A stretch of DNA of 64,000 nt, taken from an uncultured Aminicenantes bacterium (lineage in GTDB: Bacteria; Acidobacteriota; Aminicenantia; UBA2199). The position numbers and the translations under genes were made by a program. The notes beneath the pieces were generated by a model, which had not been told where the DNA came from, searched no databases, and saw only the letters and a program-made list of their open reading frames with translations. The stretch lies in assembly GCA_965195285.1 (NCBI GenBank), contig CBDAFS010000009.1, forward strand, positions 28,860 to 92,859. The letters run 5' to 3'. Each line of letters begins with the position of its first letter. Position 1 is the first letter of the stretch. Shown piece after piece: positions 1 through 64,000 of the stretch.

Positions 1-145
1 GCTGGATAACCGGAAGCTTATTGAAATATTCGTCCAGATCTTTGAGAGAAAATTCCTTCTCTGTAAAACCGAATGCCAGTCGGTTGTTTTCAAAAACATT
101 GAAAAAACGGTTATTCAGTTCTTTTTTTTTGACTTCAAAGGGCAT
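1..145 (-). CDS. 5' part of a CDS running off the window edge (product not assignable)
   Basis: Open frame from ATG at 145 (MPFEVKKKELNNRFFNVFENNRLAFGFTEKEF...) to the window start, preceded by TTGACA-16-TACAAT on the minus strand. Confidence 0.5.
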   Translation of the reverse strand, partial: MPFEVKKKELNNRFFNVFENNRLAFGFTEKEFSLKDLDEYFNKLPVIQ

Positions 146-335
146 GCCTTTTTCATTGTACCCGGGAAAAATCTGTTGTCAAGAAAAGATTCAATTCACT
201 CAGATAGGCGCCTGGAAATATATTGAACTCATGCTTGTGTTTTATTCAAATCTGTCATAAACTAATAAAATGTTGAAGTTTGAGTTGAACGACGGACTTA
301 AATAAAGAGTTGTTGACCACAACAAGGAGTCAACC

Positions 336-1148
336 ATGATTATTGATGATATCAAAATCTCGCAGGCCATCATTGAAAATTATTTTCAAAAATTGTTGCT
401 GGCATTAGAACTTGATGTTGCACTGGTGGGGGCCGGTCCTTCCAATTTGTTATGCGGGACCATTCTGGGGGAATCTGGAGTGAAATCGGCAATTTTTGAA
501 TCAAAACTTTCACCCGGGGGAGGTATGTGGGGCGGGGGAATGATGTTCAATGACATTGTGGTTCAGGAATCCGCCTTACATCTGCTGGATAAGATGGATA
601 TTCGATATAAACCACACGACCAAGGTTATTATGTGGCGGACAGTGTGGAATCAACTTCCACCTTGATATCCAAATGTGTTAAAGCCGGCACCATAATTTT
701 TAATCTGGTAAAAGTTGTGGATGTAATGTTCAGTGAAAGCAGTGAGCTGGATAAAAATGCCCGACATAGCAAACGCATCAATGGTCTGGTCTTAAACTGG
801 TCACCGGTTGAAGCCACTTCTCTGCATGTAGATCCATTAACCATCCGGTCGAAGTTTGTGGTTGACGGTACCGGACACCTGGCCGAGGTGTGTTCGCTCA
901 TTACCCGGAAACTGGGTGAAGAATTGGATACCAAAACCGGTCAGGTGGTTGGCGAAATGTCCATGTGTGCCGATAAAGGGGAAGAACTAACCGTGTCGAA
1001 TTCGGTTGAAATTTTCCCCGGGTTGTATGTGACGGGCATGGCGGCCAATGCATCCAAAGGTGCACCCAGAATGGGGCCGATTTTTGGAGGCATGCTGCTT
1101 TCCGGAGAGAAGGTTGCCCGTGAATTAATCAGTCGATTGAACGAATGA
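336..1148 (+). CDS. thi4: Thiamine thiazole synthase (Thi4 family, His-type/sulfide-dependent)
   Basis: VGAGPS FAD motif, GGGMWGGG, LHVDP, PRMGPIFGGMLLSG; AGGAG RBS. Confidence 0.93.
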   Translation: MIIDDIKISQAIIENYFQKLLLALELDVALVGAGPSNLLCGTILGESGVKSAIFESKLSPGGGMWGGGMMFNDIVVQESALHLLDKMDIRYKPHDQGYYVADSVESTSTLISKCVKAGTIIFNLVKVVDVMFSESSELDKNARHSKRINGLVLNWSPVEATSLHVDPLTIRSKFVVDGTGHLAEVCSLITRKLGEELDTKTGQVVGEMSMCADKGEELTVSNSVEIFPGLYVTGMAANASKGAPRMGPIFGGMLLSGEKVARELISRLNE

Positions 1149-2266
1149 GACCGAAGCGATTTTGTCCTTTCTGCCAGCATATTTTATCAAAAAAAATTAT
1201 TGAAGGCTGCCAGCGGCTTTATTGCCCGCAATGTCAGAGTCCCCTGTATGAGAATCCAACCCCGGCCACTGCTGCGATTTACTTCAATGAAAACCGTGAG
1301 GTCCTGCTGGTGAAGAGAAAGGTAAACCCCAATAAGGGTGACTGGTGTTTGCCTGGCGGTTATGTTGAAATGGAGGAAGCCCCGGAAGCGTGTTGTCTGC
1401 GAGAGTTGAAAGAGGAGACCAATCTGGAGGGTGATATTAAGAAACTGGTGGGAGTCTATCTGAGTGAAAGTCCGGTTTACAAATCGGTATTGGTGATCGG
1501 CTATTGGTTGGCTGAAGTAAGGGGGGAGTTAATGGCGGGTGATGATTCCGAAGCCGTGCGGTTTTATCCGATCGATCAATTGCCAACTATTGCCTTTCGG
1601 AGCCACCGTTCCCTGATAGACGATGTCATGAGATTATCCGGAAATTTCAAATTAAGGCTGGCAGCGCCGGTGGAAAAGTTCCACTTTGGCGCTTATGTGA
1701 TTACCAGTTCAAATCATGTTGAAATGGCAAAAAGAGCCTGTGAGGCCGGAGCCCGCATCATTCAGTATCGGGATAAAGGTTCAGATAAAAGGGCGATTTT
1801 GAAAAAAGCCAAAGTAATCCGGAATATCACCCGGCAAACCAATACCCGATTCATGGTTAATGATCATATTGATATTGCTCGTTTGGCCCGGGCCGATGGC
1901 GTTCATCTGGGACAGGGTGATCTTCCGATTCATGAAGCCAGAATGCTCCTTCCCGATCATTTTATTATTGGCTTTTCCACCCATTCACTGGAACAGGCAC
2001 TCCAGGCCCAGGCTGACGGGGCGGATTATATTGCCATTGGCCCGGTTTTTTCAACTCCTACCAAGGAGGATTATCCGGCTGTGGGATTGGATATGGTTGA
2101 AAAGGTGATTAAAGCTGTTTCCATCCCGGTTGTGGCTATCGGTGGGTTAAATCTTGGAAATGTGGCTGATTTGAAGAAAATCGGAGTTGGAAATGTGGCC
2201 ATGATCAGAGCCTTTCAGCGGAATACCGAAATGATAGTCAAACAGTTAAATAAGCAACTTCTGTGA
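1145..2266 (+). CDS. thiE: Zn-ribbon Nudix hydrolase fused to thiamine-phosphate synthase
   Basis: CPFC/CPQC ribbon and Nudix box GGYVEMEE...RELKEET; C-terminal QYRDK, NDHID, GVHLGQ, STHS, TPTK, VAIGG; ATGA overlap with thi4. Confidence 0.88.
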   Translation: MRPKRFCPFCQHILSKKIIEGCQRLYCPQCQSPLYENPTPATAAIYFNENREVLLVKRKVNPNKGDWCLPGGYVEMEEAPEACCLRELKEETNLEGDIKKLVGVYLSESPVYKSVLVIGYWLAEVRGELMAGDDSEAVRFYPIDQLPTIAFRSHRSLIDDVMRLSGNFKLRLAAPVEKFHFGAYVITSSNHVEMAKRACEAGARIIQYRDKGSDKRAILKKAKVIRNITRQTNTRFMVNDHIDIARLARADGVHLGQGDLPIHEARMLLPDHFIIGFSTHSLEQALQAQADGADYIAIGPVFSTPTKEDYPAVGLDMVEKVIKAVSIPVVAIGGLNLGNVADLKKIGVGNVAMIRAFQRNTEMIVKQLNKQLL

Positions 2267-2302
2267 TTTTCTTCTCTATGACAGTCATGTCAAAAAAAGG
2301 CC

Positions 2303-3040
2303 TTATTTCTTTCCCACTGTCGCAATATAGATAACAACCTGTTTTTCCGTATTACACTTCAGGATTTGGTTCAGGTCATCGTCGGAAAAAGCGGCAATAG
2401 CACAGACTCCGCACTGAATGGCTTCAGCACTCAGGTAGAGATTCTGACAGACATGTCCGGCATCCAGGAACAGGTAACGATATCCCCTCTCACTATAACG
2501 CCAGTTCATTCGGTAGGGGACTGCTGTCCAGATAAAGGTGGCCGCACAGGTTTTAACAAAGGTCTGTCCCAGACAGGCTGCGGTGATTTTATCCGCAATT
2601 TGGAGATCCGAATTAATTTCTATCAGGGTGTGATTAATGGCCAGAAAGCGGTAAAGTCCGGGATTCAATTGTGTGACCTGGTTAATCAGTAAATAGGTTT
2701 CCAGGGCATGGCGGGCACCGGCAGAGGGCACGGTTCGTAAGGTTCCGGATCCCGGATATAGGTGTTTGACCCCCTGAGTACACCAGAGCAGGAAGGACAA
2801 TTCCTCTAGTGTGAGGGGGATTTTTGAATAGTTACGAATACTCTGACGGTTTTCGATAGCACTTTTTATACTGATATCGGATACGGTTTTGGGTTCGGGC
2901 CTGGGGAGATCGATTTTAGGTTGATTAGGATCGCTTTCAATTTCCAAAGGAGGAGATGAGATCCCTTTCATCTGGTCTGAGATACTCAGATTCTGAAATT
3001 TTGTTTTTTCTAAAAACAACTTGCCAATATTTTTTTCCAA
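2303..3040 (-). CDS. SagB/ThcOx-family nitroreductase-like dehydrogenase
   Basis: RQSIRNY, RTVPSAGARHALETY, DAGHVCQNLYL; TTG start with GGAG RBS. Confidence 0.85.
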   Translation of the reverse strand: MEKNIGKLFLEKTKFQNLSISDQMKGISSPPLEIESDPNQPKIDLPRPEPKTVSDISIKSAIENRQSIRNYSKIPLTLEELSFLLWCTQGVKHLYPGSGTLRTVPSAGARHALETYLLINQVTQLNPGLYRFLAINHTLIEINSDLQIADKITAACLGQTFVKTCAATFIWTAVPYRMNWRYSERGYRYLFLDAGHVCQNLYLSAEAIQCGVCAIAAFSDDDLNQILKCNTEKQVVIYIATVGKK

Positions 3041-3052
3041 ATCAAACTCCTT

Positions 3053-3994
3053 TTAGTGGGTTTGGTGGGGACGGTCTTTTGTTTTTTTGATTTTTTCTTT
3101 TAATAGTCTTTGTTTGGTGCTGGAATACAAACTTCCCAGTGATGAAAACTTAATATCACTAAATTCGGGTAACTCTTTGATTTCTCGATACTTCAACCCT
3201 GATTTGTCCCTTAACAATATCAATAGTTCTCCCCTTAATCTTTTTCCCTTATGGCTATTAATATCAATCTCAGAAATTCGGATATTCTTTTTTCTTTCAA
3301 ACTCGTAATATACTTTTTCTATAGACTCAAAATACATGTCATCCTTTCTTTTATTATTTCTTATAGATTCAGTTTTCCTTCGATCATATTTTTCCTCTGC
3401 CTCTTTTATAAACTTTTCTGTTCCCAAGATTCTGCCGAATTTGGTAGGGTAGTCAATCATATTTTTTATGTTGAATTTATTCACAGATTCAATAAAGTTC
3501 CTTTTACTGATAAATAAATTCTCAACAAATTTCATATCCACGAATGATTGATTTACTCTTCTGAAATATAATCTTGCGCTGGACCAAGTGTAATCCAAAA
3601 AATTCGGACTGATACCTGCTTCAACCGGATTTTGTAAAACATATTTTATAGCAGTTAATAAATAGGCTTCATCTTGGATCAAGGTTGATCGAAAACGATC
3701 TTGAAATACATATCCTTTTCCCCCGACTGACTTCCTGTAGTAGATACCATAAGAACTATTGAGTTGCTTCATAAAATCAGATAATTTTCCCGATGCATTC
3801 TCCAAGACCAGATGAAAATGATTATCCATGACACAATAACAAAAAATTCTGATTCTAGATAAGTTCGATTTCTCCGTCAGTAATTGAATATATTTTTGTT
3901 TCATTTCAGCGGAGAGAAATATATTTTCGTTACCCAATCCTTTATTCATTACATGATGGAAGGCACCCACCCAGGTTAATCGTGCATGTCTCAT
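3053..3994 (-). mobile_element. REP-associated tyrosine transposase (RAYT, Y1/HUH, IS200/IS605 superfamily) with C-terminal HTH-like extension
   Basis: HHVMNKG, CVMDNHFHL (HUH), VFQDRF, YVLQNPV (catalytic Tyr), WSS; visibly AT-richer than neighbours. Confidence 0.88.
3066..3095 (+). repeat. 30-bp repeat, copy 1 (left inverted repeat of the RAYT segment)
   Basis: TGGGGACGGTCTTTTGTTTTTTTGATTTTT; 29/30 identical to the reverse complement of 4011-4040. Confidence 0.9.
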
Positions 3995-4010
3995 GTTTAA
4001 ATTATATAAA

Positions 4011-4040
4011 AAAAATCATAAAAACAAAAGACCGTCCCCA
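4011..4040 (-). repeat. 30-bp repeat, copy 2 (right inverted repeat of the RAYT segment)
   Basis: Reverse complement reads TGGGGACGGTCTTTTGTTTTTATGATTTTT. Confidence 0.9.
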
Positions 4041-4117
4041 AAACATTGAGAAAAGTCAATTCTGTGTTGATTTGATTTTGATTGCCCTGCATGCTAACAT
4101 GGATTAGCAGGTGAATT

Positions 4118-4537
4118 ATGGAAAAGGTAAGTCGTTTCGGGGTTTCGTTGGAATCATCACTTCTGAACCAATTTGATCCGTTGTTGAAAAAACTGGGGTA
4201 CAAAAGCCGCTCAGAGGCTATTCGGGATCTGATTCGGGAACGGCTGGTGGCTGAAGAATGGAAAGTAGGTGATTTTAATACCATCGGGGTTCTGAGCCTG
4301 GTCTACAATCATCATATCCGGGAGCTTTCGGAGGCTCTGAACCGCATCCAGCATCGGAATCTGGAACTGATTATTTCCTCGACTCATATTCATGTGGATC
4401 GCCACAATTGTCTGGAGGTCATTATATTGAAAGGGAAGAGTCTTCAGATCAAGAAAATTTCCGATGAATTACTGAGTACCCGTGGAGTCAAGCACGGGAA
4501 ACTCATCATGACCACAACCGGTTCGCAGATCGATTGA
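4118..4537 (+). CDS. nikR: Nickel-responsive transcriptional regulator NikR
   Basis: RFGVSL ribbon, SRSEAIRDLIR, YNHH, HIHVDRHNCLEV, GVKHGKL. Confidence 0.93.
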   Translation: MEKVSRFGVSLESSLLNQFDPLLKKLGYKSRSEAIRDLIRERLVAEEWKVGDFNTIGVLSLVYNHHIRELSEALNRIQHRNLELIISSTHIHVDRHNCLEVIILKGKSLQIKKISDELLSTRGVKHGKLIMTTTGSQID

Positions 4538-4639
4538 AAAGATTGAGTATAGACATTAATGGTTAAATCAATAATCAATCAAGGTTTCGATTAATACCTG
4601 AGGGTTTTGATGTTTTGAAAAAAGCAAAAAAATCCCAAT

Positions 4640-6007
4640 TTATTTAATGAAGATGGTTTTTATATTGACAAATTCTTTAATACCGAAATGAGACAATTCA
4701 CGCCCATAGCCGCTCTGTTTGACCCCTCCGAAAGGCAGCCGGGGATCTGATCGGACAAAGGTATTCAGGAAGCAGCTCCCGGCCTCGATTTCCTGCTCGG
4801 CCAGTTGCCGGCCTCTTTTCAGATTTCGGGTAAAAATGGCTGCGCCCAGCCCGAATTCCGAATCATTGGCAACACGGATGGCTTCTGTTTCATCCTTAAC
4901 TGGAATAATCGCGGCCACCGGTCCGAATAACTCCTCCTCATAAGCGGGCATGCCCGGCTTAACCCCGGTTAAAACAGTTGCCGGATAAAAGGCTCCTTTT
5001 CCTTTCGGGATTTTGCCTCCCAGCAAGCACCTGGCTCCCTTGCTTATACTCTCTTGTACTTGACTGTGAAGTTCATCTCTGAGATCAAAACGGGCCAGCG
5101 GGCCGATCCGCACATCTTCATCAAACGGATTTCCCATCGGATAAGTCTTTATCTGTTCGACAAACAGGATTTCGAATTTTTCCTGAATTTTTTCGGCAAC
5201 GACAAAGCGCTTGGCAGCGATACAGCTCTGGCCGGAATTAATGAAGCGGCTAAACACGCAGTCTTTAACTGTCTCTTCAATATCCGCATCTTCCAAAACA
5301 ATATATGGATCACTTCCTCCCAGTTCCACTACGATTTTCTTGAGCATGGTGCCGGCTTTTCCGGCCACCTCTCTCCCGGCCGGTGTGCTTCCGGTCAGGG
5401 TGACCGCTTGAATGAATGGGTGCTCGATCACTGAACCGACCTGGCTGCTAGTTATCAGCAGGGTTTTGAAAAGATTTTCCGGGAATGCTGCCCGGTTAAA
5501 AACATCCTGGATGGCCAGGGCACATCCCGGAACGTTGGAGGCATGTTTCAATATAGCGGCATTACCCGCCATCAGGGTAGGAGCGGCAAAACGGAAAACC
5601 TGCCAGAAGGGAAAATTCCAAGGCATGACCGCCAGAATGACACCCAGTGGTTGAAAGGAAACAAAGCTCTCTGAGGCATTGGTGGGAATTATTTCCGGTT
5701 TTAAAAAACCTTCAGCATTATCTGCATAGTAATCGCATACCCAGGCGCATTTTTCAACTTCGCCCCGGCCTTCTTTGATTGGCTTTCCCATTTCCAGGGT
5801 CATCAATTCAGCATATTGACTGATGTTTTCCCTCAATATCCGGGCTGCAATTTTCATATGCCGTGATCGCTCTGAAAAGGTGGTACGGCGCCACGATAAA
5901 AAGGCAAAGCGGCTTGCTTCTATGGCCTGCTCAATCTGAGGCTGGTCCAAGAGCGGGTATGATTTTATCTCCTCACCGTTGGCTGGATTGATTGCTATGA
6001 TTTCCAT
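4640..6007 (-). CDS. NAD(P)-dependent succinate-semialdehyde dehydrogenase-like aldehyde dehydrogenase
   Basis: MPWNFPFWQ, TGST, ELGGSDP, GQSCIAAKR, EELFGP, PFGGVKQSGYGRE. Confidence 0.88.
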   Translation of the reverse strand: MEIIAINPANGEEIKSYPLLDQPQIEQAIEASRFAFLSWRRTTFSERSRHMKIAARILRENISQYAELMTLEMGKPIKEGRGEVEKCAWVCDYYADNAEGFLKPEIIPTNASESFVSFQPLGVILAVMPWNFPFWQVFRFAAPTLMAGNAAILKHASNVPGCALAIQDVFNRAAFPENLFKTLLITSSQVGSVIEHPFIQAVTLTGSTPAGREVAGKAGTMLKKIVVELGGSDPYIVLEDADIEETVKDCVFSRFINSGQSCIAAKRFVVAEKIQEKFEILFVEQIKTYPMGNPFDEDVRIGPLARFDLRDELHSQVQESISKGARCLLGGKIPKGKGAFYPATVLTGVKPGMPAYEEELFGPVAAIIPVKDETEAIRVANDSEFGLGAAIFTRNLKRGRQLAEQEIEAGSCFLNTFVRSDPRLPFGGVKQSGYGRELSHFGIKEFVNIKTIFIK

Positions 6008-6073
6008 TTCGATCTCCCCTTATACAAAACCGGTTCTCAGTGGGTTTAATTTCCCGGTATTTGATCATTGAGT

Positions 6074-7750
6074 TTAAAAGAGCATGATTTTTTTTATACG
6101 GTCATACTGGCAGATTTCAGCCAGTAATTCCATGCCGGATATAACCTGGGCAAATACAGTATAGTTGTGATTGAGATGGGGTGTGGCCAAGTGGGTAATA
6201 AAATATTGGCTACCGCCGGTGTCTTTTCCGGCCAGTGCCATACCCACCCTGCCCCCTTGGTCGTATTTGATCTGGTTGTATTCACAGGGAATAGAATATC
6301 CCGGGCCTCCCGAGCCAGTGCCGGAAGGATCCCCGTCCTGGCTCACAAAAGCGGGTATCACCCGGTGAAAATACACCTGGTTAAAAAATTGCTTTTCGAC
6401 CAGTATGATAAAATTAAAACAGGTCATGGGAGCGGCCCGGAGAAAGAATTTACACCGTATAGATCCCTTTTCGGTCTTAATTTCGAACCCCTGGTATTTT
6501 GTAATCCTGCTTAAAAGTGCCTGGTAGAAGATGATGGGGCGCCTGGGCGGAGCCGGTTTAAAATACCCGAAATCCCTGAGCTCCGAGTTGAATTTACCCT
6601 TGGCCCTGGCCATTCTGACAATTTCTTCCTTATCGATACCTTCCTGCTGATAGAGTAAATATTGCAGGGCAAAAGTCGAATCATTTTTTTGAAATATGTC
6701 TTTGGCATATGAGACAGATTTTTCTTTTCCCCATTGGTTTTCCAAAAACATGATCTTGGCTTTATCTGAAAGGCCACTGGACATAACCAGTTTCAAATCC
6801 TGTTTGTTCAGGAATGGTGCAGACACTTCACTGAATAATCCGGTTTTGTCAAAAATATTTTTTATCACGGTCTTATCTTTTGATATCGATGCCAGGATTT
6901 CCGCCTGCATGGGATTCAGTTGATCCGGATTAATTTGCATCGGGTTCCCGTTGTTTTTGAGATAAACCTGGAGGGCGGCTGCTCTAACCAGTTCATGGGG
7001 GTCATCCAGTAATACAGTTGCCGCTGCAACCGAATTGCTGGCCTTTACCGCTGAGATCCTCACCTGCCAGGCCGGGTCCTTTAAAAATACTTCCGGGTGA
7101 TCACAGACCAGACAGCCGTAGTAACGGTTGGTAAGGTCCAGGTTGCTTATTCTCCCGGTTTTGATGATCCCTGTGGTTCGGGATCGATAGATTGAGTAAA
7201 TGGTTGCCCGGGGGTATTTCTCATAGTAGGATTTTAATATGTCCGGGGTCAGATGGTCTTTAGATCTCCACAGGTTGGCAGCGACAGTGGGTTGAAACTC
7301 CTTCAGGGAAAGGGCATGTTGAAAGGCCTCTTGGATATTCAAATAAAGCAGGGTCTCCACCATGACAGCGGAGAGGGAAAAAGTTTTCAGTATTTCCAAG
7401 ACTTTTTCTTTGGGGAATCCGTTTTCCGGATAACGGGCCGCAATGGCCAGAAAATCGGTGACGTTTCGGTTGTGGGCATACCTTTTTGAAAGGATTTGCC
7501 AGGATTTGAAGGAGGGAATTCGGCCGGCAGCATGAGCCATCTGTTCGGCGATTTTCGACATGCCGGTTTTCAACCGTGAAATGAGTTTTACCAGCCGGAT
7601 TTCATCCCGACTGTCTTCTGCTTGTAATAGCTCTGCCAGTATTTTTTTTTCTTGGTTGTTAACCTTTGTTCCCTGGCCCGGGGAAGAAACTCCCAGAAGA
7701 TAAATTGAAAACAGAAATGATACGGTTTGTGTTATTGCTGAATGCATCAC
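6074..7750 (-). CDS. HEAT-repeat protein with C-terminal cyclophilin-type peptidyl-prolyl isomerase
   Basis: FHRVIPAFVSQDGDP, GMALAGKDTGGSQYFITH; HEAT-like DPAWQVR and DPHELVR; hydrophobic N-terminus. Confidence 0.8.
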   Translation of the reverse strand: MMHSAITQTVSFLFSIYLLGVSSPGQGTKVNNQEKKILAELLQAEDSRDEIRLVKLISRLKTGMSKIAEQMAHAAGRIPSFKSWQILSKRYAHNRNVTDFLAIAARYPENGFPKEKVLEILKTFSLSAVMVETLLYLNIQEAFQHALSLKEFQPTVAANLWRSKDHLTPDILKSYYEKYPRATIYSIYRSRTTGIIKTGRISNLDLTNRYYGCLVCDHPEVFLKDPAWQVRISAVKASNSVAAATVLLDDPHELVRAAALQVYLKNNGNPMQINPDQLNPMQAEILASISKDKTVIKNIFDKTGLFSEVSAPFLNKQDLKLVMSSGLSDKAKIMFLENQWGKEKSVSYAKDIFQKNDSTFALQYLLYQQEGIDKEEIVRMARAKGKFNSELRDFGYFKPAPPRRPIIFYQALLSRITKYQGFEIKTEKGSIRCKFFLRAAPMTCFNFIILVEKQFFNQVYFHRVIPAFVSQDGDPSGTGSGGPGYSIPCEYNQIKYDQGGRVGMALAGKDTGGSQYFITHLATPHLNHNYTVFAQVISGMELLAEICQYDRIKKIMLF

Positions 7751-8493
7751 TCTTTTTCTTTTATGATGACTTTTATTTTGTCCTTCAGCAAAGCTTTGAA
7801 CTCTCTGGCGTCCTGGTTCTGGCCTTCATACAAACCATAATGAATGGGTATGGCCACTTTGGCTTTGACATCGATGGCTGCTTCGGCCGCTTCTTTGATA
7901 CTGTTCATGGTATAGGTCTGGCCCAGCGGCAACAGGGCAATATCGCATTCTAAACCTTTCATCTCCGGAATTCTTTCCGTATCCCCGGCGTGATAAATTT
8001 TGATCCCGTTAAGGGTCAGAACATATCCCACCCATTGGTTTTCTTTGGGATGAAAATTGGTTTTTATGATATTGTATGCTGGAACTGCCTCAATCAGGAT
8101 ACCTCCTACTTGCGTTTTAAACCCCGGTTCTGAAGTGATGGTTTTTTCTTTTGGGATATTTTTTATTTTAGCCAAGCAATCTTCGGGAGCTATGATAATG
8201 GTATTTGAACTGGAAATTTTCGAAATATCTCCGGGAGAGAGATGATCGCTGTGGCTATGGGTGATCAGGATGATATCCGCCTGATCGGTTTTTTTTATTT
8301 GGAAAGGGTCAATATAGATGGTTTTGCCGGGAACACTGATTTTTACGGTGGCCTGGCCGAGCCAGTGAATGTTATTTGCCATATCCATGAGTTTGCTCTC
8401 CTCTGAATGAATTTCCGGCGCCATATAGAGGAATACCAGTCCTGTGATCAAGATGATATAAAGCATATGTTGTTTCAATATCAACCTCTTCAT
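7747..8493 (-). CDS. Metallo-beta-lactamase-fold hydrolase with signal peptide
   Basis: THSHSDH, YHAGDT, IPIHYG; N-terminal hydrophobic stretch. Confidence 0.85.
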   Translation of the reverse strand: MKRLILKQHMLYIILITGLVFLYMAPEIHSEESKLMDMANNIHWLGQATVKISVPGKTIYIDPFQIKKTDQADIILITHSHSDHLSPGDISKISSSNTIIIAPEDCLAKIKNIPKEKTITSEPGFKTQVGGILIEAVPAYNIIKTNFHPKENQWVGYVLTLNGIKIYHAGDTERIPEMKGLECDIALLPLGQTYTMNSIKEAAEAAIDVKAKVAIPIHYGLYEGQNQDAREFKALLKDKIKVIIKEKE

Positions 8494-8496
8494 TGG

Positions 8497-9528
8497 CTAA
8501 AAAAGCCGACTGTATCCCTGTATCTCCAGGTTGGAAAGGCCTGCTTCTTTGGCCCACCTAACAGCATTATGATATTCTCTGCGGGTAATTCTCCTGGATA
8601 TTTTCGGGTATTTATGTGCCTGGTGAGCCGGTCGGTACTGGGACATAATATTTAAATATGTATCTTTGGGTAAATGGCGGGAAATCCATTGAATCACATT
8701 CCGAGTTCCGCTGACATTATTGGGCAAAACCAAGTGTCTTATCATTAATCCCCGGAGCATCAACCCATTTGCTGCAGGTCTTGCCACTCCCACCTGACGG
8801 TTCATTTCCAGTAGGGCTTTACGGCTGATCTCAGGATAGGAAAAGGCATCGGCTGAATATTTTCCTGCCATTTCAGGGTCGGAATATTTAAAATCCGGGA
8901 GATAAATGTCCACAATTCCATCCAGTAGTTTTAAAATTTCGGGTCGTTCCCAACCGCTGGTGTTATATACCAGCGGTATCTTTAATCCTCTGGCCGCGGC
9001 CAGATCCAATGCCAGCAGGATGTGGGGAGAGTAATGGGTGGGGGTTACCAGGTTTATATTATGACAACCACGCTTCTGGAGTTTCAACATCATCCCGGCC
9101 AGAGTTTCCAAACTGCAGGGAGAACCGATTCCTTCATGATTGATTCTCCAGTTGATGCAGAAAACACAGCGGAGGTTGCAGTTGGTCAGGAAAATAGTCC
9201 CGGATCCGCCCTGACCCACTAGTGGTCTTTCCTCCCCGAAATGGGGATTGGCAGCCGACACTTCCAGTTGGGAAGATGCATGACAGAATCCTTCATGTCC
9301 ACTGAGGCGATCAGTTCCGCATTCCCGGGGGCAGAGCTGGCAACTTTTCATTAGTTTCCAAAGAATTTCTCCCCTTTTTTTTAGTTCTCCGCTCCGGTGG
9401 AGTTTCAGATATGATGGTTCAAAATCTTTTTTTTTGCCCCCCTTTTCTGAATGAGGTAAATTTGCTGAAGGTAACAATCCAGCGGAAGCCAAAATCATAT
9501 TTGAGCTGATGAATTGTCGTCTCTTCAT
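8497..9528 (-). CDS. PflX-like radical SAM protein with twin-arginine-like N-terminus
   Basis: CQLCPREC, HFGEE, CNLRCVFC (CxxxCxxC), NINLVTPTH, YLPDFKY, RHLVLP; starts MKRRQFI. Confidence 0.85.
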   Translation of the reverse strand: MKRRQFISSNMILASAGLLPSANLPHSEKGGKKKDFEPSYLKLHRSGELKKRGEILWKLMKSCQLCPRECGTDRLSGHEGFCHASSQLEVSAANPHFGEERPLVGQGGSGTIFLTNCNLRCVFCINWRINHEGIGSPCSLETLAGMMLKLQKRGCHNINLVTPTHYSPHILLALDLAAARGLKIPLVYNTSGWERPEILKLLDGIVDIYLPDFKYSDPEMAGKYSADAFSYPEISRKALLEMNRQVGVARPAANGLMLRGLMIRHLVLPNNVSGTRNVIQWISRHLPKDTYLNIMSQYRPAHQAHKYPKISRRITRREYHNAVRWAKEAGLSNLEIQGYSRLF

Positions 9529-9681
9529 CTGATTCGGTTATGAAAGTTGATTTTTAAGATATTGGTTTCGATCTTTTCTCCATTAAATATTTAGTATAAT
9601 CTCTCTCTTTTTTCAATTACATTGTTATGTTAATATTTATTTCAGCCGATCCAAATCGAATCAATGGGAATTAAAAAAATA

Positions 9682-10404
9682 TCACCAGATTCCCGGAATG
9701 AGTCGGTAACGGACTTTTCGGGCATATTCGGTATATCCGGACAGCTCTTTTTTTAACACCCGGTCTTCAAGAACGGTGCGGATGACAAACAGTATGCCAA
9801 TCAATCCCGCGGGAATCAGTGCCCACAGGGAACCCATAATCAATGCAAAAGTCAAAATAATCAAGATTACTCCCGCATAACCCGGATGTCTGACAAACCG
9901 GTAGGGACCAGTGGATACCACCTGGTGATATCGTTCTTTTTGAATCCGAATTTTCGATGAAAAGAAGTTATTGACTTGCATGGCCCATAGAGCAAAAGCC
10001 GAAAAAAGTGTCAGTATCAGACCGGAGAGAATATAGATGCCCATTGGAAATGTTGGCGACCAGCGAAATCTGCCGGAATCCAGTATGGCAATGATTATCA
10101 TTGCATATAGTAGTACCTGGTACAGGCCAATAATAAGGTTATCCCATTTCTTAACCCCCGGACCCGGATTCCTCCTTTCTTTTATCAGGTCCTTCCGGTT
10201 CCGAAAGGAGATTGAAGTGACCAAAAGTATTGAAAAACAGATACCCAGCAGAATCCAACCCTGAATATAATCGAATCTCCCGGCGAGAAGAAAGACAAAC
10301 AAACCGAACAAAACAATTCCGCCGATACTTCCAAGAATGAGCATGGCAAATTTTTTTCCATCAATTTCCTGATGGATTTTCCCGGAAGGGTTGTGATTAT
10401 TCAT
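9682..10404 (-). CDS. Isoprenylcysteine carboxyl methyltransferase (ICMT/PEMT) family membrane protein
   Basis: GPYRFVRHPGY, EDRVL, YRLIPGIW; multiple TM segments; start moved to ATG 10404 to avoid overlap. Confidence 0.82.
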   Translation of the reverse strand: MNNHNPSGKIHQEIDGKKFAMLILGSIGGIVLFGLFVFLLAGRFDYIQGWILLGICFSILLVTSISFRNRKDLIKERRNPGPGVKKWDNLIIGLYQVLLYAMIIIAILDSGRFRWSPTFPMGIYILSGLILTLFSAFALWAMQVNNFFSSKIRIQKERYHQVVSTGPYRFVRHPGYAGVILIILTFALIMGSLWALIPAGLIGILFVIRTVLEDRVLKKELSGYTEYARKVRYRLIPGIW

Positions 10405-10435
10405 GTTGTCCAAAAAAAATCGAATATTAGACTTG

Positions 10436-12163
10436 CTATTCGGCTTGATTTCTTTGATAGACGATTTTGCCGCCGACAATGGTATAGTCCACCTTGGCTT
10501 TCATGATATCCTGGGGAGCGATGGTCATCAGGTCCTGATTGAAAATGACCATGTCGGCCAGCATGCCTTTTTTAATCGATCCTTTTCGGTTTTCCGTGAA
10601 TTCGGCATAGGCTGAACCCAGAGTATATAACTCAATGGCTTTTTCCATGGAAAGTTTTTGATCGGCAAACCATCCTTCTCCGGGCTCACCGGCTCGATCC
10701 TTACGGGTAACCGCGGCATAGAGACCTTCCAGGGGATCAATCGGTTCCACGTACCAATCGGTGCCAAAAGCGATTTGAGCACCGGAATCCAGTAACCGCT
10801 TCCAGGCATAGGCGCCCCTGCACCTTTTGAGGCCGATTCGTTTTTCCGCAAATCTTTTATCGGTAATACAGTGGGTCGGCTGCATGGAGGCGATGACCCC
10901 CAGTTCGGCAAACCGGTGGATATCCTGGTCGGTTAATATCTGGGCATGCTCGCTGCGATGACGGCTATCCCGCCTGCCATTCCGCTTTTGTGCTTTTTCA
11001 TAGGCATTGAGAATCCAGTGATTGGCTCTTGTGCCAATGGCATGGATGCCGATCTGAAACCCGTTTTTATCACTGACTACTACTTTTTTTTCCAGTTCTT
11101 CATAAGACATCTGGGGTAAGCCCCTGGTAGAGGGATCATCGCTAAAGGGCTCAAACATGAGGGCAGTGCCGGAACCCAGGGTGCCATCTATAAAACCTTT
11201 GAGATATCCGAACCGGATCCAGTTGTTTTCCGAATGGAATTTCTGACGCAATTCCTGGTACCGGGCCAGCGTTTCTTCATTATCGGTAAGCCACATGTTG
11301 AAGGTTACCCGTACGGTCAATTTTTCCTGACCATGGAATTTTTCAAATAATTCCGAATGATTATTGAGGTGCTGAATGCTGGTCACTCCGGTTCGCCGGG
11401 CTGCCTCCAGAGCCAGCTCAAGGGCTTTGGTGGCTCTTTTCTTCAGTTCATCCGCTGACAGTTTTTTAAACTTGGTGCTATCGATCAGGTTCTGAGCCGA
11501 TTCCTTCAGTATTCCGGTGGGATCTCCGGTTTTTTTATTCCGGATGATGGTTCCACCAGTCGGATCAGGAGTGTCTTTGGTAATTCCTGATAGTCTTAAA
11601 ACCAGGCTGTTCACCCAGACGGAATGGCCATCGGTTCTGGCCAGGATAATCGGATTGTCCGGGGCAACCTCATCGAGTATTTCCCGGGTAGGCCACTGCT
11701 TATCCGGAAACAATTCATGATCCCATCCGCCTCCCCTGATTATTTCTCCGGGTTCTGACCGGGACACTTTTTCCTTAACCATTTTCTGGATGATCTTAAT
11801 ATCGGTAATATAGCGAAAATCAAGGTTCATCAATGAGTACCCGCCGCTGATAAAATGAATATGGGCATCATTGAAACCGGGAACCACCAGACGGTTGTAG
11901 GCATCAATGACAATGGTTTTATCTTTTTTAATATACCGGGTAATATTCTGATTGGAGGACACGGCAATAATTTTTTCTCCCTTTACCGCCACTGCTTCCG
12001 CCCTGGGGTTGCTCTGGTCAATGGTCACAATTTTGGCGTTTTTTATGACCAGGTCCGCCTGGACAGGTTCATGGGTAACACCCCGCATAAAAAAAGAAAT
12101 AAAAAACATTAATAATAAAAAGAGAAAGAATAAATGCTTTTTGGATAACAAAATGGATTTCAT
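10436..12163 (-). CDS. Amidohydrolase family 3 (YtcJ-like), exported
   Basis: PGFNDAHIH, KGFIDG, HAIG, RSEHAQ, FGTDW; signal-like N-terminus. Confidence 0.85.
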   Translation of the reverse strand: MKSILLSKKHLFFLFLLLMFFISFFMRGVTHEPVQADLVIKNAKIVTIDQSNPRAEAVAVKGEKIIAVSSNQNITRYIKKDKTIVIDAYNRLVVPGFNDAHIHFISGGYSLMNLDFRYITDIKIIQKMVKEKVSRSEPGEIIRGGGWDHELFPDKQWPTREILDEVAPDNPIILARTDGHSVWVNSLVLRLSGITKDTPDPTGGTIIRNKKTGDPTGILKESAQNLIDSTKFKKLSADELKKRATKALELALEAARRTGVTSIQHLNNHSELFEKFHGQEKLTVRVTFNMWLTDNEETLARYQELRQKFHSENNWIRFGYLKGFIDGTLGSGTALMFEPFSDDPSTRGLPQMSYEELEKKVVVSDKNGFQIGIHAIGTRANHWILNAYEKAQKRNGRRDSRHRSEHAQILTDQDIHRFAELGVIASMQPTHCITDKRFAEKRIGLKRCRGAYAWKRLLDSGAQIAFGTDWYVEPIDPLEGLYAAVTRKDRAGEPGEGWFADQKLSMEKAIELYTLGSAYAEFTENRKGSIKKGMLADMVIFNQDLMTIAPQDIMKAKVDYTIVGGKIVYQRNQAE

Positions 12164-12600
12164 GAGCTCTCCTGGCCCGGCTTCTTTTGGGACGGGACAA
12201 TGAATTTGTGGTAAAATTCATCGGGAATCCGGGTCGGTTTATTGCGATTATTGACAAATACATGCAGGGTTTGAGCGGACAGGATAAGGATATTTGATTC
12301 ACGGTTGAAAATTTTATAGGTCAGGGTAAAACGGGTCGCCGTGCAATCCGAAATCCATCCGTTGATCTGTAAATTGTCTCCAGATTTCGCCGGATATTTG
12401 AATTCAAGGATAGCTTTTCTGACCACGGGGAATTTTTCCCATTTAAAGAAGTCATTGAAATTCAAACCTTTGGAAATAAGGAAATCATTACGGACTTTTT
12501 CCAGATAATTTAAATAAACTGCATTGTTCACATGACCCCAGGCATCCAGTTCATAGCTCATTACCGTATGATGGCTTATCAAAATTCCCAGTTCTGGCAT
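12160..12600 (-). CDS. Acyl-CoA thioesterase (4HBT/YbgC hot-dog fold)
   Basis: ELDAWGHVNNAVYLNYLE motif. Confidence 0.85.
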   Translation of the reverse strand: MPELGILISHHTVMSYELDAWGHVNNAVYLNYLEKVRNDFLISKGLNFNDFFKWEKFPVVRKAILEFKYPAKSGDNLQINGWISDCTATRFTLTYKIFNRESNILILSAQTLHVFVNNRNKPTRIPDEFYHKFIVPSQKKPGQESS

Positions 12601-12679
12601 TTTTAGAGATTATGGGCAGGGTTGATCTGGAGGGGGCTGGAAGGTGATTTTTCCAATTGACTTTGCGGGTTGTGATCCT

Positions 12680-13243
12680 CTAGTCTTCCAGGATATGCTT
12701 TTTTTTGGAACTCTCAATTTCTTCCAGGTTCTTTATACTGATATCCACGATTTTCTGCAGGTCATCGTAAAACCGTTTTTCATTGTCTTCGGAAATTTCC
12801 TTTTCCTCTTCCAAGGACTTGGCCAGCTCACGATATTCTCTGCGTAGAATTCTGGCGGATGTTTTTCTCTCTTCGGTATAGCTTTTCAAGGTTTTGATGA
12901 TTTCTGTCCGTCTTTCCTCATCCAGAGGGGGTACTGGAAGTCTGATCAGCTTACCGTCGGATACCGGATTGATATGAATATTGGAGTTTCGAATTGCTTT
13001 TTCAATTTCTCCGATAATATTGTGATCCCATGGCTGGATGATAATCAAATTGGCTTCCGGTATCGATAAAGTGGCCAGCTGGTTTATGGGAGTGGGGGTT
13101 CCATAGTAATCGACCCGGATATTGTCTAGGATGGAAGCGGATGCCCTTCCGGTCCTGAATTTGGATATTTCATTTTTAAATTCTGCTTCCAGTTCAGCCA
13201 ATTTACTTTTGACTTCTTCAAGGGTTTCTTGTAACATGCTCAT
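12680..13243 (-). CDS. frr: Ribosome recycling factor
   Basis: RTGRAS, VDYYG, IQPWD, PPLDEERR; downstream of pyrH. Confidence 0.96.
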   Translation of the reverse strand: MSMLQETLEEVKSKLAELEAEFKNEISKFRTGRASASILDNIRVDYYGTPTPINQLATLSIPEANLIIIQPWDHNIIGEIEKAIRNSNIHINPVSDGKLIRLPVPPLDEERRTEIIKTLKSYTEERKTSARILRREYRELAKSLEEEKEISEDNEKRFYDDLQKIVDISIKNLEEIESSKKKHILED

Positions 13244-13246
13244 TCC

Positions 13247-13963
13247 CTAATTGACCAGCGTTCCAATATTCTTGTTTATGATGGCTTTAAAAATGTTGCC
13301 TTTTTTGGTTAGATCAAAAATTTTTAGTTCCAATTTGTTTTCTTTGCATAAGGTAATGGCGGTACTGTCAATGACCTTCAATTCTTTTGATAAAATTTCA
13401 GAATAAGAGATCTGATCGAATTTCACCACTTCCTTTACTTTTTTGGGATCATCCGAAAATACTCCATCTACCATGGTTGCCTTCAATAATATATCCGCTT
13501 TGATTTCGATTGCCCGTAAAGCTGCAGCAGTATCGGTTGAAAAAAATGGACTTCCGGTTCCTGCTGTGAATATGACTATCCGTCCCTTTTCAAGGTGTCT
13601 GGTTACCCGCCTTCTAATAAAGGGTTCTGCGATTTCGGTTATTTCCAGAGCCGAAACTAGACGGGTGATCAACCCTTTTTTTTCAAAGGTATCCTGGAGA
13701 GCGATTCCATTGATAACCGTAGCCAACATTCCCATATAATCAGCGGATGCACGATCAATTCCCAGTTCATTTTGCCGATTTCCCCTGATAAAATTTCCGC
13801 CCCCGGTTACGATAGCAATCTCAACACCATAGTCATGTGCCTGTTTTATCTCATTTGAAATGTCATCGATAACGGAATTGGAAATACCGAATTCCCGATC
13901 CCCTTTTAAAGCCTCTCCACTGATCTTTAAGAGGATTCTTCTAGATTTGGGGACCTCATCCAT
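13247..13963 (-). CDS. pyrH: Uridylate kinase
   Basis: LLKISGEAL, GGGNF, DYMGMLAT, FSTDTAAALRA; ATG 13963 immediately after the tsf stop. Confidence 0.95.
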   Translation of the reverse strand: MDEVPKSRRILLKISGEALKGDREFGISNSVIDDISNEIKQAHDYGVEIAIVTGGGNFIRGNRQNELGIDRASADYMGMLATVINGIALQDTFEKKGLITRLVSALEITEIAEPFIRRRVTRHLEKGRIVIFTAGTGSPFFSTDTAAALRAIEIKADILLKATMVDGVFSDDPKKVKEVVKFDQISYSEILSKELKVIDSTAITLCKENKLELKIFDLTKKGNIFKAIINKNIGTLVN

Positions 13964-13964
13964 T

Positions 13965-14564
13965 TTAGTTTTCTTCACCCAGCTGGTAACGAATAAATCT
14001 TTTGACGATGATATTTTCTCCTGTTTTATGGATGATTCCTATGATTAGTTCTTCTATGGTTTTCTTGTCTTCTTTGAAAAAGATTTGATTAAGCAGGCAT
14101 ATTTCGGTATAGAATTTTTTCAGTTTTCCTTCAACAATTTTTTCGATGATGTTTTCGGGTTTGCCACTGTCTTTTACCTGGGCACGATATATATCTTTTT
14201 CTTTTTCAATCACATCGGCCGGGATATCATCTTTGGAAATATATTTCGGGTTCATGGCGGCTATCTGCATGGAAATATCCTTAACCAGAGACTGGAAATC
14301 CTCGTTTTTGGCAACGAAATCGGTTTCACACCCCACTTCAACCAGCACTCCAATTTTCCCATTGGTGTGAATATAGGATCCAATGATTCCCTGTTTGGTG
14401 GTTCGGGTTGATCTTGCTTTGGCCTTTTCAAAACCTTTTTTTCTCAGCAATTCTGTTGCCTTATCAAAATCATTGTTAGTCTCGGCAACGGCCTTTTTAC
14501 ACTCAAGGATTCCAATCCCGGTTTCCTCTCTGAGTTTCTTAACCAGGGACATATCTGCAGCCAT
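13965..14564 (-). CDS. tsf: Elongation factor Ts (short form)
   Basis: VKKLREETG, CETDFVA, KIVEGKL. Confidence 0.96.
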   Translation of the reverse strand: MAADMSLVKKLREETGIGILECKKAVAETNNDFDKATELLRKKGFEKAKARSTRTTKQGIIGSYIHTNGKIGVLVEVGCETDFVAKNEDFQSLVKDISMQIAAMNPKYISKDDIPADVIEKEKDIYRAQVKDSGKPENIIEKIVEGKLKKFYTEICLLNQIFFKEDKKTIEELIIGIIHKTGENIIVKRFIRYQLGEEN

Positions 14565-14565
14565 T

Positions 14566-15429
14566 TTAATTCTCCTTTGTTTCCTCTTCGGTTTCTTCTT
14601 CCGTATCTACTTTCTTTTCCTCGGTTTTTCCCTTGCTTTCGGTTTGGTTTTCTTCAGCGGCCTCTTTCACTTCCGCAGTCTCTTCACTTTCTGGCTCCGC
14701 TGCTTCAATTTCTTGCTCCTGCTGAACCATGTCATCGGTTTGCCTTTTATCCATACCGGCGTTAACGGCTTCTCCGAATTTGCTGACAAATAATCGAATG
14801 GATCTGATAGCATCATCATTTCCGGGAATGGGAAAGTCAATCTCTTCTGGATTGGCATTCGTGTCAACTATGGCCACGATTGGAATATTAAGCTTTTTGG
14901 CTTCATAAACAGCGATACTCTCATAGGTGGAATCAATAATGATGATAACTCCGGGAGGCTCTTGGAGGTCCCTGACTCCCCATAAGTTTTTATGGAGTTT
15001 TTTGTACACTTTTTCCAATTTGGATTGTTCTTTCTTAGATTTAACTTCCCAGCGGCCGTCCTTTTTCATCTCATCCAGATCAATCAGTTTTTCAATACTC
15101 TTTTTGATCATGGAGAAATTGGTTAACAATCCTCCCAACCACCGTTTATGAACATAGTGCATGCCCTCAGTTTCTTCGGAAATATCCTCAATTATAGTCT
15201 GGGCTTGTTTTTTGGTTCCCACGATGAGGACATCTTTACCGGAAGCCACCGTATCGGTTATGAATTTCAATCCTTCTTTGAATAATTCAATGGCGGTCTG
15301 TAAATTTATGATATAGATGCCATTTTTCTTCCCATAGATATAGGGCTTCATCTTTGGATTCCATCGTCTCACCTGGTGACCGAAATGGACCCCGGCTTCT
15401 AACATTTCTCTCATATTAATGTTAACCAT
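14566..15429 (-). CDS. rpsB: 30S ribosomal protein S2 with acidic C-terminal tail
   Basis: EAGVHFGH, WNPKM, RWLGG, DTN, PGNDDAIRS; ATG 15429 preferred on SD spacing (GTG 15438 is an alternative). Confidence 0.96.
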   Translation of the reverse strand: MVNINMREMLEAGVHFGHQVRRWNPKMKPYIYGKKNGIYIINLQTAIELFKEGLKFITDTVASGKDVLIVGTKKQAQTIIEDISEETEGMHYVHKRWLGGLLTNFSMIKKSIEKLIDLDEMKKDGRWEVKSKKEQSKLEKVYKKLHKNLWGVRDLQEPPGVIIIIDSTYESIAVYEAKKLNIPIVAIVDTNANPEEIDFPIPGNDDAIRSIRLFVSKFGEAVNAGMDKRQTDDMVQQEQEIEAAEPESEETAEVKEAAEENQTESKGKTEEKKVDTEEETEEETKEN

Positions 15430-15438
15430 ACTTGACAC

Positions 15439-15843
15439 CTACCTCTTGTGATATTGAGATGCTTTACGTGCTTTCAGCAGTCCATATTTTTTTCTTTCTT
15501 TTTCCCGGGCATCTCTGGTCAATAAACCAGCCTTTTTAAGAGCAGGTCTTAACTCGGAGTTGTATTCTAGCAGTGCTCTTGAAATTCCCAATCGGATGGC
15601 ATTGGCCTGAGCAGATATTCCTCCACCTTGTACGGTGATAAATACATCAAAATTGTCAACAGTGTTGGTTATGTTTAATGGTTTGTAGATAGTCAGTTTA
15701 TAATTTTTCAAAGGGAAATACGTATCAAATTCTCTAACCCTTTTGCCAACAATTAATTTCAGATTTCCTTTACCAGGTCTCAGATATACTCTGGCTACAC
15801 TGGTTTTCCTTCTTCCTGTTCCGTAGTACTGAACAATACTCAA
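15439..15843 (-). CDS. rpsI: 30S ribosomal protein S9
   Basis: [27 protein letters not shown]. Confidence 0.97.
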
Positions 15844-15856
15844 AATGTCCTCCTCG

Positions 15857-16303
15857 TTAGATCTTCAGGGCTTCAGGTTTTTGCGCGGCGTGTTTGTGCT
15901 CTGTACCTGGGTAGACCTTCAATTTTTTTAAAATCTTTCTGTTTAGTTTATTTTTGGGCAACATTCCCTTAACCGCGTGCATGATAATTCTTTCCGGATG
16001 TGTATTCAGCATTTTTTTATAGGAAATTTCCTTTAACCCTCCCATATATCCGGAATGGCGGTAATAGAGTTTTTGTTTTTCCTTGATACCTGTCAGCTTT
16101 ATTTTATTGGAATTGATAACAATTACAAAATCGCCATTGTCAAAAAAAGGCGTATATGACGGTTTGTCTTTACCTCTTAATATATTAGCCACTCTGGTTG
16201 CTAACCTGCCCAGTACCAGGTTGTCAGCGTCAATCAGCCACCATTTTTTTTCAGCCGGATCTTTTTGTGGTATAAGCGTCTTGTTCAACTTATTAAGTTT
16301 CAT
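15857..16303 (-). CDS. rplM: 50S ribosomal protein L13
   Basis: [30 protein letters not shown]; ATG 16303 with GAGG RBS. Confidence 0.96.
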
Positions 16304-16471
16304 AATTACCTCGTAGAAAAATGTAAATGTACAATATTTTCGATGATTTGTCAAGCATTTCTATGGAAGGGCTTTCGGAAACAAATCCATCGGGCTCCAA
16401 GCTCTTGATTCAAATGTGTGAAATATTTACCCATAGTTGATTTAATTGACAAAATTTGTTATATTATATAC

Positions 16472-16750
16472 ATGAGATTGAACAAACAACAGCTCGAACA
16501 TATGGCATTTAATATAGTGAATGAACTTTTAAAGGAAAGTTTGATTCTTACCGAAGATAAAGAAAAAATGGTTACGGAAGTACATGAAATTATTACCAAA
16601 GAACTGGGAAGGGAAGATTTGCTTGATGATCAGGTCAAGGAAATTTTAAAGGAAAAACTGAATGAGATTCGGAATGCAAATATTGACTATTATGAAATGT
16701 TTAAAATGGTGAAAGCCAAATTGGCTGAGAAGGAGAATATTATCTTATGA
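16472..16750 (+). CDS. DUF507-like small protein
   Basis: MRL start, MFKMVKAKLAEK C-terminus; tandem pair with the next gene. Confidence 0.6.
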   Translation: MRLNKQQLEHMAFNIVNELLKESLILTEDKEKMVTEVHEIITKELGREDLLDDQVKEILKEKLNEIRNANIDYYEMFKMVKAKLAEKENIIL

Positions 16751-17037
16751 GCCTGAAGCTATCCAGAAATAAAGTGAATTGCCTGACCCGATTGGTTATT
16801 GAGTATATTGAAATCAATGAGGAACTGGATTATGTTGAAGACATTGGAAATATTCGATTGAAATTGTTTCATATCATTATGAATGAATTAAGGATGTATG
16901 AAGATATTGAGAACAATGCCAAGGAGAGGGTGAATTCTCAAAAAAAGACTATTCCCGAGGGCTCTCGGGAATGGGAAATTTTATTCCGAAAGTACGCCAA
17001 TGAAGAACTGAACAAGTTGGGAAAAATCTGGGATTAA
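16747..17037 (+). CDS. DUF507-like small protein (second of pair)
   Basis: IPEGSREWEILFRKY motif; ATGA overlap. Confidence 0.6.
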   Translation: MSLKLSRNKVNCLTRLVIEYIEINEELDYVEDIGNIRLKLFHIIMNELRMYEDIENNAKERVNSQKKTIPEGSREWEILFRKYANEELNKLGKIWD

Positions 17038-17259
17038 AAAAAATCGCGGCCGTTCTGCTATTTTTTGAATAGTTAAAAAAAGCTGAAAGTAACCTCTTTT
17101 CATATTCCGAATTTAAAAACAAGGCAATAATTTTATATATTTTAACTGGTTATTGAGTCTTGACAACAAAACTAATAATTAAAAAAATATTTTTGTTTTA
17201 AAATTTTTTTTATGTTAATATATTTTCTAAATAAATCAAATCAAAAAAGAGAACTCAAC

Positions 17260-18609
17260 ATGGGATTAATAAAAATTAAAAAAGGTTTAGATATTCCTGT
17301 TTTTGGTAAACCGGAACAGAAGATATATCCTGCTTCAAACCCCAGGACTGTAGCTCTAATTGGCTATGATTATATAGGTTTAAGACCGAAATTGGCGGTA
17401 AAGGTCGGCGATCTGGTGAAGTTGGGACAACTGTTGTTTACTGATAAAAAAATGCCCTCGGTTCGATATAGCTCACCGGGAACCGGAAAAGTGATTTCTA
17501 TCAATAGAGGTCCCAAGCGGGTCTTTGAATCGATTGTAATTGAGCTTAATGGACAGGATGAGATCACCTTCGATTCTTTTTCCGAAACCCAATTGAAAAA
17601 CATAGGCAGGGAAAAAGTAAAAACCCTGCTCATTGATTCAGGTTTATGGACATCCATACGAGCTCGACCTTACAGCAAGGTAGCCGATCCCGGTATTCTT
17701 CCTCATTCCCTCTTTATTACGGCCATGGATACCAATCCCCATGCTCCGATAATAGACGTTATCATAAAAGGAAATGAAAGGGATTATGTAAACGGAGCGA
17801 TTGTGTTATCCAAATTGACAGATGGAAAAACTTTTATCTGTAAATGTCCCGGTGCTCCAATTCCAGATGCTGACATCAAATCCCTTGAGGTGAAGGAATT
17901 TGCAGGTCCACATCCGTCTGGGAATGTGGGTACACACATACATTTTATTGATCCCGTGCATCGAAATAAAATTGTCTGGTACATCAATGTGCAAGACGTG
18001 ATTGCCATAGGCCGGTTTTTTGTCAGCGGGAAAATTCCAATCGAACGGGTGATTTCTTTGGCCGGGCCATCCGTAAAACGGCCCCGTTTGTTGAAGGCAC
18101 GAATCGGGGGCTGTATTGAGGAAATAACCGAAGGTGAATTATTGGAGAAAGATAACCGTCTTATCTCCGGTTCCGTACTCTCGGGAAGAATCTCCACCGG
18201 AGCGGTAAAATACATCGGGAGATATCATCAGCAGATTTCAGTCCTGGAAGAGGGGAGGGATAGAAAATTCCTTGGTTGGATGAGTCCGGGATTTAATGTT
18301 TATTCCTCACGGAATATTGTAATATCTCGCCTTTTCCCCAGGAAGAAGTTTGATTTCACCACAGCGATTCATGGAGGGAAGAGGGCCATTATGCCTATTG
18401 GGAATTATGAGAAGGTTATGCCGATTGATATCCTGCCCACGTTTTTATTGAGATCTTTGATGGTTGATGATATTGAGGAAGCTGAAAAACTGGGTTGTCT
18501 GGAATTGGATGAAGAAGATCTGGCTTTATGTAGTTTTGTTTCACCATCAAAAATAGATTATGGTCCGGTTTTGCGGAGAAACCTGACCAAAATCGAAAAG
18601 GAAGGATAG
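17260..18609 (+). CDS. nqrA: Na+-translocating NADH:quinone reductase subunit A
   Basis: IKIKKGLDIP, GPHPSGNVGTHIH, LGCLELDEEDLALC, IEKEG. Confidence 0.95.
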   Translation: MGLIKIKKGLDIPVFGKPEQKIYPASNPRTVALIGYDYIGLRPKLAVKVGDLVKLGQLLFTDKKMPSVRYSSPGTGKVISINRGPKRVFESIVIELNGQDEITFDSFSETQLKNIGREKVKTLLIDSGLWTSIRARPYSKVADPGILPHSLFITAMDTNPHAPIIDVIIKGNERDYVNGAIVLSKLTDGKTFICKCPGAPIPDADIKSLEVKEFAGPHPSGNVGTHIHFIDPVHRNKIVWYINVQDVIAIGRFFVSGKIPIERVISLAGPSVKRPRLLKARIGGCIEEITEGELLEKDNRLISGSVLSGRISTGAVKYIGRYHQQISVLEEGRDRKFLGWMSPGFNVYSSRNIVISRLFPRKKFDFTTAIHGGKRAIMPIGNYEKVMPIDILPTFLLRSLMVDDIEEAEKLGCLELDEEDLALCSFVSPSKIDYGPVLRRNLTKIEKEG

Positions 18610-19860
18610 ATGAGGTTTTTAAGAAAAATACTTGATCGACATGGAAAATTATATGAAAAAGGGAGGAAATTGGAAAAGCTATATCCCCTTTATGAAGCGC
18701 TTGATAATTTCATGTTTACATCCGGGAAAGTGACCTGTTCGCCACCCCATATACGGGATGTCAATGATTTTAAGCGGGTCATGATGATGGTGGTATATGC
18801 ATTGATTCCAACGGTTATAATGGCTCTCTATAACACGGGGTACCAGGCAAATCTGATTTTTTCCCAACTGGGGAAAGTAGCGACTTCCGGATGGCGGATT
18901 GACCTGATTACTACTTTGGGTATCGGCTTTGACCCGGGGAATATTTTCGCCAACATTTTTCACGGTGCTCTCTATTTTTTCCCGATATACGCGGTTACTA
19001 TGGCATTGGGTGGATTCTGGGAAGTAGTGTTTGCGGTTGTCAGAAAACACGAGATTCAGGAAGGATTTCTGGTAACCGGATTGTTGTTCCCCTTGATTCT
19101 CCCCCCGGCCATTCCTCTCTGGCAAGTGGCCATCGGAATTTCCTTTGGCATAGTAATCGGCAAGGAAGTATTTGGTGGTGTGGGAATGAATATCCTGAAC
19201 CCGGCACTAACGGCCCGGGCTTTTTTATTTTTTGCCTATCCGCTGAAAATATCAGGTGATGCCGTTTGGGCTGCGGTTGATGGATTAAGCATGGCAACGC
19301 CACTGGCCGTTGTTTCTGAAAGAGGGGTAAGTGCACTGGGCAAGATTCCCGGAATTGTCCAGGGAATTGAATTGGAGCCACTGGCGGTCACATTCAAGGA
19401 TGCCTTTCTGGGATTTATCCCCGGATCAATGGGAGAAACATCCACCCTGGCCTGCCTAATCGGGGCCATGATTTTGATTGTTTCTGGTATCGGCTCCTGG
19501 AGAATAATGGTGAGTGTGTTGGCGGGTATGGTGGGCTTATCGCTTTTATTTAATCTCATTGGTAGCGGAACCAATCCCATGTTTTTTCTGTCACCGCACT
19601 GGCATCTGGTTCTCGGGGGATTTGCTTTCGGTACTGTTTTCATGGCCACGGACCCGGTTAGCGCTGCGGTGACCAATAAAGGCAAGTATTTATACGGTTT
19701 TCTGATCGGGATTTTAGTGGTATTAATTCGGGTTCTTAATCCGGCATTTCCAGAAGGTATGATGCTCGCTATTCTGTTCGCGAATGTGTTCGCATCGATC
19801 ATCGACAGGTTTTTTATCAATTCCAATATAAAGAGGAGGTTGCTCCGAAATGAGCAATGA
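18610..19860 (+). CDS. nqrB: Na+-NQR subunit B
   Basis: GKEVFGG, SMATPL flavinylation site, GSMGETS, FMATDP, PEGMMLAILF. Confidence 0.95.
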   Translation: MRFLRKILDRHGKLYEKGRKLEKLYPLYEALDNFMFTSGKVTCSPPHIRDVNDFKRVMMMVVYALIPTVIMALYNTGYQANLIFSQLGKVATSGWRIDLITTLGIGFDPGNIFANIFHGALYFFPIYAVTMALGGFWEVVFAVVRKHEIQEGFLVTGLLFPLILPPAIPLWQVAIGISFGIVIGKEVFGGVGMNILNPALTARAFLFFAYPLKISGDAVWAAVDGLSMATPLAVVSERGVSALGKIPGIVQGIELEPLAVTFKDAFLGFIPGSMGETSTLACLIGAMILIVSGIGSWRIMVSVLAGMVGLSLLFNLIGSGTNPMFFLSPHWHLVLGGFAFGTVFMATDPVSAAVTNKGKYLYGFLIGILVVLIRVLNPAFPEGMMLAILFANVFASIIDRFFINSNIKRRLLRNEQ

Positions 19861-20656
19861 TTCAATAGGGAAAACAATTCTGGTGGCACTGGCGGTTTGT
19901 GTGATCTGGTCATTGTTGGTCTCTACGGCTGCGATTACATTAAAACCAATCCAAGATCAAAATAAAAAAATTGAAAAAATGAAGAATATAATTGCTGTGG
20001 GTGGTTTAATGGATGTGGATAAGGATATCGAAGATATTTATAAGGGTCACATTGACTCCAGAATAGTGGACTTAGAAACCGGAAAATATCTACCCAAAGA
20101 CAAACAAGTGGGACTCTTGAATCCGGAAGTATATAACATAAAAAAAGTGGCCAAGGATCCTGAATTAGGAAAGTTGATTCCCCGGAACAAGGACAGGGCC
20201 CGGATCAGAAGAATGCCTAAATTTGTTCCGGTGTACTTTGTGAAAAAGGACGAAAAGGTTAGCAGAATCATCTTTCCGGTCTATGGCAGTGGTTTATGGT
20301 CTACCATGTATGGTTTTATTGCCCTGGACCGGGATTTGAATACAATAAAGGGTTTTACTTTTTATGAACATGGAGAGACTCCCGGTTTGGGAGGTGAAGT
20401 TGATAATCCGCAATGGAAGGCTTTATGGAAAGGGAAGTTGGCTTTTGATGAAAATAATAGGCTTCGGATTGAGGTTATAAAGGGGAAGGTAGATATATTG
20501 AAGCTGGAGTCAAAATATCAGGTAGATGGATTATCCGGTTCAACTCTGACCACCAATGGTGTGAATAATCTGGTACGATTCTGGCTCGGCGAGGATGGAT
20601 TTGCGATGTTTATACAAGAACTCAGGAGAGGAGGGTTTGATGGGAAAGTACAGTAA
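19850..20656 (+). CDS. nqrC: Na+-NQR subunit C
   Basis: [27 protein letters not shown]. Confidence 0.95.
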
Positions 20657-21260
20657 GATATTATTCGACCCCATTCTAAATAACAATCCAATCACTCTGG
20701 GGGTGCTGGGGATATGTTCTGCCCTGGCTGTTACTTCAAAAATGGAGACATCGGTGGTGATGTCGCTGGCAGTCATATTTGTCCTGGCTTTCTCCAATCT
20801 ATCGATTAGTTTGATCCGGAATCATGTGCCAACCAATATACGAATAATTGTTGAGATGACGATTATTGCTTCTCTGGTTATAATCGCTGATGAGGTGATC
20901 AAGGCATATCTTCCGGAAATCAGCAAGCAATTATCAGTTTATGTGGGATTGATCATTACCAATTGCATTATTATGGGAAGAGCCGAGGCTTATGCACTTC
21001 AGAATCCTCCCTGGAAGAGTTTTTTGGATGGTGTGGGAAACGGCTTGGGATACACTTTTATTTTAATTGCCGTTGCTTTTGTTAGAGAATTATTCGGATC
21101 CGGGAAACTCATGGGATTCTCTGTTTTTCAATTAAGCACAGAGGGAGGCTGGTATAGTCCCAATGGTATGTTATTAACCCCTGCCAGTGCCTTTTTCCTT
21201 ATTGGTTTTATTATTTGGATTATCCGGACCTTTAGAAAAGAACAAGTGGAAGAGGCATAA
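20640..21260 (+). CDS. nqrD: Na+-NQR subunit D
   Basis: [26 protein letters not shown]; ATG 20640. Confidence 0.95.
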
Positions 21261-21261
21261 A

Positions 21262-21873
21262 ATGCTTGAGCACTATCTTAGCCTTTTTGTCAAATCGATT
21301 TTCGTGGAAAATATAGCTCTGGCCCTCTTTCTGGGTATGTGCACATTTCTGGCTGTATCCAAAAGAGTTGAAACTGCCACCGGACTGGGCATAGCGGTTG
21401 TTGTTGTTCAGGCCATTACCGTTCCGGTTAACAACCTGATATTTCATAATTTGTTAAAAGAGGGATCATTGGGCTGGCTTGGTCTGGGGAAGGTTGATCT
21501 TACCTTCCTCCGCTTGATCACCTTCATCGGTGTTATTGCCGCAATGGTACATATTCTGGAGATGATTTTGGATAAATTCTTTCCCAAGTTATACAATGCC
21601 CTGGGGATATTCCTCCCTCTTATTACGGTAAATTGCGCCATCTTGGGAGGCTCTCTTTTTATGGTGCAATTTGAGTATGATTTTGTTGAAAGTGTGATTT
21701 TTGGATTCGGTTCCGGTATCGGTTGGGCATTGGCCATCATTGCTCTTGCCGGGATCAGGGAGAGAATGAAGTACAGTAATGTCCCGGAAGGATTGAGAGG
21801 TTTAGGGATCACCTTTATTATGGTCGGACTGATGGCGATGGCTTTCATGATATTTTCTGGAATTCAATTGTAA
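21262..21873 (+). CDS. nqrE: Na+-NQR subunit E
   Basis: [32 protein letters not shown]; ATG 21262. Confidence 0.95.
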
Positions 21874-21906
21874 CCCCCATGATTATGAAAAAGCGAGGGT
21901 AATGCA

Positions 21907-23139
21907 ATGAGCATGATAGGATTGATACTTCTTGGTAGTTTCATGTTTACCTTTATTGTTTTGGCCTTGGTGCTGCTTATATTACTGGCAAAATCCAAAC
22001 TGGTTGCATCCGGAAATGTGAACATTGTCATTAATGAGGATGTGGATAAAAGTGTGATCGTACCGATTGGGGGGAAATTGATTGGAGCCCTTGCGGATAA
22101 AAAGATATTTGTTCCCTCTGGTTGTGGGGGAGGTGGTACTTGTGGTACCTGTCGGGTAATAGTCACGGAAGGAGGAGGCACTATTCTGCCAACCGAGCGT
22201 TCCTTGATTAACCGAAAGGATGCCCGGGATGGTTTTCGTCTTGCCTGTCAGGTTCCCGTAAAGGGAGACATGCGAATAAAACTTTCCCCGGAAATACTTG
22301 AAGCTGAAAAATGGATATGTACCATCAGGGCCAACCACAATGTGGCTACCTTTATAAAAGAACTGATCCTGGAACTTCCTGAAAAGCAGGAGGTTAATTT
22401 TCGGGCCGGCGGATACATTCAGATCGAAGCCCCGGCACACAAAATAAACTACCGGGATTTTAACATCGAACCCGAGTACCAGCCTGAATGGGATAAAAAT
22501 AATATGTGGCGTTATGTTTCCAGGATTGATGAGTCTATTTCCCGCGCTTATTCCATGGCCAATTATCCTGAGGAAAAGGGAATAATCATGCTGAATATCA
22601 GGATTGCCAACCCACCACCGGAAAAACCCAAAGCACCGCCCGGCCAGATGTCGTCATATTTGTTTGGGTTAAAACCTGGAGATGAGGTGATAATATCAGG
22701 GCCATATGGTGAATTTTTTGCCAAAGAGACCGAGAATGAAATGGTTTTTATCGGAGGCGGTGCAGGCATGGCTCCGATGCGATCACATATTTTTGATCAA
22801 TTGACACGCATCAAGACAAAAAGGAAAATAACCTTCTGGTATGGAGCCAGAAGTTTGAAGGAGATGTTTTACGTTGATGATTTCAATATCCTTCAGGAAA
22901 AATATGAAAATTTCAAATGGTATGTTGGTTTATCAGAATCCTTGCCGGAAGATAATTGGAGAGGTTATGTGGGATTTATTCACCAGATTGTTCATGATCA
23001 TTATTTAAATGAGCATCCGGCTCCTGAAGATTGTGAATATTATTTGTGCGGGCCTCCCTTGATGATTTCTGCCTGTTTAAAGATGCTGGATGAAATGGGC
23101 ATTGAAAGTGAAAGCATACTGCTTGATGAATTTGGTTGA
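21907..23139 (+). CDS. nqrF: Na+-NQR subunit F
   Basis: CGGGGTCGTC 2Fe-2S motif, [27 protein letters not shown]. Confidence 0.96.
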
Positions 23140-23186
23140 TTTATAACATTTTGGACAAACCCAGAATTTGAAAATGGGGTGTTAAA

Positions 23187-24263
23187 ATGGATAGACTCGA
23201 GACCAGTAAGAACAGAATAAAATTTTTTATTATAATCATATTGCTTCCTTTTGTTTTTGCCAGTTGCTCAAATGAGAAAGCCCAGGATAAATTGGTGGTT
23301 ATCAATGGGATAACCATGGGAACCACCTATACGGTTAAGCTTGTTAACGGTTTTAAATCAGCGGTGGCGGGTGAAAAGGTTGATTATTTTCTTTTAAAAA
23401 AGGGTATAACGCAGGTTCTGAAGCAAATCAACCAGCAAATGTCAATATTTATAAATGATTCGGAGATTTCTCAATTCAACCGTTTTAGAGGCTCAGATTG
23501 GTTCCGGACTTCTCTGGATACAGCTAGGGTTATAAAGCAGGCATTATCTGTGAGTGAAAAATCTAATGGAGCTTTTGATATAACCGTTGGTCCTTTGGTA
23601 AATTTGTGGGGATTTGGGACCAGAACTGTTGAAGGAATTCCTGATGAAGATGAAATAAAACAAAGTCTGAAAATCATTGGTTACAAAAATATATCCGTTC
23701 GGTTGTCGCCCCCTGCTGTAAAAAAGAGGATCAAAGAAATTTATTGTGATTTATCGGCAATTGCCAAAGGATTTGGAGTAGATAGATTGGCTGAATATTT
23801 GGATTCCGAAAAAATATCCTCTTATCTCATTGAGATCGGCGGTGAGGTTCGGGCCAGAGGGAAAAACAATTATAACAAATGGTGGCGGATAGGAATCGCT
23901 TCCCCTACCAACACGTTTGGTATCCAGAAAGTGATTGATCTGAAGAACCGGTCAATGGCGACTTCAGGCGATTATCGGAATTACTTTGAAAAAGACGGGA
24001 TCCGGTATTCTCATACGATTAATCCTAAAACCGGAAGACCCATTTCGCATAATCTGGCCTCGGTTACGGTTATTGATGATTCCTGTCTGGTTGCAGATGC
24101 CCTGGCGACTGCAATCAATGTTTTGGGACCGGATAAGGGTTATGATTTTGCTTTAAAAGAAGATCTGGCTGTTTTTTTTGTCCAAAAGGCAGATAATGGA
24201 TTTATAGAAAAATCAACTCCGAAATTTGAAAAAATTTTGGATTCCCGAGGAGATCAAAATTAA
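23187..24263 (+). CDS. apbE: FAD:protein FMN transferase ApbE (lipoprotein)
   Basis: FASC lipobox, MGTTY, DLSAIAKG, ATSGDYRNY, SHTINP, ADALATA. Confidence 0.93.
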   Translation: MDRLETSKNRIKFFIIIILLPFVFASCSNEKAQDKLVVINGITMGTTYTVKLVNGFKSAVAGEKVDYFLLKKGITQVLKQINQQMSIFINDSEISQFNRFRGSDWFRTSLDTARVIKQALSVSEKSNGAFDITVGPLVNLWGFGTRTVEGIPDEDEIKQSLKIIGYKNISVRLSPPAVKKRIKEIYCDLSAIAKGFGVDRLAEYLDSEKISSYLIEIGGEVRARGKNNYNKWWRIGIASPTNTFGIQKVIDLKNRSMATSGDYRNYFEKDGIRYSHTINPKTGRPISHNLASVTVIDDSCLVADALATAINVLGPDKGYDFALKEDLAVFFVQKADNGFIEKSTPKFEKILDSRGDQN

Positions 24264-24459
24264 TCCGATATTGGTGTACTTTTTTTCTTTTATTACTATG
24301 TTCATAATGGGGTGGGTTTTATATTTCTCCGGATATAGAAAGAGGAAATCAACTTCTTGTGAAATGTGTGGAAGAGACTTAAGAACTAAGGGAGACGAAT
24401 CAACAACACAAAGCTGTCTGGAAAATGAGGGATGTTCCGCAAAAAAGATTAGGAATTAG
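24259..24459 (+). CDS. NqrM-like small membrane protein (single TM plus Cys-rich tail)
   Basis: TM segment then SCEMCG...C...C directly after apbE; start codon uncertain (ATT 24259, TTG 24271 or GTG 24274). Confidence 0.5.
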   Translation: MNPILVYFFSFITMFIMGWVLYFSGYRKRKSTSCEMCGRDLRTKGDESTTQSCLENEGCSAKKIRN

Positions 24460-25007
24460 TCTTCGTTAATAGTGGTTTCCTCAAAGGTATAACTTCCAGA
24501 GGTCGTAATCTCATGGAGGTTTCCATTTTGATCGGAGATGGTCATTTCAGCAATGATCTGGGTGGGGATATAGGGTTTAAAGATAAAAACATCATCGGCA
24601 AGTGCATTGGTCAGAAAGGGTTGCGGAGTTCCGATGAAAATCTCTATGATATCATCCCCCGGTACTACCAAGCCATCTGAAATGGTGAGTTTATAATGTT
24701 GGTAATTGTTTTGATTGATTTCTAAAATGGTTACAATGTCACGCTTTATTTTAAAGGACCAGCTGGTTATAGTAGCGGTAACATTGGTGTGATTACGAAT
24801 CGCCGCATAAAGATTAATACTGGTGAGTATTTTGTTTTCCTGATTTTGATTTTTGGGAATCACGGTTGCCTGTAAGGAATAGCCGGATGTGTTTTCAATG
24901 GAAAAATCATAAACAATGGTATCTTCATCTGTGGTTTTGCAACTACCCATAATCAACAAAGACAAAATGGCCAGCGTAATTGAGAAAAGCAAAGTCATTT
25001 TTTTCAT
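24456..25007 (-). CDS. Hypothetical lipoprotein
   Basis: Signal peptide ending in IMGSC lipobox; GGAGG RBS. Confidence 0.7.
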   Translation of the reverse strand: MKKMTLLFSITLAILSLLIMGSCKTTDEDTIVYDFSIENTSGYSLQATVIPKNQNQENKILTSINLYAAIRNHTNVTATITSWSFKIKRDIVTILEINQNNYQHYKLTISDGLVVPGDDIIEIFIGTPQPFLTNALADDVFIFKPYIPTQIIAEMTISDQNGNLHEITTSGSYTFEETTINED

Positions 25008-25195
25008 AACAGCCTCCTGTATATTCTACCAAATAAAGTGGTTCTATAATAAACCTACATTATGTGTTACGGTGAAAAATGAAAAAAGTTTTTCCGGACT
25101 GGGTTTTTTCAAAAAAAAACAGAACCAACCCGAACCCAATTCCGTATATACAATACCAGGATGGGATAAACGACCTGACCTGAAAGGAGTCATGA

Positions 25196-25813
25196 ATGAG
25201 AAAACTTGCTTTTATACTTTTGTTCATTGTGATATTGGCGACATGGAATTTTTCATCTGATTTTTCTGTTAATCTGAATATTAATTATAACTATGGCTTG
25301 TCTGATTTTTTTGATGCATCCCAGTTGTTTTTTTCATATGAGGGTAAAAACTTTGTGGAGCGGAGACACAACTATCTGGGCTTCGGATTTAATGTTAGTG
25401 TAACCATTCCAGTGATTAAAAAATTGTATGTGGTTCCCGGTTTTACCATCAAGTACGGATACCAGGATTATGAATATAGAGAATTAACCGATGATACCGA
25501 GGCCGAACCTGAAAAAAACACTTTTTTCTTCAATATAGTCTCGGGAGAGGTAAATCTGGTTTATGACCTGTTGAGTTTCAATAAATACTGGTGTTTGCAG
25601 ATTCTGGCCGGATTGACTTATAACCATTTTTCAGCGGATGAGGAAATGAGGCTGGAGGACAAAAATTATTGGGGATTTCATCCGGGTATTGGACTGAAAT
25701 TTCTACAGATGAAACATTTTGGTTTTCGACTGGTTGTTTTTTATGATATACCCTTTGATTCGGAAATCTTCTCCTATATTAATACCTATGTGGGAGTGAT
25801 GTACCGGTTTTAA
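25196..25813 (+). CDS. Outer-membrane beta-barrel protein
   Basis: Signal peptide, alternating aromatic/hydrophobic strands, C-terminal YRF. Confidence 0.7.
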   Translation: MRKLAFILLFIVILATWNFSSDFSVNLNINYNYGLSDFFDASQLFFSYEGKNFVERRHNYLGFGFNVSVTIPVIKKLYVVPGFTIKYGYQDYEYRELTDDTEAEPEKNTFFFNIVSGEVNLVYDLLSFNKYWCLQILAGLTYNHFSADEEMRLEDKNYWGFHPGIGLKFLQMKHFGFRLVVFYDIPFDSEIFSYINTYVGVMYRF

Positions 25814-25814
25814 T

Positions 25815-27338
25815 TTACTCCAGACTCCCAACCTCTTTCTCGACTTCCTCAAGAATTTCACATGAGTTGACCAGTTTCTTCATAACCGTGTGATCTGGAT
25901 AAAGTGGCCGGTCAATCTCCAGGAAATCCACATATTTGCGAATAATCTCTTTGGCTTTTACCACTCCCCGTCCAAAATTGTACTCTCTGAAATCCAGGGC
26001 CTGGGCGGCTGCCATAAATTCAATTCCCAGTATACCATAGGCGTTATCCAGTATTTGAAAATTCTTAATGGCGGTATTCATTCCCATGGAGACAAAATCC
26101 TCCTGATCCGCTGCTGCCGGAATGGATTGTATTGAGGCCGGCATTGAGAGTATCCGCTGTTCCACGATTTGCATGTCAGCTGTATACTGGCTTAACATCA
26201 ACCCGGAAAACATTCCTGCTCCCTTGGTTAAAAATGCTGGCAGGCCGACACTCAGGGCCGGGTTATTGAGTCGATTCATTCTTCGTTCGGATAATACACT
26301 GACCATGGTGATGGCTATGCCGGCCATATCCATGGGCAGGGATACCGGAGATCCCTGGAAGTTGGCCCCGGTCAATTGCAGGTTTTCTTCGGGGAAAAAG
26401 ATGGGATTGTCACCCACCCCGTTCAGTTCGATTTCAACCTGGGACCGGGCATAGTTCAGTGCATCATGGGCGGCTCCGATAACCTGAGGTGTAGAACGCA
26501 TGGAATAGGCATCCTGAACCTTGCATTTGATTTTTCCCTTAATCAGATCTCCACCCTGGATGCAGGCGTTGATGGCCCGGGCGCATCGAATGGCACCGGA
26601 GAATCCACGGACTTCATGAAGTTTGGGCGTATATGGCTTCATGTTTGCCTTCAATGCTTCCAGGGACATGGAGGTGGCAATTTCAGCCTGTTTAAGCCAT
26701 CGGTTGGCATCATACAGGAATATGGCGCTCATGGCAGTCAGTAAATTGGATCCGTTTATGGTGGCCAGGCCATCTCTGGCTTCCAATCCTGGGATGGGAA
26801 TCCCGGCCTTTTCCATGGCTTCTTTGCCTTCCAGCAGTGTTCCCTGGTAATAGGCCTCCCCCTCGCCGAGTAAAAGCAGTGCAATCTGGGACATGGGTGC
26901 CAGGTCACCGCAGGCACCAACCGAACCCTTCTGGCAAACATAGGGTGTTACCCCCTTGTTTAACATGTCCACTAGGGTTTGGGCAATCACCGGGCGACAG
27001 CCTGAGTTTCCTTTGGAGAGCACGTTGATCCGGCTGGCCATGGCCCCCCGCACGTATTCGATGGGTGCAGGGTCTCCAATACCGGCCGCATGGTTGTATA
27101 TCAGGTATTTTTGAAAATCCTTGATCTGGTCATCGTTGAGAACAACCTCTGAGAATTCTCCGATCCCCGTATTCACACCATACATGATTTCTCGAGCGAC
27201 TATTTTCTTTTCCAGCATAGTCCTGCATTTTTGTATCCTTTCAATGGCTTCCGGATGAAGCTCAACCTGTTGGTTATGACGGGCGATCTGAACCAGCTTT
27301 TCAATGGCCAGGCCTGAACCGTTGAGAATAATTGGCAT
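25815..27338 (-). CDS. Aromatic amino acid ammonia-lyase family protein with Ala-Cys-Gly at the MIO position
   Basis: YGVNTGIG, GSVGACGDL, QDAYSMR, DNP, ANFQG, QEDFVSMG. Confidence 0.88.
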   Translation of the reverse strand: MPIILNGSGLAIEKLVQIARHNQQVELHPEAIERIQKCRTMLEKKIVAREIMYGVNTGIGEFSEVVLNDDQIKDFQKYLIYNHAAGIGDPAPIEYVRGAMASRINVLSKGNSGCRPVIAQTLVDMLNKGVTPYVCQKGSVGACGDLAPMSQIALLLLGEGEAYYQGTLLEGKEAMEKAGIPIPGLEARDGLATINGSNLLTAMSAIFLYDANRWLKQAEIATSMSLEALKANMKPYTPKLHEVRGFSGAIRCARAINACIQGGDLIKGKIKCKVQDAYSMRSTPQVIGAAHDALNYARSQVEIELNGVGDNPIFFPEENLQLTGANFQGSPVSLPMDMAGIAITMVSVLSERRMNRLNNPALSVGLPAFLTKGAGMFSGLMLSQYTADMQIVEQRILSMPASIQSIPAAADQEDFVSMGMNTAIKNFQILDNAYGILGIEFMAAAQALDFREYNFGRGVVKAKEIIRKYVDFLEIDRPLYPDHTVMKKLVNSCEILEEVEKEVGSLE

Positions 27339-27493
27339 TTTTGCCTCCTTTTATGGGAAAAAATTACAGACAGGATTTTTATTAAGCTCAATTATAAAGA
27401 TTATAATCGGAGTTGTCAACATGTTTTTCCCTTGAATTGTCAGAAGATTTTTTATAAAATAGATGGGTAATCCATTGAAATAAGGAATATGTT

Positions 27494-27961
27494 ATGTTTT
27501 CGGTATTGAAAAAATATTTTGTTTCCAGTGAAAAAGACAGCCGGGCTCCCGAAGTCAAATTGAAAGACAAAATTTTAGTCGCCACCTGTGTATTGATGCT
27601 TGAAATTGCCAAAAGTGATGATGAATTTGCTCCGGTGGAAATGAAAACCATTCGCCGTATACTCGAGACCGAACTGGAAATTCCGGGAAACAGTGTTGAG
27701 GAAATTCTGGCCATTGCGGAAAAGGACCGGACCAGCAGTACGGATATCTTTGAATACACCCATTTAATCAATCAGCATTTTTCCCGGGAAGAAAAAATAC
27801 AAATGGTGGAACGGTTCTGGAAAATCATATTTGCCGATGGCAGCTTTGACCAGTTTGAGGATTATATGGTTCATAAACTGGCGGATCTGCTCCGTCTGTC
27901 TCACGATGAGCTCATTTCAGCCAAGTTAAAGTTAAAACCCGAAAATATCAACAGCCGCTAA
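27494..27961 (+). CDS. TerB-family protein
   Basis: LMLEIAKSD..E, WKIIFADG..E, KLADLL. Confidence 0.75.
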   Translation: MFSVLKKYFVSSEKDSRAPEVKLKDKILVATCVLMLEIAKSDDEFAPVEMKTIRRILETELEIPGNSVEEILAIAEKDRTSSTDIFEYTHLINQHFSREEKIQMVERFWKIIFADGSFDQFEDYMVHKLADLLRLSHDELISAKLKLKPENINSR

Positions 27962-27970
27962 CAAAATGGT

Positions 27971-28240
27971 TTAGTGGTGTAGCTTTTGGAATTCATCTCT
28001 GCATTTCTTCGAGCAGAAGTAAACGGTTTCCTTTTCCCAGTTTAGTTTGATGGCCTGGCTTTCCGGGATATATGTTCCGCAAACCGGATCTTTTTTCATC
28101 TCTTCCATCGGTTTGGGGGATCCGGATTTTTTTTCTCTTTTAAGAAAACCGAAGAGGTCCCCTTTCCAAAATAGTCTGACCAGGAAGTACACAGCGGCTG
28201 CGATGATTAAAAATCTTAAGATTCGAATAATAAAAATCAT
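27971..28240 (-). CDS. Membrane-anchored YHS/TRASH domain protein
   Basis: DPVCGTYI...YFCSKKC. Confidence 0.8.
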   Translation of the reverse strand: MIFIIRILRFLIIAAAVYFLVRLFWKGDLFGFLKREKKSGSPKPMEEMKKDPVCGTYIPESQAIKLNWEKETVYFCSKKCRDEFQKLHH

Positions 28241-29751
28241 TGCAGGTCTTTCACGATATTTAACAGAGAATCATTGTTAATCATGTCAACAATTTCTTTG
28301 AAGTACAGATCGAGCCGGTGATCCTTTTCCAGAAATGGCACCTTCTGTCTGACTTTACTTTTTATCTTTTCAATGATTTTTGAACTTTTTAAAGTGTAGA
28401 AATCAAGCGCCTGCAATCCAACCATCAGTTCAATGGCTAATATATATTTGACGTTATGAATGATTTCCCGGGCAGTTCTGGCGCCAATGGTTCCCATACT
28501 GACATGGTCTTCCTGATTGGCAGAAGTGGGAATGTTGTCCACCGAGGAGGGGTGGGCCAGGGTGCGGTTTTCGGATGTGAGTGAGGTGGCGGTTATATGG
28601 GCAATCATGAATCCCGAATTCAGGCCATCATTTTGAATCAGAAACGGAGGCAATCCCATGTTGGTTGAGGGGTTGAGCAACCGATCGATTCGTCTTTCGG
28701 ACATGTTGCCTAGTTCGGTTATGACAATGGAAAGGAAATCCATGGCAAAAGCCACTGGTTCACCGTGAAAATTTCCACCGGATAAAATTAATTTTTTATC
28801 CGGGAAAATCAGGGGGTTTTCGGTTGCCGAATTGATTTCGACTTCCAGTATTTTCCGGACATGATTCAGGGTGTCTCTGATCGCTCCATGAACCTGAGGT
28901 ATGCAGCGGATTGAATAGGCATCCTGGATTTTTTTTTCACCCTGATGGGATATCCATAAAGGTGAATTTTTTATAAGTTTGAGTATGTTTCGACTGGTTG
29001 TCAATTGTCCCGGGTGGGGTCTGACCTGTTGAATTTCATCATAAAATGGTGAGGGATTTCCCAACTGGGCTTCGAAGGTCACGGCTCCGCCAATATCGGC
29101 GATTTTAACCAGTTTTTCAGCATCCAGTAAATTGAAAACCCCAATAGCGGTCATGACCTGGGTTCCGTTTATCAGGGCCAGGCCTTCCTTTTCTTTCAGG
29201 ATAACGGGCGATAACCCGGCTTGTTTCAGTGCGGTTCTGGCCCGGACCTTTTTTCCCCGGAAGCTGACGTATCCTTCTCCGATCAAAACTGAAGCCAAAT
29301 GGGACAGGGGAACCAGGTCACCGGATGCACCTACCGACCCTTTGGCGGGAATAAAGGGAACAAAATGATGATTGAGAAGGTCTAACAGGAGTTGAACCAG
29401 TTTCAGTCGAACCCCGCTGTTGCCCTTGGCCAGTACATTGGCTCGCAGCAATATGATTCCCCGAACGATTTCCTCCGGTAGAAAGTCACCCACACCGGCG
29501 GTATGACTCTTAATCAGGTTTTTCTGTAATCTCATCAGGTCTTTGTTATCGATTTTTTTAGTGGCCAGGGCCCCGAAACCGGTGTTGATACCATAGTAGG
29601 CCTTTTCAGACTTTATGAATTGTTCCAGGATTTTCCGGGAATGTTTGATTTTGGTGATGGCGGTTTCCGAGAGTTCAACTCTGGTTTTCATTTTGGCCAC
29701 CCTGAAAAATTCATCCAGGGTTAATTGGTCTCCATCAATTTTTATCAGCAT
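28237..29751 (-). CDS. hutH: Histidine ammonia-lyase
   Basis: YGINTGFG, SH specificity pair, GSVGASGDL (ASG MIO), QDAYSIRC, GGNFHG, NQEDHVSM. Confidence 0.92.
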   Translation of the reverse strand: MLIKIDGDQLTLDEFFRVAKMKTRVELSETAITKIKHSRKILEQFIKSEKAYYGINTGFGALATKKIDNKDLMRLQKNLIKSHTAGVGDFLPEEIVRGIILLRANVLAKGNSGVRLKLVQLLLDLLNHHFVPFIPAKGSVGASGDLVPLSHLASVLIGEGYVSFRGKKVRARTALKQAGLSPVILKEKEGLALINGTQVMTAIGVFNLLDAEKLVKIADIGGAVTFEAQLGNPSPFYDEIQQVRPHPGQLTTSRNILKLIKNSPLWISHQGEKKIQDAYSIRCIPQVHGAIRDTLNHVRKILEVEINSATENPLIFPDKKLILSGGNFHGEPVAFAMDFLSIVITELGNMSERRIDRLLNPSTNMGLPPFLIQNDGLNSGFMIAHITATSLTSENRTLAHPSSVDNIPTSANQEDHVSMGTIGARTAREIIHNVKYILAIELMVGLQALDFYTLKSSKIIEKIKSKVRQKVPFLEKDHRLDLYFKEIVDMINNDSLLNIVKDLQ

Positions 29752-29945
29752 ATTTTTGATTTCATTAAATAAACCAACAACAAACCAAATACGATAAGCA
29801 TAAGTCCGAGTATTCGCATCACATTGGTATCCAGCTGTTGAATTTGTAAAAGGTAGATTTTGATCTTATCCGGAAATAGAAAATAGGGCAACCCCTCTAT
29901 GACCATGACTGAACCGATAATTAAAATGATTAAATGGATATTCAT
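29745..29945 (-). CDS. DUF2065-family small membrane protein
   Basis: VIEGLPYFLFP...RILGL, two TM segments. Confidence 0.75.
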   Translation of the reverse strand: MNIHLIILIIGSVMVIEGLPYFLFPDKIKIYLLQIQQLDTNVMRILGLMLIVFGLLLVYLMKSKIC

Positions 29946-29951
29946 TTCACA

Positions 29952-31082
29952 TTACTTCATTAGTTCAGACCGGGAAAAATTTCTTTTTAACTTGAATTCA
30001 TCCCAGTCAAAGGGGTATTGATTATCGATGATGATATCGGAAATATATTTTCCAATGGCCGGTGAAAACATGAATCCGTGTCCGCTCATTCCGGCAGCCA
30101 CATAGTATCCGGCAATATCTGTTTTATCAACGATGGGGCTGCCATCAGGTGTCATTGAATAACTACCACCCCAGTGTCTTAATACTTTTGCCTTGTTTAA
30201 TTCAGGTATTAATCGGATGGTTCGTTTTGACATTTCAATCAGGAATTCTTTGGATGAGCCGGTATCTGTTCCCGGTTGATTCGGTATCGGGGTATAGCAA
30301 CCGATAATCTGTCCGTTAATCAGTTGTTGAAAATAACATCCATCCGGGCGGTAGTCCACTATCATGGTTTCAAAAAGCCGTTCCTGCCTGTCGGTGATGA
30401 GAGCTTCGTGCTTTTCCGGGAATATAGGAAGCTCAACTCCGGCCATTTGACTGACTTCCCCTGCCCAGGGACCGGCAGCATTGATGACCGTATCCCCGAA
30501 GATCTTCTCTCCGCCTTTTAATATCACCCCCATTATCCTTTCCCCTTCAACAATCATTTCCGTGACCTCGACGAAAGATCTGATGACAGACTGGGCTTTT
30601 CGGATTTCCTGAATATACCCGGCAATGACCTTGAAGGGATAAGCCTGGCCGTCATCGGGAGAATAAACGCCTCCCAATAAGTTTTCGGGATTCAGGCAGG
30701 GGACGATTTCCAGACATTCTTGGATGGAAAGGATTCGAATATCAAGTCCCAGGGATTTTTGCAGCCGGGCCACGGTTTTGAATGAATCCAGATTGACCTG
30801 GCTGTAGGCCAGAAACAGGTAACCGCCTTGATAAAACTCTACTGAAAAACCGAATTCCTCTTCCATTTGTTGGAATTGTTTCATACTTTCCTGCATGAGT
30901 TTAATAGAGGCTTCGGTGGAAAATTGCTGTCTGATGCCTCCGATACAGCGGGTGGTGGATCCGGAACCGGGGAAATTTTTTTCCAGTACCAGTACCTTTT
31001 GGCCTCTTTTTGAGAGGTGAAAAGCAGCGGAGAGTCCAATGACACCACTTCCGATAATGATGGTGTCAAACGATTTGGTCAT
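29952..31082 (-). CDS. FAD-dependent oxidoreductase (sarcosine oxidase beta/proline dehydrogenase-like, DAO family)
   Basis: IIGSGVIG, GGIRQQF, NAAGPW, TPDGSP, GMSGHGFM. Confidence 0.85.
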   Translation of the reverse strand: MTKSFDTIIIGSGVIGLSAAFHLSKRGQKVLVLEKNFPGSGSTTRCIGGIRQQFSTEASIKLMQESMKQFQQMEEEFGFSVEFYQGGYLFLAYSQVNLDSFKTVARLQKSLGLDIRILSIQECLEIVPCLNPENLLGGVYSPDDGQAYPFKVIAGYIQEIRKAQSVIRSFVEVTEMIVEGERIMGVILKGGEKIFGDTVINAAGPWAGEVSQMAGVELPIFPEKHEALITDRQERLFETMIVDYRPDGCYFQQLINGQIIGCYTPIPNQPGTDTGSSKEFLIEMSKRTIRLIPELNKAKVLRHWGGSYSMTPDGSPIVDKTDIAGYYVAAGMSGHGFMFSPAIGKYISDIIIDNQYPFDWDEFKLKRNFSRSELMK

Positions 31083-31088
31083 TATGGA

Positions 31089-32237
31089 TTACAGCTTCAT
31101 TGAACCGAGTATTTCCAGTGAAATGACATGCCTCTGTATTTCGTTGGTTCCCTCATATATTTGCAGGAGTTTGGCATCGCGCATCATTTTTTCAACCGGA
31201 TATTCCTTCATATATCCATATCCTCCGAAAATCTGAACGGCATCGATCGAGACCTTCATGGCTACATCGGTGGCCACAATTTTGGCCATAGCCGATTCTT
31301 TGGAAGCCTTAAGATTGTTGTCCAGCATCCAGGCCGAGCGATAGACCAGCAACCGGGCCGCATCGATATCGGTTGCCATATCAGCAAGTTTGAAAGCATT
31401 GTGCTGAAAATGGGCAATGGGCTTGCCGAATTGTACCCGTTCCTGGGAATATTTTAAGGCTTCTTCATAGGCAGCCCGGGCCACACCCACTCCGCCGGCT
31501 CCGACCGCAGGCCTGGCATAATCAAGTGTTTTCAGGGCAATGATAAAGCCGAAACCTTCCCTCCGGAGCAGATTTTTAACCGGTACTTTTACTTCATCAA
31601 GATAAATTTCAGCCGTGTTGGAAGCGCGATGGCCCATTTTATTTTCATGTTTTCCAACCGAAACTCCGGGAAGATCCATGGGAATGATAAAGGCAGAAAG
31701 CCCCCGGGCTCCCCGGGTCTTGTCGGTACTGGCAAAAACAACCCCCAGATTGGCCACTCCGGCATTGGTAATGAAGGTTTTAGAACCATTTAAAATATAA
31801 AAATTACCGTCTTTTACCGCTGTAGTCTTCATGGCAGCGTTATCCGAGCCTGCTTCCCGTTCGGTCAATCCGAAACAAGCAAATTTCATTTCCGTGGTTA
31901 GTGGAGTCAGAAATTCCTTTTTTTGCTCATCGGTTCCGAATAAAACAATCGGAGTGGTGGCCAGGGTGTTGGCCATGATTGAGGTATACATTCCGGCGCA
32001 TCCCCAGGCCAGTTCTTCACATACGATCGCATTATCCATATTGGAAAAGCCTGCCCCTCCATACTCCAGGGGAATTCCTGATTTCAGGAATCCGATTCCT
32101 GCCGCTTTTTTCATCACTTCAACCGGAAATTCGTTTTTCTCATCATATTCTGCAGCCACCGGCCTGATTTCGTTGGCTGCGAACTGATGGGTCAGTTCTT
32201 TTAGCTCCAACTGATCTTCACTTAGTTTAAAATCCAT
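31089..32237 (-). CDS. Acyl-CoA dehydrogenase
   Basis: FGLTEREAGSD, GSKTFITN, RVQFGKPI, FGGYGY, IYEGTNEIQ. Confidence 0.93.
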   Translation of the reverse strand: MDFKLSEDQLELKELTHQFAANEIRPVAAEYDEKNEFPVEVMKKAAGIGFLKSGIPLEYGGAGFSNMDNAIVCEELAWGCAGMYTSIMANTLATTPIVLFGTDEQKKEFLTPLTTEMKFACFGLTEREAGSDNAAMKTTAVKDGNFYILNGSKTFITNAGVANLGVVFASTDKTRGARGLSAFIIPMDLPGVSVGKHENKMGHRASNTAEIYLDEVKVPVKNLLRREGFGFIIALKTLDYARPAVGAGGVGVARAAYEEALKYSQERVQFGKPIAHFQHNAFKLADMATDIDAARLLVYRSAWMLDNNLKASKESAMAKIVATDVAMKVSIDAVQIFGGYGYMKEYPVEKMMRDAKLLQIYEGTNEIQRHVISLEILGSMKL

Positions 32238-32249
32238 TTCCTACTTCTC

Positions 32250-34607
32250 CTAGAGTTTAATTTGTTTTATTTGATTTAATATTTCTTGAGCACTTTGATA
32301 ACGGTCTTCACGCTTCTTTTCCATGCATTTTTCTATAATTTCAATCAGTTTTTCGGGAACGTCATTCCGGATCTCTTTCAGGGAGGGAATCGGATCAAAT
32401 AAATGCTGATAAAAAATATTTTCACCCTTAAAGGGAACCTTACCGGTGATGAGATGGAATAGGGTAGCTCCGGTTGAGTAGATATCGGTCCGGTGGTCAA
32501 TTTTTATTCCCTGAATCTGTTCTGGAGACATGTAGTAGGGGGTTCCGGTTATGATACCGGTTTCACCTTTTTTATAATCCCCCCGGATGACAGCCAATCC
32601 GAAATCCATGATTTTAATTTCCTTCTGACGGGTAATCATAATATTATGGGGTTTGATATCCCGGTGGGTGATGCCTTTGCGATGGGAGTAATCGAGTGCT
32701 TTCAATATTTTAATGGCAATAAATAGGATCTGGGGGATGGAGAACTCTTTTTTTCTTCTGATCAGGGCCATGAAATTTTCACCCTCGATGAATTCCATGG
32801 AAATAAAATGATCTCCGTTTACCTGGCCGACATCATAAACGGTAACAATATTGGTGTGGGACAAAGAGGCTGTAGATCGGGCCTCGGTGTAGAATCGCTC
32901 CAAGCTGACCTTATCCTTGATGAGACTGGAGTTCAGAATTTTTAAGGCTACAATCCTCTGTAAAACCGTGTCTTCGGCTTTAAAAACCACTCCCATCCCG
33001 CCTTCGCCAACCTTTTTCAGCATTTTGTATCGTTGACCTGAATTTTCAGAAACCATTTCCATCTCTTTGTATTTCTTCATCAATTTTTCCACTTCCTGCA
33101 GTTTCTGATGAATGTCTTTGAATGAATAGTCTTCGGTCAAGATGCCCTGAAAAATTTCAAACGCCTTCTTGAAATTGCCGACATTTTCATAGGCCTGTCC
33201 CAGGGCATAGTACCATTCCAGATTTGACTTGTTTATGGGTTGATTCTGAAGGAGATTGCCGATTTTTTCAATAACCAGCTGGGGTTTTCTGTTTTTTAGA
33301 AAAAGCGAGGCCATCTGGGTAACTGCGGTTTCATAATCGGAAGAATTGCTTTTTACTTTTTGAAAATTGGCCAAAGCCCTTCGGTCATCATCCACTTTCA
33401 GGAATGAGATACCGGCATTGTAAAAGTCATCTGCCTTTTCAAATAGTTCGCCGGCTTTCTGGTATTTCTTATATTTCAATGAAATTTCCGCAGCATTCTT
33501 CCATTCCCTTCCCAGTTCGAACATTTTGGCTGCTTCCTCTTCATTGCTGGCTTTCAGGTAATTATCAGCGGCAGACAGATAATTCTGGTTCATAAAGTAA
33601 CAGTAAGCTGCCTTTTCAAAATTAGTGTCCCACTCAAATAATTCTGCAGCCCGGGTGTAATCCTGACCCTTGAGATACCATTCCGCGGCTTGAAGGGTGT
33701 CCCCTCTGGCAAAGGCATCCTCACCTCTCAATTGATATGCGATTTTTGATTGGTCGATTTTTTCATAAATCTCAGCGGCCTTGATGGGAAGCTGGGCTTT
33801 TTCAAAAAACTGGGCAGCCTCCTCAAGTTTTCCGATTTTCAATGCCAGTTCTGCCGCTTTTTCGAATTTATTGTGCTTTTTTAACAGGGTATAAGCATGT
33901 TCGTTTTCATTGATCTTGATATAAAGTTCAACGGCTTTGAAGAGATCTTCTTCAAGTTGACTGGTATTCTGGTATCCTACTGCGGTATCGGCATTGGTTA
34001 AAAACCATTTTTCAAAATTTTGGGCGGCTTTTTTTAAGTTACCGGATTTTTCATAGACATATGCGGCTTTTTTATAAAACCCCTTTTTCTCATATATCTG
34101 GGCGGCTCTTTCGTAACGTTCATAGTTGTAATACAGTTCCGCTGCTTCCTGAAAACGGTTGTTGTTTTCCAGAAGATTTCCGGCGGCTTCTATATTTTTT
34201 CTTCTTATATATAATTTAATAATTCCGTCAATATTGCCGCTATTCTTGAAGACTTCAATGGCCTGGGTTTCTTTCTTGAGCTTCAGATACAGGTCGCCCA
34301 TCAGGTTGAATTCCTGGCCAGCCTCATAGGTTTTCAAGGCCCTTTTATAATCTCCGATTTCTTCGAATATTTTTCCGGCTCTGGCAAACATACCCCGTTT
34401 TAGGGCCTTTTTGGCCTGTTTGATCAGGTAAGATTTCTTGAACAGTATTGAATAAACGGTATCCACAAAAGATTTGTCCTGGATATTCAATACCTTGGAG
34501 ACCTTTAAAATCTCATAAACAATTTTCAATACGATGACGATGATTAGGGAAATGGCGAATAATTTGATAGTGGGATTATCGTTCAGAAAATCGATAATTA
34601 TATCCAT
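32250..34607 (-). CDS. Membrane-anchored TPR-repeat Hanks-type Ser/Thr protein kinase
   Basis: N-terminal TM, long AA..Y/F helical repeats, then GEGGMG, VALK, HRDIKPHN, DFG, GTPYYMSPEQ. Confidence 0.9.
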   Translation of the reverse strand: MDIIIDFLNDNPTIKLFAISLIIVIVLKIVYEILKVSKVLNIQDKSFVDTVYSILFKKSYLIKQAKKALKRGMFARAGKIFEEIGDYKRALKTYEAGQEFNLMGDLYLKLKKETQAIEVFKNSGNIDGIIKLYIRRKNIEAAGNLLENNNRFQEAAELYYNYERYERAAQIYEKKGFYKKAAYVYEKSGNLKKAAQNFEKWFLTNADTAVGYQNTSQLEEDLFKAVELYIKINENEHAYTLLKKHNKFEKAAELALKIGKLEEAAQFFEKAQLPIKAAEIYEKIDQSKIAYQLRGEDAFARGDTLQAAEWYLKGQDYTRAAELFEWDTNFEKAAYCYFMNQNYLSAADNYLKASNEEEAAKMFELGREWKNAAEISLKYKKYQKAGELFEKADDFYNAGISFLKVDDDRRALANFQKVKSNSSDYETAVTQMASLFLKNRKPQLVIEKIGNLLQNQPINKSNLEWYYALGQAYENVGNFKKAFEIFQGILTEDYSFKDIHQKLQEVEKLMKKYKEMEMVSENSGQRYKMLKKVGEGGMGVVFKAEDTVLQRIVALKILNSSLIKDKVSLERFYTEARSTASLSHTNIVTVYDVGQVNGDHFISMEFIEGENFMALIRRKKEFSIPQILFIAIKILKALDYSHRKGITHRDIKPHNIMITRQKEIKIMDFGLAVIRGDYKKGETGIITGTPYYMSPEQIQGIKIDHRTDIYSTGATLFHLITGKVPFKGENIFYQHLFDPIPSLKEIRNDVPEKLIEIIEKCMEKKREDRYQSAQEILNQIKQIKL

Positions 34608-34622
34608 TGAAGTTCTTTGGAA

Positions 34623-34651
34623 AGTATATCAAATATAAGGGAAAAAATCAA
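34623..34651 (-). promoter_or_regulatory. Putative sigma70 promoter for the kinase
   Basis: TTGATT-17-TATACT with TGn extension on the minus strand. Confidence 0.5.
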
Positions 34652-34671
34652 TTTTACATTTTTTCGTTTGA

Positions 34672-34700
34672 TTGACAATAATTGGTTTAGTCTATATAAT
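34672..34700 (+). promoter_or_regulatory. Consensus sigma70 promoter for the clp-lpxC pair
   Basis: Exact TTGACA-17 bp-TATAAT. Confidence 0.75.
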
Positions 34701-34825
34701 GTCTCCAGTCAGTATGGCATAAATGAAATTTAAATAATCTGATAATTTTACTGAAATGTTTGCTACTGTTGATGAAATGATATCGAACATTTTTTATTAA
34801 GATCGAATTTCCTGAACTGGTAGAA

Positions 34826-37765
34826 ATGAATATACAATTTGAGAGTTTGACCAAAATCAAATCCATCCTGAATCTGGTATTTCCCAAATCGGATTTCAAT
34901 AAATTCAACCTGAACAAGTCCAATTCCCAAGACCTGGTTTCCTACCTGATCTTTTTGACCGATGCCCTGCTTAAATCGGAAAATTTATATCACAAGAGAA
35001 ATCTCATGCAGGTGAATGGGGATTCCATTATTCAGCAGAGCTTGATACCGGTCATGAATCATATCGGTATCCATTTGAATCAATTCAATACCCGGATATT
35101 TGACTTTTCCAAAACAGAACGTCAGACCTTTATCTTTATCATTGATAACCTGATCGATTACCATAAGAATCTTGAATTCTTTTCCGATAAAAAAGGAAAA
35201 AAGGATATCTATTCTGAATATAAATTCTGGATTGAAAATTTTTTTAAAATTTTTGATCAGAAAATCAATGGTTCATTTGAACGAAAAAAACGTTCTGGAG
35301 AGTCAGGGGGATATGAATTATTTTTTACCAATGCAGAGATCAGATTGCCCCTTTCTCCCTTCATTATAGGTGAACAGAAAACCTGGTTTTTACTCCAGGG
35401 TATCACCGAAGAAAGACTGCTGTACCGGGATATTCAGCAGGACAAATCAATTGTTGTCGAAAATGAATTGCTGGATACCAAGCTGGTAGAATTTTTCATC
35501 TCCAATCTTGATTTTAAAAATTTGAAATCAATCAGTGGTCGTAGCGCTGACCAGCAAAACATTTATTTGGTGCATGCCGATGTGATTGAAAACATTGTGA
35601 ATTCTTACCGGAAAAAACTATATGGGGTTTGTTTGAATCTGTTTAAAGAACTTGAAATTGATAAATTGAACCTTCCCCTGTTGTATGTCATCAAGATAAA
35701 AAGTTTGCTTAAACTTGACCGTATCTTTGATACCAAGCGTTTATTGCAGAAGTTTATTCTCTTGTATCCCTACTATTCAACAGGTTATAAAATTCTGGGG
35801 GATGTTTATCTGAAAGAAGAGAATCATGAACTGGCCCATAATTCATATGTCAAGGCATTAAACATCACCCAAAACAAGAAACTGACAGAAAAATTAAAAG
35901 CCATCAAGGAAGAGATCGAAAAAGGTAAACGAAAAACCGAATCTTCCCGGGGTGATATGTTTTATGATATAACCGAAATGATACTGGAACATAAAGAAGT
36001 CATCATCTCCCGGGAAAGAGAATTCCGCCAGATGGTAGAAGTACTCATCTCTCAGTCCCGGTCAAATCTGATTTTAATTGGCGATAGTGGGGTGGGGAAA
36101 ACCGCCTTGATTCGATTTCTGGCTCAAAAGATATTGGATGGAAAAGTTCCCTCGGCCCTGAGAGAGAAAAAAATAAAGGAGATCAATTTTGTGGCCCTAC
36201 TAACCGGTTCAAAGTACAGAGGGCAATTTGAAGAAAAGGCCTTGAAAATCCTGAATGACTTCAAATTTCAAAATGCCATCCTGATTTTGGAAGATATTCA
36301 TTTAATGATGTCATCCGGTACCACCCGTGGCACATCGCTCGACCTGGTCAATATCTTAAAACAGTTTTTAAGAGAACAATCCATTCAGGTTATCGCTACA
36401 ACCAGCTATGATGAGTATAAGAATACGGTGGAGAAGGACAATTCCCTGCTGGGGTTTTTCCAGAAGCTCACTGTTAACGAACTTTCCACCGATGATACCC
36501 GGGTCATTCTGGGAAATTTGGCCAAAGCGGTCTTGGAAAGAGAGAACATATGTGTCCCAGAAGACATTATCACGGATATAGTTGAAAGTGCCAAGCGAAA
36601 CATCAAGGAAAAAAAATTGCCTGACGGGGCCATCATGATTTTGGATAGGGCGGTATCCAAACTGAAATTGAAAAACAGCCTGGAAACCGTGCAGAGATCA
36701 GAACTGATCCAGGCTGATATCCTGGAAGTGCTTTCCGACATCCTGAATCTTCCGGAAACCAATATTTCCGTCACCTTAAAAAGCAGGCTGGCTGGCTTGA
36801 AGCAATATATGGAATCAAATATTGTGGGACAGACCAGAGCCATTGACCGGATCGTCTCTTCGGTTTTAACCTCCAAATTGAATTTGGATATTAAAAACAG
36901 CCGGCCTGACGGGGTCTTTCTTTTTATTGGGCCCACCGGTGTGGGAAAAACAGAAATGGCTATTGCCCTGGCCAAAGCCCTTTATGGTTCCGAAGATTAC
37001 CTGATCCGGATCGATATGTCCGAATATATGGAAAAATTTACCTATTCCCGATTTATCGGGGCCGCGCCGGGGTATGTGGGCTATTACGATACCAATCAGC
37101 TAACCGATAAAATTCGTCAAAATCCGTTCTCCGTTATACTGCTTGATGAATTTGAAAAAGCCGATATCCAGTTATTGAATATCTTTTTGCAGGTTTTTGA
37201 TGCCGGGCGATTAACCGATGCCCGGGGAAATGTGGTGGACTTTTCCCACTCGACCATCATTATGACCTCCAACATCGGGACCTCTTTGTTTTCGAAAACC
37301 CAGATGGGATATCAAAGTGATCTGGATGGGAACCGCGTGTCCCGGGGTGCGCTGGTAAAATCCCTGAAACGCTTTTTTTCACCTGAATTTTTAAACCGGA
37401 TTGATGAGATAGTGGTTTTTAATCATCTTGAAGCGGAAGATATTAAAAAAATCATCGAGATCCAGCTGGGTGAAGTGAAGCATAATATTGAAAAACAGGG
37501 CAAAGAGCTGGTTATTCAGGAAGAGGTTTTTGATTTTATTATCCAGAAATATTATTCAAAGGAATATGGGGCCAGAAATATTTCCCGGGCATTGAAGACT
37601 GAAATACTGGAAAAAATTGCCGACTATTCCCTGACCTCAGAATGGAATGAGACCGGTGTCATTATATGTGCTATGAACAACCAGCAAGTTGACATACAGC
37701 TGGAAGTAGCCGGTACTGCTTCAATAGGAAAGGAAGTGCTCCTTGAAAAGTTCGATGGAAAGTGA
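34826..37765 (+). CDS. ClpA/ClpC-like two-module AAA+ ATPase with atypical N-terminal region containing TPR-like helices
   Basis: GDSGVGKT, GSKYRGQFEE; GPTGVGKTE, RIDMSEY, GAAPGYVGY, LLDEFEKA, PEFLNRID, YGARN. Confidence 0.87.
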   Translation: MNIQFESLTKIKSILNLVFPKSDFNKFNLNKSNSQDLVSYLIFLTDALLKSENLYHKRNLMQVNGDSIIQQSLIPVMNHIGIHLNQFNTRIFDFSKTERQTFIFIIDNLIDYHKNLEFFSDKKGKKDIYSEYKFWIENFFKIFDQKINGSFERKKRSGESGGYELFFTNAEIRLPLSPFIIGEQKTWFLLQGITEERLLYRDIQQDKSIVVENELLDTKLVEFFISNLDFKNLKSISGRSADQQNIYLVHADVIENIVNSYRKKLYGVCLNLFKELEIDKLNLPLLYVIKIKSLLKLDRIFDTKRLLQKFILLYPYYSTGYKILGDVYLKEENHELAHNSYVKALNITQNKKLTEKLKAIKEEIEKGKRKTESSRGDMFYDITEMILEHKEVIISREREFRQMVEVLISQSRSNLILIGDSGVGKTALIRFLAQKILDGKVPSALREKKIKEINFVALLTGSKYRGQFEEKALKILNDFKFQNAILILEDIHLMMSSGTTRGTSLDLVNILKQFLREQSIQVIATTSYDEYKNTVEKDNSLLGFFQKLTVNELSTDDTRVILGNLAKAVLERENICVPEDIITDIVESAKRNIKEKKLPDGAIMILDRAVSKLKLKNSLETVQRSELIQADILEVLSDILNLPETNISVTLKSRLAGLKQYMESNIVGQTRAIDRIVSSVLTSKLNLDIKNSRPDGVFLFIGPTGVGKTEMAIALAKALYGSEDYLIRIDMSEYMEKFTYSRFIGAAPGYVGYYDTNQLTDKIRQNPFSVILLDEFEKADIQLLNIFLQVFDAGRLTDARGNVVDFSHSTIIMTSNIGTSLFSKTQMGYQSDLDGNRVSRGALVKSLKRFFSPEFLNRIDEIVVFNHLEAEDIKKIIEIQLGEVKHNIEKQGKELVIQEEVFDFIIQKYYSKEYGARNISRALKTEILEKIADYSLTSEWNETGVIICAMNNQQVDIQLEVAGTASIGKEVLLEKFDGK

Positions 37766-39104
37766 AAAAAAAATGCAGAAAGTACTCATAATCGATGATG
37801 AAAAGAATATTCAGGCATCTCTGGCTTCGGTTATTGAAGATGAAGGTTTCAAGGTTTTTTTCTCAACCTCTGGTGAAGAGGGAGTGGAAAAATTTAAAAA
37901 CATTAGACCCGATGTCACTTTCGTGGACATATGGCTTCCGGGAATTGATGGCCTGGAAACCATGAGGAGAATTCTGGAGGTTGATCCGGTTCAGATTATC
38001 ATTATGATCTCGGGTCATGGCAGTATCACCACAGCAGTAAGAGCACTCAAAGAGGGAGCCTATGACTTTATGGAAAAACCTTTGAGTATTGATAAAGTGA
38101 TATTCGCCTTACAACGGGGCCTTGAGTATAAGAAAATTTTAGAGGAAAATCGGATGTTGAAGTCCATGTTATCGGATAATCGCGAAAACGATCCCAGTAT
38201 TCAGAAGATTGTGAAGAGAGAAAGTACCGGTAGAATTGAATTTGAAATCGGAGACGTCGAATATTCCAGGAAACAAAAAACCATTCGCAAGGATAATATT
38301 TTTTACGGAATCGGGTTGCACTCCGGACAAAAAACCGGTATGTCCCTAAAGCCTCTGCCTGACGGGAAGGGTATCCGTTTTGAGAACATCACCGAAGTGG
38401 GATATGTCCCTGCCCGGATAGAATATATTGATACTACCAATTATGCCACTTCGGTGCGAAAAGATATTCTTGAGGCCAAAACAATTGAACACTTTATGGC
38501 TGCCCTGCATGCATTCGGTATTACCAATATTTCAATCAAAATCAATAAAGAAGTTCCCACCGGGGATGGATCGGCCAGTGTCTTTTGTGATCTGATACGG
38601 AAAAGCGGTGTGGTGGAGCAGAATGAATTCATAACTGACATAATTATTGATAGGCCCTTGGTTATCGGGAATGAAAAAGGTGGTGGTAAATTCATTCGGG
38701 TAGATCCTGCAGACATTTTTACGGTGAATTATACAGCTGAATTCCCGGAACCGATGGGAAAAATGAGTTATGAGTTTGTCATGCATTCCCCTGAGGATTT
38801 TGAAAGGGAAATTGCCCCGGCCAGGACCTTCGGGTTTGTTGAAGAGATCAATAAGATGTCTCAGATGGGACTGGCGGAGGGCGGACGAATCAATAATTTC
38901 ATATTAATTGATAAAGGCCGGGTCTTGAATACCGAATTACGTTTCAAGGATGAACTGGTCAGGCATAAGATCCTGGATGTTATCGGAGATTTTTATCTTC
39001 TGGGCAGGTCCATCCGGGGGAAAATAACCGCCTTCAAGACAGGCCATTCTGATAACATCCAGATGGTGAATTTAATCAAAGAAAAATTTTTAACTCAGCA
39101 ATAA
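37755..39104 (+). CDS. lpxC: Receiver (REC) domain fused to UDP-3-O-acyl-GlcNAc deacetylase
   Basis: IIDDE, VDIWLP, SGH, EKP; then KQKT, GIGLHSG, TIEHFMAAL, EVP.GDGS, ARTFGF, RHKILD, GH. Confidence 0.9.
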   Translation: MESEKKMQKVLIIDDEKNIQASLASVIEDEGFKVFFSTSGEEGVEKFKNIRPDVTFVDIWLPGIDGLETMRRILEVDPVQIIIMISGHGSITTAVRALKEGAYDFMEKPLSIDKVIFALQRGLEYKKILEENRMLKSMLSDNRENDPSIQKIVKRESTGRIEFEIGDVEYSRKQKTIRKDNIFYGIGLHSGQKTGMSLKPLPDGKGIRFENITEVGYVPARIEYIDTTNYATSVRKDILEAKTIEHFMAALHAFGITNISIKINKEVPTGDGSASVFCDLIRKSGVVEQNEFITDIIIDRPLVIGNEKGGGKFIRVDPADIFTVNYTAEFPEPMGKMSYEFVMHSPEDFEREIAPARTFGFVEEINKMSQMGLAEGGRINNFILIDKGRVLNTELRFKDELVRHKILDVIGDFYLLGRSIRGKITAFKTGHSDNIQMVNLIKEKFLTQQ

Positions 39105-39133
39105 TTTATTCATTCAATCCTTAGAGAAGGGCT

Positions 39134-39436
39134 TTAGGTATCCAAGGCTACAATATCTGAAAAAATTTTGGATAATTTTTCAAAATCATGGAATTTATCG
39201 GTGCTGAAATGAATCCCCTTTTTGGTGGGTTTCCAGGCCCCGGATTGATCCTGAAACCAGGTTCTGATATCGATATATTTTCTGCCTCTGAAATTTGAGA
39301 TTGAAAAAATCAGTTTCTGAGTTGCTGTCAGTTCGATATGACCGAGGTTAACCAGGTCTTCGGTGTCATTGACAAAGTCCGGTTTTTCCAGTTGTAAGTC
39401 GGTTTCAATTTTTTTCTTTAATTCGGAAAATTCCAT
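39134..39436 (-). CDS. PC4/YdbC-family single-stranded DNA-binding protein
   Basis: FRGRKYIDIRTWF...WKPTKKGI. Confidence 0.8.
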   Translation of the reverse strand: MEFSELKKKIETDLQLEKPDFVNDTEDLVNLGHIELTATQKLIFSISNFRGRKYIDIRTWFQDQSGAWKPTKKGIHFSTDKFHDFEKLSKIFSDIVALDT

Positions 39437-39475
39437 ATTTACTCCTTTTATAGGCCGCTGTTTTAGGCGGTAAAT

Positions 39476-39727
39476 TTATTTTTGTCGATCCAGGGATTTT
39501 TTAAATATATCTTCTGCTTTTTTTTTTTTCTCCTTCTCCAATTCTTTGGCCAGGACAAATCGTTCATCGGCTTTCTCTTTTTTTTCCTTTTCCTTTTTCA
39601 ATAACGAATCAAAGGACTCAAAATTTTTTTTTTTGGTTTTTTCATGTTGAATTACGGTTTTCTTTTCGGAATCTACCCAGAGGTTGGAATGGCAATGCGG
39701 GCATTCAATTTCAATTAGTTTTGACAT
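39476..39727 (-). CDS. Small CxxC protein with Lys/Glu-rich coiled coil
   Basis: IECPHCHSNLWVD then a charged helix; promoter-like sequence directly upstream. Confidence 0.65.
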   Translation of the reverse strand: MSKLIEIECPHCHSNLWVDSEKKTVIQHEKTKKKNFESFDSLLKKEKEKKEKADERFVLAKELEKEKKKKAEDIFKKSLDRQK

Positions 39728-39832
39728 GCCTTGATTTTAATATATTTGTTCGGAAATTTCAATAACCATGAAAAAAAGGGACTCCGAAATTTGGAAAGCG
39801 GAACGATGTCAGGATGAATTTTGATGTTTGGG

Positions 39833-42694
39833 TTAGAAATCCAGGCCTATCCAGAAAGTAAACCCATAATACTCTTTCTGGGTAAAATCCCAGCGATAAA
39901 TCCATTCAAAATGCATGGGAATACCGAACAAAAACGCTTGAATACCGAAACCATAAGAGGAAATTCCGTACAGAAGCTTGAATTTCCCCTCCTCCAGGAA
40001 CCGGTAATCAGGATCGTCAGTGAACCAGGCTCCACCCACATCGAAAAACAATACACCGCGCACAGGGCCCACATTCCCGATCAGGGTTCTGGCCGAGGTG
40101 ATCAGGGGGAATCTGAACTCGGCATTGAAGAAAAATCCATTGTTGCCCACCATGGATCTCCAGGGGACCGAGCGGATGGTATTGTTGCCTCCGGTCCAAT
40201 ACAAGATGGCATTATCCCCACCGGAGGTAAAACCTTTAAACCGGAAGGCCAGGAGGGTATGGATGTTTAGATTGACATATTTCCGAATATCCGCATCTGC
40301 TGAATAGGCGTCCATGAATGAATCACCCAGCTTGAAATATTTTTTAACTGAAAGTTTAAAGGTGTGTCCCCGGTTGGGGCCGTAATAGGAAAAACGGGTG
40401 GTCTCTCCGACCAGGGATAATTCAGCCGCAGTTGCATAGCCGCTGAAAAATTGACCGTAGGGAAGGTCATATCCCAGCAACAGTTCTGAATTTTCTTCCT
40501 GCTTGTACAGTGACAGACCCAGTTCGGCCCGGTAGGAGCGACTGAAGGGATACCATAGGGAAAAATCTCCACCGTATATTTTACGAAGGGTGAGATAAGA
40601 CTGGCTGTAGGGTTGATCCAGAGCATAGTCATAATAGGGATAATAATAGGGTTCGCGGTAATAATACATGTGGGCAAAATACTGCCACCGGTGGGTCAGG
40701 TTGAGATAATATATGTGGGACGATGTATACCCGTAATAGGAGGCCAAATAGAAAATAATATTTTGATCGCCCATCAGGTCGGTTATTTTCAGGGCAGCGG
40801 AACCCAGAAAGCTTCCATCACTTGAATAACCGATGGTAACTGATGGCATGGCGGTCAAGAAAAGTTTACTGAAAGGTTTGTATTTTTTCTCTTTGCTGAT
40901 TTTTACTTCCGGTTCTTGGGTTTTGGCAATCTCAATTTTTTTGATTTCATCGAATTCGATCTCTCTGACCTCCAGATGTTCGGAGATATCCTTTTTAAAT
41001 AGCAGGAAATTGTTTTTATAGTAGGTTGATATCACCAACCGTTCTGGATCTTCCGGTATTTCAAAGGGGAAGAAATTACCGGTGCGAACATCGGTATACC
41101 GGTAAAGCACTTTCTGTTCCAGATCAATTGAATTGATATTGTAGGATTCCAGTTCATCCGAACTGTAATATATATGCTTGGAATCCCGAGAAAATACCGG
41201 GGTGATATCATTGTAATACCCGGTGGTCAATTGAATGGCCATTTCCGGTTTTTCAAGTGTTCCCAGGAATAGTTTATAAAACTGATCCCTTTTGGCTGAA
41301 AAAACGATTTTTTCCCCATCCGGGGAAATATTCAATGATTTGATAAACAACAACCCTTCGGTGAGTTTATTGATTTGATTGGTGTTCAGGTTAATGGTGA
41401 AAATATAGGATTTTGAATTTTCAATACCGGTAAAGTATAAATGGTTGTTGTCAAGTGAGAAATCGGGGGAAGTCGGATCCTGGATGTTTTCGATTTTAAT
41501 TTTTTTCAGAATTTTACCATCCAGAATATCCAGCAAGACCAGATAATAACTTAATTCGTGCCGGGCAAAAAAGGCGATTTTTTCACCCTGATTGTCCCAG
41601 GAAAAGGATATACCATCGGCCGGATTGAATTTGAGATTGATGTTGTCATATTTGCTGGTCATACCCGGGGTGATATTCTTTATGGTGTGGCCATCCCGGA
41701 GGGAAATGAGAAGGATATCAAGATCAGCGTTTTTCCGGTTCGCAGTCAAAACTGCCAGCATTTCACCGGTGGGTGAAACCTGGTGGGAGAAGGAGTAAAC
41801 AAAGGGAAATTCGGGTCCAAGCATAATACCGTATTCTTCGGGATTTTCCTTTGTGAAAAATTTTTCAAACCGGTTCCGGGCATATTTTTTGAATTCGAAA
41901 TTGAATATTTTAACGGAGGGAAAAAACAGTTTGGAAACATTTCGTTTACTTTTAAGTACCGAGGCTTTCCGGTAATAGTAAAACAAGTTTTTGACGGCCC
42001 GGTCTCCGAACTTTTCGTGGATGAAATCGATGGCCAGATGACCGAAATCATAGGCGGCCCGGTTGGTGCCGTAGGTGGATCGCAATTGCCCGCTTTTGGT
42101 GAGTATGGGGATCTGGTCATTGAGCACGGCATCCCGGACGGTCAATAAATTAAAATTATCCCAGCCCTGGGTGATAAAATCGGCAAAACCTTCCATTACC
42201 CAAAGGGGGGGGCTTCTGAAGGACATGTTGCTTCGGGAGATGTCCTGGTAGAGAACCGAAAACTCGAATATATGGCCCAGTTCATGGGTCAGGGTGCCCA
42301 AGATCTCATCTATGGACAGGTCACCGTGAATAACAACCCGGTGGCCGATGGGCTCGGCAAAGGCCTGGGCTGCGGGGGGAAGAAATCCCGGGTATAGATT
42401 GGTCTGTTCGAATTCAATGTGAGTTTTATAGAAGATGATGGGGATTTTCTTCTTGACTTCGATATTCATGAATTTTGACATTCGGTTATAGTCTTGCTCG
42501 GCAGAATTGACAATTTGCTTGATCAGGGCAATATTGGCTGTATAATAGTAAATTTTGAAATGCTCTGTTTCCAGGAATTTCCAATCGAATTTAGACTGCC
42601 GAACCTTGTTTTTGCCATAATAATAATATTGTGAAAAAGCGTTATTCACTGTGAAAAGTAATACCAAAAGTAGAATGATTGTTTTTATTTTCAT
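39833..42694 (-). CDS. Omp85/BamA-TamA-like barrel protein with N-terminal zinc-peptidase (HExxH) and TolB/PD40-like propeller
   Basis: Signal peptide, HELGH and WVMEG, SPTG/SPDG/FSRD repeats, AEFRFP, FFDVG, terminal IGLDF. Confidence 0.78.
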   Translation of the reverse strand: MKIKTIILLLVLLFTVNNAFSQYYYYGKNKVRQSKFDWKFLETEHFKIYYYTANIALIKQIVNSAEQDYNRMSKFMNIEVKKKIPIIFYKTHIEFEQTNLYPGFLPPAAQAFAEPIGHRVVIHGDLSIDEILGTLTHELGHIFEFSVLYQDISRSNMSFRSPPLWVMEGFADFITQGWDNFNLLTVRDAVLNDQIPILTKSGQLRSTYGTNRAAYDFGHLAIDFIHEKFGDRAVKNLFYYYRKASVLKSKRNVSKLFFPSVKIFNFEFKKYARNRFEKFFTKENPEEYGIMLGPEFPFVYSFSHQVSPTGEMLAVLTANRKNADLDILLISLRDGHTIKNITPGMTSKYDNINLKFNPADGISFSWDNQGEKIAFFARHELSYYLVLLDILDGKILKKIKIENIQDPTSPDFSLDNNHLYFTGIENSKSYIFTINLNTNQINKLTEGLLFIKSLNISPDGEKIVFSAKRDQFYKLFLGTLEKPEMAIQLTTGYYNDITPVFSRDSKHIYYSSDELESYNINSIDLEQKVLYRYTDVRTGNFFPFEIPEDPERLVISTYYKNNFLLFKKDISEHLEVREIEFDEIKKIEIAKTQEPEVKISKEKKYKPFSKLFLTAMPSVTIGYSSDGSFLGSAALKITDLMGDQNIIFYLASYYGYTSSHIYYLNLTHRWQYFAHMYYYREPYYYPYYDYALDQPYSQSYLTLRKIYGGDFSLWYPFSRSYRAELGLSLYKQEENSELLLGYDLPYGQFFSGYATAAELSLVGETTRFSYYGPNRGHTFKLSVKKYFKLGDSFMDAYSADADIRKYVNLNIHTLLAFRFKGFTSGGDNAILYWTGGNNTIRSVPWRSMVGNNGFFFNAEFRFPLITSARTLIGNVGPVRGVLFFDVGGAWFTDDPDYRFLEEGKFKLLYGISSYGFGIQAFLFGIPMHFEWIYRWDFTQKEYYGFTFWIGLDF

Positions 42695-42696
42695 GA

Positions 42697-43323
42697 TTAT
42701 TTCCTGTTTTGTAATAGGTATCTATTTTGAAATTTAAATTTTTTCTTGATATTTTGCAAGAAGCTTTCAGTCAGATTATCAAACAGAGATTTGAAGTTGA
42801 ACTGGGCTTTGCTCGGATCCGCATCCTTCAGTGTTGAATCAAAAGTCTGCTGGCTGATGGTTTTCAGAGAATCCGACTCGATCATGACCAGTTTCCAGGT
42901 CATTTCCCACAATTGAATTTTAACAAAGGCTTTTTTCTTTTTCTCTTTGACATTTTTTACAATGCTTCTGGTTTTGATATCGATGGTAAATTTTCCGGTG
43001 ATGAACAGGGTGTTGGGATGCTTTCTCAGTTTGTTCTTTATCGATTCCAGGCGATTTTCCGGATCTGTTTCAATATCGACATATTCGATTTTTTTTTGGA
43101 TGGTCTGTTGAAACTCATCGGTAAAAAATTTGATTAACTCCTTTTTGGGGTTCGGATCGGAAAGCGGAGCGGTGATGTCAAATCCGCCAATGAATATGGT
43201 ATCAAATTTTTCATAAGCCACCCGGTTCTCCTGATCGATCGGAATTTTAACGATCAGCGGTTTTTTGGTACAGGAGATGAACACAAACATGCATATCAAC
43301 AATATTGGGATTTTAATTTTCAT
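42697..43323 (-). CDS. Hypothetical lipoprotein
   Basis: VFISC lipobox; coupled to neighbours. Confidence 0.7.
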   Translation of the reverse strand: MKIKIPILLICMFVFISCTKKPLIVKIPIDQENRVAYEKFDTIFIGGFDITAPLSDPNPKKELIKFFTDEFQQTIQKKIEYVDIETDPENRLESIKNKLRKHPNTLFITGKFTIDIKTRSIVKNVKEKKKKAFVKIQLWEMTWKLVMIESDSLKTISQQTFDSTLKDADPSKAQFNFKSLFDNLTESFLQNIKKKFKFQNRYLLQNRK

Positions 43324-43645
43324 TTTTTTTCTTCTCGTCTTTTTCTTTAAATTTTTTATAATTACTTAAAATATATTTGTTCTGGGGTTCCAGTTTCAGT
43401 GCTTTTTTGTAGGCGGTTTCGGCTTTTTCTGGTTTTCCGATTTTTTCATAGTAAATCGCCAGATTATTGTGTATGGCGGCGGTTTCCTTTTCCTGCGTCA
43501 CTACTTTTTCCCATCTGAAATGGGCCTCTTTCCATAATCCCTGTTGGGCCAGTTTGTTGGCAAAATCGAATTCAGATTTGAAGTTATTTGGATGACAGGA
43601 AACCAGAACGAATATGGTTCCGATTAATATCAGTATATGTTTCAC
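43313..43645 (-). CDS. TPR lipoprotein
   Basis: LVSC lipobox; HNNLAIYY...AYKKAL TPR; GGAGG RBS with GTG start. Confidence 0.75.
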   Translation of the reverse strand: MKHILILIGTIFVLVSCHPNNFKSEFDFANKLAQQGLWKEAHFRWEKVVTQEKETAAIHNNLAIYYEKIGKPEKAETAYKKALKLEPQNKYILSNYKKFKEKDEKKKNEN

Positions 43646-43916
43646 TAAGCCCTCCTAAAAACCAATCATATCTAAAAAATGAATTTTTTTCAAACCTTCA
43701 GCCAATAATCGGTTTTGCATCTCCTGAAAAGAAGCAACTCGTGTGCCATCCATATGGATTTGGACTGTCACATTTAGGTGACGATTTTAAAACCTCAGTT
43801 TTTTTTATGTGACAGTTATTTAAAATTTGCCAATGGTATTGTTGAATCCGGTTTAAATGTATTATAATGGGAGGGAATTAAATGAAGAAGCACAAGCGCA
43901 GAGCTTCAAGGAAATT

Positions 43917-44291
43917 ATGATGATCAAGGGAATCGGGGTTGATATTTTGGCCATTGGCCGCATGGAAAAAATGATTGACGGGGATGACCGGTTCATTAGA
44001 AAAGTATTTACCCGAGAAGAGATTGAATACTGTACGTCCAAAGCCAAGATAGCCCAGCATTACGCTGCCCGTTTTACGGCCAAGGAAGCCTTTTTTAAAG
44101 CATTGGGAAGCGGTTGGAGATATGGTATGAGCTGGAAGGAAGTATGGGTTGAAAACAACCAGCTGGGAAAACCTGAAATCAGAATATCCGGGAAAGCCCG
44201 CCATCATTTTGATGAAATGAAGTTTAAAAAAATCCATCTGTCGGTTTCCCATACCGAGGAATATGCTGTAGCCTTTGTACTGATTGAGTGA
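43917..44291 (+). CDS. acpS: Holo-[acyl-carrier-protein] synthase
   Basis: GIGVDI, AARFTAKEAFFKALG, GKP, LSVSH. Confidence 0.93.
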   Translation: MMIKGIGVDILAIGRMEKMIDGDDRFIRKVFTREEIEYCTSKAKIAQHYAARFTAKEAFFKALGSGWRYGMSWKEVWVENNQLGKPEIRISGKARHHFDEMKFKKIHLSVSHTEEYAVAFVLIE

Positions 44292-44370
44292 TTCGAAAGT
44301 CTCTGAAGTTGAAATATTTATCCGGTTATAATACAATGTATAAAATGGTGACGCTTTTTGGGAGACAATA

Positions 44371-44724
44371 ATGAAACATTTTTATATTCGCTCTAAAGTT
44401 GAAGAGCAGATTGCAGTTATTTATCCTAAAGGACATCTGGATGCTCATAATGTGGAACGGTTTGAAAAAGAAATTGTAAAATTATTGAGTAATAACATTG
44501 TCCGGATTGTGGTGAACTGCAAGGATTTAAATTATATCAGCTCCGCTGGAATGGGAATCATAATGGGATATCTGGATGAGATCCGGGATAAGAATGGAGA
44601 TATCCGGCTCTGTTCGGTCAATAGCCGGGTATATGAAATATTTGACCTGGTGGGTTTTACCGATATTTATGATTTTGTTAAAGATGAAGCCAGTGCCATC
44701 AACAAATTTAAAAATGTTTCCTGA
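44371..44724 (+). CDS. STAS-domain anti-sigma-factor antagonist (RsbV/SpoIIAA-like)
   Basis: GHLDA, YISSAGMG, VYEIFDLVGF. Confidence 0.88.
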   Translation: MKHFYIRSKVEEQIAVIYPKGHLDAHNVERFEKEIVKLLSNNIVRIVVNCKDLNYISSAGMGIIMGYLDEIRDKNGDIRLCSVNSRVYEIFDLVGFTDIYDFVKDEASAINKFKNVS

Positions 44725-45142
44725 AAAACCTGAATTATCCATCACAATTCCCAGCAAGACCGAATTGTTGAAAATGGTTGTTGAATTGACCAAGCATATC
44801 GCAACCATCAATCAATTCCCCAGTTCCGATTCCCAGAAGATTGCCCTGGCAGTCGATGAAGCCATTACCAATGTCATCAAGCATTCTTATCTCAGGAAAA
44901 AGGATAAGGATATCAGGCTTGAATACTTCACCAATGGGAATGGATTGAAGATAAAAATCATTTTTACTGGTATTCCTCCGGTTCTGTCCAAGGAAGGTGT
45001 TGACTTAAACAAGTATATCAGGGAAAAAAGAAAGAGCGGACTGGGGGTTGAATTAATGAGAAGAATAATGGATTCGGTTGAATATAAAACGGTCAATGAT
45101 GTGAACTATTGTGAAATGATAAAATGGAAGACCAAAAAATAG
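44714..45142 (+). CDS. RsbW/SpoIIAB-like anti-sigma factor/kinase (HATPase)
   Basis: IALAVDEAITNVIKHSY, GLGVELMRRIMD; ATG 44714. Confidence 0.82.
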   Translation: MFPEKPELSITIPSKTELLKMVVELTKHIATINQFPSSDSQKIALAVDEAITNVIKHSYLRKKDKDIRLEYFTNGNGLKIKIIFTGIPPVLSKEGVDLNKYIREKRKSGLGVELMRRIMDSVEYKTVNDVNYCEMIKWKTKK

Positions 45143-46380
45143 TCCGGTTAAAAAAAGAGTTAAAACTTAAAAGATTTCAATTTAATTCCATTTACGAGTT
45201 TTCTTCATCCCTGTACTCTTCGTTTGATATCAGCAATATTATCCGAATTCTTTTTTCCACCCTGATGGGTCAGATGGCTATCTCGAGAATATTTTTTTTT
45301 GATACGTCAAAGAATTTATTCAGAGAAAGGGGTTGCAAGCTCAGCAGTTCTGAAATAAACCGATTCCGGAAAGATGTGAAAAAAATCAAAGGGAACTGGT
45401 TTTTCCTGGAAGTGAAAAACTTGTCCCCTGATCTTCTCTCTCTGCAAAATCTGTTACTGGAAAAAAAAGTTCATTATCTGGTTAATATCTCTGATTCATC
45501 CAAAAAAAAAACATTTATCGGACTCGGTTACAAATTCAATAAATTACAGTTGAGCGAGGAGGAAATTGAATTCTCCTTCTTTATTTCCCGTTTTGCCCTG
45601 ATTGCCATTGATAATGCGGTCTTATTGCACCAGATCATTGAGAATAAACGGATCGAACATGAGATCAAAATAGCCAAGGATATTCAACTGTCCTTGCTTC
45701 CCCAGCGAATCCCGAAACTCAGTAATTTTGAAATTTCTGTGGTTTACCGTCCCATCAATGAAGTTGGGGGTGATTACTATGATATTTTGAAAGAAAGGCA
45801 AGGTATGATCCCCGTGCTGATTGCCGATGTGGAGGGCAAGGGGTTACCGGCTGCGCTTCTGGCAGCCTCTTCTCAGGCTATTTTTCATTCATTGAACGAG
45901 TTGTATTTTTTTAAACCGGCCAAATTTATTTCCAAAGCCAATTCACTCATTTATAACTTTACCAAGGGAAACCGTTTCATTACCCTGTTCTGGTTATTGG
46001 TTGACGATGAAAACCGGGCCATTACCTATGTGAATGCCGGCCATATTGAGCCTTTCATTGTATCCGGAGACCAGACCATCTCTTTATCGGTCGGAGGTTT
46101 TTTAACCGGATTTGTGGAGGATGCCGAATATGAGATGGCCACTCAGCAGCTGAAAAAGGGGGATATCCTGGTGGCCTATACCGATGGGGTCATCGAAGTC
46201 AATAATCCCCGGGATCAGGAATATGGCCGGGATTCCCTGATCAACTTGGTCAAGGCAAATACCTCGCTTTCAGCTGAAAAACTGACAAAAAAGATCTGCC
46301 GGGAAACCGAAAAATTCAGCAAAGGGATGAAATACAACGATGATTTCACCCTGATTGTTTTAAAAGCGAAATCGGATTAA
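45124..46380 (+). CDS. SpoIIE/RsbU-type PP2C phosphatase with N-terminal GAF-like region
   Basis: AKDIQ, VGGDYYD, ADVEGKG, NAGH, YTDG, DDFT. Confidence 0.88.
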   Translation: MEDQKIVRLKKELKLKRFQFNSIYEFSSSLYSSFDISNIIRILFSTLMGQMAISRIFFFDTSKNLFRERGCKLSSSEINRFRKDVKKIKGNWFFLEVKNLSPDLLSLQNLLLEKKVHYLVNISDSSKKKTFIGLGYKFNKLQLSEEEIEFSFFISRFALIAIDNAVLLHQIIENKRIEHEIKIAKDIQLSLLPQRIPKLSNFEISVVYRPINEVGGDYYDILKERQGMIPVLIADVEGKGLPAALLAASSQAIFHSLNELYFFKPAKFISKANSLIYNFTKGNRFITLFWLLVDDENRAITYVNAGHIEPFIVSGDQTISLSVGGFLTGFVEDAEYEMATQQLKKGDILVAYTDGVIEVNNPRDQEYGRDSLINLVKANTSLSAEKLTKKICRETEKFSKGMKYNDDFTLIVLKAKSD

Positions 46381-46517
46381 AATTGAACTGACTGGAAGCC
46401 GGCCTTGACAACAGGCTTTTTATTTTATATATTATATAATTGCTATCGGTAAGATTAAAGCATATAAAAAAAATCATAGAGTCAATTTGACAGTTGATTT
46501 GGTATTAAGGAGTTGCT

Positions 46518-46652
46518 GTGAAGAGAACATATCAACCCAATAATCGAAAAAGAAAGAAAACCCATGGTTTTCGAAGCCGTATGGCTACCAAGGGCGGAAG
46601 ATCGGTGTTGAACAACCGGAGAAGAAAGGGCCGAAACAGGTTAACCGTTTAA
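46518..46652 (+). CDS. rpmH: 50S ribosomal protein L34 (below the ORF-track size cutoff)
   Basis: GTG start after AAGGAG; [44 protein letters not shown]. Confidence 0.96.
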
Positions 46653-46669
46653 TCCCGGGTCTTTGATTC

Positions 46670-47012
46670 ATGTCATTTAGGTTCCCGGCCTCTCAGAGAA
46701 TTAGAAAAGAAGAAGAGTTTAAATTTTTATTGAAAAAAGCCCGAAAAATCCGAAGTGATTTTTTTTTTATACTTTTTAAGGAATGATTTTCCGTATCACC
46801 GTTTTGCCATTTCTGTAAATAAAAAGATTGATAACGCGGTTCATCGTAATTATATAAAGAGGAGAATGAAAGAGCTTTTTCGACTGAATCAGCATCTGCT
46901 AACTTCCCGGCATGATTTATGGATTGTGGTGAAGAAAAAGTTCGATCAAAGCAACATGTCTGAAATTGAGCGTTTATTTGTTGATGCACTGATCAGGATT
47001 GAGTATCAATGA
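46670..47012 (+). pseudogene. rnpA: Ribonuclease P protein component, apparent frameshift in a T10 run (46759-46768)
   Basis: N-terminus MSFRFPASQRIRKEEEF stops at 46784-46786; C-terminal part RFAISVNKK..AVHRNYIKR is in the +1 frame; lies between rpmH and yidD. Confidence 0.8.
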
Positions 47013-47239
47013 TAAGGAAATTGTTTTTACTGATATTGGCTTTTTATAAAAAATGGATCTCGCCCTGGATGGGGAATCATTGCCGGTTTTATCCCACCTG
47101 TTCAAGCTATACCTATGAAGCCATAGAAAAACACGGTGTTTTCAGGGGAATATGGTTGGGTGTGAAAAGATTGTTAAAGTGTCATCCCCTGCATCCGGGT
47201 GGCTTGGATCAGGTCCCGAAAAAACATAAGGTGAAATAA
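47009..47239 (+). CDS. yidD: Membrane protein insertion efficiency factor
   Basis: [21 protein letters not shown]. Confidence 0.93.
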
Positions 47240-47242
47240 AAA

Positions 47243-49075
47243 ATGGATACAAAAAAGTTAGTTTTAGCCATTGTACTGTCAATTATTGTGATTACGGGTT
47301 ATCAGTATCTCTTCATGCCCAAACCGTCCGAAACGGTGCGTCAGCCCCAGGCTCAATCGGATCGGCAGGTCCCGGATGCGGTTGATTATGAGTCCCGGGA
47401 ACCCAAGACAGCAGAAAGTCCCGCCACTACCTCGGAATCCTCCAGCATTCAGGATATTTTTTCGCCCAAGAAAGAGGAGAAGAAGGTTCCGGAACCGGTG
47501 AAACCCCGGAAAGTCGAATCCGATATTGCCGATACCCAGGTCAAAGACATTATCATTGAAAATGAGTTGTATACCGCTACTTTTACCAATCAGGGAGCCG
47601 GCCTGAAATCATTCATCCTGAAAAAGAGATTTCACGGGGATAAACAATATCTGGATGATGAGAAGAATCCCCTTGACCTGGTTTCCGAGAAAGTGGCCCG
47701 AACCAAACTCTATCCGTTTTATTTCTGGCCTGATGAAAAAAACGATGTTTTTGTCACTTTAAACGGCCAGAAATTCAGTTATCAGGGAGAATTGAAAAGG
47801 CAGGTCAAGCATGGCAGGCTTGAAATCATTTTCAAATATGCCGATAAAACCCAAAATCTTCAAGCCTGGAAAAAATTTGTTTTTTCCCCTTACAGTTATG
47901 TCATTGAACTTCAATTCGAGATCATTAAAGACGGCAAGTCCATAACTCCCCCGGTTATTTTCGGGCCCGATATTGAAAATAATGTCAGCTCCGAACGGGT
48001 GATGCAACAGAACTTGAAGATCGGTGCCTACGATGGCAATAAAATCACCTCCGTGGAATTCGGAAAATTAAAAACAGAGAAAACCGACAATCCGGCTCTG
48101 GAAAAGATCAGTGGTCCTCTGAACGGGTCTTTTTTCTGGGCTGCATATGAGAGAACTTATTTTGCTGCCATCTTTAAAATCGATCCCAGGCAGTCGGATA
48201 TCAAGTATAGTCTGGTCAAGGAAATAGTTGAAAAAAACAAGCCCCAATTGTATTCCTACATGATTGTTTCCGATCCCCGGGCAGTCTATCTGGGTCCCAA
48301 GGATGAAGATGTCCTGTCCACGGTGACCGATATTTTCCTCAATGCCAATGAGGTGGTGGAATACGGGTGGTTTGGCAGTATTGCCAAAATCATGGGGAAG
48401 GGAATCAACTTCATCTACCGGAAAATCCTGAACTATGGTAATTATGGATGGGCCATCGTTCTATTCACTCTATTTTTAAAACTCCTGCTCTTCCCGCTGA
48501 CTTATACATCGAGTGTGTCCATGGCCAAAATGCAAACCCTTCAACCCAAGGTAAAGGCCATCAAGAAAAAATACAAAAACCAGAAGGACCCTGAACAGCG
48601 AAAGGCCATGAATACGGAAATGATGGCCCTCTACAAACAAGAGAAAGTCAATCCGGCGGGGGGGTGCCTGCCGCTGCTGCTGCAATTACCCATTCTTTGG
48701 GGGTTTTTCAGATTGCTTGCGGTTTCCATCAGCGTCCATCATGAACCTTGGATGCTGTGGATCGATGATCTTTCCCTGAAGGATCCTTATTATATTCTGC
48801 CCATTCTCATGGGAGTAACCCAGATCATTTTGCAGAAGATGTCTCCCAGCAGCGGAACCGAAGGGGCTCAGAAGAAAATGATGTATATCATGCCGGTGGT
48901 GATTGTATTTTTTGTCATGAATCTGCCCAGCGGCCTCACCCTTTACTGGTTTGTGAGCAATCTGCTCCAGATGGGTCAGCAGCATATTATCAATAAAAGA
49001 ATGTATTCCAAGAAAAAGGAAGAAGACCGGCAGCGGAAAGTCGATAAAAGAAAAAAGGGCGGGAAGGTGAAATAA
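47243..49075 (+). CDS. yidC: Membrane protein insertase
   Basis: NYGWAIV, GGCLPLLLQLP, DPYYILP, PSGLTLYW. Confidence 0.95.
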   Translation: MDTKKLVLAIVLSIIVITGYQYLFMPKPSETVRQPQAQSDRQVPDAVDYESREPKTAESPATTSESSSIQDIFSPKKEEKKVPEPVKPRKVESDIADTQVKDIIIENELYTATFTNQGAGLKSFILKKRFHGDKQYLDDEKNPLDLVSEKVARTKLYPFYFWPDEKNDVFVTLNGQKFSYQGELKRQVKHGRLEIIFKYADKTQNLQAWKKFVFSPYSYVIELQFEIIKDGKSITPPVIFGPDIENNVSSERVMQQNLKIGAYDGNKITSVEFGKLKTEKTDNPALEKISGPLNGSFFWAAYERTYFAAIFKIDPRQSDIKYSLVKEIVEKNKPQLYSYMIVSDPRAVYLGPKDEDVLSTVTDIFLNANEVVEYGWFGSIAKIMGKGINFIYRKILNYGNYGWAIVLFTLFLKLLLFPLTYTSSVSMAKMQTLQPKVKAIKKKYKNQKDPEQRKAMNTEMMALYKQEKVNPAGGCLPLLLQLPILWGFFRLLAVSISVHHEPWMLWIDDLSLKDPYYILPILMGVTQIILQKMSPSSGTEGAQKKMMYIMPVVIVFFVMNLPSGLTLYWFVSNLLQMGQQHIINKRMYSKKKEEDRQRKVDKRKKGGKVK

Positions 49076-49684
49076 ATGAAGAAAAAGGAATTCAGCGATA
49101 TCTCTTTGAAAGACGCTATCTTGAAAGCAGCTGAAGAATTCAACACCGATGAAGAAAAAATCAGGTATGAGATCATCACCGAGAAAACCCGATATTTCGG
49201 TCACAGACAGCGGGAGATTTTTATCAATGCCTGGCCTTATGATGGCAGTGAAGAAGATGAGCTGAAGTCTTTTTTGAAGGAAATTATCGACCAAATGCGG
49301 CTTGATCTGGATTTCGAAATCGAGGATAAAAAAGGATTTTTGAGAGTCAATTTCAGTGGCGATGATTACAAGCTGCTGCTCTACCAGAATGGCAATCTTT
49401 TGAATGCCATTCAGTATCTATTGAACCGGTTGTTTTCGGATACGGTGGGGAAAAAAATATTCTGCGAATGTGAAAATTTCAGAAAAAACCGGGAAAGAGA
49501 ACTCACCAATCTTTCCCATCATTATGCCAAGGAAGTCCAAAAAAGGGGAAAACCCCTGAGTTTAAAGGAATTGAATCCTTTTGAGAGAAGAATTGTTCAC
49601 ATAACCATCAATAAATATTCTGACCTTGAATCAAAGAGTATGGGAGACAGTTTTTTGAAGGTGATCACCATAAAAAGAAAGTAA
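49076..49684 (+). CDS. jag: Jag/KhpB RNA-binding protein (KH plus R3H)
   Basis: LNAIQYL, NPFERRIVH; yidC-jag-mnmE synteny. Confidence 0.85.
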   Translation: MKKKEFSDISLKDAILKAAEEFNTDEEKIRYEIITEKTRYFGHRQREIFINAWPYDGSEEDELKSFLKEIIDQMRLDLDFEIEDKKGFLRVNFSGDDYKLLLYQNGNLLNAIQYLLNRLFSDTVGKKIFCECENFRKNRERELTNLSHHYAKEVQKRGKPLSLKELNPFERRIVHITINKYSDLESKSMGDSFLKVITIKRK

Positions 49685-51063
49685 TGGATGATGATACCAT
49701 AGCCGCTCTTTCCACGCCATTGGGGAAAGGCGGGATAGCGGTGATTCGTATTTCCGGTGCCAATACCCGCCATATTCTGGCAGAACTGATTGAACCCCTC
49801 CCCAGATCCATTTCACCGGGACGGGCTCGTCATGGTTTTGTAGTTGCCCAAAATAAAAGAATTGATGAATGTGTGGTGGTTTTTTTTAAAAACCCCAATT
49901 CCTATACCGGGCAAGACCTGGCTGAAATATCCATTCATTCCAATCCCTTCCTGATAGAAGAAGTTCTGGAGTTGATTTTCAAGATCGGGGCCAGAAGTGC
50001 CTTACCGGGAGAATTTACCTACCGGGCTTTCAAGAATGGTAAAATGGATTTGATTCAGGCGGAATCGGTTAACCAGTTGATCAATGCCAATTCAAAGTAT
50101 TATGCCTCGGTTCAATTTGAGAATATGGATGGCCGATTATCGGAACGGATCGAGCTGTTAAGAGAGCGTATCATGGATCTGGGTATTAGAATTGAAACGG
50201 TGATTGAATTTGAAGAGGACCAGTTTCTGAAAAAAATCCAGATTGAGAAGCAAGTAACCGAAACCCTGACCATGCTCCGGCAAATATTATCCCATGCTGT
50301 TTTAAATGAAACTTTGAACCGGGGATTTCAGGTGGTGTTGACCGGCAAGGTCAATGTCGGTAAATCTTCACTTTTCAATTCTCTATTGATGCAGGAGCGG
50401 GCAATCATTTCACCGATCCCGGGAACCACACGTGATTATATTTCGGAGCGGATTTATGTTGGGGGATTCCCATTCATCCTGGTTGATGTGGCCGGGATTC
50501 ACCGGGGAAAGGCCGGTGAGATTGAAACCCTGGGAATTCAGCGGGGTGTCCAAAGAATTCAATCCAGTGATGCGGTTATTTTTATGCTAGATGCCTCTAG
50601 AAAACTTGATCAATCCGATTTTGAGATCTATGAACTCATCAAGTCCAGGCCCAAAATGATAGTGGCCAACAAGATTGATATCGTCAAACCGGAGGTGATG
50701 AACCAGATCAAATCAGCCTTTGGAAAGGAAAAAATCCATGAGATATCGGCGAAGGAAAATAAGAATATCAACTCGGTTTTTTCCTTTTTCAATAAGCTGT
50801 TGAAGTCTTTGGAAAAAAAAGAGAGCACTTACTATCTCAATCAAAGACAGAAAAAGCTTTTTGAAGATCTGGATCAAGTATTGAAAGGGGTGCGACAGCT
50901 GGTTAAATCCGGCGGTTCCCATGATCATCCGGTTTACCCCAATGCCGAGATCATTGCCGAAGAGATCCGGAAGTCTCTTGAAATCATTGGTCATCTGACC
51001 GGAACTGTATCTACCGAGGAAATCTTAAATGGGATTTTTTCTCGATTCTGCGTGGGAAAATGA
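49684..51063 (+). CDS. mnmE: tRNA modification GTPase
   Basis: DTIAALST, GEFTYRAF, GKVNVGKSS, PGTTRD, NKID, FCVGK. Confidence 0.95.
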   Translation: MDDDTIAALSTPLGKGGIAVIRISGANTRHILAELIEPLPRSISPGRARHGFVVAQNKRIDECVVVFFKNPNSYTGQDLAEISIHSNPFLIEEVLELIFKIGARSALPGEFTYRAFKNGKMDLIQAESVNQLINANSKYYASVQFENMDGRLSERIELLRERIMDLGIRIETVIEFEEDQFLKKIQIEKQVTETLTMLRQILSHAVLNETLNRGFQVVLTGKVNVGKSSLFNSLLMQERAIISPIPGTTRDYISERIYVGGFPFILVDVAGIHRGKAGEIETLGIQRGVQRIQSSDAVIFMLDASRKLDQSDFEIYELIKSRPKMIVANKIDIVKPEVMNQIKSAFGKEKIHEISAKENKNINSVFSFFNKLLKSLEKKESTYYLNQRQKKLFEDLDQVLKGVRQLVKSGGSHDHPVYPNAEIIAEEIRKSLEIIGHLTGTVSTEEILNGIFSRFCVGK

Positions 51064-52874
51064 AAATTGTGGTGGTTGGGGCCGGACACGCTGGGATCGA
51101 AGCGGCTCTGGCAGCGGCAAAAATGGGAGCGGATGTCATCCTGACCACCATTCACCTGGAAACCATTGCCCAGATGTCCTGCAATCCGTCGATCGGGGGA
51201 ATTGCCAAGGGTCATCTGGTTAAGGAGATAGATGTCATGGGCGGCATCATGTCCAGAGCCGCGGATTATACCGGAATCCATTTTAAAGTCCTGAATCGAA
51301 GTAAGGGCCCGGCCGTGAGGGCCACCCGAACCCAGAATGATAAGATTCAGTACCGGAATTTCATGAAGAATTTCCTGGAGAATACAGCCCGAATACATGT
51401 TTACCAGTCTGTTGTTTCCGGGATCCTAACCCGGAAAGGGAAAGTGACCGGAGTTGCCTTTCTGGAAGGAAATACGCTGGATGCCGATGCCGTGATTATT
51501 ACTGCCGGCACTTTTTTGAATGGGAAGATTTATATTGGGGATCAGGTTTATGCAGCCGGTCGTTCCAATGAACCCGCTTCCATTGATCTGGCCCGAAATA
51601 TTAAAGAAATGGGATTTGAAGTCATTCGCTTGAAAACGGGTACTCCCATGCGGCTTCATGCCGATTCGATTAATTGGGATCGGTTCAGTCCCCAGCCCGG
51701 GGATGAACAGCCCCTCCCCTTTTCGCTTTTTACGGACTTTAAACCGGAGAATAAAATAGTTTGTTATCTCGGGCACACCAATAACCGGGTCAAAAAGATC
51801 ATTCAGGATAATCTAAAATACTCCCCCCTCTATTCGGGAAAAATCACTGGAATTGGGCCCCGGTACTGCCCCTCAATGGAAGACAAAACAGTCAAGTTTA
51901 ACAGCCGGGAGGCGCATCACTTTTATCTTGAGCCCGAAGGTTTGGATAACAAGGAAGTGTATGTCAATGGGCTTTCCTCCAGTCTTCCGGTTGCGGTTCA
52001 GAATGAAATTCTGAAGGCCATTCCCGGTTTGGATAAATCCTTTATGATGAGGCCAGCCTATGCCATCGAATATGATGCCATTCAACCCACCCAGCTAACC
52101 CATAGCCTGGAGAGCCGGGCGGTTCGGAATCTTTATTTTGCCGGCCAGGTAAATGGGACATCCGGATATGAGGAGGCTGCGGCCCAGGGTCTGGTTGCCG
52201 GGATCAATGCGGTTTTAAAATTGAAAGGGGATGATCCGTTTATACTGGACCGGAATGAAGCTTATATCGGGGTTTTGATCGATGATATCGTGAGCAAAGG
52301 AGTGGATGAACCCTATCGGCTTTTTACCTCCAGGGCGGAATACCGGCTGCAATTGAGGGAAGATAATGCCTTTGAGCGTCTGAGTCATCATGCCCTGAAG
52401 TTTGGTCTTCTGGATAAAAAAATGTTTGCCAGGGAATTGAAAAAACTGGAGAAGCGAAAAGAGACCATCCGGAGTTTGAAACGCCACCAGGTGAAATATC
52501 GGAACAAGATCCATTCGCTTTATCATTTACTCAAGATGCCGGAAATGACCTATGAAAAGCTTGAAAAAATTTCCGGTCTGGATTTGATCCCAGAAAGGAC
52601 CCTGACCGACACATCCTATATAGAGGCCACGGTTAAATATGAAGGTTATATCAAGATTCAAAATGAATATGTGGACAGAATGAAAAACCTGGAGAAAATA
52701 AAAATCCCCGGTAATCTGGATTTTTATAAAATCGATGGTCTCTCTACCGAGGTCAGGCAGAAATTAACCCGGGTTCGCCCTGTCCATCTGAAGCAAGCCC
52801 TTCAGATCCCCGGCATCACTCCGGCTTCCATTAATGCCATCCAGATTTACTTAACCTTGATATCAAAGTCCTAG
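51060..52874 (+). CDS. mnmG: tRNA uridine 5-carboxymethylaminomethyl modification enzyme
   Basis: GAGHAG, MSCNPSIGG, GPRYCPS, GTSGYEEAAAQG, TSRAEYRL. Confidence 0.96.
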   Translation: MKIVVVGAGHAGIEAALAAAKMGADVILTTIHLETIAQMSCNPSIGGIAKGHLVKEIDVMGGIMSRAADYTGIHFKVLNRSKGPAVRATRTQNDKIQYRNFMKNFLENTARIHVYQSVVSGILTRKGKVTGVAFLEGNTLDADAVIITAGTFLNGKIYIGDQVYAAGRSNEPASIDLARNIKEMGFEVIRLKTGTPMRLHADSINWDRFSPQPGDEQPLPFSLFTDFKPENKIVCYLGHTNNRVKKIIQDNLKYSPLYSGKITGIGPRYCPSMEDKTVKFNSREAHHFYLEPEGLDNKEVYVNGLSSSLPVAVQNEILKAIPGLDKSFMMRPAYAIEYDAIQPTQLTHSLESRAVRNLYFAGQVNGTSGYEEAAAQGLVAGINAVLKLKGDDPFILDRNEAYIGVLIDDIVSKGVDEPYRLFTSRAEYRLQLREDNAFERLSHHALKFGLLDKKMFARELKKLEKRKETIRSLKRHQVKYRNKIHSLYHLLKMPEMTYEKLEKISGLDLIPERTLTDTSYIEATVKYEGYIKIQNEYVDRMKNLEKIKIPGNLDFYKIDGLSTEVRQKLTRVRPVHLKQALQIPGITPASINAIQIYLTLISKS

Positions 52875-53008
52875 TCAACTGAAAAAAAATCTTTTTTTGC
52901 AAGATACCAACAGGTGTTTTGTTTTATGGTTTGAATGCAATGAACAAAACAAAACATCCTGTTCAGCAGCGACGACGGTTCATTTATAGCAGGATAAAGG
53001 AGGATAAA

Positions 53009-53527
53009 ATGGTAAAAAAAGTAATTGGTGCCACGTTAATCTTGGTGATACTGGCGGTTTTTAATGTTAACCTTGATGCCATGAACAGAATGGGCAATCA
53101 GAGGATGGGATATGGAATCCGGATGGCCGAACAGAATCTGTTTCCGGTTTATTTACTTCTCAAATTCAAGGACGAAATCGGGCTTACTGATGTTCAGGTG
53201 GAGAATATTGAAAAAATTCGACTGAAACATCAGGAATTGGCTATTAAACAATCATCGGAAGTGAAGCTAAAAGAGCTCAAACTGGGAACCCTTTTGAAAA
53301 ACGATACGGTTAACCGGTCTGCCATGGAAAAAATGATCAGAGAGATCGGAATGATGAAAACCGACCTGGCCATTCAGAGGATTCATTTTATGCTGGATGT
53401 CAAAAAAGTGCTGAGTGAAGAGCAGATCCAGAAAATAGAAAATTTAAAAAAGGAAATGAGAATCAGGCGTTTCCAGCGTTGGGATCGCAGGGATTCAGGT
53501 CCCCCGGGCAACAGAAAATTCAGTTAA
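53009..53527 (+). CDS. Periplasmic Spy/CpxP-like (LTxxQ) protein
   Basis: AGGAGG RBS, signal peptide, GLTDVQ and VLSEEQ motifs. Confidence 0.72.
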   Translation: MVKKVIGATLILVILAVFNVNLDAMNRMGNQRMGYGIRMAEQNLFPVYLLLKFKDEIGLTDVQVENIEKIRLKHQELAIKQSSEVKLKELKLGTLLKNDTVNRSAMEKMIREIGMMKTDLAIQRIHFMLDVKKVLSEEQIQKIENLKKEMRIRRFQRWDRRDSGPPGNRKFS

Positions 53528-53551
53528 CCGATCATCATCATTAATCCCGAC

Positions 53552-53592
53552 CCCACCATCCGGTAAATAAAACCGGTGGTGGGCTTTTTTTT
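53552..53592 (+). terminator. Rho-independent terminator
   Basis: CCCACCA(T)CCGGT-loop-ACCGGTGGTGGG followed by a T run. Confidence 0.65.
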
Positions 53593-53723
53593 ATGGAATT
53601 TCATTTTAAAAAATGGACGGATATACTTGAAAAACCGGAGAAATATCTATATAATTAAAAACTTGGTTTTATACCCCTTTTTAAAAACCAATGGTTTGAA
53701 TCTGGGCACAGTGGAATTCAGGT

Positions 53724-55010
53724 ATGACCGACCAAAAAATCGTGATCAATGGGAAACACAAGCTGACCGGTCGTGTCCGGATTTCCGGTGCCAAGAATGC
53801 CGCCTTACCCGAATTGGCTGCTACCATCCTGAGTTCCAAGCCCTTTGAGTTCCAAAATGTCCCGGCTGTCGAAGATATAAAGGTGATGTTAAAAGCCCTG
53901 CAGAATATCGGGGCCCAGGGTGATTTCAAACAGAATACCATTCAAGTATGTGTGGAATCGGTTAAGTCTGCTCTGATTCCCCGGGATATTGTGGAAACTT
54001 CCAGGGCTTCCATCCTGATCCTCGGGCCTTTACTGGCCCGGAACGGATATGCCAAGGTATCAAAACCGGGCGGATGTCCGATCGGGGATAGAAGATTCAA
54101 TTATCACCTGGATGGGTTGAGAAAGATGGGAGCTGACATCACCGTGGATGACCGGCATATCATTGCCAAGGCCGATAAACTGTGTGGAATCGAATTTAAA
54201 TTCCCAGCCAAAACAGTAACCGGGACCGAGAATCTTTTAATGGCGGCAACCCTGGCCCAGGGTCCTACGGTTTTGAATAATTGCGCTACCGAGCCAGAGA
54301 TCCATGATCTCATCAACCTGTTGAAAAAAATGGGGGCCAGTATCCGAATTGAGAATGGTGATTGCCTGCTCATAGATGGACAATCGTCTCTGGATGGCTG
54401 CTGCCACCGCGTCATTCCCGACCGCATTGAGATGGGAACATATATCATAGCGGGGGGGATGCTGGACAATGAGATCATCATTGAAAATGCAGTTCCCGAA
54501 TATATTGAAAGTTCAATCGAAATTTTAAAGGTTATTGGAGTTGAAGTTTCGATTGATCGGGATAAGATAAAAGTATGCTCAACTGGAAACCTTTCTGCTG
54601 TGGAGGTTGAAACCCGTCCCTTCCCCGGATTTCCCACTGATTTGCAGGCCCAGTTAACCACCCTGTTGACCCAGGTTAGGGGAGTTTCCCGGGTACGGGA
54701 GAATATTTTTAACAATCGCTTTCAACATGTCAGAGAGTTGAATCGGCTGGGAGCGGATATTGAGGTCAAGGATAATGTGGCGGTCATTAGGGGGAAAACC
54801 TCATTGACAGGACGGAATATCAGTGCCACTGATTTGCGGGCTTCGGCTGCCCTGGTGCTGGGGGGGTTGATTGCCGAGGGGAGAACCGTTATTGAAAATT
54901 CCTATCAATTGTTTCGCGGCTATGAGGATATGCCTGAGAAACTGAAACAGCTGGGAGCCCAACTGGAAATTGTTTGCGATCATCCGGTAAAGCAAAGCAA
55001 TAAAATATGA
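53724..55010 (+). CDS. murA: UDP-N-acetylglucosamine 1-carboxyvinyltransferase
   Basis: SGAKNAALP, RASILILGPLL, PGGCPIG (catalytic Cys), PGFPTDLQ, DLRA. Confidence 0.95.
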   Translation: MTDQKIVINGKHKLTGRVRISGAKNAALPELAATILSSKPFEFQNVPAVEDIKVMLKALQNIGAQGDFKQNTIQVCVESVKSALIPRDIVETSRASILILGPLLARNGYAKVSKPGGCPIGDRRFNYHLDGLRKMGADITVDDRHIIAKADKLCGIEFKFPAKTVTGTENLLMAATLAQGPTVLNNCATEPEIHDLINLLKKMGASIRIENGDCLLIDGQSSLDGCCHRVIPDRIEMGTYIIAGGMLDNEIIIENAVPEYIESSIEILKVIGVEVSIDRDKIKVCSTGNLSAVEVETRPFPGFPTDLQAQLTTLLTQVRGVSRVRENIFNNRFQHVRELNRLGADIEVKDNVAVIRGKTSLTGRNISATDLRASAALVLGGLIAEGRTVIENSYQLFRGYEDMPEKLKQLGAQLEIVCDHPVKQSNKI

Positions 55011-55020
55011 GGAGATATCA

Positions 55021-55353
55021 ATGGATGAATGTATTTTTTGCAAAATTGCCAATGGAGAATTCAACACCGACTTTCTCTATGAAGATGATCTGGTGGTGGC
55101 GTTCAGAGACATTGAGCCTCAGGCGCCGGACCATATCCTAATCATCCCCCGAAACCATTACATTTCCATTAAAGATATTTCCGATGAAGTCATTATCGGA
55201 CGCCTGTTTCTGGCCGGAAATAAAGTTGCGGAACAGCTCGGTATCAGCAGCTTTCGCTATGTGATCAATACCGGAAAAGATGCCGGTCAGGCGGTTTTTC
55301 ATATTCACCTGCATCTGCTGGCCGGTAGGAAAATGAAATGGCCTCCGGGTTGA
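55021..55353 (+). CDS. Histidine triad (HIT/Hint) nucleotide-binding protein
   Basis: CIFCKI, GQAVFHIHLHLL, WPPG. Confidence 0.92.
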   Translation: MDECIFCKIANGEFNTDFLYEDDLVVAFRDIEPQAPDHILIIPRNHYISIKDISDEVIIGRLFLAGNKVAEQLGISSFRYVINTGKDAGQAVFHIHLHLLAGRKMKWPPG

Positions 55354-55392
55354 AGATTGAATATGATAGACAAAAGAGAAGATATGGTCTGA

Positions 55393-55869
55393 ATGCCAAC
55401 AATTATTGACGGCAACAATTTGATCGGAAGTTCACCGGATATATCCCTGGATGATCCGGCTGCCAGAAAAAAAATATTGCACCTTATCATAAAATACCAA
55501 GAAACCAAAAACAGCAATATCGTTATTGTTTTTGATGGTGGGCCTGAACCCAGCCTGGAACCGGAAAATCCTGGCATAAAAGTGTCGGTAGTCTTTCCGA
55601 GTTTCGGCAGTTCGGCTGATGATGAAATAAAAAAAATGCTGGAGAGATACAGCGATTACAAATCAGTAACCCTGATTTCTTCGGACCGGGATTTGAAATC
55701 CTTTGCCAAGAATAAGGGAGCCAAGGTAATGAATTCCATTGAGTTCTATTTCGAACTCAAGCGAGTTTATCGGCTGAATGGGGCCAAAGAGGAGAAACTG
55801 AAACGGATTCATTCCAAATTATCTAAACAGGAAGTCGATCAGTGGTTGAAAATTTTTCAGGATGATTGA
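55393..55869 (+). CDS. NYN/YacP-like PIN-fold ribonuclease
   Basis: IIDGNNL, VFDG, SADDEI, SSDR. Confidence 0.8.
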   Translation: MPTIIDGNNLIGSSPDISLDDPAARKKILHLIIKYQETKNSNIVIVFDGGPEPSLEPENPGIKVSVVFPSFGSSADDEIKKMLERYSDYKSVTLISSDRDLKSFAKNKGAKVMNSIEFYFELKRVYRLNGAKEEKLKRIHSKLSKQEVDQWLKIFQDD

Positions 55870-56654
55870 GGGAAGGGATCAATCTCGCCCGAGAAAAAAA
55901 CCACTTTTTCACCGGTTGTTTTTTCCAACACGATTCCCCCTTCCGGATTGATTTCCAGGAAGCGTGCTTTAATGGGCTTCCGATTCTGATGGAATGTTAT
56001 TTTCTCCCCCCGTTCATAACAGTTCATCCGTATGGCCGTATTGATGATGGTTGACTTTTCTTCTCTTTCCAGAACATCCAGCCATTTAAAGAATAACCGG
56101 ATCAGGTGAGGTTCTACCGTTTGGATCTCCAGGGGCTGCCCGGTTATCATCCGGGCTGAAATTGCACTTCTTCTCAAATCATCTGGAAAATCAGACCGGA
56201 GGTGATTGATATTGATTCCCATGCCGCAGATACTGATTATCCTGTCTTTTTTGATGATGTTTTCAATTAAAATCCCGGCAATTTTTTTACCTTGATAGAG
56301 GACATCATTGGGCCACTTCAGATTAAATTCCCGACCGGTGATGCGGTTCAGGGTTTCAGATAGGGTAATTCCGGCTATCAGGGAAAGCATGTTCAGATGT
56401 TGCGGCTTGTTGAAAAAAAATCCCAGTGAAATATACAGGCCTTGGTCTCGGGCTGAAAACCATTCTCGATTATCCCGTCCACGTCCCCTTACCTGGGTCC
56501 TGGATGAAATACCCACCGGGAATTGATCGGTCATTTTGGTTAGGTTCCGGCGTAAGTAATTGTTGGTTGAGTCGCAGGAGTCCAGCCTGATAAAGGTTAG
56601 GATATGCCTACCCGTATCAATCTTTTTCTTCTCAACTGATTTTTTGGGATTCAT
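55857..56654 (-). CDS. birA: Biotin--[acetyl-CoA carboxylase] ligase (no HTH)
   Basis: DSTN, QVRGRGR, KWPND, KIAGILIE. Confidence 0.9.
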   Translation of the reverse strand: MNPKKSVEKKKIDTGRHILTFIRLDSCDSTNNYLRRNLTKMTDQFPVGISSRTQVRGRGRDNREWFSARDQGLYISLGFFFNKPQHLNMLSLIAGITLSETLNRITGREFNLKWPNDVLYQGKKIAGILIENIIKKDRIISICGMGININHLRSDFPDDLRRSAISARMITGQPLEIQTVEPHLIRLFFKWLDVLEREEKSTIINTAIRMNCYERGEKITFHQNRKPIKARFLEINPEGGIVLEKTTGEKVVFFSGEIDPFPQSS

Positions 56655-57960
56655 CTTCTTTACTGAGGTCGGCCAGGGTTTTCTGAATTTTTTCTCTTTT
56701 TTGATGTGATTTTAACAATGATTTCTTCAGGGCAGACAACTCCGATTCCGGTTCCCGGCTGATGAATTGAGGGTCGGCTAACTTTGATTCGGCGCCGAAT
56801 ATCCGGGCTCTGGTTTGCTCGAAATCTTTCATCAGCTTATTCAAGTATTGTTTCCTTTCAGTCTCATTTTTCAGGGGCAGGAGAATTTCCAGATTCTGGA
56901 TTTTTGCCTTGAATCCACAGGGCAAACCGGAAAAGTCATCAACAATTTCGGATTTCTGGCTCCGGATTAGAAAATCATAGTATTTCAGGTTTTTAGCAAT
57001 CCCATTTTTTATTCCCGGGGAATTTACCCGGATATAAACGGAGAATGGTTTGCCGGGATTTATTTTATTTTCAGATCTGATTTTTCTGGTTCTGGTGATT
57101 AATGTTTTTAATTTCTCGATAGCCGAGTGATCTTGGAGAAATACCCAGTTGCCGTTGAATTGGGGGAAAGCGGCAGTCATTAATAAGCCTTGGTCGGGAT
57201 TGATTTTCTGGTGAATCTCTTCGGTCAGGAAGGGAATGAAGGGATGCAGGCACTGAAGCAGGTGCAGGAGTGAAAATTTCAGGACCTTCCGGGTTTCCCG
57301 GCTTCTGATGTCGGTTTTTGAAAACTCCAAATACCAATCACAAAACTCATGCCAGAAAAAATGATAGAGAGTTGCGGCTGCATTTGGTATCTGGTGTTGA
57401 TCCATTTGACGGTTTATCTGATCAACAGTATTATTCAAGCGGTGCAAAAACCACTTGTCGGTAGCGGTGATTTTATCGAATTTAAGGGATGAATCCTCAT
57501 CATTGCGCAGGTTCATGATGACATATCGTGAAGCATTCCAGATTTTACGGGTAAAGGCTTTGATCCTTTTTATTCGGGTCAGGAATACGGATAATTCGGG
57601 ATCCGGATCGGTCTTTATTGCCAGAGTGAACTTGAAATTGTCCCAGCCAAAATTTTCCAGAATATTAAGTACCTCGGTGGCTTTACTTTCATTTTTATGA
57701 CTGAATCGTTTTGGACGCCCCTGATCCGGATCGGGAATCACCGGATTATCCGGGGTCAATCCACGGTTTTGCATCCTGTTTTTTATATTTGTCGTATCCG
57801 TTCGGTTGAGGGCGGCCAGATTTTGCAGGTCCAGCGGGCTGTCTGGCGGAAGCGAATTTATGTACTGAAAGAGGGTCGAACTCCGGGCCGGATGATCCGG
57901 TATTGACTGGTTCGGCAACCATTTTTTTTCTACGGATTTATGGTTGTATTCTTTTTCCAT
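56632..57960 (-). CDS. ValRS-derived protein lacking most of the catalytic and editing domains (anticodon-binding domain and coiled coil retained)
   Basis: ValRS-like N-terminus MEKEYNHKSVEKKW; KIWNASRY, DKW, FCDWYLE, LHPFIPFLTEEI; C-terminal coiled coil; no intact HIGH or KMSKS. Confidence 0.8.
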   Translation of the reverse strand: MEKEYNHKSVEKKWLPNQSIPDHPARSSTLFQYINSLPPDSPLDLQNLAALNRTDTTNIKNRMQNRGLTPDNPVIPDPDQGRPKRFSHKNESKATEVLNILENFGWDNFKFTLAIKTDPDPELSVFLTRIKRIKAFTRKIWNASRYVIMNLRNDEDSSLKFDKITATDKWFLHRLNNTVDQINRQMDQHQIPNAAATLYHFFWHEFCDWYLEFSKTDIRSRETRKVLKFSLLHLLQCLHPFIPFLTEEIHQKINPDQGLLMTAAFPQFNGNWVFLQDHSAIEKLKTLITRTRKIRSENKINPGKPFSVYIRVNSPGIKNGIAKNLKYYDFLIRSQKSEIVDDFSGLPCGFKAKIQNLEILLPLKNETERKQYLNKLMKDFEQTRARIFGAESKLADPQFISREPESELSALKKSLLKSHQKREKIQKTLADLSKEDESQKIS

Positions 57961-58000
57961 TCGGGTTTTGCCTATTTTTTGAATGTCAATAATAAGTAAT

Positions 58001-59299
58001 TTATTCAGAAGAAGAATCGATTTCAGATTTTATTTTCTGGATTTCTTCCTTGATAATTTTTTCAGCCAGGGGAGGTACGATCTCCCATAATATTTTTTTG
58101 ACGGCTATGGTCAGGGTATCTTCAACATTGGTGAGAATTTTTTCTTTATCCGCTTCCAGTAGCGATTCAGATTCCGTTTTTTCTTCCAGTACTTGGGCGG
58201 CTTCACTGGGGGCCAGTTTGATTTCAGGAGGTTCGTCAGGCTTAAGATCCGCTTCCATTGGGATATCTTCTTTTTCCTCCGGTTCCTTGATCTCCAATTC
58301 CAGTTGATCCGTTTTCTGGGGTTCGGCGCTTTCTGCCGGCTCTTTGATCTCCTCGGAGATGTCAGGCTCGGTTGTTTCCGGTTGTTCGACATCGGGTTCC
58401 TTCAAGGTGTCTTCGATCTGGTCATCGGTTTTGTCTTCGGTGTCTTCGTCTACACCATCCAGTCCGATGGGCTCGGGATCAATTCCATTCCCCTTCCCCT
58501 GCATGATTTTCTTAATGTTAATTTCTTCCTGGGTCAGTGAGGCAATTTCCAATTCACTTTCCTGTTCCTTGATATTTTCCTTGACCTCTAATTCTTCTTC
58601 ATCAAGGCCTTCAGCGTCTTCCTGGCCGATGGATTGCTCATTCTTGAACGGATTTTCGATCTCTTCAATGTTATCGAATTTGAGGGCATCCTTTTCCGGA
58701 GGAGAACCCTGGGTCTTTTCTTCAGATGGCATGACATCTTCTCTGGGAACTTCTTCATCAGAGTCACTTGCATTGATATCGGCGGGTTTATCTGACTCAA
58801 TTTCATCCTTGATATCAGAAAAGCTGATCTCTTCCTCGGTTTGCACTATTTCATCAATTCCAGGAAGATCTTCCGGTAAGGTTTCCGGAACCTGTTCTGG
58901 CTTGGAGGGAGATGCCGGGGCTTCCTTTTTTTTCAGCATGTCCTTGAGGGTATTGACCAGGGCATTGGAATCAAATGGTTTGGTGATGATATCGACATAG
59001 GTCAGGTTCTTCAGCAAGCTCTCGTCTGTGGGTTCGAATCCGCCCTTCATCAGGAATACCTGGGTGTCCTTCAGTTCCTCGGTTTCATTAATGAATTTGC
59101 AGGTCTCATATCCGTTGAACTCGGGTAACTTGATATCGACCAGAACGACTCTGGGTTTTATTTCCAGTAGTTTATCTTTTAAATTTAGTCCGTTTTCGAA
59201 GCTGATCAGTTCAACATTTTCTTCTTCAGCGAATGACAATTCGACGATTCTCCGAATGGTATAGCTGTTATCGGCAAGAAAGATTGCTTCCTTTTTCAT
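58001..59299 (-). CDS. RomR-like protein: receiver domain, long acidic linker, conserved C-terminal helix
   Basis: ADNS, VDIKLP, TKPF; D/E/P-rich linker; WEIVPPLAEKIIKEEI; upstream of the valS-like gene. Confidence 0.72.
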   Translation of the reverse strand: MKKEAIFLADNSYTIRRIVELSFAEEENVELISFENGLNLKDKLLEIKPRVVLVDIKLPEFNGYETCKFINETEELKDTQVFLMKGGFEPTDESLLKNLTYVDIITKPFDSNALVNTLKDMLKKKEAPASPSKPEQVPETLPEDLPGIDEIVQTEEEISFSDIKDEIESDKPADINASDSDEEVPREDVMPSEEKTQGSPPEKDALKFDNIEEIENPFKNEQSIGQEDAEGLDEEELEVKENIKEQESELEIASLTQEEINIKKIMQGKGNGIDPEPIGLDGVDEDTEDKTDDQIEDTLKEPDVEQPETTEPDISEEIKEPAESAEPQKTDQLELEIKEPEEKEDIPMEADLKPDEPPEIKLAPSEAAQVLEEKTESESLLEADKEKILTNVEDTLTIAVKKILWEIVPPLAEKIIKEEIQKIKSEIDSSSE

Positions 59300-59504
59300 A
59301 TCATCCTCCTTTACGGTTAACTTATTTTTAACATTTTTATTACATTAATGTCAAGTAAAATTTGAACTTCATTTTTTTATAGGTTAAAACGGTAAAAAAC
59401 CAGGGTAAAATTAGAGGAAAATGATAAAAAATGCCATAATATCCCTGATTTTCCTTGACTTTTCAAGAAGAATAATATATTTTACTACTCTACTGCTGAA
59501 ATCC

Positions 59505-60428
59505 ATGAAACGCAAACAAAAGACATATTCGGTTATTATTGTTTCTGATGCCACTTCTACTAACCGGGAATTTTTAATATCCTCCAAGTTGATCAAAAAT
59601 GCGATTGTATCGGTTTCAGTGTTGTTGCTGTTTTTCGGTTTTATTCTATTTGATTATCTGACCACTTCATTCAACAAAGAGAAAATGCGAAAACTGGAAC
59701 AGGATAACATCAAGAAAGTAAAGACCATCGAACACCTGGATGCCAATATCAGGAGTCTTGAGAGAAGTATCAAGAGGATGGAGATCTATAAAGACAAGAT
59801 CATGATTGCCTCCGGTTTAAAATCTCCCTATGCCCTGAAAGAAGTGGGAAGCGGGGGGTACTATGATGAAATTATCTCAAAATCTCCGACCAATACACCC
59901 GGCATAACCAAGGCCCAGAGCCAACCCAAAGAGAATATTATTCAAAAATCAGATGAGATCACCCAGGCGGCCGAGAAAATAGAAGAAACCTTGAAGTTTG
60001 TCAAAAGTGTCATTGATAAACAAAAGGTGAGACTGGCCTGCACCCCGGCCATCTGGCCCACCAAGGGTTATCTGACCGATGCCTTTGGCTGGAGGATCCA
60101 CCCCATAACCGGAAAAAGGAGTTTTCACTATGGCCAGGATATCGCCACCCAACTGGGCAACAAAGTCATTGCCACTGCCGATGGTTTTGTTCTGGCAGCG
60201 GAACGCCGTGGCTCGCTGGGTAATCTGGTCATTATCGATCATAACTTTGGTTTTACCACGTACTACGGTCATCTGGCTTCCTTTAATGTCAAAGAGGGTA
60301 CCCGGGTCAAGCGGGGTCAGGTTATCGGTTATGTGGGCAGTACCGGAAGAAGTAATGCCCCTCATCTTCACTATGAGGTCAGGGTAGCCAGCAAACCGCA
60401 AAACCCGATGACATTTATTATCGATTGA
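59505..60428 (+). CDS. M23-family metallopeptidase with TM anchor and coiled coil
   Basis: HYGQD (HxxxD), YGHL, PHLHYEV. Confidence 0.88.
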   Translation: MKRKQKTYSVIIVSDATSTNREFLISSKLIKNAIVSVSVLLLFFGFILFDYLTTSFNKEKMRKLEQDNIKKVKTIEHLDANIRSLERSIKRMEIYKDKIMIASGLKSPYALKEVGSGGYYDEIISKSPTNTPGITKAQSQPKENIIQKSDEITQAAEKIEETLKFVKSVIDKQKVRLACTPAIWPTKGYLTDAFGWRIHPITGKRSFHYGQDIATQLGNKVIATADGFVLAAERRGSLGNLVIIDHNFGFTTYYGHLASFNVKEGTRVKRGQVIGYVGSTGRSNAPHLHYEVRVASKPQNPMTFIID

Positions 60429-60502
60429 GTTTATTCTTTCCACCAAATATATCCGGATATTCAAAGGTTGTGGAAATCATCCCCGGGAAATAAAAATTTG
60501 AA

Positions 60503-61780
60503 ATGAGCGGGCCCAGGAAAAAAAAATTACCATCGGACAAGGATAACATCAAAAAAAGATGGGATTCCCTGGATTCCCAAAAATCACTTTCCACCAAAGA
60601 GAAACTGGAAAAACTGGTCGGCCTGAACCTGAGAAGAACCACACCCAAGACGGAGAAAGAATTACCTCAACCTGATCAGGCGATTGATACCGCTTTTCTG
60701 GTTCGTGAATTCACTTACCCGCTGACTTCGGTTTTTAAAGACCTGGAATTATCCAGCTGGAGAGAGATTTCACCCGGGCTGCTGGGCATTGCCTCAGGTG
60801 ATAAGGCATTTGTGGATATCGATCCGCTCAGACTGGTCTATTTTGATGTGGAAACCACCGGACTTTCCGGCGGAACCGGGACCATTCCCTTTATGCTGGG
60901 ATTCGGGTTTTTTCAGGCTGAAAATTTTACTGCAAAAATATTTATTTTAAATGACCTGAGCCGGGAAGATGAGATGCTTTCGGCCGTGGATGAATTCCTG
61001 GATAATTTCGATTTTCCCGGGACCGTTACCTACAATGGAAAAAGCTTTGATTTTCCTCTGATGGAAACCCGGTACATTTTACACCGGAGACGGTTCCCCC
61101 TGCTGAAAAAACCCCATCTTGATTTTCTCTTTCCGGCCCGCATCCTGTGGAAAAACACCTTTGAATCTCGTAAGCTGGGATACCTGGGGGATATGCTGCT
61201 GGGAATATCCCGGCAGGATGATGTGGATGCCAGCCTGATTCCTTCCCTGTATTTCAATTATTTACACACCAACCGCTTTTCCATGCTGGAAAAAGTGGTT
61301 GAACACAATGCCCTGGACCTGGTCGGGCTTTCGGCCCTGCTGCTCCGGGGGTTGATGGTTTTAAAGGATGTTTCCTATTCGGGTGATGCCGGTGAGGTGT
61401 TAGGGGCAGCCCGGATGTTCGAAAGATCCGGAGATTTTGAGAAAGCCGGAAAGCTGCTGGAGATCGCCAGGCAGAGTTCGGAACGAAAAGATGTTACGGT
61501 GAAAGCGGTTAAACGCCTGGCTGTCCTGAAAAAGAAGAAGAAACTGTATGAAGAAGCCAACGAGTTGTGGGAGCTGCTCTCGGAGGACCAGGACCATGTT
61601 GCTCTACGCGAGCTTTCCATTCATTTTGAACACCGGAGAAAGGATTATCACGGCGCGCTGGAGTTTGTTTTCCGGGCCATCGATGAGGTCGGGCTGAGTG
61701 AGTCCCAGCGCCGGGACCTTGACAAAAGGTTGAGCCGGCTCAAGCGAAAGATCGAGCTTCTGGAAAACGAAGAAAATTGA
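60503..61780 (+). CDS. YprB-like RNase H-like exonuclease with C-terminal TPR-like helices
   Basis: FDVETTGL, TYNGKSFD, HLD, HNALD. Confidence 0.82.
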   Translation: MSGPRKKKLPSDKDNIKKRWDSLDSQKSLSTKEKLEKLVGLNLRRTTPKTEKELPQPDQAIDTAFLVREFTYPLTSVFKDLELSSWREISPGLLGIASGDKAFVDIDPLRLVYFDVETTGLSGGTGTIPFMLGFGFFQAENFTAKIFILNDLSREDEMLSAVDEFLDNFDFPGTVTYNGKSFDFPLMETRYILHRRRFPLLKKPHLDFLFPARILWKNTFESRKLGYLGDMLLGISRQDDVDASLIPSLYFNYLHTNRFSMLEKVVEHNALDLVGLSALLLRGLMVLKDVSYSGDAGEVLGAARMFERSGDFEKAGKLLEIARQSSERKDVTVKAVKRLAVLKKKKKLYEEANELWELLSEDQDHVALRELSIHFEHRRKDYHGALEFVFRAIDEVGLSESQRRDLDKRLSRLKRKIELLENEEN

Positions 61781-61787
61781 TACTTTC

Positions 61788-61816
61788 TTGACACGGATGG
61801 GTAAATAGGATATAAT
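61788..61816 (+). promoter_or_regulatory. Consensus sigma70 promoter for rpsU and tRNAs
   Basis: Exact TTGACA-17 bp-TATAAT. Confidence 0.75.
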
Positions 61817-61851
61817 TTTTGCCTATTTTACAAAAAGGAGTGTGATTTTTA

Positions 61852-62055
61852 TTGGCTTACATTGAAGTAAATCCCGGAGAATCATTCGACAGTGCATTGC
61901 GACGATTCAAGCGAAAAGTCCAGCAGGAAGCAATTATCAAGGATATCAAGAAACATAATGTTTATGTCAAGCCCGGCGAGAAGAAGCGGCTGAAGATTGC
62001 TGCGGCTAAGAAGCGGATGCGCAAACGGATCAAGCGGGAATACACCGGATTTTAA
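61852..62055 (+). CDS. rpsU: 30S ribosomal protein S21
   Basis: GESFDSALRRFKRK, YVKPGEKK; TTG start after AGGAG. Confidence 0.93.
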   Translation: MAYIEVNPGESFDSALRRFKRKVQQEAIIKDIKKHNVYVKPGEKKRLKIAAAKKRMRKRIKREYTGF

Positions 62056-62066
62056 AGTAATTGGGG

Positions 62067-62140
62067 CGGGGCGTAGCGCAGTCTGGTAGCGTATCGGTTT
62101 TGGGAACCGAGGGTCGGAGGTTCAAATCCTCTCGCCCCGA
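62067..62140 (+). tRNA. tRNA-Pro(UGG)
   Basis: CGGGGCG/CGCCCCG acceptor stem, TCGGT-TTTGGGA-ACCGA anticodon arm, GGTTCAAATCC T arm; CCA not encoded. Confidence 0.95.
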
Positions 62141-62189
62141 GATTTTCCAGAATAATCCATCAATTCCCCGGCCTTGAATAATGGAAGAT

Positions 62190-62262
62190 GCTCCCGTAGC
62201 TCAATGGATAGAGCAACTGACTTCTAATCAGTAGGCTGGGAGTTCGAGTCTCTCCGGGAGCG
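62190..62262 (+). tRNA. tRNA-Arg(UCU)
   Basis: GCTCCCG/CGGGAGC acceptor stem, ACTGA-CTTCTAA-TCAGT anticodon arm, GTTCGAG T loop; CCA not encoded. Confidence 0.95.
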
Positions 62263-62785
62263 CTTTTTCTACCAGCCTTTTGGGCAATTCCACTAAATAA
62301 AATCAGTTGGCTTTGTAGCGGATTTGTAACATGGTTTCCGGATAATTAATCCGAAATCTCTTTGTTTTATTGATTATCTCTACTCTCTCCCTGAATTATA
62401 TTGTAGTGGATTTGAACTTGTGGTTGGTTTTAAATTTTTGCAACAATTTTTTAGCATATCAGAAAAGATGCTGTCCAGATTATCGTTCCTGACTGGCCAC
62501 CCCCCACCATCATCTCCTTCATCATTTCCGTCTCAACGGAATATGCGTCTGTGGCATGATCAGTGAGTTAGTTGACATTTTCGCTAAAATGCACAAATGA
62601 AGCCACCTATTTATGCCCTTAAATCTCTCCAGAATCCACCCTGACAGACGATCTCTTTTGGTGTACGGAAAGGGCTGTAATATGGTTGAAGATATGTCTA
62701 TATGGCCTATATATCCAGATAATGTGGCGTATACGCCCAATTTTGCTTGTCAATATTTCTCTGGCCCCCTCTCCCATTTATGGAT

Positions 62786-63673
62786 TCAGGTGGCAAGGAC
62801 CAACTCCAAAGCCGCATACCCAGCCTCGACCCATTGGACCCGCCCCAGGTCTCGACCAAGCGTGATGCAATGAATTGCCACGCACGTCGCCAGATAGCGT
62901 GACCGGGAAATGACCTCAGCGTCCAACTTGCCGGTGTAATGCGCCAAAACGTTTTCCAGCCAACTCTTCCCATACCAGGTATACAGGCAGGCAAAGTCTA
63001 TCGCAGGGTCACCAATAACAGTATCACCCCAATCAATAACCCCGCTCACCCTACCTGAACGACTGTCAACTAGAATATGCTCTGCCCACAGGTCATTGTG
63101 GACCAGACTCGCTGCCCCTTCGAATGACACCGGAGTTTCATTCTCAAGGTAGCGACGCAAGAGACCCAGATTCACGTTTAGACCATTCAGCCTTCTCAGC
63201 TGTTCGCGGGACTTTTCCCGCCAGTGCGCAACCAGGTCACGTGCTTCCGGTACGCCCGCTTCTCTGGCTTTGTCAACAGGATAAGTGTGTAGTCTTGCGA
63301 GGAATACTCCTAGCTGCCGTGCAACTCGATGCCGATCAACAATCTTCGAGGTATCACCACCAATACCTGGCAGCTTCCTGTATCCGGCAAATGGCCGGCT
63401 TGAGCTTTCACGCGATTCACAGAAGTACTCATAGTTGGGAATTGGCAGTGACACCCACTCCCCGAGACCGGAAAGGAGTTTGCGTTCCATGTTCAACTTG
63501 GCTACGCCCCCTTCTCGCTTTGGGAAGCGAAACAACCATTTTGCATCAACCTCAAATATCCGAAAATCCCACCCTTCATCCAGCAATTCCACACGTGCAC
63601 CATGGAACTCCGGAAAGGCAGCAATAATGATCGCTCTTGCCCTCTTTGCAGTCAGACTCTTTTCTCTGTAGAT
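62786..63673 (-). CDS. Aminoglycoside phosphotransferase (APH)/choline kinase-fold protein
   Basis: EGWD, FRFP, HNDL..EHIL, IDWGD, GDPAID; frame stays open upstream of GTG 63592 to ATC 63673 after AAGGAG. Confidence 0.8.
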   Translation of the reverse strand: MYREKSLTAKRARAIIIAAFPEFHGARVELLDEGWDFRIFEVDAKWLFRFPKREGGVAKLNMERKLLSGLGEWVSLPIPNYEYFCESRESSSRPFAGYRKLPGIGGDTSKIVDRHRVARQLGVFLARLHTYPVDKAREAGVPEARDLVAHWREKSREQLRRLNGLNVNLGLLRRYLENETPVSFEGAASLVHNDLWAEHILVDSRSGRVSGVIDWGDTVIGDPAIDFACLYTWYGKSWLENVLAHYTGKLDAEVISRSRYLATCVAIHCITLGRDLGRVQWVEAGYAALELVLAT

Positions 63674-63771
63674 CGGTACTCTCCTTGGTGGCTTGACCTG
63701 CCCCTATTTTTTAAAGTAAGTGATCCGCTATTTTTATATGTTACAGGAATCGTGAAAAAAATGAAACAAAA

Positions 63772-63801
63772 TGGGGACGGTCTTTTGCTTTTTTGATTTT
63801 T
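63772..63801 (+). repeat. 30-bp repeat, copy 3 (matches the RAYT-flanking repeat)
   Basis: TGGGGACGGTCTTTTGCTTTTTTGATTTTT; 29/30 identical to 3066-3095. Confidence 0.88.
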
Positions 63802-63981
63802 CAAAAATACATTGCAGTCTCCGAAGCCAAAGAAAAATTATTGGACCCGGAGGAAAAGAAAAAAACCATTCTTGAAATTGCTTATGATGTGGGTTTTTAC
63901 TCAAAATCGGTATTCAATACCGCTTTTAAAAAATTTACCGGAATAACCCCTTCCCAGTTCAAGCAAAAGTCAAAACAATAA
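63802..63981 (+). pseudogene. C-terminal fragment of an AraC-family regulator (second HTH only)
   Basis: EAKEKL..TILEIAYDVGFYSKSVFNTAFKKFTGITPSQF; 5' part missing, begins right after repeat copy 3. Confidence 0.75.
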
Positions 63982-64000
63982 ATACTTTGGTCCTGAATCA

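Follow-up and report, generated by a model that had tools for sequence, protein, structure and literature searches.

A Zn-ribbon Nudix–ThiE fusion encoded next to thi4 in an uncultured Aminicenantes bacterium as a candidate enzyme for thiazole release in vitamin B1 synthesis

The window analyzed here, 64,000 nucleotides of a contig from an uncultured Aminicenantes bacterium (GenBank assembly GCA_965195285.1), contains a thi4 gene that overlaps a second gene encoding a Zn-ribbon Nudix domain fused to a ThiE domain. This fusion is a candidate, not a proof, for a step that is still missing from vitamin B1 synthesis, the release of the thiazole by cleavage of the ADP-linked thiazole (ADT) produced by Thi4 before it reaches ThiE. 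In the best explanation, to which we give an even chance of being correct as a whole, the fusion is older than its association with thi4, its Nudix domain acts on a conserved class of AMP-P-X compounds, and ADT would be a side substrate.

The enzyme that cleaves ADT ahead of ThiE or ThiN was still called unidentified in literature of 2014 and 2022, as far as the available portions of these sources go. The premise of an earlier sequence-only reading, that the ADT hydrolase lacks an assignment, is thus sound. That reading took the Nudix domain to be a dedicated ADT diphosphatase, fused to ThiE in order to channel carboxythiazole phosphate to thiamine phosphate, and this gap in the literature speaks for it. 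The word Nudix is not used in the available text of a 2026 survey of Thi4 neighborhoods (PMC13325395), and the literature searched, supplements aside, yielded neither a described link of Nudix with ThiE or Thi4 nor an identified ADT hydrolase; Nudix genes could be listed among the gene neighborhoods of PMC8454699 (Supplementary Figure S1) and PMC13325395 (Table S3), both outside that search. The ADT-cleaving step matters for the reconstruction of thiamine pathways and for moving catalytic THI4s into crops.

Organization of the thi4 locus

The thi4 gene occupies positions 336..1148 of the forward strand and encodes a protein of 270 residues, assigned by profiles and alignment as a His-type (non-Cys) ADP-thiazole synthase. 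A Shine-Dalgarno-like hexamer, AAGGAG (325..330, forward strand), ends 5 nt 5' of its ATG. The fusion gene follows on the same strand (1145..2266; 373 residues). As had been claimed, the two genes overlap by ATGA (1145..1148), which can be read directly, the ATG of the fusion being positions 1145–1147 and the TGA of thi4 positions 1146–1148. The overlap suggests translational coupling of thi4 and the fusion, a point in favor of a dedicated ADT diphosphatase. In a scan of positions 1–2600, promoter-like sites were not enriched (5, against a mean of 3.9 in shuffled sequences) and terminator-like sites were somewhat commoner than in shuffles (7, against 2.6 with a standard deviation of 1.8), with none flanking thi4 and the fusion. 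No TPP riboswitch was found 5' of thi4, nor elsewhere in the window or the genome.

Thi4 is predicted to be of the catalytic type

Thi4 matches PF01946 with 242.5 bits (cut-off 26.2) and, over residues 5–268, the "sulfide-dependent adenosine diphosphate thiazole synthase" model TIGR00292 with 288.2 bits (cut-off 148.3). The best solved match is THI4 of Thermovibrio ammonificans (PDB code 7RK0), to which the window Thi4 aligns over its full length with an E-value of 7e-82. His164, in the motif SLHVDP, corresponds in the alignment to the residue that precedes MDP in fungal THI4, a position occupied by Cys in suicide THI4s. At this active-site position 7RK0 has Met instead of the His of the window protein. 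The His is common to the window Thi4 and the methanococcal sulfide-dependent THI4s (4Y4M and 4Y4N; full-length alignments, E 5e-54 to 8e-50), and is invariant in 19 relatives. With His in place of the active-site Cys, the window Thi4 is predicted to be of the catalytic rather than the suicide type; the significance of Cys or non-Cys at this position is treated in the available text of PMC8454699. According to the same paper, 16 of 23 non-Cys THI4s complemented an E. coli ΔthiG strain without any partner, which argues against a dedicated ADT diphosphatase, and of the 26 genomes in its survey only 6 had ThiG as well. The window genome is unusual in that it encodes ThiF-ThiS-ThiG-ThiH in addition to Thi4.

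Structure and conservation of the fusion protein

The fusion protein begins with a Zn-ribbon formed by two CxxC pairs, C7-x2-C10 and C27-x2-C30 (1163..1234); PF14803 (Zn_ribbon_Nudix) is recorded on its relatives. The Nudix domain (residues 39–158, 1259..1618) scores 77.8 bits against PF00293 (cut-off 21.1) and is joined by a variable linker (residues ~165–181, 1637..1687) to the ThiE domain (residues 184–356, 1694..2212), which scores 199.3 bits against PF02581, TMP-TENI (cut-off 27). All of these features lie on the forward strand, and the matches bear out the claim that a single ORF joins a Zn-ribbon Nudix domain to ThiE. The fusion is not a chance ORF, as it has full-length matches, at 50–92% identity, in at least 120 protein clusters that contain both Pfam domains.

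The ThiE domain also passes the equivalog domain model TIGR00693 (190.4 bits, cut-off 145.1, residues 186–360) and is close to solved structures (1XI3, E 2.9e-39; 1G4T/2TPS, E 4.5e-32). Residues Q207, R209, K211, N239, D240, H254, D259, S278, T304, K307 and G333/G334, which we take to form the substrate and metal site, are identical in 1G4T and 1XI3 and conserved in 32 relatives. The single deviation is R355, in place of the Ser of solved ThiEs; with that exception the catalytic motifs are intact, as the sequence-only reading had stated. The fusion is the sole PF02581 match in the 94.9%-complete window genome, in which thiC, thiD and thiFSGH are located elsewhere, and it fills the ThiE role there. 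The database name "thiamine phosphate synthase" alone leaves without explanation a Nudix domain that is conserved and predicted to be catalytically intact.

The Nudix box spans G72–L94 (GGYVEMEEAPEACCLRELKEETNL; 1358..1426, forward strand) and reads G72-x5-E78-x7-R86-E87-L-K-E90-E91-T-N93-L94, which fits the consensus GX5EX7REUXEEXGU except for the final G; the window protein has N93 at this position, where its relatives have G. Conservation was assessed in an alignment of 85 Nudix domains, comprising 8 rows from Thi4 contexts (that of the window fusion included), 8 from ThiG and 11 from thiM contexts, 2 unassigned, 53 stand-alone homologues and 4 divergent stand-alones. None of the 85 domains deviates at E75, E78, R86, E87, E90 or E91, nor at N37/P38 (YENP), W67/L69/P70/G72 (WCLPGG), G132 or D134. 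Exclusion of the 4 divergent stand-alones leaves 81 rows, among which C68, G71, F151 and H154 do not vary wherever the row is complete. The four Zn-ribbon cysteines are likewise invariant in all 85 domains, and so in every context group. Thi4, ThiG and thiM contexts and the 53 stand-alone homologues share one set of signature residues, which weighs against a domain dedicated to ADT. At P110, 16 residues past L94, Pro is found in 4 of 7 Thi4-context rows, in all ThiG-context (8/8), thiM-context (11/11) and unassigned fused rows (2/2), and in 16 of the 53 stand-alone homologues. A conserved Pro ~16 residues after the Nudix box is a motif of the ADP-ribose pyrophosphatase subfamily.

An AF2 model of residues 1–170 has a pLDDT of 89.4. 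In a Foldseek search its nearest fold is 3CNG, followed by E. coli NudC, and there are partial matches to profile models of NAD diphosphatase and of NadM-Nudix ADP-ribose pyrophosphatases, the latter at ~48 bits against cut-offs above 350. A fold of the AMP-P-X type would suit ADT as a substrate. No solved or NCBIfam-curated close relative with a known substrate was found, the best matches being structural-genomics entries, and matches in the ESM Atlas are unnamed Zn-ribbon Nudix clusters only. The full-length model has a pTM of 0.55; linker residues 167–177 fall below a pLDDT of 50, and the linker columns of the alignment are gappy and unconserved. With a linker this flexible, the proposal that ADT is channeled to thiamine phosphate finds no support, and the dedicated role proposed for the Nudix domain loses ground with it.

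Genomic contexts of the fusion

The Nudix and ThiE domains are found together in 28 genomes, fused or probably fused in 27 and split in one. Thi4 is present in 7 of the 28, ThiG in 9 and neither in 13 (both occur in the window genome), the counts of absent Thi4 and ThiG among genomes G001–G050, for which completeness is not given, to be read accordingly. In 11 of the 13 genomes without Thi4 and ThiG, thiM adjoins the fusion. The subset from the homologue search (20 genomes with Nudix beside or fused to ThiE) divides into 5 with Thi4, 5 with ThiG and 10 with neither; in 8 of these 10, thiM (PF02110, 277.6 bits) lies convergently right after the fusion. The nine other genomes of the window's taxonomic family, each at least 92% complete, comprise seven with the fusion, one with split genes and one with a plain ThiE; one has Thi4, four have ThiG, and the remaining four, three of them with the fusion, have an adjacent thiM. 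The expectation that the fusion would co-occur with thi4 rather than with thiG/thiH is contradicted by these data, as only 7 of 28 genomes have thi4 and the others have ThiG or thiM salvage. The 21 genomes without Thi4 also stand against the claim that the fusion identifies the ADT hydrolase.

Neighboring genes are shared between the context types. A PF02578 gene on the reverse strand is followed by thi4 and the fusion in the window and in L027, and by the fusion directly, without thi4, in L009 and L011; the downstream block frr-pyrH-tsf-rpsB is common to ThiG-type loci and the Thi4-type locus L024. Under the best explanation, and with the same even chance, thi4 would come and go as an indel in one chromosomal slot, immediately upstream of the fusion. 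Where related genomes have thi4, it is always directly upstream of thiE (12/12), a position that speaks for ADT cleavage by the domain, be it as a dedicated or as a side activity. In the ThiE tree, and likewise in the Nudix tree (whose backbone branches lack resolution), the thiM-linked rows fall into a single clade, with the ThiG- and Thi4-linked rows grouped together.

In five close relatives with thi4-thiE the Nudix domain is gone and ThiE is plain; the ThiE tree could place four of these, all of them within the clade of fused proteins. The five genomes with thi4 and plain thiE contain only a Nudix paralogue of 34–43% identity, in which the signature is absent in all four cases examined. 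Taken with the contexts above, the loss of the domain beside a retained thi4 indicates that the Nudix domain is not required for Thi4 pathways, contrary to a dedicated role. A separate arrangement is seen in L028, where thi4, thiE and nudix are individual genes and nudix still follows thiE.

A hidden or divergent Nudix domain was sought in the thi4-thiE gaps of L021, L022, L023 and L026 and rejected; only short ORFs were found, with a plain thiE of ~200 residues.

Stand-alone homologues

Among the genomes of stand-alone homologues that were tested, 18 of 25 lack Thi4 and 7 have it. At 46 of the 55 loci analyzed, a class-II aldolase-like gene adjoins the stand-alone gene, and members with the same signature occur in non-thiamine contexts at 53 loci. 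In Desulfobacterales the stand-alone gene is a conserved syntenic housekeeping gene, near which no thiamine genes were found except at L056 (thiC/thiD at 2–4 kb, on the opposite strand) and L050 (a ThiF-like match). An overlap of the stand-alone gene with one for a DUF89 damage-control phosphatase (PF01937, 238–240 bits) is seen in two genomes. Two genomes of another family have deoB-nudix-thi4 as overlapping ORFs without thiE, an operon that speaks for action on ADT.

In a sample of 301 genomes of the phylum, 10 of 11 strong stand-alone homologues are in Thi4 genomes, against Thi4 in 38 of 301 genomes overall; this enrichment derives from few independent lineages (f27, f61, f4, f7 and f8), three of them in the window's class, where Thi4 is common. 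It would fit a dedicated ADT diphosphatase, but 26 of the 38 Thi4 genomes lack this Zn-ribbon Nudix family. These genomes, and the paralogues without the signature, imply that other hydrolases may deal with ADT in the window genome as well.

Proposed function of the Nudix domain

A predicted sulfide-dependent, His-type Thi4 would make ADT from NAD, glycine and sulfide in a coupled two-gene module, and the only ThiE of the genome would then couple HMP-PP with the thiazole phosphate. The N-terminal Nudix domain would not have been acquired for Thi4; the fusion is probably older and vertically inherited in the lineage, whatever the source of the thiazole. Its Nudix domain would represent a tight family of ~165-residue Zn-ribbon Nudix hydrolases with a fold like those of NudC and ADP-ribose pyrophosphatases, and the family substrate would be one conserved AMP-P-X class (ADP-ribose or NAD-like), not ADT specifically. 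In genomes with thi4, this domain is probably the best-placed enzyme to convert ADT to AMP and carboxythiazole phosphate for the attached ThiE. Cleavage of ADT would then be a side activity or an exaptation, not an essential function. One point against this explanation is that, if the family substrate had nothing to do with thiamine, the conserved joining of the domain to ThiE would go without explanation.

A candidate substrate is suggested by fold and context, and the identical active-site signature in fused and housekeeping stand-alone members points to one conserved substrate class. The occurrence of the fusion in Thi4, ThiG and thiM contexts with that signature, the 18 of 25 stand-alones without Thi4 and the loss of the domain argue that the fusion was not built for ADT. 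The overlap of a fusion gene with thi4 looked like a Rosetta-stone assignment; caution is warranted because the architecture probably predates the link to thi4 and mostly occurs without it. ADT is kept as a possible side substrate by the fold, by the enrichment in the phylum sample, by the constant place of thi4 directly upstream of thiE in the 12 related genomes and by three arrangements of thi4 and Nudix (thi4 followed by nudix::thiE, thi4-thiE-nudix and deoB-nudix-thi4). A more far-reaching reading, in which the WCLPGG/GDD Zn-ribbon Nudix is an AMP-P-X diphosphatase that acts as ADT diphosphatase in Thi4 bacteria and was recruited to thi4 at least three times, is tentative and distinctly less probable. 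If true, it would for the first time link a gene to the step still missing from the eukaryote/archaeal-type thiazole branch.

An alternative, which we consider unlikely, is that the Nudix domain serves ThiE generally by cleaving a thiamine-related diphosphate present with any thiazole source, such as damaged thiamine diphosphates (as Tnr3/NUDT20-type Nudix enzymes do), HMP-PP or adenylated thiamine phosphates, while ADT is cut by other enzymes. Goyer is said to have described in 2013 a precedent for a Nudix domain fused to a thiamine enzyme, and one also appears in Table 4 of PMC4921024, in its available portion. Retention of the ThiE fusion in all three contexts, the like grouping of rows in both trees, the nudix gene still following thiE in L028 and the overlaps with the DUF89 gene are all consistent with such a role. 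However, the 53 same-signature loci in non-thiamine contexts and the fold neighbors, which are adenine-dinucleotide enzymes, are not, and the likeness to Tnr3/NUDT20 is one of description.

It is rather improbable that the fusion is neutral, that is, that a housekeeping ADP-ribose or NAD(H) diphosphatase joined an ancestral thiE and has no thiamine role in any context. The housekeeping synteny in Desulfobacterales, the unconserved, disordered linker and the loss of the Nudix domain without loss of thiE would agree with this. Against it, the fusion persists over deep divergence (45–60% identity) with both domains conserved, thi4 and the Nudix family were juxtaposed independently without thiE, and stand-alone homologues are enriched in Thi4 genomes. 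The least probable account is the dedicated ADT diphosphatase, which is very unlikely in view of the contexts, losses and absences described above. The locus provides a concrete and cheaply assayed candidate with natural controls, namely the same domain in ThiG-type, thiM-type and stand-alone genes.

Comparison with known systems

E. coli NudC (5IW4, 5IW5 and 7E44), an NAD(H) diphosphatase that also decaps NAD-RNA, has a Zn-ribbon directly before the Nudix domain, as does the window protein. The two superpose in Foldseek over 166–172 columns (E ~1e-9) at an identity of only 19–20%. The N-terminal domain of NudC is absent from the window protein, which reaches 30.6 bits, in a partial match, against the NudC model NF001299 (cut-off 158). 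The motif SQPWPFPxS, which we take to be the NADH-type motif of NudC downstream of the Nudix box, was not found in the fusion sequence. The best structural match is 3CNG, a Zn-ribbon Nudix protein from Nitrosomonas europaea (E 2e-13, 30% identity), whose sequence match to the window Nudix (E 5e-13) spans the Zn-ribbon. 3CNG is a stand-alone protein of ~180 residues with WTLPAG, whereas the window family has WCLPGG.

The Tnr3-type proteins (the S. pombe Nudix-thiamine diphosphokinase fusion and plant NUDT20/24), which act in thiamine damage pre-emption, resemble the window protein in that a Nudix domain is tied to a thiamine enzyme; compared by description only, the partner is TPK in Tnr3 and ThiE in the window. 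The Tnr3-type Nudix is listed as a thiamine "Pyrophosphatase" in Table 4 of PMC4921024, and is also described in PMC4120688, within the available parts of both papers.

The PA4400/PRK08999 family (NF006530, MutT-ThiE-like) of beta- and gammaproteobacteria shares with the window fusion an N-terminal Nudix domain and a C-terminal TMP-TENI fold. According to the available text of PMC7424265, loss of PA4400 slows growth on minimal medium, except when thiamine is added. The window protein scores 125.9 bits against NF006530, below the cut-off of 245, and thus lies outside this family, in agreement with the earlier remark that MutT-TenI/ThiE-like fusions found elsewhere occur in a different context. 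Its Nudix domain is NudC-like rather than of the MutT type and is preceded by a Zn-ribbon, and its C-terminal domain, distinct from that of the PA4400 family, scores above the cut-off of the ThiE equivalog model and is the only ThiE of its genome.

Gene pair and domain architecture

The first ORF (336–1148, plus strand, 270 residues) encodes Thi4, scoring 242.5 bits against PF01946 in a profile search and 288.2 bits against TIGR00292 ('sulfide-dependent adenosine diphosphate thiazole synthase', cut-off 148.3). It is closest to the catalytic THI4 of Thermovibrio ammonificans (7RK0, E 7e-82), with the methanococcal enzymes also near. The place of the sacrificial cysteine of fungal and plant THI4s is occupied by His164 (in SLHVDP), which is invariant across 19 relatives. 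The thi4 stop overlaps the start of the co-directional second ORF (1145–2266, plus strand, 373 residues) in an ATGA at 1145–1148. This ORF contains two CxxC pairs (residues 7–30), a Nudix domain (residues 39–158; PF00293, 77.8 bits) and a ThiE domain (residues 184–356; PF02581, 199.3 bits; TIGR00693, 190.4 bits against a cut-off of 145.1). Every acidic residue of the Nudix box (G72–L94) is present, and the residues aligned with the solved ThiEs 1XI3 and 1G4T/2TPS are conserved. The ORFs, profile scores and overlap therefore bear out the sequence-only reading of thi4 overlapping a single Nudix-ThiE ORF with intact motifs. Past the fusion lie three genes with no thiamine connection: one of the nitroreductase family (2303–3040, minus strand), one for a 313-residue protein weakly matching the IS200-like Y1 transposase domain PF01797 (33.6 bits; 3053–3994, minus strand) and one for a nickel regulator of the NikR type (4118–4537, plus strand).

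An alignment of 18 fusion sequences has a mean column identity of 64%, with both domains strongly conserved and the linker variable. In the full-length AF2 model the domains are confident, linker residues 167–177 have pLDDT below 50, and the pTM is 0.55 (0.75 for the Nudix domain alone). Built on 18 sequences only, the model is weak evidence; it lends no support to a fixed tunnel between the domains or to the earlier proposal that ADP-thiazole (ADT) may be channelled to thiamine phosphate. R355 (2207–2209) is invariant in the ThiE clade of the fusion and is serine in the solved 1XI3 and 1G4T (I-R-A vs I-S-A). T279/H280 (1979–1984) and P300 (2042–2044) of proteins from genomes with Thi4 or ThiG are replaced by C, S/T and A in the clade from genomes with thiM. 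These differences may track carboxylated versus plain thiazole phosphate.

The fusion is the sole PF02581 match in its own genome (94.9% complete), which also carries thiC, thiD and a complete thiF-thiS-thiG-thiH cluster on a different contig (C18, locus L005, 8755–11819, minus strand). Together with thi4, this cluster gives the genome two thiazole routes and one ThiE; ThiG is found in none of the other six fusion genomes with Thi4. No TPP riboswitch (RF00059) was detected anywhere in this genome or in positions 1–400 of the window despite the presence of thiC, thiD, thiE, thi4 and thiG; the thiamine genes must be regulated in some other way.

Distribution of the fusion and its thiazole sources

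A homologue search returned at least 120 protein clusters with both Pfam domains (50–92% identity, about full coverage). Their source names are plain 'thiamine phosphate synthase', except for one JGI record with 'thiamine monophosphate synthase/ADP-ribose pyrophosphatase YjhB'. Scanning species-representative genomes yielded 80 loci, sorted by tblastn, with Nudix fused to or adjoining ThiE in 20 genomes, counting two loci (L027 and L044) where the fusion ORF runs off the contig end; genome G018 has separate genes in the order thi4-thiE-nudix. Whole-genome six-frame searches of these 20 found Thi4 in five, ThiG in five and neither in ten. In eight of the last ten, a convergent thiM (PF02110, 277.6 bits) comes immediately after the fusion; the remaining two loci stop at the fusion itself.

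Nine other genomes of the window's family, each at least 92% complete, contain a full fusion (seven), a split one (one) or a plain ThiE (one). Thi4 is present in one (G317), immediately upstream of the fusion, ThiG in four, and thiM is adjacent in the remaining four, including the plain-ThiE genome G171. At one locus of this family (L114, genome G247, contig C53), the Nudix and ThiE parts lie side by side, with a TAA within the Nudix match in one search; the fusion there may be split or decaying. Within a 301-genome phylum sample, the full-length fusion is confined to the window's own family; three genomes flagged unpublished (G074, G099, G202) contribute there only to the counts, as lacking both Thi4 and a strong Nudix match. 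When the sets are pooled, with the window included and G135 (identical to G004) counted once, the 28 genomes with this Nudix plus ThiE comprise seven with Thi4, nine with ThiG and 13 with neither, the window's genome having both. The expected co-occurrence of the fusion with thi4 rather than thiG thus failed, and an origin of the fusion for ADT is not supported.

The gene order at related loci shows that thi4 is a present-or-absent gene in one chromosomal slot. A minus-strand PF02578 gene is followed by thi4 and the fusion in the window and L027, and in L009 and L011 the fusion comes directly after the same PF02578 gene, with no thi4 between. An frr-pyrH-tsf-rpsB cluster after the fusion is common to L009, L011 and L012 (ThiG genomes) and L024 (a Thi4 genome). 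The ThiE tree gives no direction, gain or loss, for thi4. At five loci (L021, L022, L023, L026 and L030), a thi4 66–72% identical to that of the window is followed directly by plain thiE. Four of these five plain ThiEs form one clade (SH-aLRT 97) nested within a larger clade (SH-aLRT 98) whose other members are fused, with the fused clade of thiM genomes outside; this placement indicates loss of the Nudix domain with thi4 retained. No ThiG was found in these five genomes, and their only Nudix homologues, encoded elsewhere, are distant: in four genomes the match spans the whole domain (34–37% identity) but lacks the WCLPGG, F151, H154 signature, and in the fifth (G024) it covers residues 39–113 only (43% identity).

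Nudix family and substrate class

The remaining 53 loci of the scan encode stand-alone Nudix proteins of ~165 residues, mostly from Desulfobacterales and 45–52% identical to the window's Nudix domain; of 25 genomes with such a gene that were tested for Thi4, only seven have it. Without exception, the 85 aligned Nudix domains share the four Zn-ribbon cysteines, N37/P38 of the YENP motif, R58, W67/L69/P70/G72 of WCLPGG, the Nudix-box residues, G132 and D134. The fused groups and the 53 stand-alones also agree fully at C68, G71, F151 and H154 (rows intact at that column), and nearly so at Y35 and D133. This invariance speaks for a single substrate class whatever the context.

The structure nearest to the AF2 model of residues 1–170 (pLDDT 89.4) is the uncharacterized 3CNG, followed by E. 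coli NudC, which matches over ribbon and Nudix fold (19–20% identity), and then by generic Nudix folds, among them ADP-ribose-bound NrtR and NadM-Nudix. The only NCBIfam matches, all sub-threshold, are to models of NAD diphosphatase and of NadM-Nudix ADP-ribose pyrophosphatase. These neighbors suggest AMP-P-X (ADP-ribose- or NAD-like) substrates; the sequence and structure matches include no close relative whose substrate has been measured.

In 46 of the 55 loci analyzed (L031–L085), a class-II aldolase-like gene (PF01116) lies directly upstream of the stand-alone Nudix gene, on the same strand. In Desulfobacterales (e.g. L032, 4438–6495) it encodes 428 residues and scores 88 bits against PF01116, far under every NCBIfam aldolase cut-off; mazG, cvpA, phoH and a 7TM-HD gene lie further along. 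In L152 (1495–2846) and L157 (1483–2846), the stand-alone Nudix gene has a 4-nt overlap with the gene downstream of it, which encodes a DUF89/ARMT1 'damage-control phosphatase' (PF01937, 238–240 bits). This pair looks like a diphosphatase plus a phosphatase, and fits a house-cleaning role.

Relationship of the Nudix family to Thi4

A thi4 of the window's type is immediately upstream of thiE in all 12 related genomes having it. Two genomes of another family in the phylum, G164 (L179, 7247–9697) and G188 (L163, 711–3211), have overlapping deoB-nudix-thi4 ORFs with no thiE near them: a phosphopentomutase (NF003766, 520.8 bits), a stand-alone Nudix family member 42–43% identical to the window's domain, and a Thi4 (TIGR00292, 299 bits). 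In L179 there is also a transketolase-like gene ~4.4 kb further downstream. This arrangement links the Nudix family with ribose-phosphate metabolism as well as with Thi4.

Of the 301 phylum genomes, 11 carry a strong stand-alone homologue (at least 108 bits, full length), and ten of these 11 have Thi4 (one only as a contig-end fragment), against an overall Thi4 rate of 38/301. In family f27, five of six Thi4 genomes have a strong homologue versus neither of two without Thi4. The enrichment is suggestive only, since few independent lineages lie behind it (f27, f61, f4, f7 and f8; f20 is the exception), and three of these belong to the same class as the window, in which Thi4 is a common gene. 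The absence of a strong family member from 26 of the 38 Thi4 genomes speaks against necessity. With this, the low Thi4 counts among fusion and stand-alone genomes and the invariant signature, the claim that the fusion reveals the family of ADT hydrolases is unsupported. ADT hydrolysis may be a side role of the Nudix domain in thi4 genomes.

Comparison with known systems

The premise that this hydrolase is missing agrees with passages describing it as 'yet to be identified' (PMC4215014) and one that 'remains to be characterized' (PMC9544542). 'Nudix' is absent from the main texts of PMC13325395, which surveyed more than 400 Thi4 neighborhoods, and of PMC8454699; in the main texts of the literature searched, we found neither an identified ADT hydrolase nor a described Nudix-ThiE/Thi4 link. 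Non-Cys THI4s complement E. coli delta-thiG unaided in 16 of 23 cases (PMC8454699), so E. coli, a host without the Thi4 pathway, can process ADT. The fusion is a reasonable and cheaply testable candidate for this long-missing step. Alongside the known MutT-ThiE-like fusion, PA4400 (PMC7424265), it extends the theme of a Nudix domain fused to a thiamine enzyme.

Follow-up and report, generated by a model that had tools for sequence, protein, structure and literature searches.

What controls the commitment step in lipid A production in an uncultured Aminicenantes bacterium that carries a membrane kinase gene, a Clp ATPase gene and a gene for a receiver-LpxC (REC-LpxC) fusion side by side? LpxC is the enzyme with which the committed part of lipid A production begins. 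LapB (YciM) starts with a transmembrane (TM) anchor, continues with TPRs on the cytoplasmic side and ends in a rubredoxin-like domain. In enterobacteria, LpxC abundance is set by the AAA+ protein FtsH together with LapB, a TM-anchored TPR protein of the inner membrane (as outlined in PMC12444477 and PMC13477621). The original prediction took this pair as its precedent, in line with the outline in PMC12444477, and read the three genes as an analogous three-part system built from other components, an interpretation that the present analysis partly supports. The three architectures and the 218-bp divergent intergenic region that it described are all present in the open reading frames and domain scans of the 64-kb stretch of DNA analysed here, called the window throughout (Table 1). 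Functional interactions are inferred below from what could be read directly, namely architectures, conserved residues, operon and promoter structure, synteny with its losses, and family relationships.

Table 1. Features of the locus, in window coordinates
Feature	Position	Strand	Remarks
Acyl-CoA dehydrogenase	31089..32237	-	Pfam Acyl-CoA_dh_N, _M and _1
TM-TPR-Hanks kinase	32250-34607	-	785 aa
Intergenic region between kinase and Clp genes	34608-34825		218 bp
Minus-strand promoter, TTGATT-17-TATACT	34651-34623	-	9/12 consensus positions, TG extension
Plus-strand promoter, TTGACA-17-TATAAT	34672-34700	+	12/12 consensus positions
Two-ring Clp/Hsp100 ATPase, new N-domain	34826-37765	+	979 aa
REC-LpxC fusion	37773-39104	+	443 aa from conserved ATG at 37773

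LpxC fused to a receiver domain

The REC-LpxC fusion is the firmest result of the analysis. It consists of an NtrC/NtrX-type receiver, a linker of ~55 aa and a complete LpxC deacetylase domain. Pfam places Response_reg at residues 14-121 (E 2.5e-26, 92.5 bits against a cut-off of 30.2) and LpxC at 178-445 (E 2.2e-78, covering profile positions 1-266 of 268), and the score of 231.9 bits against TIGR00325 lpxC exceeds the curated cut-off of 187.25, which makes the protein a member of the LpxC family. The LpxC half aligns with the solved LpxC structure 2jt2 (E 2.3e-52) with identical zinc and catalytic residues, and the receiver half aligns with NtrC-family and NtrX structures. Eleven positions are invariant in a 61-sequence alignment that includes four sequences from Syntrophobacterales-type loci: D8, D9, D52, S80 and K102 in the receiver and E239, H240, H398, K399, D402 and H425 in the LpxC half (numbering from the 37773 start). 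By position, we take the first set to be the acidic pair, the phospho-acceptor Asp, the conserved Ser/Thr and the Lys; the E239-H240 pair, the H398-K399-x-x-D402 motif and the distal H425 are presumably the zinc-binding and catalytic residues of LpxC. Both domains are carried by all 120 relatives listed, the best 120 of 7980 matches. No description of LpxC as a response-regulator output domain was found in the literature searched.

The original prediction had this gene overlapping the Clp gene. An overlap arises only if REC-LpxC starts at TTG 37743, which would give 453 aa, or at ATG 37755; the start conserved among orthologues (M-x-K-[IV]-L-[IV]-[IV]-D-D-E) is the ATG at 37773, 7 nt past the Clp stop codon (37763-37765). 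The overlap is therefore discarded, and the tight coupling of the two genes stands.

Where does the receiver come from? Its top family match is NtrX, which covers residues 11-146 with 116 bits where the cut-off is 600; the window protein has the receiver only, with no sigma-54-type AAA+ or DNA-binding domain. Three long relatives (L027-L029) are REC-sigma54 AAA-LpxC fusions, in effect NtrX-LpxC proteins. The last of them matches NtrX over residues 4-441 (360 bits), and in two of the three a kinase with NtrY_N, HAMP, PAS and HisKA domains is encoded immediately upstream. These arrangements agree with published NtrYX control of lpxC transcription, which is tied to NtrYX in R. sphaeroides and C. 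crescentus in the account of PMC12444477; in D. vulgaris, lpxC is given as the sole target of a regulator, DVU2934 (PMC3333781). In those systems a two-component NtrC/NtrX-type system governs LpxC; here the receiver is NtrX-like, and the long relatives retain almost all of NtrX and sit behind NtrY-like kinases. The published control is transcriptional. Fusion of receiver and enzyme would instead mean that REC-LpxC is controlled in cis, after translation. The AAA+ and DNA-binding parts are gone from the window protein, and the Aminicenantes REC-LpxC loci come without a linked histidine kinase gene. A receiver fused to or controlling an effector that does not bind DNA is familiar from the response regulators CheB and RssB, whose models match the REC-LpxC receiver at the domain level, the resemblance to RssB being limited to the receiver.

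The receiver suggests His-Asp control, exerted by a histidine kinase of the NtrY type, an input absent from the original prediction. REC-LpxC would have arisen by fusion of LpxC to a response regulator of the NtrX type. As a lipid A deacetylase wired straight to two-component signalling, it would form the core of the locus. The receiver most likely acquires its phosphate, at the invariant Asp, from an NtrY-like histidine kinase that is not linked to the locus. This phosphorylation most likely acts as a switch on the LpxC domain, altering its activity or its oligomeric state, and would therefore set flux into lipid A. That the receiver controls LpxC is probable. A search of the 64-kb window found no ClpP, histidine kinase or lipid A gene. 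Regulation of LpxC activity without proteolysis has a parallel in P. aeruginosa, where MurA activates LpxC (in the account of PMC12444477), although that is a protein-protein activation by another enzyme. The window has a MurA/EPSP-family gene of its own (53724-55010), 15 kb away and unlinked to the locus.

A Clp ATPase with its own N-domain

The gene upstream of REC-LpxC encodes an N-domain (residues 1 to ~372, nt 34826-35941), D1 (~395-630), D2 (~693-862) and a D2-small domain, matching Pfam AAA in D1, AAA_lid_9, AAA_2 in D2 and ClpB_D2-small. Two AAA+ modules with D2-small place it in class I Clp/Hsp100, and its sequence matches in the PDB include S. aureus ClpC (E 6.8e-116) and ClpA, the latter contiguous over 392-954. 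The protein scores under every curated Clp equivalog cut-off (ClpA 498 of 993 bits, ClpB 477 of 1232, ClpV 429 of 885), and no Clp_N was seen among the 25 of 34 families listed for the whole protein or in an N-domain scan at E up to 1. ClpA, ClpC, ClpE and ClpX dock ClpP through a loop with a hydrophobic-Gly-Phe/Leu tripeptide. All 33 members of the family studied here have [MLV]GY in a loop that aligns with the AGF tripeptide of S. aureus ClpC, where ClpB is shorter and gapped, and Tyr stands in the place of the docking Phe or Leu. The D1 Walker B is LED as against the usual DE, and LE[DN] holds in 33/33 members (LED 32, LEN 1). The likeness to ClpA/ClpC-ClpP, unfoldase-protease systems that choose substrates through adaptors or N-domains, extends to the two AAA+ rings, canonical D2 motifs, D2-small, the pore-loop sequences KYRGQFE and GYVGY and the hydrophobic-Gly-aromatic loop aligned with ClpC AGF. 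The differences are the lack of Clp_N, with the 370-aa N-domain in its place, the lack of an M-domain, the LED motif with the sub-cut-off scores, and the lack of a ClpP partner within the window.

The original prediction called this ATPase TPR-bearing. The sequence gives a single sub-threshold TPR_2 match (321-349, E 0.05), whereas the predicted fold supports the label. An AlphaFold2 model of the N-domain (pLDDT 85.7, pTM 0.86) has a helical bundle, a beta domain at 150-211 and a helical part with the TPRs, and three-repeat TPR structures can be matched to it over ~107-124 aligned columns with a TM of 0.73-0.83, normalised to the target. Three TPRs are placed at the C-terminal end of the N-domain because both the TPR_2 match and the TPR-type profile matches (~214-380) fall there; the part before them is without structural matches. 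The first ~250 aa are restricted to the protein's own family of 33 clusters, and an exhaustive profile search with the N-domain returned 21 Clp-family members, seven of them full-length, among 150 listed matches. Neither structure comparison nor domain scan of the N-domain found a phospho-binding module such as FHA.

Conservation and loss of the gene linkage

In the window and in nine of the 17 informative loci, the gene immediately upstream of REC-LpxC is Clp. The gap between them ranges from -8 to +37 nt over all ten cases, and as read from the sequence the two form an operon. Of 16 informative related loci, 12 have the kinase divergent to REC-LpxC. All compared loci were retrieved via REC-LpxC. 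The three genes occur together in the window and in L001, L003, L007, L008, L012, L016, L017 and L026. Clp is absent from 8/17 informative loci. The kinase stands beside REC-LpxC without Clp in L005, L010, L011 and L014, so kinase and Clp are separable, and both are absent near REC-LpxC in the Aminicenantes loci L004, L006, L013 and L015. Neither gene is nearby in 8/8 Syntrophobacterales-type REC-LpxC loci, and the REC-LpxC genes of other phyla lack both neighbours. The linkage that the original prediction proposed to test across genomes is conserved within Aminicenantes and incomplete even there.

In the REC-LpxC tree, Clp-bearing loci are present in all three Aminicenantes clades, L011 is nested in a Clp-bearing clade with support of 100/100, and L005/L010 mark a second loss. 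This suggests an ancestral three-gene layout, at least two later losses of Clp and a complete breakdown of the linkage in four loci. Since Clp is missing from nearly half of the informative loci, with at least two independent losses, its role is dispensable. The gene linkage holds across Aminicenantes at 62-78% REC-LpxC identity, and the downstream flank varies: of 18 loci only five have PC4 there, and other genes are inserted elsewhere. Whether Clp or kinase also occurs away from REC-LpxC was judged only by comparing longest-contig sizes by eye, in which 14 of the 33 Clp clusters match a kinase (11) or REC-LpxC (4) cluster, some of the size-matched contigs being of only 6.8-10.8 kb.

The intergenic region holds two back-to-back sigma-70-type promoters (34623..34700). 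The divergent promoter pair is conserved: the TTGAC-A, TATA-T and AAAAATCAAT / TATA blocks are invariant in 12/12 kinase-linked loci, with Clp present or absent. The exact AATTGACA-N17-TATAAT occurs once per locus in 11 loci, all kinase-linked; the 64-kb window has three exact promoter sites against 0.01 expected.

The divergent kinase

The kinase has a Pkinase domain at 527-778 (E 1.3e-55, 189.1 bits against the PF00069 cut-off of 31.7), and its GEGGMGVV, VALK, HRDIKPHN, DFG and SPE motifs are intact in the translation and conserved to 95% or more across the 40 orthologues aligned, which identifies a Hanks-type Ser/Thr protein kinase. Its sole hydrophobic segment, a TM segment at ~14-34 (Kyte-Doolittle mean 2.63 over 19 residues), is kept in every orthologue displayed from that alignment. 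TPR-like solenoid repeats run from ~70 to 505, with TPR-type matches between ~100 and 500, and the orthologues show SNAP, clathrin and IFT-type TPR matches. The N-terminal region has 256 relatives, of which the best 120 are 63-92% identical and mostly 781-811 aa long.

Could this be a LapB in another guise? It has a TM segment followed by TPR-like repeats, but the C-terminus is a Hanks kinase in place of the rubredoxin-like domain, and no LapB family or structure is among the kinase's sequence matches. The likeness to LapB/FtsH/YejM is that LpxC apparently shares its transcript with an AAA+ unfoldase, while the divergent gene encodes a TM-TPR protein. The ATPase, however, is a soluble two-ring Clp/Hsp100 and not FtsH, and LpxC carries an N-terminal receiver.

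On its other side, the kinase gene is followed 12 nt downstream, on the same strand, by an acyl-CoA dehydrogenase gene, which adjoins it in 11/11 loci with sequence beyond the kinase 3' end and lies ~12-40 nt away in the six loci measured. The two are probably co-transcribed, and a wider HutH-DAO-ACAD-kinase block is conserved (ACAD in 11/11 loci, DAO in 6/11). This linkage bears on whether the kinase belongs with the LpxC side at all. The kinase that the original prediction placed in the LpxC circuit is indeed divergent to REC-LpxC in most loci, but it is at least as tightly tied to acyl-CoA dehydrogenase, and its fixed position may be a product of its own operon and of synteny inherited within a single class.

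A layered model and its competitors

The reading preferred here starts from the two-component wiring of REC-LpxC. In ancestral Aminicenantes, REC-LpxC and a lineage-specific ClpA/ClpC-like unfoldase would have been transcribed from one near-consensus promoter. The Clp ATPase may bind REC-LpxC through its novel N-domain and then pass it to ClpP or remodel it, adding an accessory layer of abundance control with a logic comparable to that of FtsH/LapB. As an unfoldase dedicated to REC-LpxC it is a reasonable candidate, at somewhat less than an even chance. The divergent membrane TPR-kinase shares the promoter region. At the membrane it may act on the Clp/REC-LpxC pair as a scaffold or by phosphorylation, or its place may simply be in an operon of its own with acyl-CoA dehydrogenase. 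Of all the steps, the one that ties it to LpxC is the weakest, and that it acts in the same circuit is rather doubtful. As a whole, the proposal of a two-component-wired LpxC with an accessory Clp layer and a possible kinase link is tentative, its probability falling just short of even.

Might the synteny be inherited with no shared function? The REC-LpxC fusion alone would then regulate lipid A, the kinase would serve its own operon (acyl-CoA dehydrogenase, FAD oxidoreductase) in amino-acid or fatty-acyl catabolism, and Clp would serve another substrate or general proteostasis, merely using a strong promoter. The conserved block on the kinase side fits this account, as do the near-consensus promoters, which suggest constitutive expression, the repeated Clp losses, the four loci in which both genes are unlinked, and the origin of all the linkage evidence in a single class. 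Against it, kinase-(Clp)-REC-LpxC persists at evolutionary distances at which the downstream flank of REC-LpxC is rearranged, Clp lies no more than 37 nt from REC-LpxC in all ten cases seen, and a lineage-specific invention, the Clp N-domain, accompanies the lineage-typical form of LpxC. Such coincidental neighbourhood is a serious possibility, if a clearly lesser one.

The full three-part circuit of the original prediction asks for more. The membrane TPR-kinase would sense the envelope or lipid state and phosphorylate REC-LpxC or Clp on Ser/Thr, a mark that would direct Clp and ClpP to degrade LpxC; the logic of LapB-FtsH would have been invented here independently. McsB and ClpC offer a precedent for Clp substrates marked by phosphorylation, and the circuit draws support from the LapB-like topology of the kinase (N-terminal TM, then cytoplasmic TPR solenoid), its intact catalytic motifs, the Clp loop aligned with the ClpC AGF tripeptide, and the one conserved divergent promoter block common to the window and the eight loci with both kinase and Clp. 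Yet the kinase stays beside REC-LpxC in four loci that have no Clp, it is in an apparent operon with acyl-CoA dehydrogenase wherever that side could be seen, no FHA-like module was detected in the Clp N-domain to read such a mark, the receiver already provides a phosphorylation input of a different kind, and Syntrophobacterales-type REC-LpxC does without either partner nearby. This reading is quite unlikely.

An anti-phage defence module of kinase and Clp-like ATPase, next to lpxC by chance, is exceedingly improbable: PADLOC PD-T4-6 and mad6 match the kinase domain, DolB and PDC-M37B match the AAA+ region and NCBIfam MAD6 scores 162.6 bits on the kinase, but the matches are confined to generic kinase and AAA+ domains (MAD6 falls far short of the 460-bit cut-off, the one curated value available, with no full-length match to PD-T4-6, MADS MAD6 or Dodola DolB above cut-off), the genes are vertically inherited at a fixed chromosomal position in housekeeping synteny across the whole class, and the kinase is unusually uniform, unlike defence islands.

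The two-component-wired LpxC with an accessory Clp layer therefore remains the preferred, if tentative, account of the locus. An LpxC fused to a phosphorylation-sensing receiver, with a Clp ATPase and a kinase encoded beside it, would represent an unstudied route for the control of outer-membrane synthesis.

The receiver-LpxC fusion

The central gene of the locus encodes a receiver domain fused to LpxC (REC-LpxC), which scores 231.9 bits against the curated lpxC cut-off of 187.25. Across 61 aligned sequences the receiver keeps its acidic pair, phospho-acceptor Asp, Ser and Lys without exception, and so does the LpxC part its Glu-His, His-Lys-x-x-Asp and distal His, which align with identical residues of a solved LpxC; the functional roles given are those usual for the two families. 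For the receiver, NtrX is the best match among families, and NtrC-family proteins and NtrX are the best among structures.

The loci were collected solely through a search of genome contigs with REC-LpxC, which yielded 40: 18 full fusions of Aminicenantes type (L001-L017, L026), eight shorter-branch fusions from Syntrophobacterales/Thermodesulfobacteriota at 43-46% identity (L018-L025), three long forms (L027-L029), one C-terminal fragment (L030) and 10 receiver-only matches outside the analysis (L031-L040). The nearest names are Candidatus Aminicenantes and Acidobacteriota MAGs, L001 being 98% identical. Receiver-fused LpxC occurs widely in Aminicenantes and is also found in Thermodesulfobacteriota. 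The long forms have a REC-sigma54 AAA-LpxC architecture and are in effect NtrX with a C-terminal LpxC: one of them (L029) fits the NtrX model over residues 4-441, and histidine kinases with NtrY_N/HAMP/PAS/HisKA domains lie immediately 5' in L028 and L029. In both of these loci a methylmalonyl-CoA mutase follows the fusion on its 3' side.

Links between response regulators and lpxC exist in the literature. According to a 2025 review, lpxC transcription is repressed by NtrYX in R. sphaeroides and C. crescentus (PMC12444477), and a second paper describes a D. vulgaris response regulator with lpxC as its sole target (PMC3333781). Together with the NtrX-like receiver and the NtrX-LpxC long forms beside NtrY-like kinases, this published control indicates that the fusion family, judged by its domain content, builds a regulatory relationship that is already known into a single polypeptide. 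It is likely that REC-LpxC is a two-component-controlled LpxC. The literature portions retrieved contain no description of an LpxC-output response regulator or REC-LpxC fusion, and none of Ser/Thr-kinase control of LpxC.

The Syntrophobacterales-type loci scanned (L018-L025) share a coiled-coil-like ORF of 229-240 aa immediately 5' of the fusion, with only SMC-like low-complexity matches. An undecaprenyl-diphosphate synthase lies about 2.5 kb 5'; it was identified in L018 only, and the other loci listed have an ORF of the same size (260 aa). On one complete chromosome, CP070774.1, REC-LpxC is present twice (L018, L025).

Layout and history of the locus

Open reading frames and Pfam and NCBIfam scans confirm the three-gene locus of the original prediction, in which a membrane-anchored TPR kinase diverges from a Clp ATPase and REC-LpxC across a 218-bp intergenic region. 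The latter two genes were thought to overlap; they are tightly coupled, but the conserved REC-LpxC ATG at 37773 lies 7 nt past the Clp stop. Distances from Clp stop to REC-LpxC start run from -8 to +37 nt in 10/10 cases, the window included. The kinase is divergent to REC-LpxC in 12 of the 16 loci with sufficient upstream sequence (absent at L004, L006, L013 and L015; L002 and L009 are uninformative), and the Clp gene lies immediately 5' of REC-LpxC in 9/17 informative loci. Four loci (L005, L010, L011, L014) have the kinase adjoining REC-LpxC directly, with no Clp gene in between, and neither gene is near REC-LpxC in the eight Syntrophobacterales-type loci. No other lipid A gene, and no clpP or histidine kinase gene, was found in the 64-kb window.

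The intergenic region holds a plus-strand promoter, TTGACA-17-TATAAT, that matches the consensus at 12/12 positions (three such perfect sites occur in the window, against 0.01 expected), and a minus-strand TTGATT-17-TATACT. Both blocks are kept in 12/12 aligned kinase-linked intergenic regions, and the exact plus-strand pattern occurs once each in 11 loci, all kinase-linked. Because the same promoters are kept with or without Clp, the Clp gene was inserted or deleted downstream of a promoter that stays in place and ahead of REC-LpxC, with which it is co-transcribed. An Rfam scan of 32000-39600 found no RNA element, only two sub-threshold chance matches.

A maximum-likelihood tree of REC-LpxC (25 rows, leaving out the truncated L012, L014 and L030 and the differently built L027-L029) has Clp-bearing loci in all three Aminicenantes clades, and the Clp-less L011 nested, at 100/100 support, in a clade of Clp-bearing loci. 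Aminicenantes thus probably started out with all three genes together; at least two losses of Clp probably followed, as did loss of linkage to both genes in L004/L006, L013 and L015. In the L004 lineage an LRR-Roc-COR (Roco) GTPase stands immediately 5' of REC-LpxC, preceded by an AAA_15 ATPase, the pair standing where Clp and the kinase would otherwise be; its tree sister L006 likewise has neither.

Could the linkage be inheritance and nothing more? The conserved kinase adjacency may in part be inherited synteny within one class. The 3' flank of REC-LpxC, which is much less stable (PC4 in only 5/18 loci; elsewhere inserted transporters, an asparaginase or ACPS), counts against pure inheritance. 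That the synteny is inherited with no shared function beyond REC-LpxC is a serious alternative, if on balance a doubtful one. The PC4-family gene itself (transcriptional coactivator p15-like) recurs in L001, L002, L005, L010, L013 and L030.

Locations of the features discussed (window coordinates unless a locus is named)
Feature	Location	Strand	Details
Y1_Tnp (IS200-like transposase) ORF	3053-3994		313 aa
Ammonia-lyase paralogue 1	25815-27338		
Ammonia-lyase paralogue 2	28237-29751		
TM-TPR-Hanks kinase	32250-34607	-	785 aa; Pfam, NCBIfam
Intergenic region	34608-34825		218 bp
Minus-strand promoter	34651-34623	-	
Plus-strand promoter	34672-34700	+	
Two-ring Clp/Hsp100 ATPase	34826-37765	+	979 aa; Pfam, NCBIfam
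REC-LpxC	37773-39104	+	
PC4-family protein	39134-39436	opposite to REC-LpxC	100 aa
PD40/TolB-like protein	39833-42694		953 aa
Partner-switching module	44371-46380		
EPSP_synthase-family gene	53724-55010		
Anticodon_1 ORF	56632-57960		442 aa
AAA_15 ATPase	L004:4412-5884		
Roco GTPase	L004:6582-9965		1127 aa
Shortened Clp ORF	L007:7171-10008		
Segmented kinase	L008:4534-6890		
Undecaprenyl-diphosphate synthase	L018:6723-7505		260 aa
Coiled-coil-like ORF	L018:9209-9898		
REC-sigma54 AAA-LpxC	L027:8684-10846; L028:7222-9531; L029:3813-6017		720-769 aa
NtrY-like histidine kinase	L028:5091-7307; L029:1529-3766		

The Clp ATPase

The Clp ATPase falls below every curated Clp equivalog cut-off in NCBIfam. 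Its second AAA+ ring (D2) is canonical and the Walker A of the first (D1) normal; the D1 Walker B (residues 486-492) reads L-E-D-(I/M/V/L)-H, not the usual hhhhDE, with LED in 32/33 members and LEN in 1/33. To judge from these motifs, ATP may be bound by D1 but hydrolysed in an unusual way. The alignment with ClpA is contiguous over residues 392-954, so the protein is without an M-domain. A loop tripeptide [MLV]GY, present in 33/33 family members, aligns with the AGF of S. aureus ClpC, which we take to be the ClpP-docking motif; the ClpB stretch there is shorter and gapped. The position of [MLV]GY is suggestive of ClpP docking. One Clp ORF (L007) lacks about the first 72 residues.

Neither the Pfam whole-protein matches shown nor a separate scan of the N-domain (residues 1 to about 372) detected a Clp_N domain. 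In the N-domain model (pLDDT 85.7, pTM 0.86, from 8 sequences) a helical bundle is followed by a beta domain at 150-211 and then by helices that end in three TPRs; the full-length model has the same topology. Foldseek gave no match in the PDB at E up to 0.001; its matches are solely to TPR structures and to one part of the domain, none to the first ~250 aa, and the ESM Atlas returned solely generic TPR clusters (0.82-0.83, below lead level). The 33 clusters recovered by a word-indexed search are all 911-1003 aa long. An exhaustive profile search (E up to 0.001) produced 2642 matches; of the 150 listed, just 21 align to the region N-terminal to the TPRs: seven full-length proteins (981-1006 aa) and 14 shorter ones, probably fragments. 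Among the matches listed, both searches thus point to an N-terminal module confined to this Clp family. In the reverse direction, 14/33 Clp clusters equal a kinase or REC-LpxC cluster in longest-contig size on comparison by eye, some of these contigs being 6.8-10.8 kb, which is weak evidence that the Clp family resides at this locus.

Prediction of a complex between the N-domain (1-385) and REC-LpxC scored 0.00 in two runs without control pairs, a result that weighs neither way on binding. We tentatively regard the Clp ATPase as an accessory, dispensable unfoldase that would act on REC-LpxC, probably with ClpP.

The kinase

The kinase has a single N-terminal hydrophobic segment (residues ~14-34; Kyte-Doolittle mean 2.63 over 19 residues), conserved in the orthologues shown of a 40-sequence alignment. 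About 430 residues of TPR-like repeats follow, with matches to TPR, clathrin/VPS and IFT-type TPR models, joined by the SNAP model in orthologues; a Hanks kinase domain (E 1.3e-55), its catalytic motifs intact, forms the C-terminus. Acidic residues before the segment, basic residues after it and the need of a kinase domain for ATP suggest a short extracellular N-terminus and cytoplasmic TPR and kinase parts. Homology of the TPR region to LapB was rejected, NCBIfam and PDB sequence searches giving no match. In L008 the kinase was recovered as three overlapping tblastn segments, possibly through frameshifts or assembly errors.

An acyl-CoA dehydrogenase (ACAD) gene lies 12 nt 3' of the kinase on the same strand; it follows in 11/11 loci with sequence on that side, and a DAO-type oxidoreductase comes next in six of them, so the kinase gene seems to head an operon of its own. 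That it acts in the same circuit as REC-LpxC and Clp is possible, though we think it rather unlikely. Upstream of the DAO-ACAD-kinase block lie two aromatic amino-acid/histidine ammonia-lyase paralogues on a common strand, the second of which passes the HutH cut-offs.

Candidate mechanisms

Every functional step proposed for this locus is inferred. The original prediction, a full phospho-proteolytic circuit in which the kinase and a dedicated Clp unfoldase tune LpxC, is unlikely as a whole. A related and improbable model is that Aminicenantes independently built a checkpoint like LapB/FtsH, the enterobacterial membrane TPR adaptor and AAA+ protease, from unrelated parts: kinase scaffold, REC-LpxC and Clp/ClpP. 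The membrane-tethered, SNAP-like TPR scaffold-kinase would recruit or phosphorylate REC-LpxC at the inner membrane, and the dedicated two-ring unfoldase with its unique N-domain would extract it for degradation by ClpP. His-Asp signalling, Ser/Thr signalling and regulated proteolysis would then converge on a single polypeptide to set lipid A flux. That kinase and Clp-like ATPase form a defence module is highly improbable and was rejected, since the PADLOC matches are at domain level only.

Other features of the window

The PD40/TolB-like beta-propeller protein, which has conserved counterparts in L001, L002 and L030, shows a weak flagellinolysin-like (HExxH) match. The partner-switching module combines STAS (RsbV-like), HATPase_c_2 (RsbW-like) and a SpoIIE-type phosphatase. 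LpxC is activated by MurA in Pseudomonas; the EPSP_synthase-family gene, MurA or AroA, is 15 kb from lpxC, and nothing links the two. The Anticodon_1 ORF, whose sole Pfam match is that domain of tRNA ligases and in which no catalytic domain was detected, may represent a synthetase gene that is split or truncated. The Y1_Tnp ORF exceeds the typical length of an IS200 transposase.

Significance

How LpxC is regulated is understood, to our knowledge, only for a few Proteobacteria, through FtsH/LapB/YejM, MurA, possibly Lon and, at transcription, NtrYX. A receiver fused to LpxC would be direct two-component control of the LpxC step. As a 'Rosetta stone' fusion, REC-LpxC offers independent support for the NtrYX-LpxC connection reported in Alphaproteobacteria, and its co-transcribed neighbour, a Clp ATPase with a domain unique to its family, is a concrete candidate, open to experiment, for Clp-dependent turnover of LpxC beyond the Proteobacteria.
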